Part shown: piece by piece, positions 1 through 64,000 of the stretch
Numbering within the stretch: the stretch's first letter is position 1
Layout of the letters: the number at the start of each line of letters is the position of its first letter
Assembly (NCBI GenBank): GCA_046563655.1
Contig: JAJCTO010000009.1
Coordinates: forward strand, 1 to 64,000
From: Yuukianura sp. NJ FZ-2021
Lineage: Eukaryota
Direction: 5' to 3'
DNA: 64,000 nucleotides
Program-made: the position numbers and the translations under genes
The notes under the pieces: model-generated
Told to the model about the DNA's origin: nothing
What the model saw: only the letters and a program-made list of their open reading frames with translations
The model's database searches: none

Positions 1-3000
1 CGTGCAGATTTCCATGAAAAATGTGACATGTCAATCCGTCCACCAACGTTCATAAGCGTAATTACACAAATTTGACCCAATGGAGAGCACATAGAATACC
101 GCCCAGAATTGCAAAGATTCAACGTTTTCGCAGTGGTTTTTCCGGAGCAAGTGTGTGGGAAAATTTTGTGAACCTGAAAGCGATTCGGTTGAGCTAACGC
201 TGAGAAGCTAGAAAAACTGCGAAACATTTGGCGCTATACAGACCTACTATTCGACCGTGCAGATTTCCATGAAAAATGTGACAACTCAATCCGTCCACCA
301 ACGTTCATAAGCGTAATTACACAAATTTGACCCAATGGAGAGCACATAGAATACCGCCCAGAATTGCAAAGATTCAACGTTTTCGCAGTGGTTTTTCCGG
401 AGCAAGTGTGTGGGAAAATTTTGTGAACCTGAAAGCGATTCGGTTTAGCTAACGCTGAAAAGCTAGAAAAACTGCGAAACATTTGGCGCTATACAGACCT
501 ACTATTCGACCGTGCAGGTTTCCATAAAAAATGTGACATGTCAATCCGTCCACCAACGTTCATAAGCGTAATTACACAAATTTGACCCAATGGAGAGCAC
601 ATAGAATACCGCCCAGAATTGCAAAGATTCAACGTTTTCGCAGTGGTTTTTCCGGAGCAAGAGTGTGGGAAAATATTGTGAACCTGAAAGCGATTCCGCT
701 GAGCTAACGCTGAGAAGCAAAAAAACTGCGAAACATTTGGCGCTATACAGACCTACTATTCGACCGTGCAGATTTCCATGAAAAATGTGACAACTCAATC
801 CGTCCACCAACGTTCATAAGCGTAATTACACAAATTTGACCCAATGGAGAGCACATAGAATACCGCCCAGAATTGCAAAGATTCAACGTTTTCGCAGTGG
901 TTTTTCCGGAGCAAGTGTGTGGGAAAATTTTGTGAACCTGAAAGCGATTCGGTTTAGCTAACGCTGAAAAGCTAGAAAAACTGCGAAACATTTGGCGCTA
1001 TACAGACCTACTATTCGACCGTGCAGGTTTCCATAAAAAATGTGACATGTCAATCCGTCCACCAACGTTCATAAGCGTAATTACACAAATTTGACCCAAT
1101 GGAGAGCACATAGAATACCGCCCAGAATTGCAAAGATTCAACGTTTTCGCAGTGGTTTTTCCGGAGCAAGTGTGTGGGAAAATTTTGTGAACCTGAAAGC
1201 GATTCGGTTTAGCTAACGCTGAAAAGCTAGAAAAACTGCGAAACATTTGGCGCTATACAGACCTACTATTCGACCGTGCAGATTTCCATGAAAAATGTGA
1301 CAACTCAATCCGTCCACCAACGTTCATAAGCGTAATTACACAAATTTGACCCAATGGAGAGCACATAGAATACCGCCCAGAATTGCAAAGATTCAACGTT
1401 TTCGCAGTGGTTTTTCCGGAGCAAGTGTGTGGGAAAATTTTGTGAACCTGAAAGCGATTCGGTTTAGCTAACGCTGAAAAGCTAGAAAAACTGCGAAACA
1501 TTTGGCGCTATACAGACCTACTATTCGACCGTGCAGGTTTCCATAAAAAATGTGACATGTCAATCCGTCCACCAACGTTCATAAGCGTAATTACACAAAT
1601 TTGACCCAATGGAGAGCACATAGAATACCGCCCAGAATTGCAAAGATTCAACGTTTTCGCAGTGGTTTTTCCGGAGCAAGTGTGTGGGAAAATTTTGTGA
1701 ACCTGAAAGCGATTCGGTTTAGCTAACGCTGAAAAGCTAGAAAAACTGCGAAACATTTGGCGCTATACAGACCTACTATTCGACCGTGCAGATTTCCATA
1801 AAAAATGTGACATGTCAATCCGTCCACCAACGTTCATAAGCGTAATTACACAAATTTGACCCAATGGAGAGCACATAGAATACCGCCCAGAATTGCAAAG
1901 ATTCAACGTTTTCGCAGTGGTTTTTCCGGAGCAAGAGTGTGGGAAAATATTGTGAACCTCAAAGCGATTCCGCTGAGCTAACGCTGAGAAGCTAGAAAAA
2001 CTGCGAAACATTTGGCGCTATACAGACCTACTATTCGACCGTGCAGATTTCCATGAAAAATGTGACAACTCAATCCGTCCACCAACGTTCATAAGCGTAA
2101 TTACACAAATTTGACCCAATGGAGAGCACATAGAATACCGCCCAGAATTGCAAAGATTCAACGTTTTCGCAGTGGTTTTTCCGGAGCAAGTGTGTGGGAA
2201 AATTTTGTGAACCTGAAAGCGATTCGGTTTAGCTAACGCTGAAAAGCTAGAAAAACTGCGAAACATTTGGCGCTATACAGACCTACTATTCGACCGTGCA
2301 GATTTCCATGAAAAATGTGACAAGTCAATCCGTCCACCAACGTTCATAAGCGTAATTACACAAATTTGACCCAATGGAGAGCACATAGAATACCGCCCAG
2401 AATTGCAAAGATTCAACGTTTTCGCAGTGGTTTTTCCGGAGCAAGTGTGTGGGAAAATTTTGTGAACCTGAAAGCGATTCGGTTTAGCTAACGCTGAAAA
2501 GCTAGAAAAACTGCGAAACATTTGGCGCTATACAGACCTACTATTCGACCGTGCAGGTTTCCATAAAAAATGTGACATGTCAATCCGTCCACCAACGTTC
2601 ATAAGCGTAATTACACAAATTTGACCCAATGGAGAGCACATAGAATACCGCCCAGAATTGCAAAGATTCAACGTTTTCGCAGTGGTTTTCCGGAGCAAGT
2701 GTGTGGGAAAATTTTGTGAACCTGAAAGCGATTCCGCTGAGCTAACGCTGAGAAGCAAAAAAACTGCGAAACATTTGGCGCTATACAGACCTACTATTCG
2801 ACCGTGCAGATTTCCATGAAAAATGTGACAACTCAATCCGTCCACCAACGTTCATAAGCGTAATTACACAAATTTGACCCAATGGAGAGCACATAGAATA
2901 CCGCCCAGAATTGCAAAGATTCAACGTTTTCGCAGTGGTTTTTCCGGAGCAAGTGTGTGGGAAAATTTTGTGAACCTGAAAGCGATTCGGTTTAGCTAAC

Positions 3001-6000
3001 GCTGAAAAGCTAGAAAAACTGCGAAACATTTGGCGCTATACAGACCTACTATTCGACCGTGCAGATTTCCATAAAAAATGTGACATGTCAATCCGTCCAC
3101 CAACGTTCATAAGCGTAATTACACAAATTTGACCCAATGGAGAGCACATAGAATACCGCCCAGAATTGCAAAGATTCAACGTTTTCGCAGTGGTTTTTCC
3201 GGAGCAAGTGTGTGGGAAAATTTTGTGAACCTGAAAGCGATTCGGTTTAGCTAACGCTGAAAAGCTAGAAAAACTGCGAAACATTTGGCGCTATACAGAC
3301 CTACTATTCGACCGTGCAGGTTTCCATAAAAAATGTGACATGTCAATCCGTCCACCAACGTTCATAAGCGTAATTACACAAATTTGACCCAATGGAGAGC
3401 ACATAGAATACCGCCCAGAATTGCAAAGATTCAACGTTTTCGCAGTGGTTTTTCCGGAGCAAGTGTGTGGGAAAATTTTGTGAACCTGAAAGCGATTCGG
3501 TTTAGCTAACGCTGAGAAGCTAGAAAAACTGCGAAACATTTGGCGCTATACAGACCTACTATTCGACCGTGCAGATTTCCATGAAAAATGTGACAACTCA
3601 ATCCGTCCACCAACGTTCATAAGCGTAATTACACAAATTTGACCCAATGGAGAGCACATAGAATACCGCCCAGAATTGCAAAGATTCAACGTTTTCGCAG
3701 TGGTTTTTCCGGAGCAAGTGTGTGGGAAAATTTTGTGAACCTGAAAGCGATTCGGTTTAGCTAACGCTGAAAAGCTAGAAAAACTGCGAAACATTTGGCG
3801 CTATACAGACCTACTATTCGACCGTGCAGGTTTCCATAAAAAATGTGACATGTCAATCCGTCCACCAACGTTCATAAGCGTAATTACACAAATTTGACCC
3901 AATGGAGAGCACATAGAATACCGCCCAGAATTGCAAAGATTCAACGTTTTCGCAGTGGTTTTTCCGGAGCAAGAGTGTGGGAAAATATTGTGAACCTCAA
4001 AGCGATTCCGCTGAGCTAACGCTGAGAAGCTAGAAAAACTGCGAAACATTTGGCGCTATACAGACCTACTATTCGACCGTGCAGATTTCCATGAAAAATG
4101 TGACAACTCAATCCGTCCACCAACGTTCATAAGCGTAATTACACAAATTTGACCCAATGGAGAGCACATAGAATACCGCCCAGAATTGCAAAGATTCAAC
4201 GTTTTCGCAGTGGTTTTTCCGGAGCAAGTGTGTGGGAAAATTTTGTGAACCTGAAAGCGATTCGGTTTAGCTAACGCTGAAAAGCTAGAAAAACTGCGAA
4301 ACATTTGGCGCTATACAGACCTACTATTCGACCGTGCAGATTTCCATAAAAAATGTGACATGTCAATCCGTCCACCAACGTCCATAAGCGTAATTACACA
4401 AATTTGACCCAATGGAGAGCACATAGGATACCGCCCAGAATTGCAAAGATTCAACGTTTTCGCAGTGGTTTTTCCGGAGCAAGTGTGTGGGAAAATTTTG
4501 TGAACCTGAAAGCGATTCGGTTTAGCTAACGCTGAAAAGCTAGAAAAACTGCGAAACATTTGGCGCTATACAGACCTACTATTCGACCGTGCAGATTTTC
4601 ATGAAAAATGTGACATGTCAATCCGTCCACCAACGTTCATAAGCGTAATTACACAAATTTGACCCAATGGAGAGCACATAGAATACCGCCCAGAATTGCA
4701 AAGATTCAACGTTTTCGCAGTGGTTTTCCGGAGCAAGTGTGTGGGAAAATTTTGTGAACCTGAAAGCGATTCCGCTGAGCTAACGCTGAGAAGCAAAAAA
4801 ACTGCGAAACATTTGGCGCTATACAGACCTACTATTCGACCGTGCAGATTTCCATGAAAAATGTGACAACTCAATCCGTCCACCAACGTTCATAAGCGTA
4901 ATTACACAAATTTGACCCAATGGAGAGCACATAGAATACCGCCCAGAATTGCAAAGATTCAACGTTTTCGCAGTGGTTTTTCCGGAGCAAGTGTGTGGGA
5001 AAATTTTGTGAACCTGAAAGCGATTCGGTTTAGCTAACGCTGAAAAGCTAGAAAAACTGCGAAACATTTGGCGCTATACAGACCTACTATTCGACCGTGC
5101 AGATTTTCATGAAAAATGTGACAAGTCAATCCGTCCACCAACGTTCATAAGCGTAATTACACAAATTTGACCCAATGGAGAGCACATAGAATACCGCCCA
5201 GAATTGCAAAGATTCAACGTTTTCGCAGTGGTTTTTCCGGAGCAAGTGTGTGGGAAAATTTTGTGAACCTGAAAGCGATTCGGTTTAGCTAACGCTGAAA
5301 AGCTAGAAAAACTGCGAAACATTTGGCGCTATACAGACCTACTATTCGACCGTGCAGGTTTCCATAAAAAATGTGACATGTCAATCCGTCCACCAACGTT
5401 CATAAGCGTAATTACACAAATTTGACCCAATGGAGAGCACATAGAATACCGCCCAGAATTGCAAAGATTCAACGTTTTCGCAGTGGTTTTTCCGGAGCAA
5501 GAGTGTGGGAAAATATTGTGAACCTCAAAGCGATTCCGCTGAGCTAACGCTGAGAAGCTAGAAAAACTGCGAAACATTTGGCGCTATACAGACCTACTAT
5601 TCGACCGTGCAGATTTCCATGAAAAATGTGACAACTCAATCCGTCCACCAACGTTCATAAGCGTAATTACACAAATTTGACCCAATGGAGAGCACATAGA
5701 ATACCGCCCAGAATTGCAAAGATTCAACGTTTTCGCAGTGGTTTTTCCGGAGCAAGTGTGTGGGAAAATTTTGTGAACCTGAAAGCGATTCGGTTTAGCT
5801 AACGCTGAAAAGCTAGAAAAACTGCGAAACATTTGGCGCTATACAGACCTACTATTCGACCGTGCAGATTTCCATGAAAAATGTGACAACTCAATCCGTC
5901 CACCAACGTTCATAAGCGTAATTACACAAATTTGACCCAATGGAGAGCACATAGAATACCGCCCAGAATTGCAAAGATTCAACGTTTTCGCAGTGGTTTT

Positions 6001-9000
6001 TCCGGAGCAAGTGTGTGGGAAAATTTTGTGAACCTGAAAGCGATTCGGTTTAGCTAACGCTGAAAAGCTAGAAAAACTGCGAAACATTTGGCGCTATACA
6101 GACCTACTATTCGACCGTGCAGGTTTCCATAAAAAATGTGACATGTCAATCCGTCCACCAACGTTCATAAGCGTAATTACACAAATTTGACCCAATGGAG
6201 AGCACATAGAATACCGCCCAGAATTGCAAAGATTCAACGTTTTCGCAGTGGTTTTTCCGGAGCAAGTGTGTGGGAAAATTTTGTGAACCTGAAAGCGATT
6301 CGGTTTAGCTAACGCTGAGAAGCTAGAAAAACTGCGAAACATTTGGCGCTATACAGACCTACTATTCGACCGTGCAGATTTCCATGAAAAATGTGACAAC
6401 TCAATCCGTCCACCAACGTTCATAAGCGTAATTACACAAATTTGACCCAATGGAGAGCACATAGAATACCGCCCAGAATTGCAAAGATTCAACGTTTTCG
6501 CAGTGGTTTTTCCGGAGCAAGTGTGTGGGAAAATTTTGTGAACCTGAAAGCGATTCGGTTTAGCTAACGCTGAAAAGCTAGAAAAACTGCGAAACATTTG
6601 GCGCTATACAGACCTACTATTCGACCGTGCAGATTTTCATGAAAAATGTGACAAGTCAATCCGTCCACCAACGTTCATAAGCGTAATTACACAAATTTGA
6701 CCCAATGGAGAGCACATAGAATACCGCCCAGAATTGCAAAGATTCAACGTTTTCGCAGTGGTTTTTCCGGAGCAAGTGTGTGGGAAAATTTTGTGAACCT
6801 GAAAGCGATTCGGTTTAGCTAACGCTGAAAAGCTAGAAAAACTGCGAAACATTTGGCGCTATACAGACCTACTATTCGACCGTGCAGATTTCCATGAAAA
6901 ATGTGACAACTCAATCCGTCCACCAACGTTCATAAGCGTAATTACACAAATTTGACCCAATGGAGAGCACATAGAATACCGCCCAGAATTGCAAAGATTC
7001 AACGTTTTCGCAGTGGTTTTTCCGGAGCAAGTGTGTGGGAAAATTTTGTGAACCTGAAAGCGATTCGGTTTAGCTAACGCTGAAAAGCTAGAAAAACTGC
7101 GAAACATTTGGCGCTATACAGACCTACTATTCGACCGTGCAGATTTCCATGAAAAATGTGACAACTCAATCCGTCCACCAACGTTCATAAGCGTAATTAC
7201 ACAAATTTGACCCAATGGAGAGCACATAGAATACCGCCCAGAATTGCAAAGATTCAACGTTTTCGCAGTGGTTTTTCCGGAGCAAGTGTGTGGGAAAATT
7301 TTGTGAACCTGAAAGCGATTCGGTTTAGCTAACGCTGAAAAGCTAGAAAAACTGCGAAACATTTGGCGCTATACAGACCTACTATTCGACCGTGCAGATT
7401 TTCCATGAAAAATGTGACAAGTCAATCCGTCCACCAACGTTCATAAGCGTAATTACACAAATTTGACCCAATGGAGAGCACATAGAATACCGCCCAGAAT
7501 TGCAAAGATTCAACGTTTTCGCAGTGGTTTTTCCGGAGCAAGGGTGTGGGAAAATATTGTGAACCTCAAAGCGATTCCGCTGAGCTAACGCTGAGAAGCA
7601 AAAAAACTGCGAAACATTTGGCGCTATACAGACCTACTATTCGACCGTGCAGATTTCCATGAAAAATGTGACAACTCAATCCGTCCACCAACGTTCATAA
7701 GCGTAATTACACAAATTTGACCCAATGGAGAGCACATAGAATACCGCCCAGAATTGCAAAGATTCAACGTTTTCGCAGTGGTTTTTCCGGAGCAAGTGTG
7801 TGGGAAAATTTTGTGAACCTGAAAGCGATTCGGTTTAGCTAACGCTGAAAAGCTAGAAAAACTGCGAAACATTTGGCGCTATACAGACCTACTATTCGAC
7901 CGTGCAGGTTTCCATAAAAAATGTGACATGTCAATCCGTCCACCAACGTTCATAAGCGTAATTACACAAATTTGACCCAATGGAGAGCACATAGAATACC
8001 GCCCAGAATTGCAAAGATTCAACGTTTTCGCAGTGGTTTTTCCGGAGCAAGTGTGTGGGAAAATTTTGTGAACCTGAAAGCGATTCGGTTTAGCTAACGC
8101 TGAAAAGCTAGAAAAACTGCGAAACATTTGGCGCTATACAGACCTACTATTCGACCGTGCAGGTTTCCATAAAAAATGTGACATGTCAATCCGTCCACCA
8201 ACGTTCATAAGCGTAATTACACAAATTTGACCCAATGGAGAGCACATAGAATACCGCCCAGAATTGCAAAGATTCAACGTTTTCGCAGTGGTTTTTCCGG
8301 AGCAAGTGTGTGGGAAAATTTTGTGAACCTGAAAGCGATTCGGTTTAGCTAACGCTGAAAAGCTAGAAAAACTGCGAAACATTTGGCGCTATACAGACCT
8401 ACTATTCGACCGTGCAGATTTCCATGAAAAATGTGACAACTCAATCCGTCCACCAACGTTCATAAGCGTAATTACACAAATTTGACCCAATGGAGAGCAC
8501 ATAGAATACCGCCCAGAATTGCAAAGATTCAACGTTTTCGCAGTGGTTTTTCCGGAGCAAGTGTGTGGGAAAATTTTGTGAACCTGAAAGCGATTCGGTT
8601 TAGCTAACGCTGAAAAGCTAGAAAAACTGCGAAACATTTGGCGCTATACAGACCTACTATTCGACCGTGCAGATTTCCATGAAAAATGTGACAACTCAAT
8701 CCGTCCACCAACGTTCATAAGCGTAATTACACAAATTTGACCCAATGGAGAGCACATAGAATACCGCCCAGAATTGCAAAGATTCAACGTTTTCGCAGTG
8801 GTTTTTCCGGAGCAAGTGTGTGGGAAAATTTTGTGAACCTGAAAGCGATTCGGTTTAGCTAACGCTGAAAAGCTAGAAAAACTGCGAAACATTTGGCGCT
8901 ATACAGACCTACTATTCGACCGTGCAGATTTTCATGAAAAATGTGACAAGTCAATCCGTCCACCAACGTTCATAAGCGTAATTACACAAATTTGACCCAA

Positions 9001-12000
9001 TGGAGAGCACATAGAATACCGCCCAGAATTGCAAAGATTCAACGTTTTCGCAGTGGTTTTTCCGGAGCAAGTGTGTGGGAAAATTTTGTGAACCTGAAAG
9101 CGATTCCGCTGAGCTAACGCTGAGAAGCAAAAAAACTGCGAAACATTTGGCGCTATACAGACCTACTATTCGACCGTGCAGATTTCCATGAAAAATGTGA
9201 CAACTCAATCCGTCCACCAACGTTCATAAGCGTAATTACACAAATTTGACCCAATGGAGAGCACATAGAATACCGCCCAGAATTGCAAAGATTCAACGTT
9301 TTCGCAGTGGTTTTTCCGGAGCAAGTGTGTGGGAAAATTTTGTGAACCTGAAAGCGATTCGGTTTAGCTAACGCTGAAAAGCTAGAAAAACTGCGAAACA
9401 TTTGGCGCTATACAGACCTACTATTCGACCGTGCAGATTTCCATAAAAAATGTGACATGTCAATCCGTCCACCAACGTTCATAAGCGTAATTACACAAAT
9501 TTGACCCAATGGAGAGCACATAGAATACCGCCCAGAATTGCAAAGATTCAACGTTTTCGCAGTGGTTTTTCCGGAGCAAGTGTGTGGGAAAATTTTGTGA
9601 ACCTGAAAGCGATTCGGTTTAGCTAACGCTGAAAAGCTAGAAAAACTGCGAAACATTTGGCGCTATACAGACCTACTATTCGACCGTGCAGATTTCCATG
9701 AAAAATGTGACAACTCAATCCGTCCACCAACGTTCATAAGCGTAATTACACAAATTTGACCCAATGGAGAGCACATAGAATACCGCCCAGAATTGCAAAG
9801 ATTCAACGTTTTCGCAGTGGTTTTTCCGGAGCAAGTGTGTGGGAAAATTTTGTGAACCTGAAAGCGATTCGGTTTAGCTAACGCTGAGAAGCTAGAAAAA
9901 CTGCGAAACATTTGGCGCTATACAGACCTACTATTCGACCGTGCAGATTTCCATGAAAAATGTGACAACTCAATCCGTCCACCAACGTTCATAAGCGTAA
10001 TTACACAAATTTGACCCAATGGAGAGCACATAGAATACCGCCCAGAATTGCAAAGATTCAACGTTTTCGCAGTGGTTTTTCCGGAGCAAGTGTGTGGGAA
10101 AATTTTGTGAACCTGAAAGCGATTCGGTTTAGCTAACGCTGAAAAGCTAGAAAAACTGCGAAACATTTGGCGCTATACAGACCTACTATTCGACCGTGCA
10201 GATTTCCATGAAAAATGTGACAAGTCAATCCGTCCACCAACGTTCATAAGCGTAATTACACAAATTTGACCCAATGGAGAGCACATAGAATACCGCCCAG
10301 AATTGCAAAGATTCAACGTTTTCGCAGTGGTTTTTCCGGAGCAAGTGTGTGGGAAAATTTTGTGAACCTGAAAGCGATTCGGTTTAGCTAACGCTGAAAA
10401 GCTAGAAAAACTGCGAAACATTTGGCGCTATACAGACCTACTATTCGACCGTGCAGATTTTCATGAAAAATGTGACATGTCAATCCGTCCACCAACGTTC
10501 ATAAGCGTAATTACACAAATTTGACCCAATGGAGAGCACATAGAATACCGCCCAGAATTGCAAAGATTCAACGTTTTCGCAGTGGTTTTTCCGGAGCAAG
10601 TGTGTGGGAAAATTTTGTGAACCTGAAAGCGATTCGGTTTAGCTAACGCTGAGAAGCTAGAAAAACTGCGAAACATTTGGCGCTATACAGACCTACTATT
10701 CGACCGTGCAGATTTCCATGAAAAATGTGACAACTCAATCCGTCCACCAACGTTCATAAGCGTAATTACACAAATTTGACCCAATGGAGAGCACATAGAA
10801 TACCGCCCAGAATTGCAAAGATTCAACGTTTTCGCAGTGGTTTTTCCGGAGCAAGTGTGTGGGAAAATTTTGTGAACCTGAAAGCGATTCGGTTTAGCTA
10901 ACGCTGAAAAGCTAGAAAAACTGCGAAACATTTGGCGCTATACAGACCTACTATTCGACCGTGCAGATTTTCCATGAAAAATGTGACAAGTCAATCCGTC
11001 CACCAACGTTCATAAGCGTAATTACACAAATTTGACCCAATGGAGAGCACATAGAATACCGCCCAGAATTGCAAAGATTCAACGTTTTCGCAGTGGTTTT
11101 TCCGGAGCAAGTGTGTGGGAAAATTTTGTGAACCTCAAAGCGATTCGGTTTAGCTAACGCTGAGAAGCTAGAAAAACTGCGAAACATTTGGCGCTATACA
11201 GACCTACTATTCGACCGTGCAGATTTCCATGAAAAATGTGACAACTCAATCCGTCCACCAACGTTCATAAGCGTAATTACACAAATTTGACCCAATGGAG
11301 AGCACATAGAATACCGCCCAGAATTGCAAAGATTCAACGTTTTCGCAGTGGTTTTTCCGGAGCAAGTGTGTGGGAAAATTTTGTGAACCTGAAAGCGATT
11401 CGGTTTAGCTAACGCTGAAAAGCTAGAAAAACTGCGAAACATTTGGCGCTATACAGACCTACTATTCGACCGTGCAGATTTCCATGAAAAATGTGACAAG
11501 TCAATCCGTCCACCAACGTTCATAAGCGTAATTACACAAATTTGACCCAATGGAGAGCACATAGAATACCGCCCAGAATTGCAAAGATTCAACGTTTTCG
11601 CAGTGGTTTTTCCGGAGCAAGTGTGTGGGAAAATTTTGTGAACCTGAAAGCGATTCGGTTTAGCTAACGCTGAAAAGCTAGAAAAACTGCGAAACATTTG
11701 GCGCTATACAGACCTACTATTCGACCGTGCAGATTTCCATGAAAAATGTGACAACTCAATCCGTCCACCAACGTTCATAAGCGTAATTACACAAATTTGA
11801 CCCAATGGAGAGCACATAGAATACCGCCCAGAATTGCAAAGATTCAACGTTTTCGCAGTGGTTTTTCCGGAGCAAGTGTGTGGGAAAATTTTGTGAACCT
11901 GAAAGCGATTCGGTTTAGCTAACGCTGAAAAGCTAGAAAAACTGCGAAACATTTGGCGCTATACAGACCTACTATTCGACCGTGCAGATTTTCATGAAAA

Positions 12001-15000
12001 ATGTGACAAGTCAATCCGTCCACCAACGTTCATAAGCGTAATTACACAAATTTGACCCAATGGAGAGCACATAGAATACCGCCCAGAATTGCAAAGATTC
12101 AACGTTTTCGCAGTGGTTTTTCCGGAGCAAGTGTGTGGGAAAATTTTGTGAACCTGAAAGCGATTCGGTTTAGCTAACGCTGAAAAGCTAGAAAAACTGC
12201 GAAACATTTGGCGCTATACAGACCTACTATTCGACCGTGCAGGTTTCCATAAAAAATGTGACATGTCAATCCGTCCACCAACGTTCATAAGCGTAATTAC
12301 ACAAATTTGACCCAATGGAGAGCACATAGAATACCGCCCAGAATTGCAAAGATTCAACGTTTTCGCAGTGGTTTTTCCGGAGCAAGTGTGTGGGAAAATT
12401 TTGTGAACCTGAAAGCGATTCGGTTTAGCTAACGCTGAAAAGCTAGAAAAACTGCGAAACATTTGGCGCTATACAGACCTACTATTCGACCGTGCAGATT
12501 TCCATGAAAAATGTGACAACTCAATCCGTCCACCAACGTTCATAAGCGTAATTACACAAATTTGACCCAATGGAGAGCACATAGAATACCGCCCAGAATT
12601 GCAAAGATTCAACGTTTTCGCAGTGGTTTTTCCGGAGCAAGTGTGTGGGAAAATTTTGTGAACCTGAAAGCGATTCGGTTTAGCTAACGCTGAAAAGCTA
12701 GAAAAACTGCGAAACATTTGGCGCTATACAGACCTACTATTCGACCGTGCAGATTTCCATGAAAAATGTGACAACTCAATCCGTCCACCAACGTTCATAA
12801 GCGTAATTACACAAATTTGACCCAATGGAGAGCACATAGAATACCGCCCAGAATTGCAAAGATTCAACGTTTTCGCAGTGGTTTTTCCGGAGCAAGTGTG
12901 TGGGAAAATTTTGTGAACCTGAAAGCGATTCGGTTTAGCTAACGCTGAAAAGCTAGAAAAACTGCGAAACATTTGGCGCTATACAGACCTACTATTCGAC
13001 CGTGCAGATTTCCATGAAAAATGTGACAAGTCAATCCGTCCACCAACGTTCATAAGCGTAATTACACAAATTTGACCCAATGGAGAGCACATAGAATACC
13101 GCCCAGAATTGCAAAGATTCAACGTTTTCGCAGTGGTTTTTCCGGAGCAAGTGTGTGGGAAAATTTTGTGAACCTGAAAGCGATTCGGTTTAGCTAACGC
13201 TGAAAAGCTAGAAAAACTGCGAAACATTTGGCGCTATACAGACCTACTATTCGACCGTGCAGGTTTCCATAAAAAATGTGACATGTCAATCCGTCCACCA
13301 ACGTTCATAAGCGTAATTACACAAATTTGACCCAATGGAGAGCACATAGAATACCGCCCAGAATTGCAAAGATTCAACGTTTTCGCAGTGGTTTTTCCGG
13401 AGCAAGTGTGTGGGAAAATTTTGTGAACCTGAAAGCGATTCGGTTTAGCTAACGCTGAGAAGCTAGAAAAACTGCGAAACATTTGGCGCTATACAGACCT
13501 ACTATTCGACCGTGCAGATTTCCATGAAAAATGTGACAACTCAATCCGTCCACCAACGTTCATAAGCGTAATTACACAAATTTGACCCAATGGAGAGCAC
13601 ATAGAATACCGCCCAGAATTGCAAAGATTCAACGTTTTCGCAGTGGTTTTTCCGGAGCAAGTGTGTGGGAAAATTTTGTGAACCTGAAAGCGATTCGGTT
13701 TAGCTAACGCTGAAAAGCTAGAAAAACTGCGAAACATTTGGCGCTATACAGACCTACTATTCGACCGTGCAGATTTCCATGAAAAATGTGACAAGTCAAT
13801 CCGTCCACCAACGTTCATAAGCGTAATTACACAAATTTGACCCAATGGAGAGCACATAGAATACCGCCCAGAATTGCAAAGATTCAACGTTTTCGCAGTG
13901 GTTTTTCCGGAGCAAGGGTGTGGGAAAATATTGTGAACCTCAAAGCGATTCGGTTTAGCTAACGCTGAGAAGCTAGAAAAACTGCGAAACATTTGGCGCT
14001 ATACAGACCTACTATTCGACCGTGCAGATTTCCATGAAAAATGTGACAACTCAATCCGTCCACCAACGTTCATAAGCGTAATTACACAAATTTGACCCAA
14101 TGGAGAGCACATAGAATACCGCCCAGAATTGCAAAGATTCAACGTTTTCGCAGTGGTTTTTCCGGAGCAAGTGTGTGGGAAAATTTTGTGAACCTGAAAG
14201 CGATTCGGTTTAGCTAACGCTGAAAAGCTAGAAAAACTGCGAAACATTTGGCGCTATACAGACCTACTATTCGACCGTGCAGGTTTCCATAAAAAATGTG
14301 ACATGTCAATCCGTCCACCAACGTTCATAAGCGTAATTACACAAATTTGACCCAATGGAGAGCACATAGAATACCGCCCAGAATTGCAAAGATTCAACGT
14401 TTTCGCAGTGGTTTTTCCGGAGCAAGTGTGTGGGAAAATTTTGTGAACCTGAAAGCGATTCGGTTTAGCTAACGCTGAAAAGCTAGAAAAACTGCGAAAC
14501 ATTTGGCGCTATACAGACCTACTATTCGACCGTGCAGATTTCCATGAAAAATGTGACAACTCAATCCGTCCACCAACGTTCATAAGCGTAATTACACAAA
14601 TTTGACCCAATGGAGAGCACATAGAATACCGCCCAGAATTGCAAAGATTCAACGTTTTCGCAGTGGTTTTTCCGGAGCAAGTGTGTGGGAAAATTTTGTG
14701 AACCTGAAAGCGATTCGGTTTAGCTAACGCTGAGAAGCTAGAAAAACTGCGAAACATTTGGCGCTATACAGACCTACTATTCGACCGTGCAGATTTCCAT
14801 GAAAAATGTGACAACTCAATCCGTCCACCAACGTTCATAAGCGTAATTACACAAATTTGACCCAATGGAGAGCACATAGAATACCGCCCAGAATTGCAAA
14901 GATTCAACGTTTTCGCAGTGGTTTTTCCGGAGCAAGTGTGTGGGAAAATTTTGTGAACCTGAAAGCGATTCGGTTTAGCTAACGCTGAAAAGCTAGAAAA

Positions 15001-18000
15001 ACTGCGAAACATTTGGCGCTATACAGACCTACTATTCGACCGTGCAGATTTTCATGAAAAATGTGACAAGTCAATCCGTCCACCAACGTTCATAAGCGTA
15101 ATTACACAAATTTGACCCAATGGAGAGCACATAGAATACCGCCCAGAATTGCAAAGATTCAACGTTTTCGCAGTGGTTTTTCCGGAGCAAGTGTGTGGGA
15201 AAATTTTGTGAACCTGAAAGCGATTCGGTTTAGCTAACGCTGAAAAGCTAGAAAAACTGCGAAACATTTGGCGCTATACAGACCTACTATTCGACCGTGC
15301 AGATTTCCATGAAAAATGTGACAACTCAATCCGTCCACCAACGTTCATAAGCGTAATTACACAAATTTGACCCAATGGAGAGCACATAGAATACCGCCCA
15401 GAATTGCAAAGATTCAACGTTTTCGCAGTGGTTTTTCCGGAGCAAGTGTGTGGGAAAATTTTGTGAACCTGAAAGCGATTCGGTTTAGCTAACGCTGAAA
15501 AGCTAGAAAAACTGCGAAACATTTGGCGCTATACAGACCTACTATTCGACCGTGCAGGTTTCCATAAAAAATGTGACATGTCAATCCGTCCACCAACGTT
15601 CATAAGCGTAATTACACAAATTTGACCCAATGGAGAGCACATAGAATACCGCCCAGAATTGCAAAGATTCAACGTTTTCGCAGTGGTTTTTCCGGAGCAA
15701 GTGTGTGGGAAAATTTTGTGAACCTGAAAGCGATTCGGTTTAGCTAACGCTGAGAAGCTAGAAAAACTGCGAAACATTTGGCGCTATACAGACCTACTAT
15801 TCGACCGTGCAGATTTCCATGAAAAATGTGACAACTCAATCCGTCCACCAACGTTCATAAGCGTAATTACACAAATTTGACCCAATGGAGAGCACATAGA
15901 ATACCGCCCAGAATTGCAAAGATTCAACGTTTTCGCAGTGGTTTTTCCGGAGCAAGTGTGTGGGAAAATTTTGTCAACCTGAATGCGATTCGGTTTAGCT
16001 AACGCTGAAAAGATAGAAAAACTACGAAGCATTTGGCGCTATACAGACCTACTATTCGACCGTGCAGATTTTCGTGAAAAATGTGACATGTCAATCCGTC
16101 CACCAACGTTCATAAGCGTAATTACACAAATTTGACCCAATGGAGAGCACATAGAATACCGCCCAGAATTGCAAAGATTCAACGTTTTCGCAGTGGTTTT
16201 TCCGGAGCAAGTGTGTGGGAAAATTTTGTGAACCTGAAAGCGATTCGGTTTAGCTAACGCTGAAAAGCTAGAAAAACTGCGAAACATTTGGCGCTATACA
16301 GACCTACTATTCGACCGTGCAGATTTCCATGAAAAATGTGACAACTCAATCCGTCCACCAACGTTCATAAGCGTAATTACACAAATTTGACCCAATGGAG
16401 AGCACATAGAATACCGCCCAGAATTGCAAAGATTCAACGTTTTCGCAGTGGTTTTTCCGGAGCAAGTGTGTGGGAAAATTTTGTGAACCTGAAAGCGATT
16501 CGGTTTAGCTAACGCTGAAAAGCTAGAAAAACTGCGAAACATTTGGCGCTATACAGACCTACTATTCGACCGTGCAGGTTTCCATAAAAAATGTGACATG
16601 TCAATCCGTCCACCAACGTTCATAAGCGTAATTACACAAATTTGACCCAATGGAGAGCACATAGAATACCGCCCAGAATTGCAAAGATTCAACGTTTTCG
16701 CAGTGGTTTTTCCGGAGCAAGTGTGTGGGAAAATTTTGTGAACCTGAAAGCGATTCGGTTTAGCTAACGCTGAAAAGCTAGAAAAACTGCGAAACATTTG
16801 GCGCTATACAGACCTACTATTCGACCGTGCAGATTTCCATGAAAAATGTGACAACTCAATCCGTCCACCAACGTTCATAAGCGTAATTACACAAATTTGA
16901 CCCAATGGAGAGCACATAGAATACCGCCCAGAATTGCAAAGATTCAACGTTTTCGCAGTGGTTTTTCCGGAGCAAGTGTGTGGGAAAATTTTGTGAACCT
17001 GAAAGCGATTCGGTTTAGCTAACGCTGAAAAGCTAGAAAAACTGCGAAACATTTGGCGCTATACAGACCTACTATTCGACCGTGCAGATTTTCATGAAAA
17101 ATGTGACATGTCAATCCGTCCACCAACGTTCATAAGCGTAATTACACAAATTTGACCCAATGGAGAGCACATAGAATACCGCCCAGAATTGCAAAGATTC
17201 AACGTTTTCGCAGTGGTTTTTCCGGAGCAAGAGTGTGTGGGAAAATATTGTGAACCTCAAAGCGATTCCGCTGAGCTAACGCTGAGAAGCAAAAAAACTG
17301 CAAAACATTTGGCGCTATACAGACCTACTATTCGACCGTGCAGATTTCCATGAAAAATGTGACAACTCAATCCGTCCACCAACGTTCATAAGCGTAATTA
17401 CACAAATTTGACCCAATGGAGAGCACATAGAATACCGCCCAGAATTGCAAAGATTCAACGTTTTCGCAGTGGTTTTTCCGGAGCAAGTGTGTGGGAAAAT
17501 TTTGTGAACCTGAAAGCGATTCGGTTTAGCTAACGCTGAAAAGCTAGAAAAACTGCGAAACATTTGGCGCTATACAGACCTACCATTCGACCCTGCAGAT
17601 TTTCATGAAAAATGTGACAAGTCAATCCGTCCACCAACGTTCATAAGCGTAATTACACAAATTTGACCCAATGGAGAGCACATAGAATACCGCCCAGAAT
17701 TGCAAAGATTCAACGTTTTCGCAGTGGTTTTTCCGGAGCAAGTGTGTGGGAAAATTTTGTGAACCTCAAAGCGATTCGGTTTAGCTAACGCTGAGAAGCT
17801 AGAAAAACTGCGAAACATTTGGCGCTATACAGACCTACTATTCGACCGTGCAGATTTCCATGAAAAATGTGACAACTCAATCCGTCCACCAACGTTCATA
17901 AGCGTAATTACACAAATTTGACCCAATGGAGAGCACATAGAATACCGCCCAGAATTGCAAAGATTCAACGTTTTCGCAGTGGTTTTTCCGGAGCAAGTGT

Positions 18001-21000
18001 GTGGGAAAATTTTGTGAACCTGAAAGCGATTCGGTTTAGCTAACGCTGAAAAGCTAGAAAAACTGCGAAACATTTGGCGCTATACAGACCTACTATTCGA
18101 CCGTGCAGGTTTCCATAAAAAATGTGACATGTCAATCCGTCCACCAACGTTCATAAGCGTAATTACACAAATTTGACCCAATGGAGAGCACATAGAATAC
18201 CGCCCAGAATTGCAAAGATTCAACGTTTTCGCAGTGGTTTTTCCGGAGCAAGTGTGTGGGAAAATTTTGTGAACCTGAAAGCGATTCGGTTTAGCTAACG
18301 CTGAAAAGCTAGAAAAACTGCGAAACATTTGGCGCTATACAGACCTACTATTCGACCGTGCAGGTTTCCATAAAAAATGTGACATGTCAATCCGTCCACC
18401 AACGTTCATAAGCGTAATTACACAAATTTGACCCAATGGAGAGCACATAGAATACCGCCCAGAATTGCAAAGATTCAACGTTTTCGCAGTGGTTTTTCCG
18501 GAGCAAGTGTGTGGGAAAATTTTGTGAACCTGAAAGCGATTCGGTTTAGCTAACGCTGAAAAGCTAGAAAAACTGCGAAACATTTGGCGCTATACAGACC
18601 TACTATTCGACCGTGCAGATTTCCATGAAAAATGTGACAACTCAATCCGTCCACCAACGTTCATAAGCGTAATTACACAAATTTGACCCAATGGAGAGCA
18701 CATAGAATACCGCCCAGAATTGCAAAGATTCAACGTTTTCGCAGTGGTTTTTCCGGAGCAAGTGTGTGGGAAAATTTTGTGAACCTGAAAGCGATTCGGT
18801 TTAGCTAACGCTGAAAAGCTAGAAAAACTGCGAAACATTTGGCGCTATACAGACCTACTATTCGACCGTGCAGATTTCCATGAAAAATGTGACAACTCAA
18901 TCCGTCCACCAACGTTCATAAGCGTAATTACACAAATTTGACCCAATGGAGAGCACATAGAATACCGCCCAGAATTGCAAAGATTCAACGTTTTCGCAGT
19001 GGTTTTTCCGGAGCAAGTGTGTGGGAAAATTTTGTGAACCTGAAAGCGATTCGGTTTAGCTAACGCTGAAAAGCTAGAAAAACTGCGAAACATTTGGCGC
19101 TATACAGACCTACTATTCGACCGTGCAGATTTTCATGAAAAATGTGACAAGTCAATCCGTCCACCAACGTTCATAAGCGTAATTACACAAATTTGACCCA
19201 ATGGAGAGCACATAGAATACCGCCCAGAATTGCAAAGATTCAACGTTTTCGCAGTGGTTTTTCCGGAGCAAGTGTGTGGGAAAATTTTGTGAACCTGAAA
19301 GCGATTCGGTTTAGCTAACGCTGAGAAGCTAGAAAAACTGCGAAACATTTGGCGCTATACAGACCTACTATTCGACCGTGCAGATTTCCATGAAAAATGT
19401 GACAACTCAATCCGTCCACCAACGTTCATAAGCGTAATTACACAAATTTGACCCAATGGAGAGCACATAGAATACCGCCCAGAATTGCAAAGATTCAACG
19501 TTTTCGCAGTGGTTTTTCCGGAGCAAGTGTGTGGGAAAATTTTGTGAACCTGAAAGCGATTCGGTTTAGCTAACGCTGAAAAGCTAGAAAAACTGCGAAA
19601 CATTTGGCGCTATACAGACCTACTATTCGACCGTGCAGATTTCCATAAAAAATGTGACATGTCAATCCGTCCACCAACGTTCATAAGCGTAATTACACAA
19701 ATTTGACCCAATGGAGAGCACATAGAATACCGCCCAGAATTGCAAAGATTCAACGTTTTCGCAGTGGTTTTTCCGGAGCAAGTGTGTGGGAAAATTTTGT
19801 GAACCTGAAAGCGATTCGGTTTAGCTAACGCTGAAAAGCTAGAAAAACTGCGAAACATTTGGCGCTATACAGACCTACTATTCGACCGTGCAGATTTCCA
19901 TGAAAAATGTGACAACTCAATCCGTCCACCAACGTTCATAAGCGTAATTACACAAATTTGACCCAATGGAGAGCACATAGAATACCGCCCAGAATTGCAA
20001 AGATTCAACGTTTTCGCAGTGGTTTTTCCGGAGCAAGTGTGTGGGAAAATTTTGTGAACCTGAAAGCGATTCGGTTTAGCTAACGCTGAAAAGCTAGAAA
20101 AACTGCGAAACATTTGGCGCTATACAGACCTACTATTCGACCGTGCAGATTTCCATAAAAAATGTGACATGTCAATCCGTCCACCAACGTTCATAAGCGT
20201 AATTACACAAATTTGACCCAATGGAGAGCACATAGAATACCGCCCAGAATTGCAAAGATTCAACGTTTTCGCAGTGGTTTTTCCGGAGCAAGTGTGTGGG
20301 AAAATTTTGTGAACCTGAAAGCGATTCGGTTTAGCTAACGCTGAAAAGCTAGAAAAACTGCGAAACATTTGGCGCTATACAGACCTACTATTCGACCGTG
20401 CAGATTTTCATAAAAAATGTGACATGTCAATCCGTCCACCAACGTTCATAAGCGTAATTACACAAATTTGACCCAATGGAGAGCACATAGGATACCGCCC
20501 AGAATTGCAAAGATTCAACGTTTTCGCAGTGGTTTTTCCGGAGCAAGTGTGTGGGAAAATTTTGTGAACCTGAAAGCGATTCGGTTTAGCTAACGCTGAA
20601 AAGCTAGAAAAACTGCGAAACATTTGGCGCTATACAGACCTACTATTCGACCGTGCAGATTTCCATAAAAAATGTGACATGTCAATCCGTCCACCAACGT
20701 TCATAAGCGTAATTACACAAATTTGACCCAATGGAGAGCACATAGAATACCGCCCAGAATTGCAAAGATTCAACGTTTTCGCAGTGGTTTTTCCGGAGCA
20801 AGTGTGTGGGAAAATTTTGTGAACCTGAAAGCGATTCGGTTTAGCTAACGCTGAAAAGCTAGAAAAACTGCGAAACATTTGGCGCTATACAGACCTACTA
20901 TTCGACCGTGCAGATTTCCATGAAAAATGTGACAACTCAATCCGTCCACCAACGTTCATAAGCGTAATTACACAAATTTGACCCAATGGAGAGCACATAG

Positions 21001-24000
21001 AATACCGCCCAGAATTGCAAAGATTCAACGTTTTCGCAGTGGTTTTTCCGGAGCAAGTGTGTGGGAAAATTTTGTGAACCTGAAAGCGATTCGGTTTAGC
21101 TAACGCTGAAAAGCTAGAAAAACTGCGAAACATTTGGCGCTATACAGACCTACTATTCGACCGTGCAGATTTCCATAAAAAATGTGACATGTCAATCCGT
21201 CCACCAACGTTCATAAGCGTAATTACACAAATTTGACCCAATGGAGAGCACATAGAATACCGCCCAGAATTGCAAAGATTCAACGTTTTCGCAGTGGTTT
21301 TTCCGGAGCAAGTGTGTGGGAAAATTTTGTGAACCTGAAAGCGATTCGGTTTAGCTAACGCTGAAAAGCTAGAAAAACTGCGAAACATTTGGCGCTATAC
21401 AGACCTACTATTCGACCGTGCAGATTTCCATGAAAAATGTGACAACTCAATCCGTCCACCAACGTTCATAAGCGTAATTACACAAATTTGACCCAATGGA
21501 GAGCACATAGAATACCGCCCAGAATTGCAAAGATTCAACGTTTTCGCAGTGGTTTTTCCGGAGCAAGTGTGTGGGAAAATTTTGTGAACCTGAAAGCGAT
21601 TCGGTTTAGCTAACGCTGAAAAGCTAGAAAAACTGCGAAACATTTGGCGCTATACAGACCTACTATTCGACCGTGCAGATTTCCATGAAAAATGTGACAA
21701 CTCAATCCGTCCACCAACGTTCATAAGCGTAATTACACAAATTTGACCCAATGGAGAGCACATAGAATACCGCCCAGAATTGCAAAGATTCAACGTTTTC
21801 GCAGTGGTTTTTCCGGAGCAAGTGTGTGGGAAAATTTTGTGAACCTGAAAGCGATTCGGTTTAGCTAACGCTGAAAAGCTAGAAAAACTGCGAAACATTT
21901 GGCGCTATACAGACCTACTATTCGACCGTTCAGATTTCCATGAAAAATGTGACATGTCAATCCGTCCACCAACGTTCATAAGCGTAATTACACAAATTTG
22001 ACCCAATGGAGAGCACATAGAATACCGCCCAGAATTGCAAAGATTCAACGTTTTCGCAGTGGTTTTTCCGGAGCAAGTGTGTGGGAAAATTTTGTGAACC
22101 TGAAAGCGATTCGGTTTAGCTAACGCTGAAAAGCTAGAAAAACTGCGAAACATTTGGCGCTATACAGTACTATTCGACCGTTCAGATTTCCATGAAAAAT
22201 GTGACATGTCAATCCGTCCACCAACGTCCATAAGCGTAATTACACAAATTTGACCCAATGGAGAGCACATAGGATACCGCCCAGAATTGCAAAGATTCAA
22301 CGTTTTCGCAGTGGTTTTTCCGGAGCAAGTGTGTGGGAAAATTTTGTGAACCTGAAAGCGATTCGGTTTAGCTAACGCTGAGAAGCTAGAAAAACTGCGA
22401 AACATTTGGCGCTATACAGACCTACTATTCGACCGTGCAGATTTCCATGAAAAATGTGACAACTCAATCCGTCCACCAACGTTCATAAGCGTAATTACAC
22501 AAATTTGACCCAATGGAGAGCACATAGAATACCGCCCAGAATTGCAAAGATTCAACGTTTTCGCAGTGGTTTTTCCGGAGCAAGTGTGTGGGAAAATTTT
22601 GTGAACCTGAATGCGATTCGGTTTAGCTAACGCTGAAAAGATAGAAAAACTGCGAAACATTTGGCGCTATGCATACCTACTATTCGACCGTGCAGATTTT
22701 CATGAAAAATGTGACAAGTCAATCCGTCCACCAACGTTCATAAGCGTAATTACACAAATTTGACCCAATGGAGAGCACATAGAATACCGCCCAGAATTGC
22801 AAAGATTCAACGTTTTCGCAGTGGTTTTTCCGGAGCAAGTGTGTGGGAAAATTTTGTGAACCTGAAAGCGATTCGGTTTAGCTAACGCTGAAAAGCTAGA
22901 AAAACTGCGAAACATTTGGCGCTATACAGACCTACTATTCGACCGTGCAGATTTTCATGAAAAATGTGACATGTCAATCCGTCCACCAACGTTCATAAGC
23001 GTAATTACACAAATTTGACCCAATGGAGAGCACATAGAATACCGCCCAGAATTGCAAAGATTCAACGTTTTCGCAGTGGTTTTTCCGGAGCAAGAGTGTG
23101 GGAAAATATTGTGAACCTGAAAGCGATTCCGCTGAGCTAACGCTGAGAAGCAAAAAAACTGCGAAACATTTGGCGCTATACAGACCTACTATTCGACCGT
23201 GCAGATTTCCATGAAAAATGTGACAACTCAATCCGTCCACCAACGTTCATAAGCGTAATTACACAAATTTGACCCAATGGAGAGCACATAGAATACCGCC
23301 CAGAATTGCAAAGATTCAACGTTTTCGCAGTGGTTTTTCCGGAGCAAGTGTGTGGGAAAATTTTGTGAACCTGAAAGCGATTCGGTTTAGCTAACGCTGA
23401 AAAGCTAGAAAAACTGCGAAACATTTGGCGCTATACAGACCTACTATTCGACCGTGCAGGTTTCCATAAAAAATGTGACATGTCAATCCGTCCACCAACG
23501 TTCATAAGCGTAATTACACAAATTTGACCCAATGGAGAGCACATAGGATACCGCCCAGAATTGCAAAGATTCAACGTTTTCGCAGTGGTTTTTCCGGAGC
23601 AAGTGTGTGGGAAAATTTTGTGAACCTGAAAGCGATTCGGTTTAGCTAACGCTGAAAAGCTAGAAAAACTGCGAAACATTTGGCGCTATACAGACCTACT
23701 ATTCGACCGTGCAGATTTCCATGAAAAATGTGACAACTCAATCCGTCCACCAACGTTCATAAGCGTAATTACACAAATTTGACCCAATGGAGAGCACATA
23801 GAATACCGCCCAGAATTGCAAAGATTCAACGTTTTCGCAGTGGTTTTTCCGGAGCAAGTGTGTGGGAAAATTTTGTGAACCTGAAAGCGATTCGGTTTAG
23901 CTAACGCTGAAAAGCTAGAAAAACTGCGAAACATTTGGCGCTATACAGACCTACTATTCGACCGTGCAGATTTCCATAAAAAATGTGACATGTCAATCCG

Positions 24001-27000
24001 TCCACCAACGTCCATAAGCGTAATTACACAAATTTGACCCAATGGAGAGCACATAGGATACCGCCCAGAATTGCAAAGATTCAACGTTTTCGCAGTGGTT
24101 TTTCCGGAGCAAGTGTGTGGGAAAATTTTGTGAACCTGAAAGCGATTCGGTTTAGCTAACGCTGAAAAGCTAGAAAAACTGCGAAACATTTGGCGCTATA
24201 CAGTACTATTCGACCGTTCAGATTTCCATGAAAAATGTGACATGTCAATCCGTCCACCAACGTCCATAAGCGTAATTACACAAATTTGACCCAATGGAGA
24301 GCACATAGGATACCGCCCAGAATTGCAAAGATTCAACGTTTTCGCAGTGGTTTTTCCGGAGCAAGTGTGTGGGAAAATTTTGTGAACCTGAAAGCGATTC
24401 GGTTTAGCTAACGCTGAAAAGCTAGAAAAACTGCGAAACATTTGGCGCTATACAGACCTACTATTCGACCGTGCAGATTTCCATGAAAAATGTGACAACT
24501 CAATCCGTCCACCAACGTTCATAAGCGTAATTACACAAATTTGACCCAATGGAGAGCACATAGAATACCGCCCAGAATTGCAAAGATTCAACGTTTTCGC
24601 AGTGGTTTTTCCGGAGCAAGTGTGTGGGAAAATTTTGTGAACCTGAATGCGATTCGGTTTAGCTAACGCTGAAAAGATAGAAAAACTACGAAGCATTTGG
24701 CGCTATGCATACCTACCATTCGACCGTGCAGATTTTCATGAAAAATGTGACAACTCAATCCGTCCACCAACGTTCATAAGCGTAATTACACAAATTTGAC
24801 CCAATGGAGAGCACATAGAATACCGCCCAGAATTGCAAAGATTCAACGTTTTCGCAGTGGTTTTTCCGGAGCAAGTGTGTGGGAAAATTTTGTGAACCTG
24901 AAAGCGATTCGGTTTAGCTAACGCTGAAAAGCTAGAAAAACTGCGAAACATTTGGCGCTATACAGACCTACTATTCGACCGTGCAGATTTTCCATCAAAA
25001 ATGTGACATGTCAATCCGTCCACCAACGTTCATAAGCGTAATTACACAAATTTGACCCAATGGAGAGCACATAGAATACCGCCCAGAATTGCAAAGATTC
25101 AACGTTTTCGCAGTGGTTTTTCCGGAGCAAGAGTGTGGGAAAATATTGTGAACCTCAAAGCGATTCCGCTGAGCTAACGCTGAGAAGCTAGAAAAACTGC
25201 GAAACATTTGGCGCTATACAGACCTACTATTCGACCGTGCAGATTTCCATGAAAAATGTGACAACTCAATCCGTCCACCAACGTTCATAAGCGTAATTAC
25301 ACAAATTTGACCCAATGGAGAGCACATAGAATACCGCCCAGAATTGCAAAGATTCAACGTTTTCGCAGTGGTTTTTCCGGAGCAAGTGTGTGGGAAAATT
25401 TTGTGAACCTGAAAGCGATTCGGTTTAGCTAACGCTGAAAAGCTAGAAAAACTGCGAAACATTTGGCGCTATACAGACCTACTATTCGACCGTGCAGGTT
25501 TCCATAAAAAATGTGACATGTCAATCCGTCCACCAACGTCCATAAGCGTAATTACACAAATTTGACCCAATGGAGAGCACATAGAATACCGCCCAGAATT
25601 GCAAAGATTCAACGTTTTCGCAGTGGTTTTTCCGGAGCAAGTGTGTGGGAAAATTTTGTGAACCTGAAAGCGATTCGGTTTAGCTAACGCTGAAAAGCTA
25701 GAAAAACTGCGAAACATTTGGCGCTATACAGTACTATTCGACCGTGCAGATTTCCATGAAAAATGTGACATGTCAATCCGTCCGCCAACGTTCATAAGCG
25801 TAATTACACAAATTTGACCCAATGGAGAGCACATAGAATACCGCCCAGAATTGCAAAGATTCAACGTTTTTGCAGTGGTTTTTTCGGAGCAAGTGTGTGG
25901 GAAAATTTTATGAACCTGAAAGCGATTCGGTTTAGCTAACGCTGAAAAGCTAGAAAAACTGCGAAACATTTGGCGCTATACAGTACTATTCGACCGTTCA
26001 GATTTCCATGAAAAATGTGACATGTCAATCCGTCCACCAACGTTCATAAGCGTAATTACACAAATTTGACCCAATGGAGAGCACATAGAATACCGCCCAG
26101 AATTGCAAAGATTCAACGTTTTCGCAGTGGTTTTTCCGGAGCAAGTGTGTGGGAAAATTTTGTGAACCTGAAAGCGATTCGGTTTAGCTAACGCTGAGAA
26201 GCTAGAAAAACTGCGAAACATTTGGCGCTATACAGACCTACTATTCGACCGTGCAGATTTCCATGAAAAATGTGACAACTCAATCCGTCCACCAACGTTC
26301 ATAAGCGTAATTACACAAATTTGACCCAATGGAGAGCACATAGAATACCGCCCAGAATTGCAAAGATTCAACGTTTTCGCAGTGGTTTTTCCGGAGCAAG
26401 TGTGTGGGAAAATTTTGTGAACCTGAAAGCGATTCGGTTTAGCTAACGCTGAGAAGCTAGAAAAACTGCGAAACATTTGGCGCTATACAGACCTACTATT
26501 CGACCGTGCAGATTTCCATGAAAAATGTGACAACTCAATCCGTCCACCAACGTTCATAAGCGTAATTACACAAATTTGACCCAATGGAGAGCACATAGAA
26601 TACCGCCCAGAATTGCAAAGATTCAACGTTTTCGCAGTGGTTTTTCCGGAGCAAGTGTGTGGGAAAATTTTGTGAACCTGAAAGCGATTCGGTTTAGCTA
26701 ACGCTGAAAAGCTAGAAAAACTGCGAAACATTTGGCGCTATACAGACCTACTATTCGACCGTGCAGATTTTCATGAAAAATGTGACATGTCAATCCGTCC
26801 ACCAACGTTCATAAGCGTAATTACACAAATTTGACCCAATGGAGAGCACATAGAATACCGCCCAGAATTGCAAAGATTCAACGTTTTCGCAGTGGTTTTT
26901 CCGGAGCAAGTGTGTGGGAAAATATTGTGAACCTCAAAGCGATTCGGTTTAGCTAACGCTGAGAAGCTAGAAAAACTGCGAAACATTTGGCGCTATACAG

Positions 27001-30000
27001 ACCTACTATTCGACCGTGCAGATTTCCATGAAAAATGTGACAACTCAATCCGTCCACCAACGTTCATAAGCGTAATTACACAAATTTGACCCAATGGAGA
27101 GCACATAGAATACCGCCCAGAATTGCAAAGATTCAACGTTTTCGCAGTGGTTTTTCCGGAGCAAGTGTGTGGGAAAATTTTGTGAACCTGAAAGCGATTC
27201 GGTTTAGCTAACGCTGAAAAGCTAGAAAAACTGCGAAACATTTGGCGCTATACAGACCTACTATTCGACCGTGCAGGTTTCCATAAAAAATGTGACATGT
27301 CAATCCGTCCACCAACGTCCATAAGCGTAATTACACAAATTTGACCCAATGGAGAGCACATAGAATACCGCCCAGAATTGCAAAGATTCAACGTTTTCGC
27401 AGTGGTTTTTCCGGAGCAAGTGTGTGGGAAAATTTTGTGAACCTGAAAGCGATTCGGTTTAGCTAACGCTGAAAAGCTAGAAAAACTGCGAAACATTTGG
27501 CGCTATACAGTACTATTCGACCGCTCAGATTTCCATGAAAAATGTGACATGTCAATCCGTCCGCCAACGTTCATAAGCGTAATTACACAAATTTGACCCA
27601 ATGGAGAGCACATAGAATACCGCCCAGAATTGCAAAGATTCAACGTTTTCGCAGTGGTTTTTCCGGAGCAAGTGTGTGGGAAAATTTTGTGAACCTGAAT
27701 GCGATTCGGTTTAGCTAACGCTGAAAAGCTAGAAAAACTGCGAAACATTTGGCGCTATACAGATACTATTCGACCGTTCAGATTTCCATGAAAAATGTGA
27801 CATGTCAATCCGTCCACCAACGTCCATAAGCGTAATTACACAAATTTGACCCAATGGAGAGCACATAGAATACCGCCCAGAATTGCAAAGATTCAACGTT
27901 TTCGCAGTGGTTTTTCCGGAGCAAGTGTGTGGGAAAATTTTGTGAACCTGAAAGCGATTCGGTTTAGCTAACGCTGAGAAGCTAGAAAAACTGCGAAACA
28001 TTTGGCGCTATACAGACCTACTATTCGACCGTGCAGATTTCCATGAAAAATGTGACAACTCAATCCGTCCACCAACGTCCATAAGCGTAATTACACAAAT
28101 TTGACCCAATGGAGAGCACATAGGATACCGCCCAGAATTGCAAAGATTCAACGTTTTCGCAGTGGTTTTTCCGGAGCAAGTGTGTGGGAAAATTTTGTGA
28201 ACCTGAAAGCGATTCGGTTTAGCTAACGCTGAAAAGCTAGAAAAACTGCGAAACATTTGGCGCTATACAGACCTACTATTCGACCGTGCAGATTTCCATG
28301 AAAAATGTGACAACTCAATCCGTCCACCAACGTTCATAAGCGTAATTACACAAATTTGACCCAATGGAGAGCACATAGAATACCGCCCAGAATTGCAAAG
28401 ATTCAACGTTTTCGCAGTGGTTTTTCCGGAGCAAGTGTGTGGGAAAATTTTGTGAACCTGAAAGCGATTCGGTTTAGCTAACGCTGAGAAGCTAGAAAAA
28501 CTGCGAAACATTTGGCGCTATACAGACCTACTATTCGACCGTGCAGATTTCCATGAAAAATGTGACAACTCAATCCGTCCACCAACGTTCATAAGCGTAA
28601 TTACACAAATTTGACCCAATGGAGAGCACATAGAATACCGCCCAGAATTGCAAAGATTCAACGTTTTCGCAGTGGTTTTTCCGGAGCAAGTGTGTGGGAA
28701 AATTTTGTGAACCTGAATGCGATTCGGTTTAGCTAACGCTGAAAAGCTAGAAAAACTGCGAAACATTTGGCGCTATACAGACCTACTATTCGACCGTGCA
28801 GATTTCCATGAAAAATGTGACAACTCAATCCGTCCACCAACGTTCATAAGCGTAATTACACAAATTTGACCCAATGGAGAGCACATAGAATACCGCCCAG
28901 AATTGCAAAGATTCAACGTTTTCGCAGTGGTTTTTCCGGAGCAAGTGTGTGGGAAAATTTTGTGAACCTGAAAGCGATTCGGTTTAGCTAACGCTGAAAA
29001 GCTAGAAAAACTGCGAAACATTTGGCGCTATACAGACCTACTATTCGACCGTGCAGATTTTCATGAAAAATGTGACATGTCAATCCGTCCACCAACGTTC
29101 ATAAGCGTAATTACACAAATTTGACCCAATGGAGAGCACATAGAATACCGCCCAGAATTGCAAAGATTCAACGTTTTCGCAGTGGTTTTTCCGGAGCAAG
29201 TGTGTGGGAAAATTTTGTGAACCTGAAAGCGATTCGGTTTAGCTAACGCTGAGAAGCTAGAAAAACTGCGAAACATTTGGCGCTATACAGACCTACTATT
29301 CGACCGTGCAGATTTCCATGAAAAATGTGACAACTCAATCCGTCCACCAACGTTCATAAGCGTAATTACACAAATTTGACCCAATGGAGAGCACATAGAA
29401 TACCGCCCAGAATTGCAAAGATTCAACGTTTTCGCAGTGGTTTTTCCGGAGCAAGTGTGTGGGAAAATTTTGTGAACCTGAAAGCGATTCGGTTTAGCTA
29501 ACGCTGAAAAGCTAGAAAAACTGCGAAACATTTGGCGCTATACAGACCTACTATTCGACCGTGCAGGTTTCCATAAAAAATGTGACATGTCAATCCGTCC
29601 ACCAACGTTCATAAGCGTAATTACACAAATTTGACCCAATGGAGAGCACATAGGATACCGCCCAGAATTGCAAAGATTCAACGTTTTCGCAGTGGTTTTT
29701 CCGGAGCAAGTGTGTGGGAAAATTTTGTGAACCTGAAAGCGATTCGGTTTAGCTAACGCTGAAAAGCTAGAAAAACTGCGAAACATTTGGCGCTATACAG
29801 ACCTACTATTCGACCGTTCAGATTTCCATGAAAAATGTGACATGTCAATCCGTCCACCAACGTTCATAAGCGTAATTACACAAATTTGACCCAATGGAGA
29901 GCACATAGAATACCGCCCAGAATTGCAAAGATTCAACGTTTTCGCAGTGGTTTTTCCGGAGCAAGTGTGTGGGAAAATTTTGTGAACCTGAATGCGATTC

Positions 30001-33000
30001 GGTTTAGCTAACGCTGAAAAGCTAGAAAAACTGCGAAACATTTGGCGCTATACAGACCTACTATTCGACCGTGCAGATTTCCATGAAAAATGTGACAACT
30101 CAATCCGTCCACCAACGTTCATAAGCGTAATTACACAAATTTGACCCAATGGAGAGCACATAGAATACCGCCCAGAATTGCAAAGATTCAACGTTTTCGC
30201 AGTGGTTTTTCCGGAGCAAGAGTGTGGGAAAATATTGTGAACCTCAAAGCGATTCCGCTGAGCTAACGCTGAGAAGCAAAAAAACTGCGAAACATTTGGC
30301 GCTATACAGACCTACTATTCGACCGTGCAGATTTCCATGAAAAATGTGACAACTCAATCCGTCCACCAACGTTCATAAGCGTAATTACACAAATTTGACC
30401 CAATGGAGAGCACATAGAATACCGCCCAGAATTGCAAAGATTCAACGTTTTCGCAGTGGTTTTTCCGGAGCAAGTGTGTGGGAAAATTTTGTGAACCTGA
30501 AAGCGATTCGGTTTAGCTAACGCTGAGAAGCTAGAAAAACTGCGAAACATTTGGCGCTATACAGACCTACTATTCGACCGTGCAGATTTCCATGAAAAAT
30601 GTGACAACTCAATCCGTCCACCAACGTTCATAAGCGTAATTACACAAATTTGTCCCAATGGAGAGCACATAGAATACCGCCCAGAATTGCAAAGATTCAA
30701 CGTTTTCGCAGTGGTTTTTCCGGAGCAAGTGTGTGGGAAAATTTTGTGAACCTGAATGCGATTCGGTTTAGCTAACGCTGAAAAGCTAGAAAAACTGCGA
30801 AACATTTTTCGCTATACAGACCTACTATTCGACCGTTCAGATTTCCATGAAAAATGTGACATGTCAATCCGTCCACCAACGTTCATAAGCGTAATTACAC
30901 AAATTTGACCCAATGGAGAGCACATAGAATACCGCCCAGAATTGCAAAGATTCAACGTTTTCGCAGTGGTTTTTCCGGAGCAAGTGTGTGGGAAAATTTT
31001 GTGAACCTGAAAGCGATTCGGTTTAGCTAACGCTGAGAAGCTAGAAAAACTGCGAAACATTTGGCGCTATACAGACCTACTATTCGACCGTGCAGATTTC
31101 CATGAAAAATGTGACAACTCAATCCGTCCACCAACGTTCATAAGCGTAATTACACAAATTTGACCCAATGGAGAGCACATAGAATACCGCCCAGAATTGC
31201 AAAGATTCAACGTTTTCGCAGTGGTTTTTCCGGAGCAAGTGTGTGGGAAAATTTTGTGAACCTGAATGCGATTCGGTTTAGCTAACGCTGAAAAGATAGA
31301 AAAACTGCGAAACATTTGGCGCTATACAGACCTACTATTCGACCGTGCAGATTTTCTATGAAAAATGTGACAACTCAATCCGTCCACCAACGTTCATAAG
31401 CGTAATTACACAAATTTGACCCAATGGAGAGCACATAGAATACCGCCCAGAATTGCAAAGATTCAACGTTTTCGCAGTGGTTTTTCCGGAGCAAGTGTGT
31501 GGGAAAATTTTGTGAACCTGAAAGCGATTCGGTTTAGCTAACGCTGAAAAGCTAGAAAAACTGCGAAACATTTGGCGCTATACAGACCTACTATTCGACC
31601 GTGCAGATTTTCATGAAAAATGTGACATGTCAATCCGTCCACCAACGTTCATAAGCGTAATTACACAAATTTGACCCAATGGAGAGCACATAGAATACCG
31701 CCCAGAATTGCAAAGATTCAACGTTTTCGCAGTGGTTTTTCCGGAGCAAGAGTGTGGGAAAATATTGTGAACCTCAAAGCGATTCCGCTGAGCTAACGCT
31801 GAGAAGCTAGAAAAACTGCGAAACATTTGGCGCTATACAGACCTACTATTCGACCGTGCAGATTTCCATGAAAAATGTGACAACTCAATCCGTCCACCAA
31901 CGTTCATAAGCGTAATTACACAAATTTGACCCAATGGAGAGCACATAGAATACCGCCCAGAATTGCAAAGATTCAACGTTTTCGCAGTGGTTTTTCCGGA
32001 GCAAGTGTGTGGGAAAATTTTGTGAACCTGAAAGCGATTCGGTTTAGCTAACGCTGAGAAGCTAGAAAAACTGCGAAACATTTGGCGCTATACAGACCTA
32101 CTATTCGACCGTGCAGATTTCCATGAAAAATGTGACAACTCAATCCGTCCACCAACGTTCATAAGCGTAATTACACAAATTTGACCCAATGGAGAGCACA
32201 TAGAATACCGCCCAGAATTGCAAAGATTCAACGTTTTCGCAGTGGTTTTTCCGGAGCAAGTGTGTGGGAAAATTTTTTGAACCTGAAAGCGATTCGGTTT
32301 AGCTAACGCTGAAAAGCTAGAAAAACTGCGAAACATTTGGCGCTATACAGTACTATTCGACCGTTCAGATTTCCATGAAAAATGTGACAACTCAATCCGT
32401 CCACCAACGTTCATAAGCGTAATTACACAAATTTGTCCCAATGGAGAGCACATAGAATACCGCCCAGAATTGCAAAGATTCAACGTTTTCGCAGTGGTTT
32501 TTCCGGAGCAAGTGTGTGGGAAAATTTTGTGAACCTGAAAGCGATTCGGTTTAGCTAACGCTGAGAAGCTAGAAAAACTGCGAAACATTTGGCGCTATAC
32601 AGACCTACTATTCGACCGTGCAGATTTCCATGAAAAATGTGACAACTCAATCCGTCCACCAACGTTCATAAGCGTAATTACACAAATTTGACCCAATGGA
32701 GAGCACATAGAATACCGCCCAGAATTGCAAAGATTCAACGTTTTCGCAGTGGTTTTTCCGGAGCAAGTGTGTGGGAAAATTTTGTGAACCTGAATGCGAT
32801 TCGGTTTAGCTAACGCTGAAAAGATAGAAAAACTGCGAAACATTTGGCGCTATGCATACCTACCATTCGACCGTGCAGATTTTCATGAAAAATGTGACAA
32901 CTCAATCCGTCCACCAACGTTCATAAGCGTAATTACACAAATTTGACCCAATGGAGAGCACATAGAATACCGCCCAGAATTGCAAAGATTCAACGTTTTC

Positions 33001-36000
33001 GCAGTGGTTTTTCCGGAGCAAGTGTGTGGGAAAATTTTGTGAACCTGAAAGCGATTCGGTTTAGCTAACGCTGAAAAGCTAGAAAAACTGCGAAACATTT
33101 GGCGCTATACAGACCTACTATTCGACCGTGCAGATTTTCATGAAAAATGTGACATGTCAATCCGTCCACCAACGTTCATAAGCGTAATTACACAAATTTG
33201 ACCCAATGGAGAGCACATAGAATACCGCCCAGAATTGCAAAGATTCAACGTTTTCGCAGTGGTTTTTCCGGAGCAAGAGTGTGGGAAAATATTGTGAACC
33301 TCAAAGCGATTCCGCTGAGCTAACGCTGAGAAGCTAGAAAAACTGCGAAACATTTGGCGCTATACAGACCTACTATTCGACCGTGCAGATTTCCATAAAA
33401 AATGTGACATGTCAATCCGTCCACCAACGTCCATAAGCGTAATTACACAAATTTGACCCAATGGAGAGCACATAGAATACCGCCCAGAATTGCAAAGATT
33501 CAACGTTTTCGCAGTGGTTTTTCCGGAGCAAGTGTGTGGGAAAATTTTGTGAACCTGAAAGCGATTCGGTTTAGCTAACGCTGAAAAGCTAGAAAAACTG
33601 CGAAACATTTGGCGCTATACAGTACTATTCGACCGTTCAGATTTCCATGAAAAATGTGACATGTCAATCCGTCCGCCAACGTTCATAAGCGTAATTACAC
33701 AAATTTGACCCAATGGAGAGCACATAGAATACCGCCCAGAATTGCAAAGATTCAACGTTTTCGCAGTGGTTTTTCCGGAGCAAGTGTGTGGGAAAATTTT
33801 GTGAACCTGAATGCGATTCGGTTTAGCTAACGCTGAAAAGCTAGAAAAACTGCGAAACATTTGGCGCTATACAGTACTATTCGACCGTTCAGATTTCCAT
33901 GAAAAATGTGACGTCAATCCGTCCACCAACGTTCATAAGCGTAATTACACAAATTTGACCCAATGGAGAGCACATAGAATACCGCCCAGAATTGCAAAGA
34001 TTCAACGTTTTCGCAGTGGTTTTTCCGGAGCAAGTGTGTGGGAAAATTTTGTGAACCTGAAAGCGATTCGGTTTAGCTAACGCTGAGAAGCTAGAAAAAC
34101 TGCGAAACATTTGGCGCTATACGGACCTACTATTCGACCGTGCAGATTTCCATGAAAAATGTGACAACTCAATCCGTCCACCAACGTTCATAAGCGTAAT
34201 TACACAAATTTGTCCCAATGGAGAGCACATAGAATACCGCCCAGAATTGCAAAGATTCAACGTTTTCGCAGTGGTTTTTCCGGAGCAAGTGTGTGGGAAA
34301 ATTTTATGAACCTGAAAGCGATTCGGTTTAGCTAACGCTGAAAAGCTAGAAAAACTGCGAAACATTTGGCGCTATACAGTACTATTCGACCGTTCAGATT
34401 TCCATGAAAAATGTGACATGTCAATCCGTCCACCAACGTTCATAAGCGTAATTACACAAATTTGACCCAATGGAGAGCACATAGAATACCGCCCAGAATT
34501 GCAAAGATTCAACGTTTTCGCAGTGGTTTTTCCGGAGCAAGTGTGTGGGAAAATTTTGTGAACCTGAAAGCGATTCGGTTTAGCTAACGCTGAGAAGCTA
34601 GAAAAACTGCGAAACATTTGGCGCTATACGGACCTACTATTCGACCGTGCAGATTTCCATGAAAAATGTGACAACTCAATCCGTCCACCAACGTTCATAA
34701 GCGTAATTACACAAATTTGTCCCAATGGAGAGCACATAGAATACCGCCCAGAATTGCAAAGATTCAACGTTTTCGCAGTGGTTTTTCCGGAGCAAGTGTG
34801 TGGGAAAATTTTGTGAACCTGAATGCGATTTGGTTTAGCTAACGCTGAAAAGATAGAAAAACTGCGAAACATTTGGCGCTATGCATACCTACTATTCGAC
34901 CGTGCAGATTTTCATGAAAAATGTGACAAGTCAATCCGTCCACCAACGTTCATAAGCGTAATTACACAAATTTGACCCAATGGAGAGCACATAGAATACC
35001 GCCCAGAATTGCAAAGATTCAACGTTTTCGCAGTGGTTTTTCCGGAGCAAGTGTGTGGGAAAATTTTGTGAACCTGAAAGCGATTCGGTTTAGCTAACGC
35101 TGAAAAGCTAGAAAAACTGCGAAGCATTTGGCGCTATACAGACCTACTATTCGACCGTGCAGATTTTCATGAAAAATGTGACATGTCAATCCGTCCACCA
35201 ACGTTCATAAGCGTAATTACACAAATTTGACCCAATGGAGAGCACATAGAATACCGCCCAGAATTGCAAAGATTCAACGTTTTCGCAGTGGTTTTTCCGG
35301 AGCAAGTGTGTGGGAAAATTTTGTGAACCTGAAAGCGATTCGGTTTAGCTAACGCTGAAAAGCTAGAAAAACTGCGAAACATTTGGCGCTATACAGACCT
35401 ACTATTCGACCGTTCAGATTTCCATGAAAAATGTGACATGTCAATCCGTCCACCAACGTTCATAAGCGTAATTACACAAATTTGACCCAATGGAGAGCAC
35501 ATAGAATACCGCCCAGAATTGCAAAGATTCAACGTTTTCGCAGTGGTTTTTCCGGAGCAAGTGTGTGGGAAAATTTTGTGAACCTGAATGCGATTCGGTT
35601 TAGCTAACGCTGAAAAGCTAGAAAAACTGCGAAACATTTGGCGCTATACAGTACTATTCGACCGTTCAGATTTCCATGAAAAATGTGACGTCAATCCGTC
35701 CACCAACGTTCATAAGCGTAATTACACAAATTTGACCCAATGGAGAGCACATAGAATACCGCCCAGAATTGCAAAGATTCAACGTTTTCGCAGTGGTTTT
35801 TCCGGAGCAAGTGTGTGGGAAAATTTTGTGAACCTGAAAGCGATTCGGTTTAGCTAACGCTGAGAAGCTAGAAAAACTGCGAAACATTTGGCGCTATACA
35901 GACCTACTATTCGACCGTGCAGATTTCCATGAAAAATGTGACAACTCAATCCGTCCACCAACGTTCATAAGCGTAATTACACAAATTTGTCCCAATGGAG

Positions 36001-39000
36001 AGCACATAGAATACCGCCCAGAATTGCAAAGATTCAACGTTTTCGCAGTGGTTTTTCCGGAGCAAGTGTGTGGGAAAATTTTGTGAACCTGAATGCGATT
36101 CGGTTTAGCTAACGCTGAAAAGCTAGAAAAACTGCGAAACATTTGGCGCTATACAGTACTATTCGACCGTTCAGATTTCCATGAAAAATGTGACATGTCA
36201 ATCCGTCCACCAACGTCCATAAGCGTAATTACACAAATTTGACCCAATGGAGAGCACATAGGATACCGCCCAGAATTGCAAAGATTCAACGTTTTCGCAG
36301 TGGTTTTTCCGGAGCAAGTGTGTGGGAAAATTTTGTGAACCTGAAAGCGATTCGGTTTAGCTAACGCTGAGAAGCTAGAAAAACTGCGAAACATTTGGCG
36401 CTATACGGACCTACTATTCGACCGTGCAGATTTCTATGAAAAATGTGACAACTCAATCCGTCCACCAACGTCCATAAGCGTAATTACACAAATTTGACCC
36501 AATGGAGAGCACATAGAATACCGCCCAGAATTGCAAAGATTCAACGTTTTCGCAGTGGTTTTTCCGGAGCAAGTGTGTGGGAAAATTTTGTGAACCTGAA
36601 TGCGATTCGGTTTAGCTAACGCTGAAAAGATAGAAAAACTACGAAGCATTTGGCGCTATGCATACCTACCATTCGACCCTGCAGATTTTCATGAAAAATG
36701 TGACAAGTCAATCCGTCCACCAACGTTCATAAGCGTAATTACACAAATTTGACCCAATGGAGAGCACATAGAATACCGCCCAGAATTGCAAAGATTCAAC
36801 GTTTTCGCAGTGGTTTTTCCGGAGCAAGTGTGTGGGAAAATTTTGTGAACCTGAAAGCGATTCGGTTTAGCTAACGCTGAAAAGCTAGAAAAACTGCGAA
36901 ACATTTGGCGCTATACAGACCTACTATTCGACCGTGCAGATTTTCATGAAAAATGTGACATGTCAATCCGTCCACCAACGTTCATAAGCGTAATTACACA
37001 AATTTGACCCAATGGAGAGCACATAGAATACCGCCCAGAATTGCAAAGATTCAACGTTTTCGCAGTGGTTTTTCCGGAGCAAGAGTGTGGGAAAATATTG
37101 TGAACCTCAAAGCGATTCCGCTGAGCTAACGCTGAGAAGCTAGAAAAACTGCGAAACATTTGGCGCTATACAGACCTACTATTCGACCGTGCAGATTTCC
37201 ATGAAAAATGTGACAACTCAATCCGTCCACCAACGTTCATAAGCGTAATTACACAAATTTGACCCAATGGAGAGCACATAGAATACCGCCCAGAATTGCA
37301 AAGATTCAACGTTTTCGCAGTGGTTTTTCCGGAGCAAGTGTGTGGGAAAATTTTGTGAACCTGAAAGCGATTCGGTTTAGCTAACGCTGAAAAGCTAGAA
37401 AAACTGCGAAGCATTTGGCGCTATACAGACCTACTATTCGACCGTGCAGATTTCCATAAAAAATGTGACATGTCAATCCGTCCACCAACGTTCATAAGCG
37501 TAATTACACAAATTTGACCCAATGGAGAGCACATAGAATACCGCCCAGAATTGCAAAGATTCAACGTTTTCGCAGTGGTTTTTCCGGAGCAAGAGTGTGG
37601 GAAAATATTGTGAACCTCAAAGCGATTCCGCTGAGCTAACGCTGAGAAGCTAGAAAAACTGCGAAACATTTGGCGCTATACAGACCTACTATTCGACCGT
37701 GCAGATTTCCATGAAAAATGTGACAACTCAATCCGTCCGCCAACGTTCATAAGCGTAATTACACAAATTTGACCCAATGGAGAGCACATAGAATACCGCC
37801 CAGAATTGCAAAGATTCAACGTTTTCGCAGTGGTTTTTCCGGAGCAAGTGTGTGGGAAAATTTTGTGAACCTGAAAGCGATTTGGTTTAGCTAACGCTGA
37901 AAAGATAGAAAAACTGCGAAACATTTGGCGCTATGCATACCTACTATTCGACCGTGCAGATTTCCATAAAAAATGTGACATGTCAATCCGTCCACCAACG
38001 TCCATAAGCGTAATTACACAAATTTGACCCAATGGAGAGCACATAGAATACCGCCCAGAATTGCAAAGATTCAACGTTTTCGCAGTGGTTTTTCCGGAGC
38101 AAGTGTGTGGGAAAATTTTGTGAACCTGAAAGCGATTCGGTTTAGCTAACGCTGAGAAGCTAGAAAAACTGCGAAACATTTGGCGCTATACGGACCTACT
38201 ATTCGACCGTGCAGATTTCCATGAAAAATGTGACAACTCAATCCGTCCACCAACGTTCATAAGCGTAATTACACAAATTTGTCCCAATGGAGAGCACATA
38301 GAATACCGCCCAGAATTGCAAAGATTCAACGTTTTCGCAGTGGTTTTTCCGGAGCAAGTGTGTGGGAAAATTTTATGAACCTGAATGCGATTCGGTTTAG
38401 CTAACGCTGAAAAGCTAGAAAAACTGCGAAACATTTGGCGCTATACAGTACTATTCGACCGTTCAGATTTCCATGAAAAATGTGACATGTCAATCCGTCC
38501 ACCAACGTCCATAAGCGTAATTACACAAATTTGACCCAATGGAGAGCACATAGGATACCGCCCAGAATTGCAAAGATTCAACGTTTTCGCAGTGGTTTTT
38601 CCGGAGCAAGTGTGTGGGAAAATTTTGTGAACCTGAAAGCGATTCGGTTTAGCTAACGCTGAGAAGCTAGAAAAACTGCGAAACATTTGGCGCTATACGG
38701 ACCTACTATTCGACCGTGCAGATTTCTATGAAAAATGTGACAACTCAATCCGTCCACCAACGTTCATAAGCGTAATTACACAAATTTGTCCCAATGGAGA
38801 GCACATAGAATACCGCCCAGAATTGCAAAGATTCAACGTTTTCGCAGTGGTTTTTCCGGAGCAAGTGTGTGGGAAAATTTTGTGAACCTGAATGCGATTC
38901 GGTTTAGCTAACGCTGAAAAGATAGAAAAACTACGAAGCATTTGGCGCTATGCATACCTACCATTCGACCCTGCAGATTTTCATGAAAAATGTGACAAGT

Positions 39001-42000
39001 CAATCCGTCCACCAACGTTCATAAGCGTAATTACACAAATTTGACCCAATGGAGAGCACATAGAATACCGCCCAGAATTGCAAAGATTCAACGTTTTCGC
39101 AGTGGTTTTTCCGGAGCAAGTGTGTGGGAAAATTTTGTCAACCTGAAAGCGATTCGGTTTAGCTAACGCTGAAAAGCTAGAAAAACTGCGAAGCATTTGG
39201 CGCTATACAGACCTACTATTCGACCGTGCAGATTTTCATGAAAAATGTGACATGTCAATCCGTCCACCAACGTTCATAAGCGTAATTACACAAATTTGAC
39301 CCAATGGAGAGCACATAGAATACCGCCCAGAATTGCAAAGATTCAACGTTTTCGCAGTGGTTTTTCCGGAGCAAGTGTGTGGGAAAATTTTGTGAACCTG
39401 AAAGCGATTCGGTTTAGCTAACGCTGAAAAGCTAGAAAAACTGCGAAACATTTGGCGCTATACAGTACTATTCGACCGTTCAGATTTCCATGAAAAATGT
39501 GACATGTCAATCCGTCCGCCAACGTTCATAAGCGTAATTACACAAATTTGACCCAATGGAGAGCACATAGAATACCGCCCAGAATTGCAAAGATTCAACG
39601 TTTTCGCAGTGGTTTTCCGGAGCAAGTGTGTGGGAAAATTTTATGAACCTGAATGCGATTCGGTTTAGCTAACGCTGAAAAGCTAGAAAAACTGCGAAAC
39701 ATTTGGCGCTATACAGTACTATTCGACCGTTCAGATTTCCATGAAAAATGTGACGTCAATCCGTCCACCAACGTCCATAAGCGTAATTACACAAATTTGA
39801 CCCAATGGAGAGCACATAGGATACCGCCCAGAATTGCAAAGATTCAACGTTTTCGCAGTGGTTTTTCCGGAGCAAGTGTGTGGGAAAATTTTGTGAACCT
39901 GAAAGCGATTCGGTTTAGCTAACGCTGAGAAGCTAGAAAAACTGCGAAACATTTGGCGCTATACGGACCTACTATTCGACCGTGCAGATTTCCATGAAAA
40001 ATGTGACAACTCAATCCGTCCACCAACGTTCATAAGCGTAATTACACAAATTTGTCCCAATGGAGAGCACATAGAATACCGCCCAGAATTGCAAAGATTC
40101 AACGTTTTCGCAGTGGTTTTCCGGAGCAAGTGTGTGGGAAAATTTTATGAACCTGAATGCGATTCGGTTTAGCTAACGCTGAAAAGCTAGAAAAACTGCG
40201 AAACATTTGGCGCTATACAGTACTATTCGACCGTTCAGATTTCCATGAAAAATGTGACATGTCAATCCGTCCACCAACGTCCATAAGCGTAATTACACAA
40301 ATTTGACCCAATGGAGAGCACATAGAATACCGCCCAGAATTGCAAAGATTCAACGTTTTCGCAGTGGTTTTTCCGGAGCAAGTGTGTGGGAAAATTTTGT
40401 GAACCTGAAAGCGATTCGGTTTAGCTAACGCTGAGAAGCTAGAAAAACTGCGAAACATTTGGCGCTATACGGACCTACTATTCGACCGTGCAGATTTCTA
40501 TGAAAAATGTGACAACTCAATCCGTCCACCAACGTTCATAAGCGTAATTACACAAATTTGTCCCAATGGAGAGCACATAGAATACCGCCCAGAATTGCAA
40601 AGATTCAACGTTTTCGCAGTGGTTTTTCCGGAGCAAGTGTGTGGGAAAATTTTGTGAACCTGAATGCGATTCGGTTTAGCTAACGCTGAAAAGATAGAAA
40701 AACTACGAAGCATTTGGCGCTATGCATACCTACCATTCGACCCTGCAGATTTTCATGAAAAATGTGACAAGTCAATCCGTCCACCAACGTTCATAAGCGT
40801 AATTACACAAATTTGACCCAATGGAGAGCACATAGAATACCGCCCAGAATTGCAAAGATTCAACGTTTTCGCAGTGGTTTTTCCGGAGCAAGTGTGTGGG
40901 AAAATTTTGTCAACCTGAAAGCGATTCGGTTTAGCTAACGCTGAAAAGCTAGAAAAACTGCGAAGCATTTGGCGCTATACAGACCTACTATTCGACCGTG
41001 CAGATTTTCATGAAAAATGTGACATGTCAATCCGTCCACCAACGTTCATAAGCGTAATTACACAAATTTGACCCAACGGAGAGCACATAGAATACCGCCC
41101 AGAATTGCAAAGATTCAACGTTTTCGCAGTGGTTTTTCCGGAGCAAGAGTGTGGGAAAATATTGTGAACCTCAAAGCGATTCCGCTGAGCTAACGCTGAG
41201 AAGCTAGAAAAACTGCGAAACATTTGGCGCTATACAGACCTACTATTCGACCGTGCACATTTCCATGAAAAATGTGACAACTCAATCCGTCCGCCAACGT
41301 TCATAAGCGTAATTACACAAATTTGACCCAATGGAGAGCACATAGAATACCGCCCAGAATTGCAAAGATTCAACGTTTTCGCAGTGGTTTTTCCGGAGCA
41401 AGTGTGTGGGAAAATTTTGTGAACCTGAAAGCGATTCGGTTTAGCTAACGCTGAAAAGCTAGAAAAACTGCGAAGCATTTGGCGCTATACAGACCTACTA
41501 TTCGACCGTGCAGATTTTCGTGAAAAATGTGACATGTCAATCCGTCCACCAACGTTCATAAGCGTAATTACACAAATTTGACCCAATGGAGAGCACATAG
41601 AATACCGCCCAGAATTGCAAAGATTCAACGTTTTCGCAGTGGTTTTTCCGGAGCAAGAGTGTGGGAAAATATTGTGAACCTCAAAGCGATTCCGCTGAGC
41701 TAACGCTGAGAAGCTAGAAAAACTGCGAAACATTTGGCGCTATACAGACCTACTATTCGACCGTGCACATTTCCATGAAAAATGTGACAACTCAATCCGT
41801 CCGCCAACGTTCATAAGCGTAATTACACAAATTTGACCCAATGGAGAGCACATAGAATACCGCCCAGAATTGCAAAGATTCAACGTTTTCGCAGTGGTTT
41901 TTCCGGAGCAAGTGTGTGGGAAAATTTTGTGAACCTGAAAGCGATTCGGTTTAGCTAACGCTGAAAAGCTAGAAAAACTGCGAAACATTTTTCGCTATAC

Positions 42001-45000
42001 ACACCTACTATTCGACCGTGCAGGTTTCCATAAAAAATGTGACATGTCAATCCGTCCACCAACGTCCATAAGCGTAATTACACAAATTTGACCCAATGGA
42101 GGGCACATAGGATACCGCCCAGAATTGCAAACATTCAACGTTTTCGCAGTGGTTTTTCCGGAGCAAGTGTGTGGGAAAATTTTGTGAACCTGAAAGCGAT
42201 TCGGTTTAGCTAACGCTGAAAAGCTAGAAAAACTGCGAAACATTTGGCGCTATACAGTACTATTCGACCGTTCAGATTTCCATGAAAAATGTGACATGTC
42301 AATCCGTCCGCCAACGTTCATAAGCGTAATTACACAAATTTGACCCAATGGAGAGCACATAGAATACCGCCCAGAATTGCAAAGATTCAACGTTTTCGCA
42401 GTGGTTTTCCGGAGCAAGTGTGTGGGAAAATTTTATGAACCTGAATGCGATTCGGTTTAGCTAACGCTGAAAAGCTAGAAAAACTGCGAAACATTTGGCG
42501 CTATACAGTACTATTCGACCGTTCAGATTTCCATGAAAAATGTGACGTCAATCCGTCCACCAACGTCCATAAGCGTAATTACACAAATTTGACCCAATGG
42601 AGAGCACATAGGATACCGCCCAGAATTGCAAAGATTCAACGTTTTCGCAGTGGTTTTTTCGGAGCAAGTGTGTGGGAAAATTTTGTGAACCTGAAAGCGA
42701 TTCGGTTTAGCTAACGCTGAGAAGCTAGAAAAACTGCGAAACATTTGGCGCTATACGGACCTACTATTCGACCGTGCAGATTTCTATGAAAAATGTGACA
42801 ACTCAATCCGTCCACCAACGTTCATAAGCGTAATTACACAAATTTGTCCCAATGGAGAGCACATAGAATACCGCCCAGAATTGCAAAGATTCAACGTTTT
42901 CGCAGTGGTTTTCCGGAGCAAGTGTGTGGGAAAATTTTATGAACCTGAATGCGATTCGGTTTAGCTAACGCTGAAAAGCTAGAAAAACTGCGAAACATTT
43001 GGCGCTATACAGTACTATTCGACCGTTCAGATTTCCATGAAAAATGTGACATGTCAATCCGTCCACCAACGTCCATAAGCGTAATTACACAAATTTGACC
43101 CAATGGAGAGCACATAGGATACCGCCCAGAATTGCAAAGATTCAACGTTTTCGCAGTGGTTTTTCCGGAGCAAGTGTGTGGGAAAATTTTGTGAACCTGA
43201 AAGCGATTCGGTTTAGCTAACGCTGAGAAGCTAGAAAAACTGCGAAACATTTGGCGCTATACGGACCTACTATTCGACCGTGCAGATTTCTATGAAAAAT
43301 GTGACAACTCAATCCGTCCACCAACGTTCATAAGCGTAATTACACAAATTTGTCCCAATGGAGAGCACATAGAATACCGCCCAGAATTGCAAAGATTCAA
43401 CGTTTTCGCAGTGGTTTTTCCGGAGCAAGTGTGTGGGAAAATTTTGTGAACCTGAATGCGATTCGGTTTAGCTAACGCTGAAAAGATAGAAAAACTACGA
43501 AGCATTTGGCGCTATGCATACCTACCATTCGACCGTGCAGATTTTCATGAAAAATGTGACAAGTCAATCCGTCCACCAACGTTCATAAGCGCAATTACAC
43601 AAATTTGACCCAATGGAGAGCACATAGAATACCGCCCAGAATTGCAAAGATTCAACGTTTTCGCAGTGGTTTTTCCGGAGCAAGTGTGTGGGAAAATTTT
43701 GTCAACCTGAAAGCGATTCGGTTTAGCTAACGCTGAAAAGCTAGAAAAACTGCGAAGCATTTGGCGCTATACAGACCTACTATTCGACCGTGCAGATTTT
43801 CATGAAAAATGTGACATGTCAATCCGTCCACCAACGTTCATAAGCGTAATTACACAAATTTGACCCAACGGAGAGCACATAGAATACCGCCCAGAATTGC
43901 AAAGATTCAACGCTTTCGCAGTGGTTTTTCCGGAGCAAGAGTGTGGGAAAATATTGTGAACCTCAAAGCGATTCCGCTGAGCTAACGCTGAGAAGCTAGA
44001 AAAACTGCGAAACATTTGGCGCTATACAGACCTACTATTCGACCGTGCAGATTTCCATGAAAAATGTGACAACTCAATCCGTCCGTCAACGTTCATAAGC
44101 GTAATTACACAAATTTGACCCAATGGAGAGCACATAGAATACCGCCCAGAATTGCAAAGATTCAACGTTTTCGCAGTGGTTTTTCCGGAGCAAGTGTGTG
44201 GGAAAATTTTGTGAACCTGAAAGCGATTCGGTTTAGCTAACGCTGAAAGCTAGAAAAACTGCGAAACATTTTTCGCTATACAGACCTACTATTCGACCGT
44301 GCAGGTTTCCATAAAAAATGTGACATGTCAATCCGTCCACCAACGTCCATAAGCGTAATTACACAAATTTGACCCAATGGAGAGCACATAGGATACCGCC
44401 CAGAATTGCAAAGATTCAACGTTTTCGCAGTGGTTTTTCCGGAGCAAGTGTGTGGGAAAATTTTGTGAACCTGAAAGCGATTCGGTTTAGCTAACGCTGA
44501 AAAGCAAGAAAAACTGCGAAACATTTGGCGCTATACAGACCTACTATTCGACCGTGCAGATTTTCATGAAAAATGTGACATGTCAATCCGTCCACCAACG
44601 TTCATAAGCGTAATTACACAAATTTGACCCAATGGAGGGCACATAGGATACCGCCCAGAATTGCAAAGATTCAACGTTTTCGCAGTGGTTTTTCCGGAGC
44701 AAGTGTGTGGGAAAATTTTGTGAACCTGAAAGCGATTCGATTTAGCTAACGCTGAAAAGCTAGAAAAACTGCGAAACATTTGGCGCTATACAGTACTATT
44801 CGACCGTTCAGATTTCCATGAAAAATGTGACATGTCAATCCGTCCGCCAACGTTCATAAGCGTAATTACACAAATTTGACCCAATGGAGAGCACATAGAA
44901 TACCGCCCAGAATTGCAAAGATTCAACGTTTTCGCAGTGGTTTTCCGGAGCAAGTGTGTGGGAAAATTTTATGAACCTGAATGCGATTCGGTTTAGCTAA

Positions 45001-47789
45001 CGCTGAAAAGCTAGAAAAACTGCGAAACATTTGGCGCTATACAGTACTATTCGACCGTTCAGATTTCCATGAAAAATGTGACATGTCAATCCGTCCACCA
45101 ACGTCCATAAGCGTAATTACACAAATTTGACCCAATGGAGAGCACATAGAATACCGCCCAGAATTGCAAAGATTCAACGCTTTCGCAGTGGTTTTTCCGG
45201 AGCAAGAGTGTGGGAAAATATTGTGAACCTCAAAGCGATTCCGCTGAGCTAACGCTGAGAAGCTAGAAAAACTGCGAAACATTTGGCGCTATACAGACCT
45301 ACTATTCGACCGTGCAGATTTCCATGAAAAATGTGACAACTCAATCCGTCCGTCAACGTTCATAAGCGTAATTACACAAATTTGACCCAATGGAGAGCAC
45401 ATAGAATACCGCCCAGAATTGCAAAGATTCAACGTTTTCGCAGTGGTTTTTCCGGAGCAAGTGTGTGGGAAAATTTTGTGAACCTGAAAGCGATTCGGTT
45501 TAGCTAACGCTGAAAAGCTAGAAAAACTGCGAAACATTTTTCGCTATACAGACCTACTATTCGACCGTGCAGGTTTCCATAAAAAATGTGACATGTCAAT
45601 CCGTCCACCAACGTCCATAAGCGTAATTACACAAATTTGACCCAATGGAGAGCACATAGGATACCGCCCAGAATTGCAAAGATTCAACGTTTTCGCAGTG
45701 GTTTTTCCGGAGCAAGTGTGTGGGAAAATTTTGTGAACCTGAAAGCGATTCGGTTTAGCTAACGCTGAAAAGCTAGAAAAACTGCGAAACATTTTTCGCT
45801 ATACAGACCTACTATTCGACCGTGCAGGTTTCCATAAAAAATGTGACAACTCAATCCGTCCGCCAACGTTCATAAGCGTAATTACACAAATTTGACCCAA
45901 TGGAGAGCACATAGAATACCGCCCAGAATTGCAAAGATTCAACGTTTTCGCAGTGGTTTTTCCGGAGCAAGGGTGTGGGAAAATTTTGTGAACCTGAAAG
46001 CGATTCGGTTTAGCTAACGCTGAAAAGCTAGAAAAACTGCGAAACATTTGGCGCTATACAGTACTATTCGACCGTTCAGATTTCCATGAAAAATGTGACA
46101 TGTCAATCCGTCCACCAACGTCCATAAGCGTAATTACACAAATTTGACCCAATGGAGAGCACATAGGATACCGCCCAGAATGGCAAAGATTCAACGTTTT
46201 CGCAGTGGTTTTTCCGGAGCAAGTGTGTGGGAAAATTTTGAGAACCTGAAAGCGATTCGGTTTAGCTAACGCTGAAAAGCTAGAAAAACTGCGAAACATT
46301 TGGCGCTATACAGTACTATTCGACCGTTCAGATTTCCATGAAAAATGTGACATGTCAATCCGTCCTCCAACGTCCATAAGCGTAATTACACAAATTTGAC
46401 CCAATGGAGAGCACATAGGATACCGCCCAGAATGGCAAAGATTCAACGTTTTCGCAGTGGTTTTTCCGGAGCAAGTGTGGGAAAATTTTGAGAACCTGAA
46501 AGCGATTCGGTTTAGCTAACGCTGAAAAGCTAGAAAAACTGCGAAACATTTGGCGCTATACAGTACTATTCGACCGTTCAGATTTCCATGAAAAATGTGA
46601 CATGTCAATCCGTCCACCAACGTCCATAAGCGTAATTACACAAATTAGACCCAATGGAGAGCACATAGGATACCGCCCAGAATTGCAAAGATTCAACGTT
46701 TTCGCTGTGGTTTTTCCGGAGCAAGTGTGTGGGAAAATTTTGTGAACCTGAAAGCGATTCGGTTTAGCTAACGCTGAGAAGCTAGAAAAACTGCGAAACA
46801 TTTGGCGCTATACAGACCTACTATTCGACCGTGCAGATTTCCATGAAAAATGTGACAACTCAATCCGTCCGCCAACGTTCATAAGCGTAATTACACAAAT
46901 TTGACCCAATGGAGAGCACATAGAATACCGCCCAGAATTGCAAAGATTCAACGTTTTCGCAGTGGTTTTTCCGGAGCAAGTGTGTGGGAAAATTTTGTGA
47001 ACCTGAAAGCGATTCGGTTTAGCTAACGCTGAGAAGCTAGAAAAACTGCGAAACATTTGGCGCTATACAGACCTACTATTCGACCGTGCAGATTTCCATG
47101 AAAAATGTGACAACTCAATCCGTCCACCAACGTTCATAAGCGTAATTACACAAATTTGTCCCAATGGAGAGCACATAGAATACCGCCCAGAATTGCAAAG
47201 ATTCAACGTTTTCGCAGTGGTTTTTCCGGAGCAAGGGTGTGGGAAAATATTGTGAACCTCAAAGCGATTCCGCTGAGCTAACGCTGAGAAGCTAGAAAAA
47301 CTGCGAAACATTTGGCGCTATACAGACCTACTATTCGACCGTGCAGATTTCCATGAAAAATGTGACAACTCAATCCGTCCGCCAACGTTCATAAGCGTAA
47401 TTACACAAATTTGACCCAATGGAGAGCACATAGAATACCGCCCAGAATTGCAAAGATTCAACGTTTTCGCAGTGGTTTTCCGGAGCAAGGGTGTGGGAAA
47501 ATTTTGTGAACCTTAATGCGATTCGGTTTAGCTAACGCTGAAAAGATAGAAAAACTACGAAACATTTGGCGCTATACAGACCTACTATTCGACCGTGCAG
47601 GTTTCCATAAAAAATGTGACATGTCAATCCGTCCACCAACGTCCATAAGTGTAATTACACAAATTTGACCCAATGGAGAGCACATAGGATACCGCCCAGA
47701 ATGGCAAAGATTCTACGTTTTCGCAGTGGTTTTTCCGGAGCAAGGGTGTGGGAAAATATTGTGAACCTCAAAGCGATTCCGCTGAGCTA
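1..47789. repeat. Tandem satellite array, ~255-bp monomer (250-256 bp variants), about 187 copies, extending beyond the left window edge
   Basis: The unit (...GGCGCTATACAGACCTACTATTCGACCGTGCAGATTTCC...GAAAAACTGCGAAACATTT) recurs head-to-tail with a 255-bp step (ORF track starts 743, 998, 1253...). Monomers differ by a few recurrent SNPs/indels. The array ends mid-monomer at ...GCTGAGCTA (47789). Confidence 0.99.
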
Positions 47790-47904
47790 TGTGGCGATTG
47801 GACAGCAAGTCCCCACTGCCAATCGCCAGGATGGAGAGTGTACGAAGTGGCTCGTGTCTCACTCCCATCACATACACCAGTTCCCTTCCCTGACAAGCCA
47901 GATT

Positions 47905-47981
47905 GGGACCTGATAGCTCAATGGTTTAGAGCAATCTCCCCGGATTGGAGAAGGTTGTGGGTTCGAGTCCCACTCGGTTCC
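47905..47981 (+). ncRNA. tRNA-derived cloverleaf with Pol III A and B boxes inside the TRIM LTR (non-canonical anticodon loop)
   Basis: A box TAGCTCAATGG, D stem GCTC/GAGC, stem TCTCC/GGAGA with loop CCGGATT, T arm GTGGG-TTCGAGT-CCCAC (B box), acceptor-like GGGACC(T)GA/TCGGTTCC. Confidence 0.85.
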
Positions 47982-47990
47982 TTATTTTTT
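47982..47990 (+). terminator. Pol III oligo-T terminator after the tRNA-like cassette
   Basis: TTATTTTTT directly follows the acceptor stem; the equivalent TTATTTTT follows the second copy (61761-61768). Confidence 0.6.
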
Positions 47991-48039
47991 CTGGCTTGTC
48001 CTTTGTTTCCCTCTTTATCCCTCCCCCAGTCCTCACATA

Positions 48040-48057
48040 TGGTGCCGAAAGACGGTT
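48040..48057 (+). promoter_or_regulatory. Primer-binding site of the TRIM (tRNA-Phe-like 3' end complement)
   Basis: TGGTGCCGAAAGACGGTT, 2 nt after the LTR end. TGGTGCCGAAA is complementary to the TTTCGGCACCA end of animal tRNA-Phe. Confidence 0.85.
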
Positions 48058-48080
48058 GTTCCGAGCCGTCGGAGGACTTC

Positions 48081-48093
48081 GGGGGCGGGGTGG
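48081..48093 (+). promoter_or_regulatory. Polypurine tract of the TRIM
   Basis: GGGGGCGGGGTGG immediately precedes the TG of the second LTR copy. Confidence 0.75.
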
Positions 48094-48176
48094 TGTGGCG
48101 ATTGGACAGCAAGTCCCCACTGCCAATCGCCAGGATGGAGAGTGTACGAAGTGGCTCGTGTCTCACTCCCATCACA
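48094..48176 (+). repeat. Truncated 3' LTR of the TRIM
   Basis: Identical to 47790-47872 (the match runs 2 nt further), then unrelated sequence. Confidence 0.9.
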
Positions 48177-48245
48177 TATGATGAGTGAGGTGAGCCACTT
48201 CTACCCCCGTATTTCTCAAATTGCCCCAGGTCAACAAGCGCAAAA

Positions 48246-48309
48246 GGACAATTACGGTTGCGCGGTACAGTTATGATGGACAATTACGGTTGCGCGGTAC
48301 AGTTGTGAT
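48246..48309. repeat. 32-bp tandem duplication
   Basis: GGACAATTACGGTTGCGCGGTACAGTT(A/G)TGAT x2, one mismatch. Confidence 0.9.
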
Positions 48310-48593
48310 GCGTCTGGGACCGTCTTGTTGTCTTGTACAAAATACAAAGACTGCTATGTGTCATTTAGTGCACTTAGGATTTAATGCTAGTGCATTGCCT
48401 TGCTTATTAGAAACTGAAGCAAAAAATGATGTCAGTGTGAATAGCCAAAGTGTCTTATGTTAAGCAAGGGAAGTTTCCGGGATGAAGGGAAGGTTGCCGA
48501 CTGTCAATGTCAAAACGGAGTTTCTTTCATTGCCTGTGACTAGGTTATTATGTTACTCCTCCGCTGTTAATTTACTTCACATTTTTTGTAAAA

Positions 48594-48835
48594 ATGGGAA
48601 AAAATTCTAGAACTTGGAGGCAAATTAAGGAGGAGAGGAAGAACCGGCTACAAGTAAGTATTTTATGCAATCTTGAAAAACAAATTAAACGTAATAAGTG
48701 TTTCAATATATTATTTAGCACCGTGGAGACTCGTTATCATCATCCTCATCGAGGGAAATCTCTCTAAATCGACGACTACCGGAAGGACGAGGAGAGCAGC
48801 AGAAGGCAAACGGCGGAACACCTGTATGTTTGTAA
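48594..48835 (+). CDS. Possible small spliced ORF (exons 48594-48653 and 48719-48835), basic/Ser-rich peptide of unknown function
   Basis: AAAATGG start, CAA|GTAAGT donor, AT-rich 65-bp intron ending TTATTTAG. The spliced frame reads MGKNSRTWRQIKEERKNRLQ-HRGDSLSSSSSREISLNRRLPEGRGEQQKANGGTPVCL. No homology recognised. Confidence 0.35.
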
Positions 48836-48996
48836 ATATATTTACCGTAAATGACTAAACGTACATTTGAGTTATGCTTACGCGGGGTTTTGATAAAAGC
48901 CTGTAAGCATAATTCTCATTCCAAAATTAAGCGGGTAGTCCATTTGTTGCTTAGCAACGCACGTGTATACTTACCTTTTGACGTCAGTACCCTATT

Positions 48997-49037
48997 ACTA
49001 CTACTATTATTATTAATCCTAAAGTAGTAGTAGTAGT
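48997..49037. other. Back-to-back ACTACTACT and (AGT)5 motifs resembling Polinton/Maverick termini
   Basis: ACTACTACT at 48997-49005 and AGTAGTAGTAGTAGT at 49023-49037, 17 bp apart. Polinton TIRs often begin with AGT repeats. Confidence 0.4.
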
Positions 49038-49122
49038 TTAAATTTTAAATGAAGCGGTGACTTAAAAGTCATTATTGGTACTAGACCGATTAAAATCTAG
49101 TTAATTAGTATTGAAGGGTTAT

Positions 49123-49180
49123 TTAGCTTAAAGGTTATTTCTTTTCCTATTAAATTTAAAGTCATGGGTTCGAATCCCAT
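49123..49180 (+). promoter_or_regulatory. Degenerate Pol III type-2 promoter (A-box-like sequence plus B box in a T-arm hairpin)
   Basis: TAGCTTAAAGG about 40 bp upstream of ATGGG-TTCGAAT-CCCAT; no full cloverleaf. Confidence 0.45.
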
Positions 49181-49243
49181 ATTCGGTGTCAAAAAAAAAT
49201 AATTCTTTAATAATTAAAAAAGTCTAGCATGTTCTTTGTTAGT

Positions 49244-49501
49244 ATTGAGCATATTATCTATCAGCATCACTCCTCGATATCCGTTTGTATGTTAGAGTTA
49301 TTCAAGCAACTTGTTAAGTTGGAGTACTTCAAATTTCTGTTCATCCGCATGCATCTTCCGCGGTACCGCGGTATCACGGTACCGTGGAAGATGCATGCGG
49401 ATGAACAGAAATTTGAAGTACTCCAACTTAACAAGTTGCTTGAATAACTCTAACATACAAACGGATATCGAGGGGTGATGCTGATAGATAATATGCTCAA
49501 T
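49244..49501. repeat. Long inverted repeat (foldback): 116-bp arms and a 26-bp structured centre
   Basis: 49244-49359 is the reverse complement of 49386-49501 with one mismatch seen. Centre: GCGGTACCGC-GGTATC-ACGGTACCGT. Confidence 0.95.
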
Positions 49502-49510
49502 CTTGCTCGT

Positions 49511-49984
49511 TGTTCGTTGACCTCCGTGACCTCAGATGAGAAATATGGGAGAGCAAGTGAATGACTAGTGGTGAAGCCACAGAGAGATCAAGACATCGAG
49601 AATTTACGTTACTTTGTTTATTGAATGTTTGTAAGAATAAGAAAAGAAGACGGTTAAAAAGCTGAAAGTAGACTGAACTGAATGAAACTCAAAAATGAAA
49701 AATGACCCTGAGTGACTGTGTGTCACTAGTATTTATAACCTAAGAAAAGCAAACTGAATTGTAAAGGAGGAGTGAGTATTCCTAGACCTTAGTAATGTAA
49801 AGAAACACCAGAGAGAACACAATGTAAATTAGTGTGTGTAAGTTAGAAGTTTAGAAGGGAAGAAACGAGTGTTTCTACTGCCTGTAACTTTAAGTAAAAA
49901 TAACCTAATTCTAAGAATTGAAATGCATGAGAAATGTATACTAAATTAGCCTAGGATTATGAACCGTCGGTTTACCCGCCAACA
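49511..49984 (-). repeat. BEL/Pao 3' LTR (474 bp), copy A
   Basis: TGTT...AACA termini; PPT AGGGGTGGCGGCA directly upstream on the minus strand; matches 56441-56914 and resembles 62774-63217. Confidence 0.93.
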
Positions 49985-50402
49985 TGCCGCCACCCCTGAC
50001 ACGATCGTGTCGGAAAAATACGTTATACATTTGTAAGGACTACCAAGTCCTCGGCCAAAATCACTCTTACTGTAGGTCGGATGGGTCATTCGGGCAGTGC
50101 GAAACGTCACCCTCAACCTCCGTCAAAACTAAGAGGAGACCCAATTTGCGTGACCTCCTACAGCTCAAGCGATTCTAACCAAAGGGCCTCAGCAAACCGC
50201 TTACAAATGTGTGGGAAACTCTGTGACATGCTGATTGATAAATCGATCAGTTAAACTTAAAATTACAAATTGAATGTTGTGAAAAACTTAAAACTAAAAA
50301 GTTAAGATCTTAACTAAATGAAAAGATGACTTAACCTAAATTAGCCTTAAAATTAAGATAAATTAAAATTAAAATGAATTAAAATTGAAGTACAAGACAA
50401 AA

Positions 50403-52366
50403 TTAAGTTGAAGAGAGCTCGTCGTTTGATAGAAGTGGGACAATTTTGACGATTGGGCGTTGGAGTTCTCCGAGGGCCGTACGAAGAGTGACGACTCTGA
50501 CTAGTCCGTCTGGACCAGGATGAACGTTGATGACGCGAGCCAGTTTCCACTTTAGAGGGGGTAAATTGTCATCTTTGATGGCCACAAGGTCTCCGATTGT
50601 CAAATTGTTGGTTTTCTTGGTCCACTTGACTCGTTGTTGAAGGGATGTGAGGTATTCGAGAGACCAGACCTTCCAGAACGTTTGGAATAGCTTCTCCTGC
50701 AACTGCCAACGTGAGAGGCGATTGACCTTGACATCAGCATGATCTGGTTGAGGAGCGGCGAGGAGAGGTCTGCCGACGAGGAAGTGGCCAGGTGTGATCA
50801 CACCTAAATCGGATGTGTCACTGGACATCGGTAGAAGAGGTCGGGAGTTCAGCGCTGCTTCCGCTTGGCAAAGAATTGTAGCAAATTCCTCAAGCGTTAA
50901 AGTGGTGGTCCCAATGATCCTCTTCAAATGGAATTTGACAGAACGTACTGCTGCCTCCCAGATTCCACCATGATGAGGAGCAGACGGAGGGTTAAAATGC
51001 CAATGTGTCTGTGATTCTGCAAAGTAAGAAGAAACTTCCGAGTTGAACTGGTGAGAGTTCACCAAATCCATCAACTCGTTATTAGCACCTACAAAATTTG
51101 TACCACAATCAGAATACAAATGTAGTGGGTTACCCCGACGTGATACAAACCGTTTGAATGTCCCGAGGAAGGATTCGGTGGAGAGTTCGGTTCCGAATTC
51201 CACATGAACGGCTTTCGTAGAGAGGCAGATAAAAATGCAGAAGTAGCCTTTGAATTGTTTCTGGCCTCGTCCTTTGACAGATTGGAGTGTAAATGGACCA
51301 GCGTAGTCCAAACCAGTGTGATGAAACGTAGGTGACATCGTGACTCTTGGTTGAGGCAGTGTACCCATGAGTTGTGTTGCCGTCTTTTGTCTCAACAGCT
51401 TACATCTGAGGCAGCGAGAGATGACAGATTTGATCAAATCTCGTGCGTGGACAATCCAATAGTCTTGGCGTAGAAGTGAGAGCAGAAGACGATTCCCAGC
51501 ATGATGATGCTTGTGGTGGTAATGCTGGACGAGTAGTTTAGTCACTGAGGACTTCCCGTGAATAATCAGAGGGTGTTTGGCAGCTTCTGGGAGCGATGCC
51601 AGGTGCAGCCGACCACCAACCCGAAGAGATCCATCCGAATCCAAAAATGGGGAAAGAGAGAGCAACGCACTGGATTGACTGACTTTACCCTTTTTAGTCA
51701 GAGACTGGATCTCCGGTTGGAAGTCTTCCTGCTGCGACAGTTGAATGACCTTCCGAGTGGCCATTCTGTAGAACTCGACTGAGCGTGCCGTCGGTGCCGA
51801 CTTCTGCTGAGCTCTCAGCACAAACCCGAGAAGTGACCCGATGACACGTAGGAGTTGCAAAAATGACGAATACCTGTTCAAAATTGGAAAAGACAATTGT
51901 ATGGTTAGGACCTTGACCTTACGTTCTTCCTTGAGATGCTCAGATGAGAGTGTTTGTGAATTGGAAAACGAAGGCAAGTGCGGTTGTGACAGAAACTCCG
52001 GTCCGTTCCACCAGAGCTGATTGTCGACGAGATCGTTAAGGGGGATCCCTCTTGTTCCGCAGTCGGCAGGGTTGAGTGTCCCTGGGATGAAATGCCAAGA
52101 TTCGACTGTTGTGAGCTCTTGGATTTGCGAAACCCGATTGGCCACGAATGGGACCCAGCGACGAGAAGAAGATGAGATCCACCGCAAAGTAATTTCACTG
52201 TCAGTCCAACAGTAGACATGACAGTTTGGTTCCAAACTAGATAAAAGAAAAGAAATTAGTTTCGATAATAACAAAGCACCACAAAGTTCTAGCCTAGGTA
52301 TGCTCTGTGCTTTGACAGGAGCTACTTTAGTCTTGGAAGTGAGAATTCGTGATATTGGTAGATCGT
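50403..52366 (-). CDS. pol: 5'-truncated BEL/Pao pol: RNase H C-terminus, integrase (zinc finger, DDE core), C-terminal DUF5641-like domain
   Basis: WTDS, NPADCGTRG, H..HH.G/C..C, GLDYAGP, SDCGTNF, PPSAPHHGGIWE, LNSRPL, W..EYL..LQ.R.KW, GPDGLVRVV motifs typical of Pao/BEL. Confidence 0.93.
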
Positions 52367-53184
52367 AGGTTTTATACCTGGAGTTCGATAGTCCTCCGGT
52401 TCCGAAACCCTTTCATCATCGTCTACGTTATCACTAATATCGTTTTCCAAGTCATTGCCCTCATCGTCTTCCTCCTCCTCTTCTTCATCTTCATTTTCCT
52501 CTTCTGCCAAAACCGTTTGACCAACCATCGGCGTCCTCTGCGAGAGTAACGTGACAGTGCTCAAATTCAGCTTGCTGCGAATGTGAATTCCTAGTAATTC
52601 CTTTGGAATGTGCACCTTCTTCAAAATATAAATAAATGTTCTAATTCCTTTAGGAGGAGTCACTTTTGCCGGAGGTTTAAGAACATATGTCAGCAACTCA
52701 ATGATGTTTGCTCCGCTTCTGGGCACACCTTTATATGAAACCTGACCAGCTTCATCCCAGGATATGTCGTTGAATGCAGAACTCGAAAGAATTTGCATGA
52801 TTTTTAAAGCAACTTCCTGGTACTTTTTGGTAGAAATTTGGCAAGATGACTGTTGTAGAGTAACTGGTCCACTGTTGTTTCAGCATCGTTTTTAGGTATT
52901 TCTTCCGGTTTTTGTGGTTCGCTAGTTAATTTTTCAGATTCGACGCGAAGTGGAATGTTCGACAAGGCCGAAATATTTTCATGTAAACCTTTTACCATGC
53001 TATTGAACAAAGCTAGTTTGATGTCGTCTGAAACCGAATTCCATTTTAGAATATTTGTGGCAGCAGCGTGTTTTCGGTGTACGAGTTGGACAGCGGCAGA
53101 TTTGTGTAAAAGTTGAGGCGCCCGTTGTAATGCAATGAGTTTTTCGTACTCTAAATGTGGTATTAGCTTCATTTTCTTAGACAT
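52367..53184 (-). pseudogene. Polinton-type hypothetical protein; one frameshift at ~52826, C-terminus cut off by the BEL duplicate
   Basis: ORFs 52804-53187 and 52322-52798 join (PKKYQEVALKIMQIL) if one A is added to an A5 run. ISWDEAGQV..KG....ANIIELL resembles a segment I associate with Polinton ORFs; acidic tail. Confidence 0.55.
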
Positions 53185-53531
53185 CACAAACCAACGATAT
53201 GACTCAGGGCGTTCGCTGCGAGACCACCAAGTATAGACAAAGCAGGCGTAACCAGCAAAGGTAGAAACCCACCTTTTTGTATCAGGAAATCTTTTTTCTT
53301 TTTAATTGAAAACTTTTTTGCTAGATTTCGGATGCTGACCTTGTGTCGTCGAAGTTTTTTCTTATGTGCCCTGTTCAATGGAACGTTCCCAAGCAGTGTA
53401 TTTAGTGCGACTTCAGAAAGGGCGTCAATGTTGTCTTTTGTAGCTTTTTTTATTAAATTTCTACGCTTAGACGGTTTACACTTCTTCACCTCTTCCAGAA
53501 ACGTTCTGTTCCTTACTAACCGCTTTGTCAT
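53184..53531 (-). CDS. Small basic virion core-like protein with a candidate adenain cleavage site and a hydrophobic C-terminal peptide
   Basis: 115 aa, K/R-rich, LIQKGG|FLPLLVTPALSILGGLA; its stop overlaps the next ATG (TGATG). Confidence 0.75.
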   Translation of the reverse strand: MTKRLVRNRTFLEEVKKCKPSKRRNLIKKATKDNIDALSEVALNTLLGNVPLNRAHKKKLRRHKVSIRNLAKKFSIKKKKDFLIQKGGFLPLLVTPALSILGGLAANALSHIVGL

Positions 53532-53542
53532 TCTGAAGTACT

Positions 53543-54263
53543 TTAACTTGGCACGTAAACAATGTGCTCTTCCGTAGGAAAAATCCCTGACTGAATTCGT
53601 AAATTATCGTGACAGCTTGGATGCAAGTTTAAAAACAAGTAGGAATAAGGCTTCCGAGTTGCCTCTTCATATGCTGTTAAAATCGCACTAGGCTTTCTTG
53701 GATTAAGTTGTCTACTCAGGTACATCACTTGCGAAGGGAAGGAGGGAGTTTTGCAAATCGTCATGTAATGTGTATTCAAACGAATATCCCTCGCATATTT
53801 CCCCTGAGGCAGCAGATTTTGCGACAAGAATATAACGGATATTGACCTGAAATTCCAAAGTAATGTGTGAACGACGAAATTCTTGTGATAATTTACAATG
53901 AACAATGTGTAATTAGCTATGGTGAACACCGCAAGTAAAAAGTTCTTGAACTGCCTTATCCTTTAGTGAATCGGCCATCTGGTCGTCAATGATAAGTAAC
54001 GTATTCGGTGCATAGACTTCATCCAACTTCAAACCTTGTATGCACCTGACTCTTGAGTTGGATGACTTCATTACGTCATATCCACTTTGATATACTTTAT
54101 AAAAAACGATTACGTCATCAATTCTTGGCGTAACCATAAGATCCAGGTTTTCAATTAATTTGCAGACAAACGTTGTTTTCCCCGACATCGTCCCACCAGC
54201 AACAATGTATGTAAACGGGTGACGCAATTGAATGGTGTTGAACTCATACGTGTCCTTTTCCAT
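53543..54263 (-). CDS. FtsK/A32-like DNA packaging ATPase, split by an apparent 70-bp intron (53847-53916)
   Basis: HPF...GGTMSGKT (Walker A), LLIIDD (Walker B), LFTCGVHH..SISVIFLSQN, R.IRLN.HY, PYSYL..NL. Its ATG overlaps the upstream stop (TAATG). Confidence 0.9.
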
Positions 54264-55021
54264 TAGGTGGATACTTTTCTGAAATGAAGGGTCAATGTGA
54301 CCTGACCTTTGTCGATTGGTAACTCCTCGCCAAATTCGTCGCACAAGAGAATTGAGATGATGTCGAATTCTGTTCGAGAAACTGGTAGGTAAAACGGATG
54401 TGCAAAAGTTTGAGTTACTGCTTGTCCCTCGTTTCCAATGATATTAACCATACGTAGAAGAGGAACAAACGAAGAACCGACGATTTGAGATTCGATTATG
54501 ACACAATAAATAAACATGTGGTACCTCCCTCCAAGCAAATCGGGTCTGAATGGTGCTATGTAATAAGCTGACGATGATCCTTCCGGTAGGTTAGAGTTAA
54601 ATTCGGTTTCCCCATTAAAACCCAAAATATCAGAAAGTTTGTCGCTCAGCTCAATAGAATATCCACCACCAACCTTCAAACTAATACGACATTTTACTGC
54701 ATAATATTTTAGGTTACAAGGCACTTCGTGTTTTCGGAAGAACCTATTCACTGTCTGAACTATATCTTCAACACCAACATAATGAAGTGTTGGAAGCTCT
54801 ATTTTTCCAGCTCTATTAACTCCAGTAAACCTAATTACGTTATCTTGTTCAATTCCTGTTATAGTTTTTATTGAACAAATATAGGTTAATTCGGTGAGCC
54901 CAACTTCGTATGACGAGGGTTCAAGTTTCACTTTTGATGGAAGTTTTATCCTATAGTTTGCCGTTCGGTTATCAGCGAAATAACGTGAGCCGTTTGACGG
55001 AAGTGTAGCGTAGAAGGCCAT
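54263..55021 (-). CDS. Polinton minor capsid protein (penton-like)
   Basis: Intact 252 aa; FYATLPSN...N....Y.I.LP....L....YEVGL.EL.Y N-terminus and IYC.II..QIVG....PLLR...Y.PV....D..G......LHFR C-terminus. Confidence 0.82.
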   Translation of the reverse strand: MAFYATLPSNGSRYFADNRTANYRIKLPSKVKLEPSSYEVGLTELTYICSIKTITGIEQDNVIRFTGVNRAGKIELPTLHYVGVEDIVQTVNRFFRKHEVPCNLKYYAVKCRISLKVGGGYSIELSDKLSDILGFNGETEFNSNLPEGSSSAYYIAPFRPDLLGGRYHMFIYCVIIESQIVGSSFVPLLRMVNIIGNEGQAVTQTFAHPFYLPVSRTEFDIISILLCDEFGEELPIDKGQVTLTLHFRKVST

Positions 55022-55029
55022 GTCGTTAA

Positions 55030-55948
55030 CTAGTTCTTTATCTTGCTGAGTTCTTGACTGTAATAGATACCAGAAATTAGATCACCATTCAGGTCTTTGA
55101 CACGGTACGTCACAGGAATGGAATTTATAACTTCAGCAATTTCGAAAACTTCGGTTGTAAATGCTGGCCAATAACCTTTCTCAAATATCTTCTTTGTTTT
55201 ATCTAAACGGACTCTGTCGTACAATTTTAAAGAAGGCTTGCGATTTGGGTTCATATACAAATCCTTGTAGCATTCCAGCCATACGTCCATTTCGTTATCT
55301 TTATCGACATTGCTCGGCGCGTGATTCGTACGAGAATTCACCCTGCTATTGTATGTCTTCAATAGTAACGGTAGTGCTTCAATGTATCTTTTCTCTCCGG
55401 TTTGTGTCAGATGCTTAGAAATGGCAGTACAAATTGTTCTGTTAAATCTTTCCACGACAGATGAGCCAAAGTCTGAGAAGTTATGATACATTAGTATTCC
55501 CTGTGACTTGGCCCATTTCTTGAAAGCTGCCGACCAAAATTCACCACCTTGGTCACACTCGAGTGTTGTTGGCCGTCTTCCAGACGACAGAATTTTTTAA
55601 ATGCTTGAATGACTTCACAGGTTTTTTGGACCTCATGGGAACAGCAAATCCGAATTTGGATAAGACATCTATCGCAGTCAGAAGACACGAATATCCATCG
55701 TTCTCGTCAGTATACTTTGGCAAGAAGACAATGTCTGCTTGCCATAGGTAGTTTAGTCCAGGTGAAATCACTCGCCTCCTACGGAACTTGCATCTACGAC
55801 TTTTGTGACGAGTGTATGAGTCTTGTGACTGCATGAACTTCAAAGCTTCGGATTCTGGAATTCCGCACAACTTACTCAGAACTCTTTTGCTGCCCAAATA
55901 ACCGATTCTTCCTATGCGTTTATACTGTTTTGCAACGTTGGATTTCAT
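55030..55948 (-). pseudogene. Polinton retroviral-like (rve) integrase, with two -1 frameshifts in A runs at ~55625 and ~55595
   Basis: WQADIV, IDVLSKF, CDQGGEF and VVERFNRT catalytic motifs; FEKGY...F..EVF.I and P.TY.VKD.NG....G.YY..EL tail. The frame is open upstream to 55996. Confidence 0.9.
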
Positions 55949-56050
55949 TGTCTTCAATAAAATTTTGAAATATTTATTAATTAACATATATTTCACACAT
56001 TAGTGAATCATAAGTTTATTATTAATATTACATTTGTAATTATTACCCAC

Positions 56051-56440
56051 TTACAAGCAAAGAAGAACTTCCAGAATTTCACAACACTGCACAATTTCCT
56101 GCACCTCAGTACGGATATCGTGGTTGCTACCACTCTCGATGTTGAATGAGTTATCGTACCCAAAGTTAGCATATAAATAGTTTCTAACAAGAGTGTCGTT
56201 TTTAACTAAGTCAATTTCGTCAAATTTACTCAGAATTGTTTCAAACGACTCCCCACTAATCCTGTGAAAGAGATAATACAATGAAAATTGCCCACAAGCG
56301 TTGCTATGCTCAGGTTGTACCCTAAATTTACTCATTCTGATGACATTGCTCTTTGAAAAAGAAAACTGACAAAACTAGTGTTGTAAAATTCAATTGGCAT
56401 GGCACAACTATCGAAAAACTCTACCTCATTACTTGCTCGT
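56051..56440 (-). pseudogene. C-terminal half of an adenain-like cysteine protease, interrupted by the BEL LTR
   Basis: VEFFDSCA motif at ~56400-56425 and VQPEHSNACGQFSLYYL (oxyanion Gln, catalytic Cys); frameshift near 56355; the His-containing N-terminus is missing. Confidence 0.82.
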
Positions 56441-56914
56441 TGTTCGTTGACCTCCGTGACCTCAGATGAGAAATATGGGAGAGCAAGTGAATGACTAGTG
56501 GTGAAGCCACAGAGAGATCAAGACATCGAGAATTTACGTTACTTTGTTTATTGAATGTTTGTAAGAATAAGAAAAGAAGACGGTTAAAAAGCTGAAAGTA
56601 GACTGAACTGAATGAAACTCAAAAATGAAAAATGACCCTGAGTGACTGTGTGTCACTAGTATTTATAACCTAAGAAAAGCAAACTGAATTGTAAAGGAGG
56701 AGTGAGTATTCCTAGACCTTAGTAATGTAAAGAAACACCAGAGAGAACACAATGTAAATTAGTGTGTGTAAGTTAGAAGTTTAGAAGGGAAGAAACGAGT
56801 GTTTCTACTGCCTGTAACTTTAAGTAAAAATAACCTAATTCTAAGAATTGAAATGCATGAGAAATGTATACTAAATTAGCCTAGGATTATGAACCGTCGG
56901 TTTACCCGCCAACA
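56441..56914 (-). repeat. BEL/Pao 3' LTR (474 bp), copy B
   Basis: TGTT...AACA termini, PPT at 56915-56927, matches copy A. Confidence 0.93.
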
Positions 56915-57332
56915 TGCCGCCACCCCTGACACGATCGTGTCGGAAAAATACGTTATACATTTGTAAGGACTACCAAGTCCTCGGCCAAAATCACTCTTAC
57001 TGTAGGTCGGATGGGTCATTCGGGCAGTGCGAAACGTCACCCTCAACCTCCGTCAAAACTAAGAGGAGACCCAATTTGCGTGACCTCCTACAGCTCAAGC
57101 GATTCTAACCAAAGGGCCTCAGCAAACCGCTTACAAATGTGTGGGAAACTCTGTGACATGCTGATTGATAAATCGATCAGTTAAACTTAAAATTACAAAT
57201 TGAATGTTGTGAAAAACTTAAAACTAAAAAGTTAAGATCTTAACTAAATGAAAAGATGACTTAACCTAAATTAGCCTTAAAATTAAGATAAATTAAAATT
57301 AAAATGAATTAAAATTGAAGTACAAGACAAAA

Positions 57333-58972
57333 TTAAGTTGAAGAGAGCTCGTCGTTTGATAGAAGTGGGACAATTTTGACGATTGGGCGTTGGAGTTCTC
57401 CGAGGGCCGTACGAAGAGTGACGACTCTGACTAGTCCGTCTGGACCAGGATGAACGTTGATGACGCGAGCCAGTTTCCACTTTAGAGGGGGTAAATTGTC
57501 ATCTTTGATGGCCACAAGGTCTCCGATTGTCAAATTGTTGGTTTTCTTGGTCCACTTGACTCGTTGTTGAAGGGATGTGAGGTATTCGAGAGACCAGACC
57601 TTCCAGAACGTTTGGAATAGCTTCTCCTGCAACTGCCAACGTGAGAGGCGATTGACCTTGACATCAGCATGATCTGGTTGAGGAGCGGCGAGGAGAGGTC
57701 TGCCGACGAGGAAGTGGCCAGGTGTGATCACACCTAAATCGGATGTGTCACTGGACATCGGTAGAAGAGGTCGGGAGTTCAGCGCTGCTTCCGCTTGGCA
57801 AAGAATTGTAGCAAATTCCTCAAGCGTTAAAGTGGTGGTCCCAATGATCCTCTTCAAATGGAATTTGACAGAACGTACTGCTGCCTCCCAGATTCCACCA
57901 TGATGAGGAGCAGACGGAGGGTTAAAATGCCAATGTGTCTGTGATTCTGCAAAGTAAGAAGAAACTTCCGAGTTGAACTGGTGAGAGTTCACCAAATCCA
58001 TCAACTCGTTATTAGCACCTACAAAATTTGTACCACAATCAGAATACAAATGTAGTGGGTTACCCCGACGTGATACAAACCGTTTGAATGTCCCGAGGAA
58101 GGATTCGGTGGAGAGTTCGGTTCCGAATTCCACATGAACGGCTTTCGTAGAGAGGCAGATAAAAATGCAGAAGTAGCCTTTGAATTGTTTCTGGCCTCGT
58201 CCTTTGACAGATTGGAGTGTAAATGGACCAGCGTAGTCCAAACCAGTGTGATGAAACGTAGGTGACATCGTGACTCTTGGTTGAGGCAGTGTACCCATGA
58301 GTTGTGTTGCCGTCTTTTGTCTCAACAGCTTACATCTGAGGCAGCGAGAGATGACAGATTTGATCAAATCTCGTGCGTGGACAATCCAATAGTCTTGGCG
58401 TAGAAGTGAGAGCAGAAGACGATTCCCAGCATGATGATGCTTGTGGTGGTAATGCTGGACGAGTAGTTTAGTCACTGAGGACTTCCCGTGAATAATCAGA
58501 GGGTGTTTGGCAGCTTCTGGGAGCGATGCCAGGTGCAGCCGACCACCAACCCGAAGAGATCCATCCGAATCCAAAAATGGGGAAAGAGAGAGCAACGCAC
58601 TGGATTGACTGACTTTACCCTTTTTAGTCAGAGACTGGATCTCCGGTTGGAAGTCTTCCTGCTGCGACAGTTGAATGACCTTCCGAGTGGCCATTCTGTA
58701 GAACTCGACTGAGCGTGCCGTCGGTGCCGACTTCTGCTGAGCTCTCAGCACAAACCCGAGAAGTGACCCGATGACACGTAGGAGTTGCAAAAATGACGAA
58801 TACCTGTTCAAAATTGGAAAAGACAATTGTATGGTTAGGACCTTGACCTTACGTTCTTCCTTGAGATGCTCAGATGAGAGTGTTTGTGAATTGGAAAACG
58901 AAGGCAAGTGCGGTTGTGACAGAAACTCCGGTCCGTTCCACCAGAGCTGATTGTCGACGAGATCGTTAAGGG
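57333..58972 (-). CDS. pol: BEL/Pao integrase region (frameshifted from RT-RH by a 1-bp deletion at ~58970)
   Basis: Same protein as the C-terminal part of 50403-52274. Confidence 0.92.
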
Positions 58973-60358
58973 GATCCCTCTTGTTCCGCAGTCGGCAGGG
59001 TTGAGTGTCCCTGGGATGAAATGCCAAGATTCGACTGTTGTGAGCTCTTGGATTTGCGAAACCCGATTGGCCACGAATGGGACCCAGCGACGAGAAGAAG
59101 ATGAGATCCACCGCAAAGTAATTTCACTGTCAGTCCAACAGTAGACATGACAGTTTGGTTCCAAACTAGATAAAAGAAAAGAAATTAGTTTCGATAATAA
59201 CAAAGCACCACAAAGTTCTAGCCTAGGTATGCTCTGTGCTTTGACAGGAGCTACTTTAGTCTTGGAAGTGAGAATTCGTGATATTGGTAGATCGTTATTA
59301 AATGTCCTGAGGTAGACCACTGCACAGTAGGCTCTTTCGGAGGCATCCGAAAATCCGTGTAATTCCATTCGTTGGTAATTTTGAGTAATCACACAAAGTG
59401 GAATGGCAATGTCACTAAGACATGACAATGATGAGCCAAGGTGGGTCCACCTTTCTACCAAGTCCTCGGGAAGGTTATCATCCCAACCAATTCCCAAGGT
59501 CCAAAGACTCTGAAAGAAAATCTTTACGGAGACGACGTATGGAGCGAGTAGCCCCAGTGGATCAAATAACTTTGCAATGTCACTCAAAATGGTACGTTTT
59601 GTTATTACCGAGGTTTGGTCAAACCTAAATCCAGTGAAATGGAGGAGATCAGAATTTGGAGTCCATTGAACGCCCAATGCCTTTGTGCTTGATCCCTCCG
59701 CCAGTGATTGAGTGGAGATCTCCACTAGGTGTGAAGGAATCTCCTGCAGGACTTCCGGAGAGTTTGAAGTCCACTTAGTGATTGACAGTTGTCCACGAGC
59801 GAGTAGTTTGGTCAATTGGTGGTAAGTTTCCACCACTTTTGGAACTGATGAGTCACCACCTAGAAAATCATCTACATAAAAACGTTCAATTATTGCTTGC
59901 CTGGCCAAGGGAAAGTGATCTCCTTCGTCCACAGCAAGTTGATTGAGGGCCCGAATGGCACCGAATGGAGCCGAGGAGGTTCCATAAGTGATTGTTTTGA
60001 GCCTATACTCCCGAATAGGCTGATCAGGAGTTGGCCGCCAAAGGATCCGCTGGAAGTTGGAGTCTGAATCTAAAACTGAGAACTGGCGATACATTTTTGT
60101 TATGTCAGCCTTTAAGACGATTGGATCCAATCGGAATTTGATTAGATGCGTAAACAAATCAGGTTGAATAGTTGGCCCTACCATTAGGCACTTATTCAGT
60201 GACAAACCTGAATTTGATTCACACGAACCATCAAAAACCACACGAAGTTTGGTTGTTGTACTATCCTCCTTCAAAACGAAGTGATGTGGGAGGTAGTACG
60301 TCTGGATGGATCCATCCTTGAATTGTTCTCCTTCTTCCGATGGTGGGACTTGTTCCAT
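58973..60358 (-). CDS. pol: BEL/Pao reverse transcriptase and RNase H
   Basis: YYLPHH.V, KLRVVFD, ADITKMYRQ, TYGTSSAPF, FYVDD, KALGVQW, FDPLG, LHGFSDASERAY, IPRLELCGA. Confidence 0.95.
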
Positions 60359-60363
60359 GTGAC

Positions 60364-61200
60364 CTAAATTGAGATAATCATTTTGAACTTTACGTACTCA
60401 CTTTTGTGTTGCGGGAGTCGATCCAGCCGACGTTCAGTGTGGTGGAGTCTCCTTAATGCAATTGATCGTGATGATCCGAGTTCCGAAATGTTGGGTTTGA
60501 ATGGAAGTGGAACAATGTATCTTCCATCCTGTGTACGAGAGTGGTGAGTTGTAAAGTGGTTCTCTGCGTCACTCTCCACTTATGTCAACTGCATCCGAGT
60601 TGGGACGTGATCGAGTTCCCACAAGCGTTGGATGGCTCCATCCAGAGAGACTGTGTGGCAGTGGGCCGTGTATGACTGCACTGGTGGAGTATGGACAGGT
60701 CCCATGACCACCCAACCGAAGTGGCACGAGCAAGCAGCGGGTTGATCAACCCGAGAAGAAAGAGTCTGACCAGTAAAGATTCGGTGTGTGACCTCAGCCC
60801 CAAGTAGAATGTCAACTTCCCTCGGGTCAATGTATCTGGGGTCAGCCAAGGTCAGATTCTGAAGGTGGGTCCATTCTTTCCAGGTGTCACCACACCTAAA
60901 TGAGGGTAGTTGACCTGTGGTCTAACCTGGGAGAGAACAAGAGCTTCCACCGACAAAGTAAAATCATTACACATAGATTTGATTTTCAGAATTGTTTTTC
61001 CCTTTGCTTTACCAACTGTTGTGGCACCAACTCCGTTGATGGTGATGTTGGACTTTGTCTGTGAGAGACCAAGTCGCTGACAGCACCGATCGGTGCTAAA
61101 GGAAACCTCAGCTCCTGGATCCAGAAGGACACGGCAGGTTTGGTAGTCTCCAGTAGCATCCATTATGTAGACTTCTGCCGTTCCAAGGAGGACACCGTAG
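60364..61200 (-). pseudogene. BEL/Pao aspartic protease and linker, several frameshifts/stops
   Basis: RVLLDPGAEVS, ADP.Y..P..VDILLG, FGWVVMG and DGRYIVPLPF split over ORFs 60852-61163, 60580-60849 and 60364-60579. Confidence 0.88.
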
Positions 61201-61584
61201 CCGGAGTTGTGGTTTACAACTGGCTGTGGCTGTGGGAACAGAAGTAGACAGATTAGTCAAATGAGCAATAGGATTGGTTACCTGGTTTGTGAAAGGAACA
61301 AATTCGTTGTTAATATGCAAAAGAGTGTGATGTGGCTTCTGACGCACACGACAGCGAGACTTGGAATGACAGTTCTTGGGAGTATGAGCAAGACCAAGAC
61401 AGTTGAAGCATCGATGCTGAGCCTTGGCTGTGTCCATCCGTTGAGCAATGGTCATGGCATTGAACTTTCCACATTTGAATAGTGGATGTGGCTCTGAGCA
61501 AAGAACGCATTTTGCAGTGTTCACTGCATGAACCTTCTTACGGTCAACGGACTTTTGAGGTTGTTTTGTTGACGCAGATGAGAT

Positions 61585-61819
61585 TGTGGCGTTTGGGAAC
61601 AGTCCCACTCCCAACCGCCAAGGATAGAGGTGTATGGAATGGACAGTGCCTGTTATGGTAGCCTTCCGATTCTATCCTGTGCAGAATGACTCGATAGCTT
61701 AAGGGTTAGAGCTGTCTCCCCGGATTGGAGAAGGCGTGGGTTCGAATCCCACTCGGTCACTTATTTTTCTGCACTGTCATCGTGTGTCTCTCAAGCTATG
61801 TGAGCCCTGATCCCTCACA
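61585..61819 (+). mobile_element. Solo LTR (235 bp) of a related tRNA-containing TRIM family, with 4-bp TSD AGAT
   Basis: TGTGGCG...CCTCACA flanked by AGAT (61581-61584 and 61820-61823). Removing it and one TSD restores gag in frame (LQSI-SSASTK). Confidence 0.93.
61687..61759 (+). ncRNA. tRNA-derived cloverleaf inside the solo LTR
   Basis: TGAC(T)CGA TA GCTT AAGGGTTA GAGC TG TCTCC CCGGATT GGAGA AGGC GTGGG TTCGAAT CCCAC TCGGTCA, followed by TTATTTTT. Confidence 0.85.
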
Positions 61820-62752
61820 AGATGCTCTGGAGACCACGGATATGTTGCTCAAGGAAGTCCTTGACCTCCTTGTAGGTAGGAACGTTCGTTCCTGACAGTT
61901 GGATGGCGAATTCCCGTTTTGTGTCAGGGTCCAACTTTTCCATTATGGTAAAGACCAGAACATCGTCCCATTGGTCAACGTTACGGTTAAGATTCCGTAA
62001 CTGTCTCACGCACTGGTCGAAAGTGTCAACCAGGTTCCTCAGTGAAGTCGCATTTTCCTGAAACAGTTTAGAAAGATTAAACAATTTTCGCAACAATGAA
62101 AATGCGATCTCGCGCGTGTTATTGTATCGCTCGATACACAAGTCCCAAGCATCCTGAAAATTAGCGTTAGTGATTACGAATGGCGAGACTATCTTTAGTG
62201 CATCGTCCTTGAGAGATGACTTTAGATACTGCAGCTTTCGCAACCAGACAAACCACCACTGTTGACGATGGAAGCCTCGAATTGATCTCGGAAGGATGGC
62301 CAGTCTTCGTAACTGCCAGAGAAAGTAGGAAGGTCAAGCTTAGGTAACTTGACCTCAGACGATGGATGAACGACTGACGGAGCAGAGGTCACGGTGGATC
62401 CACTCTGGGTGTTGGAGTCCAGCTTCGCTAACTCTCCATTGATAAGACCATGGATCTTAACAATCATGTCATCAATCTGTTCTGAAGCTTCAAGTTGAGG
62501 CATTAGATCATCCTCATTAGAAATGTACATTAGGATTTCATTTTGAATGGATTGAACACTACCTTCGATCTTTTCAGTTTGATCCAGCAGTTTGTGGAGT
62601 TCAAACTGGGTAGGCGATGAGTCGGAGTTACTTACGTCCCTTAGGATTTTCGCCAGTTTGTGCTTCTGGGCTGTTCGCTTAAGGACGAGAGAGAGGACTT
62701 CCGCCATGTTGAATGTGAAGTAGTGTTAGTCTGGGTCCAGGCTTTCGGCAGT

Positions 62753-62770
62753 AACCGTCTTTCGGCACCA
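62753..62770 (-). promoter_or_regulatory. Primer-binding site of the BEL/Pao element
   Basis: Minus strand TGGTGCCGAAAGACGGTT, 3 nt inside the 5' LTR. Confidence 0.9.
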
Positions 62771-62773
62771 AAA

Positions 62774-63217
62774 TGTTCGTTGACCTCCTTGACCTCAGAT
62801 GAATGTGGGAGAGCAAGTGAATTGTGGTGAAGCCACAGAGAGATCAAGACATCGAGAATTACGTTATTTAGTTTATTGAATGTATGTAAGAATAGAGAGA
62901 AGACGGTTACTGAATGAAACTCAAAATTGGAATGACCCTGAGTGACTGTGTGTCACTAGTATTTATAACCTAAGAAAAGCACACTGAATTGTAAAGGAGG
63001 AATGAGTATTCCTAGACCTTAGTAATGTAAAGAAACACCAGAAAGAGAACACAATGTAAATTAGTGTGTGTAAGTTAGAAGTTGAGAAAAGGAAGAAACG
63101 AGTGTTTCTAATCCCTGTTACTAAAGTAAAAATAGCGTTATTCTAAGAATTGAAATGCATGAGAAATGTAAAGTAAAATTAGCCTAAGATTATGAACCGT
63201 CGGTTTACCCGCCAACA
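62774..63217 (-). repeat. BEL/Pao 5' LTR (444 bp), diverged from the 3' LTR
   Basis: Same termini as 56441-56914 but about 30 bp shorter, with multiple substitutions. Confidence 0.92.
62872..62967 (-). promoter_or_regulatory. LTR Pol II promoter and polyA signals
   Basis: Minus strand TATAAATA (62960-62967), initiator-like TCATTC (62930-62935) and AATAAA (62872-62877); all are also present in the 3' LTRs. Confidence 0.6.
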
Positions 63218-63998
63218 TTGACTGGGCGGAATTGGAGCAAAGGACAAAAGGACAGCAAATTCAGTGGATCTTCAATCCACCGGCAGCACCTTGGTGGGGT
63301 GGATGGTGTTAGCGACTTATTCGGTCGCTCAAGGACCTACTCAAGAGGATGCTCGGGTTCCGGAAGTTGAACAAAGTTGAGCTCGAGACCTGCTTATGTG
63401 AAGTAGAGGACACCATCAACCACAGGCCGCTGACTTTCGTGACGGAAGATGTGGATGATCTGATCCCTCTAACCCCAGCCATGTTTATTCACAATCTTCC
63501 GGTAAGTGAGACTCCAGAATCTCAAACTGTAACCGGTTCTGATTTCAACAGGAAGAGCAAGAGGCTGGACAAAATGTTGGAGGAGTTACGACAACGTTTT
63601 TGTAAGGAGTACTTGGGACTTCTTGTGCAACGAGGAAAACAGAAAACCAGAGAATTTGTCGTTGGTGACTGCGTCCTGATTGGCAGAGAGGACGTTAAGC
63701 GGATCCTTTGGCCCATGGGGATAATTCAAGAATTGATCACTGGAAAAGATGGGGTTCATCGGGTGCCAAATTGCGGACGAAGAATGGGATTTTGGTTCGC
63801 CCACTACAGAGACTTTTTCCGTTGGAATTTGACCGAGACTACCCGACTGGTGAACTTTCCCTTGACTTGGAACTGGAAATGGCTGCTCAAGACTCGGATG
63901 AAGAGGAAGACGTGGAAACAGAAGATCCGGAGCAACCAGTGACAACGACTACTCGAAGTGGACGCACTGTTCGTAAGCCCGAACTGTACTGCGACTAA
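63218..63998 (+). pseudogene. pol: Integrase C-terminal fragment of a second, different BEL/Pao family
   Basis: WIFNPPAAPWWGGW, INHRPLT, PLTPAMF, F.KEYL..L, GKDGVHR, RPLQRLFPLE, TRSGR; in-frame TAG at ~63310 and a frameshift at ~63765. Confidence 0.9.
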
Positions 63999-64000
63999 TG

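Follow-up and report, generated by a model that had tools for sequence, protein, structure and literature searches.

[quoted passage not shown] We draw here and in the following on excerpts of that paper. The elements range in length from 311 to 1263 bp, are flanked by 4-bp target duplications in animals, also occur as solo LTRs and in tandem arrays, and have been described from six animal phyla, fungi and one plant. Together with Ajax and the plant TRIM Cassandra, which has a 5S rRNA-derived unit in its LTR and for which Pol III transcripts have been shown, they constitute TRIMp3 (PMC10886601). In Helenus, conservation is found mainly around boxes A and B, a functional tRNA is considered unlikely, and transcription by Pol III is unproven. 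Kojima argues for multiple origins of the group, which is named by its anatomy, and proposes that it arose via insertion of a SINE2 element into the LTR of a TRIM (PMC10886601). For animal Helenus, the paper lists Lys, Leu, Trp, Arg, His, Ile, Pro, Glu and Ser as primers, and Gypsy as the only match.

Here, we describe two tRNA-like units within a window of 64,000 nucleotides (contig JAJCTO010000009.1 of Yuukianura sp. NJ FZ-2021, positions 1 to 64,000), which a first-pass annotation had singled out as a non-decoding tRNA mimic borne by LTRs. The units are real and were correctly seen, but the annotation did not recognise that such a class had already been published in 2024 (Helenus/TRIMp3; PMC10886601). 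Very probably, both units belong to the LTRs of a miniature LTR retrotransposon that is non-autonomous, present in high copy number and of the Helenus (TRIMp3) type. As in Helenus, each LTR contains a tRNA-derived unit in sense orientation, equipped with boxes A and B, that cannot serve as a tRNA; the very short internal part holds a PBS and a purine tract, and a 4-bp duplication, a solo LTR, the tandem order LTR-internal part-LTR and high copy number are all observed. The difference lies in a tRNA-Phe-type PBS that is shared with a BEL/Pao element here, whereas PMC10886601 reports Gypsy and other primers for animals. In an exact-motif text search, as distinct from an alignment, the anticodon-arm equivalent, the A-box region, the LTR start block and the PBS were absent from the published Helenus LTR consensuses (supplement FASTA of PMC10886601); several motifs were missing from this file altogether, and the others occurred only in internal parts or unrelated contexts. 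Given the multiple origins and the anatomy-based name of the group, this lack of exact matches to published families does not exclude membership in Helenus. The BEL/Pao-type PBS, the tRNA-Phe primer and the well-kept cloverleaf look new, although these are modest points.

Other known systems share part of this anatomy. Cassandra follows the same principle, namely a TRIM LTR with a small-RNA-derived Pol III promoter and terminator, but it differs in its 5S unit, its plant hosts and its demonstrated Pol III transcripts, whereas the unit described here is tRNA-derived and known from sequence alone; within the window, Rfam yielded no 5S rRNA match, either at the gathering score or at E values up to 1. 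The tRNA-derived SINEs (SINE2) are likewise non-autonomous and high-copy, with a degenerate tRNA head as an internal Pol III promoter. They rely, however, on LINE machinery and possess a 3′ tail but no LTRs, PBS or purine tract, while here a T-run follows directly after the tRNA part. Finally, genuine cytoplasmic tRNA genes have in common with our units the cloverleaf, the canonical T arm with its B box, the D arm with its A box and the T-run terminator; the units depart from them in C33, U37, a 2-base spacer, a mismatched or bulged acceptor stem and their embedding in a mobile repeat.

Two related LTRs from separate insertions

Copy 1 of the tRNA-like unit (47905-47982, plus strand) sits in the 5′ LTR of a TRIM. 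This LTR, LTR1 (47790-48037, plus strand), is complete with 248 bp and reads TGTGGCG...CCTCACA at its ends. On direct reading, its 5′ end contains a hairpin formed by a 9-bp inverted repeat, GGCGATTGG and CCAATCGCC (47793-47827, plus strand). Two bases past the end of LTR1 lies the 18-base PBS TGGTGCCGAAAGACGGTT (48040-48057, plus strand), which together with a hairpin and the purine tract GGGGGCGGGGTGG (48081-48093, plus strand) makes up a non-coding internal part of 56 bp. The purine tract adjoins the next LTR, of which the first 85 bases are present (48094-48178, plus strand; 100% or 85/85 identical to 47790-47874) before it breaks off. From these parts, the length of the element can be inferred as 248 + 56 + 248 = 552 bp, its 3′ LTR being broken off and the window containing no full copy; because of this truncation, its target duplication is not readable.

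The surroundings of this element are rich in other repeats. A 255-bp satellite with 187.7 copies and 97% matches (1-47779) takes up three quarters of the window and ends about 10 bases before LTR1. Just past the truncated LTR, there is a multi-copy stretch with a 33-bp tandem duplication (48246-48310; 97%). At about 49127-49191 lies a decayed third tRNA-like piece, which is called by neither ARAGORN nor Rfam; in it, TTAGCTTAAAGG resembles an A box and GGTTCGAATCC (49167-49177) is an exact B box, with A9 and no T-run behind it.

Copy 2 (61686-61761, plus strand) is located in LTR2 (61585-61819, plus strand), which is 235 bp long and bears a 4-bp target duplication, AGAT, on both sides (61581-61584 and 61820-61823). 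It is inserted in the minus-strand gag ORF of a BEL/Pao element, between a part with DUF1759 (61818-62333) and a part with two CCHC knuckles. Given its own AGAT duplication and its location in this ORF, LTR2 is a solo LTR of a diverged subfamily and not the partner of LTR1. Thus, the two LTRs are separate insertions, one within a TRIM and the other one solo, which the first-pass annotation had not recognised. They had been described as barely alignable outside their ends and the tRNA-like cassette, yet 74 of 116 columns upstream of the unit are identical, with the first ~60 bases being well kept, as are 30 of 51 columns downstream of it; in the unit itself, the count is 63 of 77. The hairpin at the LTR start falls within the best-conserved upstream block and retains eight of its nine pairs in LTR2 (61588-61620). 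The units occupy the same place in both TG...CA repeats, with homologous flanks on either side.

Further copies are found in public contigs. We aligned contigs of two DNA runs (X1 and X4) and two metatranscriptomes (X6 and X7) that are at least 80% alike to positions 47780-49240 (1,461 bases) and obtained 180 records from X1, 69 from X4, three from X6 and two from X7. Exactly at 47790, contigs from other copies depart from the window sequence (as loose ends in three records of X4 and one of X6), which confirms the start of the LTR. Summed depth, which does not equal copy number, amounts to 2,073-14,326 over the LTR versus 22 in the unique flank for X1, where it is highest in the bin of the LTR-start hairpin (47793-47827), and to 36-830 versus 94 for X4, where the ratio stays below 10. 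The LTR unit of the TRIM is clearly multi-copy. Moreover, past 47993, the loose ends of 11 records of X1 and eight of X4 are similar to LTR2 in its downstream part, so both subfamilies are multi-copy. The order of internal part, LTR, internal part and LTR start is seen in one contig of X6. Contigs from the two RNA libraries, X6 and X7, which contribute small shares, cross the T-run and end by 48171; as contigs, they cannot show transcription, its starts and ends, or CCA. The same alignments reveal an insertion or deletion difference between the assembly and the samples, in that 487 bases (48266-48752) are replaced by 15 other letters in contigs of X1 and X4; in X1, the 487 bases are themselves repeated at low copy number.

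We also scanned metagenomes for the combination of the anticodon-arm equivalent and the T arm. All 45 loci obtained were chance matches, with an ARAGORN tRNA in none of them (0/45), and these mostly prokaryotic and viral collections are uninformative on the host. The same applies to a scan of viral contigs, where a single locus was found, again a chance match without a tRNA.

The cloverleaf and its middle arm

ARAGORN calls both units on the plus strand, at 47906-47982 and 61687-61760, and labels each of them as 'Ser gga'. Likewise, both surpass the gathering score of the Rfam tRNA model (29 bits), copy 1 with 45.6 and copy 2 with 39 bits. The minimum free energy fold of copy 1 is a cloverleaf, and fold energies are ordinary in comparison with shuffled sequences (z of -0.6 to -1.0, about -0.9). 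The A-box-like motif of copy 1, TAGCTCAATGG (47914-47924, plus strand), fits the TRGCY...YGG criterion given in PMC10886601; it has the form TAGCT...TGG in this copy and TAGCT...GGG in copy 2. The B box of copy 1, GGTTCGAGTCC (47960-47970, plus strand), is an exact match, and box B, GGTTCGANTCC, is exact in copies 1 and 2 (61739-61749 in the latter). In total, the window contains three exact B boxes, compared with an expectation of 0.08. A T6 run (47985-47990, plus strand) in LTR1 and a T5 run (61764-61768) in LTR2 come after the units; judging from its sequence, the former is likely to be a Pol III terminator and may mark the border between R and U5.

tRNAs that decode have U33, a purine at position 37 and one base at position 26; a functional tRNA gene further has a regular acceptor stem of 7 bp and a body that agrees with its isotype. 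The equivalent of the anticodon arm, TCTCC/CCGGATT/GGAGA, is predicted by cmscan and RNAfold as a 5-bp stem with a 7-base loop (47935-47951, plus strand, in copy 1; 61715-61731 in copy 2). Within this loop, position 33 is a C and position 37 a U, and the spacer between the D and anticodon stems comprises two bases, AA in copy 1 and TG in copy 2, which appear as an insertion in cmscan. Since C33, U37 and the 2-base spacer break established tRNA rules, the tRNA-like RNAs cannot decode. A functional tRNA is also at odds with the mismatch or bulge in the acceptor stem, where cmscan finds one non-pair per copy, and with a 'Ser' call that comes without a long variable arm. The reading of the unit as a non-decoding part of an LTR is thereby borne out, and the details on which the first-pass annotation had based it agree with our own: the loop without U33 and purine-37, the two nucleotides that separate the D stem from the anticodon stem, and the 20-mer TCTCCCCGGATTGGAGAAGG, which is common to both copies letter for letter.

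Its description of the acceptor stems holds in part. Both had been said to pair best with a bulged U and to differ in a compensatory manner. Both are imperfect, and copy 2 has the bulged U in the RNAfold prediction (UGAC-U-CGA/UCGGUCA), but copy 1 is predicted to form a 6-bp stem, GGGACC/GGUUCC. As to compensation, there is one such change among 22 pairs (G-C to U-A), with 43 of 44 cells pairing; a shuffle control on just two sequences is without power, and 254 of 500 shuffles scored equally high in the register proposed by the annotation.

Between LTR1 and LTR2, the middle arm is identical at 17 of 19 positions versus 104 of 167 in the LTR background (P about 0.01). This does not set it apart from the D and T arms, which harbor the A and B boxes and are identical at 32 of 36 positions (Fisher P = 1), and an identical 20-mer is unremarkable given the identity of the unit as a whole (P = 0.14-0.42). 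The arm is thus retained as well as the promoter boxes are, which agrees with the conservation noted earlier. The conclusion drawn from it, i.e. selection on the RNA beyond the A and B boxes, fares less clearly: it finds support in the excess over the LTR background and in one compensatory pair, but not in the comparison with the D and T arms.

This pair emerges from the public contigs. Among the changes listed, two fall within 47935-47951, namely 47938 C>T (12 contigs of X1 and seven of X4) and 47948 G>A (10 contigs of X1 and five of X4), and they represent the two sides of the anticodon-stem pair 30-40, turning C-G into T-A. In the loose-end consensus (25 records of X1 with an agreement of 0.62, and eight of X4), both changes are present in cis and the loop CCGGATT is kept; three records of X4 carry the loop CCTGATT, in which the palindrome is broken. 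By contrast to the loop, the 5′ strand of the acceptor stem, the 2-base spacer and the variable loop differ among copies, with deletions at 47907, 47913, 47933-47934, 47952 and 47955. The double change in pair 30-40 counts as one inherited event, taken from partial tables and from copies that are at least 80% alike. Together with the kept loop, it lends weak support to structural selection. In our judgment, the chances are even that source copies have been selected to retain a compact cloverleaf including its middle arm, the alternative being simple inheritance.

A primer-binding site shared with a BEL/Pao element

Pieces of BEL/Pao elements with the Pfam domains Peptidase_A17, Integrase_H2C2, DUF5641 and DUF1759 extend over 49.5-63.2 kb on the minus strand. 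One of them, which we call element Y (56441-63218, minus strand), is a broken copy with all four domains and represents a candidate autonomous partner family for the TRIM. Its LTRs (62774-63218 and 56441-56915) are 87% alike and show no matching target duplication. Element Y is old or a product of recombination, and LTR2 interrupts its gag as well. A tblastn search with its gag pieces against 52300-56440 gave no match. Two further repeats were noted in this region. A 2,872-bp sequence is present twice with 99.9% identity (49496-52366 and 56425-59295); because it extends from the integrase/DUF5641 end of a BEL/Pao element through the LTR of that element to 15 bases past it, this is a segmental duplication rather than a pair of LTRs. 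A 258-bp, near-perfect palindrome (49244-49501; 96.9%) adjoins the end of a BEL/Pao LTR.

The link between the TRIM and this family comes from the PBS. Three bases past the 5′ LTR of element Y, and still upstream of where its gag begins, the minus strand (62770-62753) is identical to the PBS of the TRIM in 18 of 18 bases (blastn-short E = 2.4e-4 within the window). The first 11 of these bases correspond to the start of a published oligonucleotide complementary to Drosophila tRNA-Phe(GAA); the remaining seven lie beyond the match to this oligonucleotide and are common to the TRIM and element Y. The purine tracts of both elements share GGGGTGG, and their LTRs start with TGTGGCG in the TRIM and TGTTGGCG in element Y. 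Beyond these starts, a sensitive search detected no similarity between the LTR bodies of the TRIM and of the BEL/Pao element.

On the strength of these sequence matches, we lean towards BEL/Pao as the partner that would supply enzymes to the TRIM, and keep this preference a cautious one because a shared primer tRNA alone could explain part of the PBS match. In our literature searches, no account came up of a TRIM that depends on BEL/Pao and has a tRNA-like LTR. Among the relatives of the BEL/Pao integrase in a protein atlas, Arthropoda is the commonest taxon, which is a weak indication.

Origin and possible role of the tRNA-like units

Given that both units pass the Rfam threshold, are called by ARAGORN and are followed by a T-run, one might take them for true tRNA genes or pseudogenes of the host, with LTR elements inserted beside them by chance. 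This is highly improbable, considering that they belong to a multi-copy family, hold the same place in TG...CA units with homologous flanks on both sides and, in one case, lie with their own 4-bp duplication inside a gag ORF; their C33 and U37, the surplus base separating the D stem from the anticodon stem, the mismatched acceptor and the 'Ser' identity without a long variable arm speak against it as well. We see equally little prospect for a SINE of tRNA origin that a LINE has mobilised. High copy number and a tRNA-derived head containing both boxes would suit such an origin, as would the A9 behind the decayed third piece (~49127-49191). Copies 1 and 2, however, end in a T-run directly after the tRNA-like part instead of an A-rich or LINE-like 3′ tail, and they are found in LTRs with TG...CA ends, in an element with a PBS, a purine tract and the order LTR-internal part-LTR, and with a fixed 4-bp duplication.

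The more demanding question is what keeps the middle arm. It may well have been conserved by descent only, a reading to which we accord a substantial chance, somewhat below even: the unit would be an R region homogenised by strand transfer between co-packaged RNAs, with the arm caught between constrained boxes, the stem pair a hitch-hiking founder change and the RNA without any further role. Such a history is consistent with an arm whose conservation does not exceed that of the D and T arms (17/19 versus 32/36), with the expected occurrence of a 20-base identical run, with a single covarying pair among the changes listed, with the variation of the acceptor 5′ strand, spacer and variable loop among copies, and with the conservation mainly around the boxes that PMC10886601 reports for Helenus. 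It is less easily reconciled with a loop CCGGATT that persists where the spacer, D arm and variable loop differ, and with a stem change that is compensated in cis in the loose-end consensus. Moreover, we know of no base between the two boxes that a type-2 Pol III promoter would need, which also counts against descent alone. At the other extreme, the first-pass annotation saw in the cloverleaf, and especially in its self-complementary CCGG loop, a cis-acting RNA signal for packaging, tRNA-like processing or dimerisation through kissing loops. Both window copies and most variant consensuses have the same loop, and the 56-bp internal part offers little space if a packaging signal were to lie elsewhere than in the LTR; even so, we regard this reading as improbable, with the CCTGATT variant in three records of X4 breaking the palindrome and no motif like CCCGGATTG being present in the BEL/Pao element, its two matches in the window being the two known copies.

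For the Helenus-type TRIM that we prefer, the following mechanism can be pictured. The tRNA-like unit would serve as the internal promoter for Pol III, whose recruitment would fall to the A and B boxes; unit and T-run together would define the R region. Transcription would mostly end at the T5-T6 run, yielding an RNA of ~85-90 nt. Occasional read-through would generate an RNA of the order R-U5-PBS-purine tract-U3-R, ~390 nt in length and ending at the T-run of the 3′ LTR, that could serve as the template for reverse transcription. As the T5-T6 run should halt Pol III ahead of the PBS, the read-through step is an assumption. tRNA-Phe would prime reverse transcription, and the enzymes could be supplied in trans by the BEL/Pao element, for which the identity between the PBS of the TRIM and that of the neighbouring BEL/Pao copy speaks. 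Owing to the odd loop, the additional base that separates the D stem from the anticodon stem, and the imperfect acceptor, the RNA would be of no use in decoding.

In its boldest form, this picture would make the element the first Helenus-type TRIM on BEL/Pao machinery, and one whose cloverleaf and CCGG loop act in cis beyond the promoter, be it in packaging, in kissing-loop dimerisation, or as a fold that attracts Pol III and La but evades aminoacylation and cleavage by RNase P/Z. A cis-acting cloverleaf would account for the retention of the middle arm with a compensatory change, but we consider this combination unlikely.

What the locus implies for the genome and the family is partly practical. 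Units of this type inflate tRNA gene predictions, as in the two 'tRNA-Ser(GGA)' calls described here, which are repeat-borne and non-decoding, and they are likely dispersed in the genome as small Pol III units. If the BEL/Pao link is true, it widens the range of TRIMp3 partners beyond Gypsy in animals and Copia in fungi, and tRNA-Phe joins the TRIMp3 primers. With its disarmed yet conserved cloverleaf and an adjoining terminator, the element provides a compact case for studying how a Pol III-driven LTR element makes a full-length template, and whether the small RNA itself has a role.
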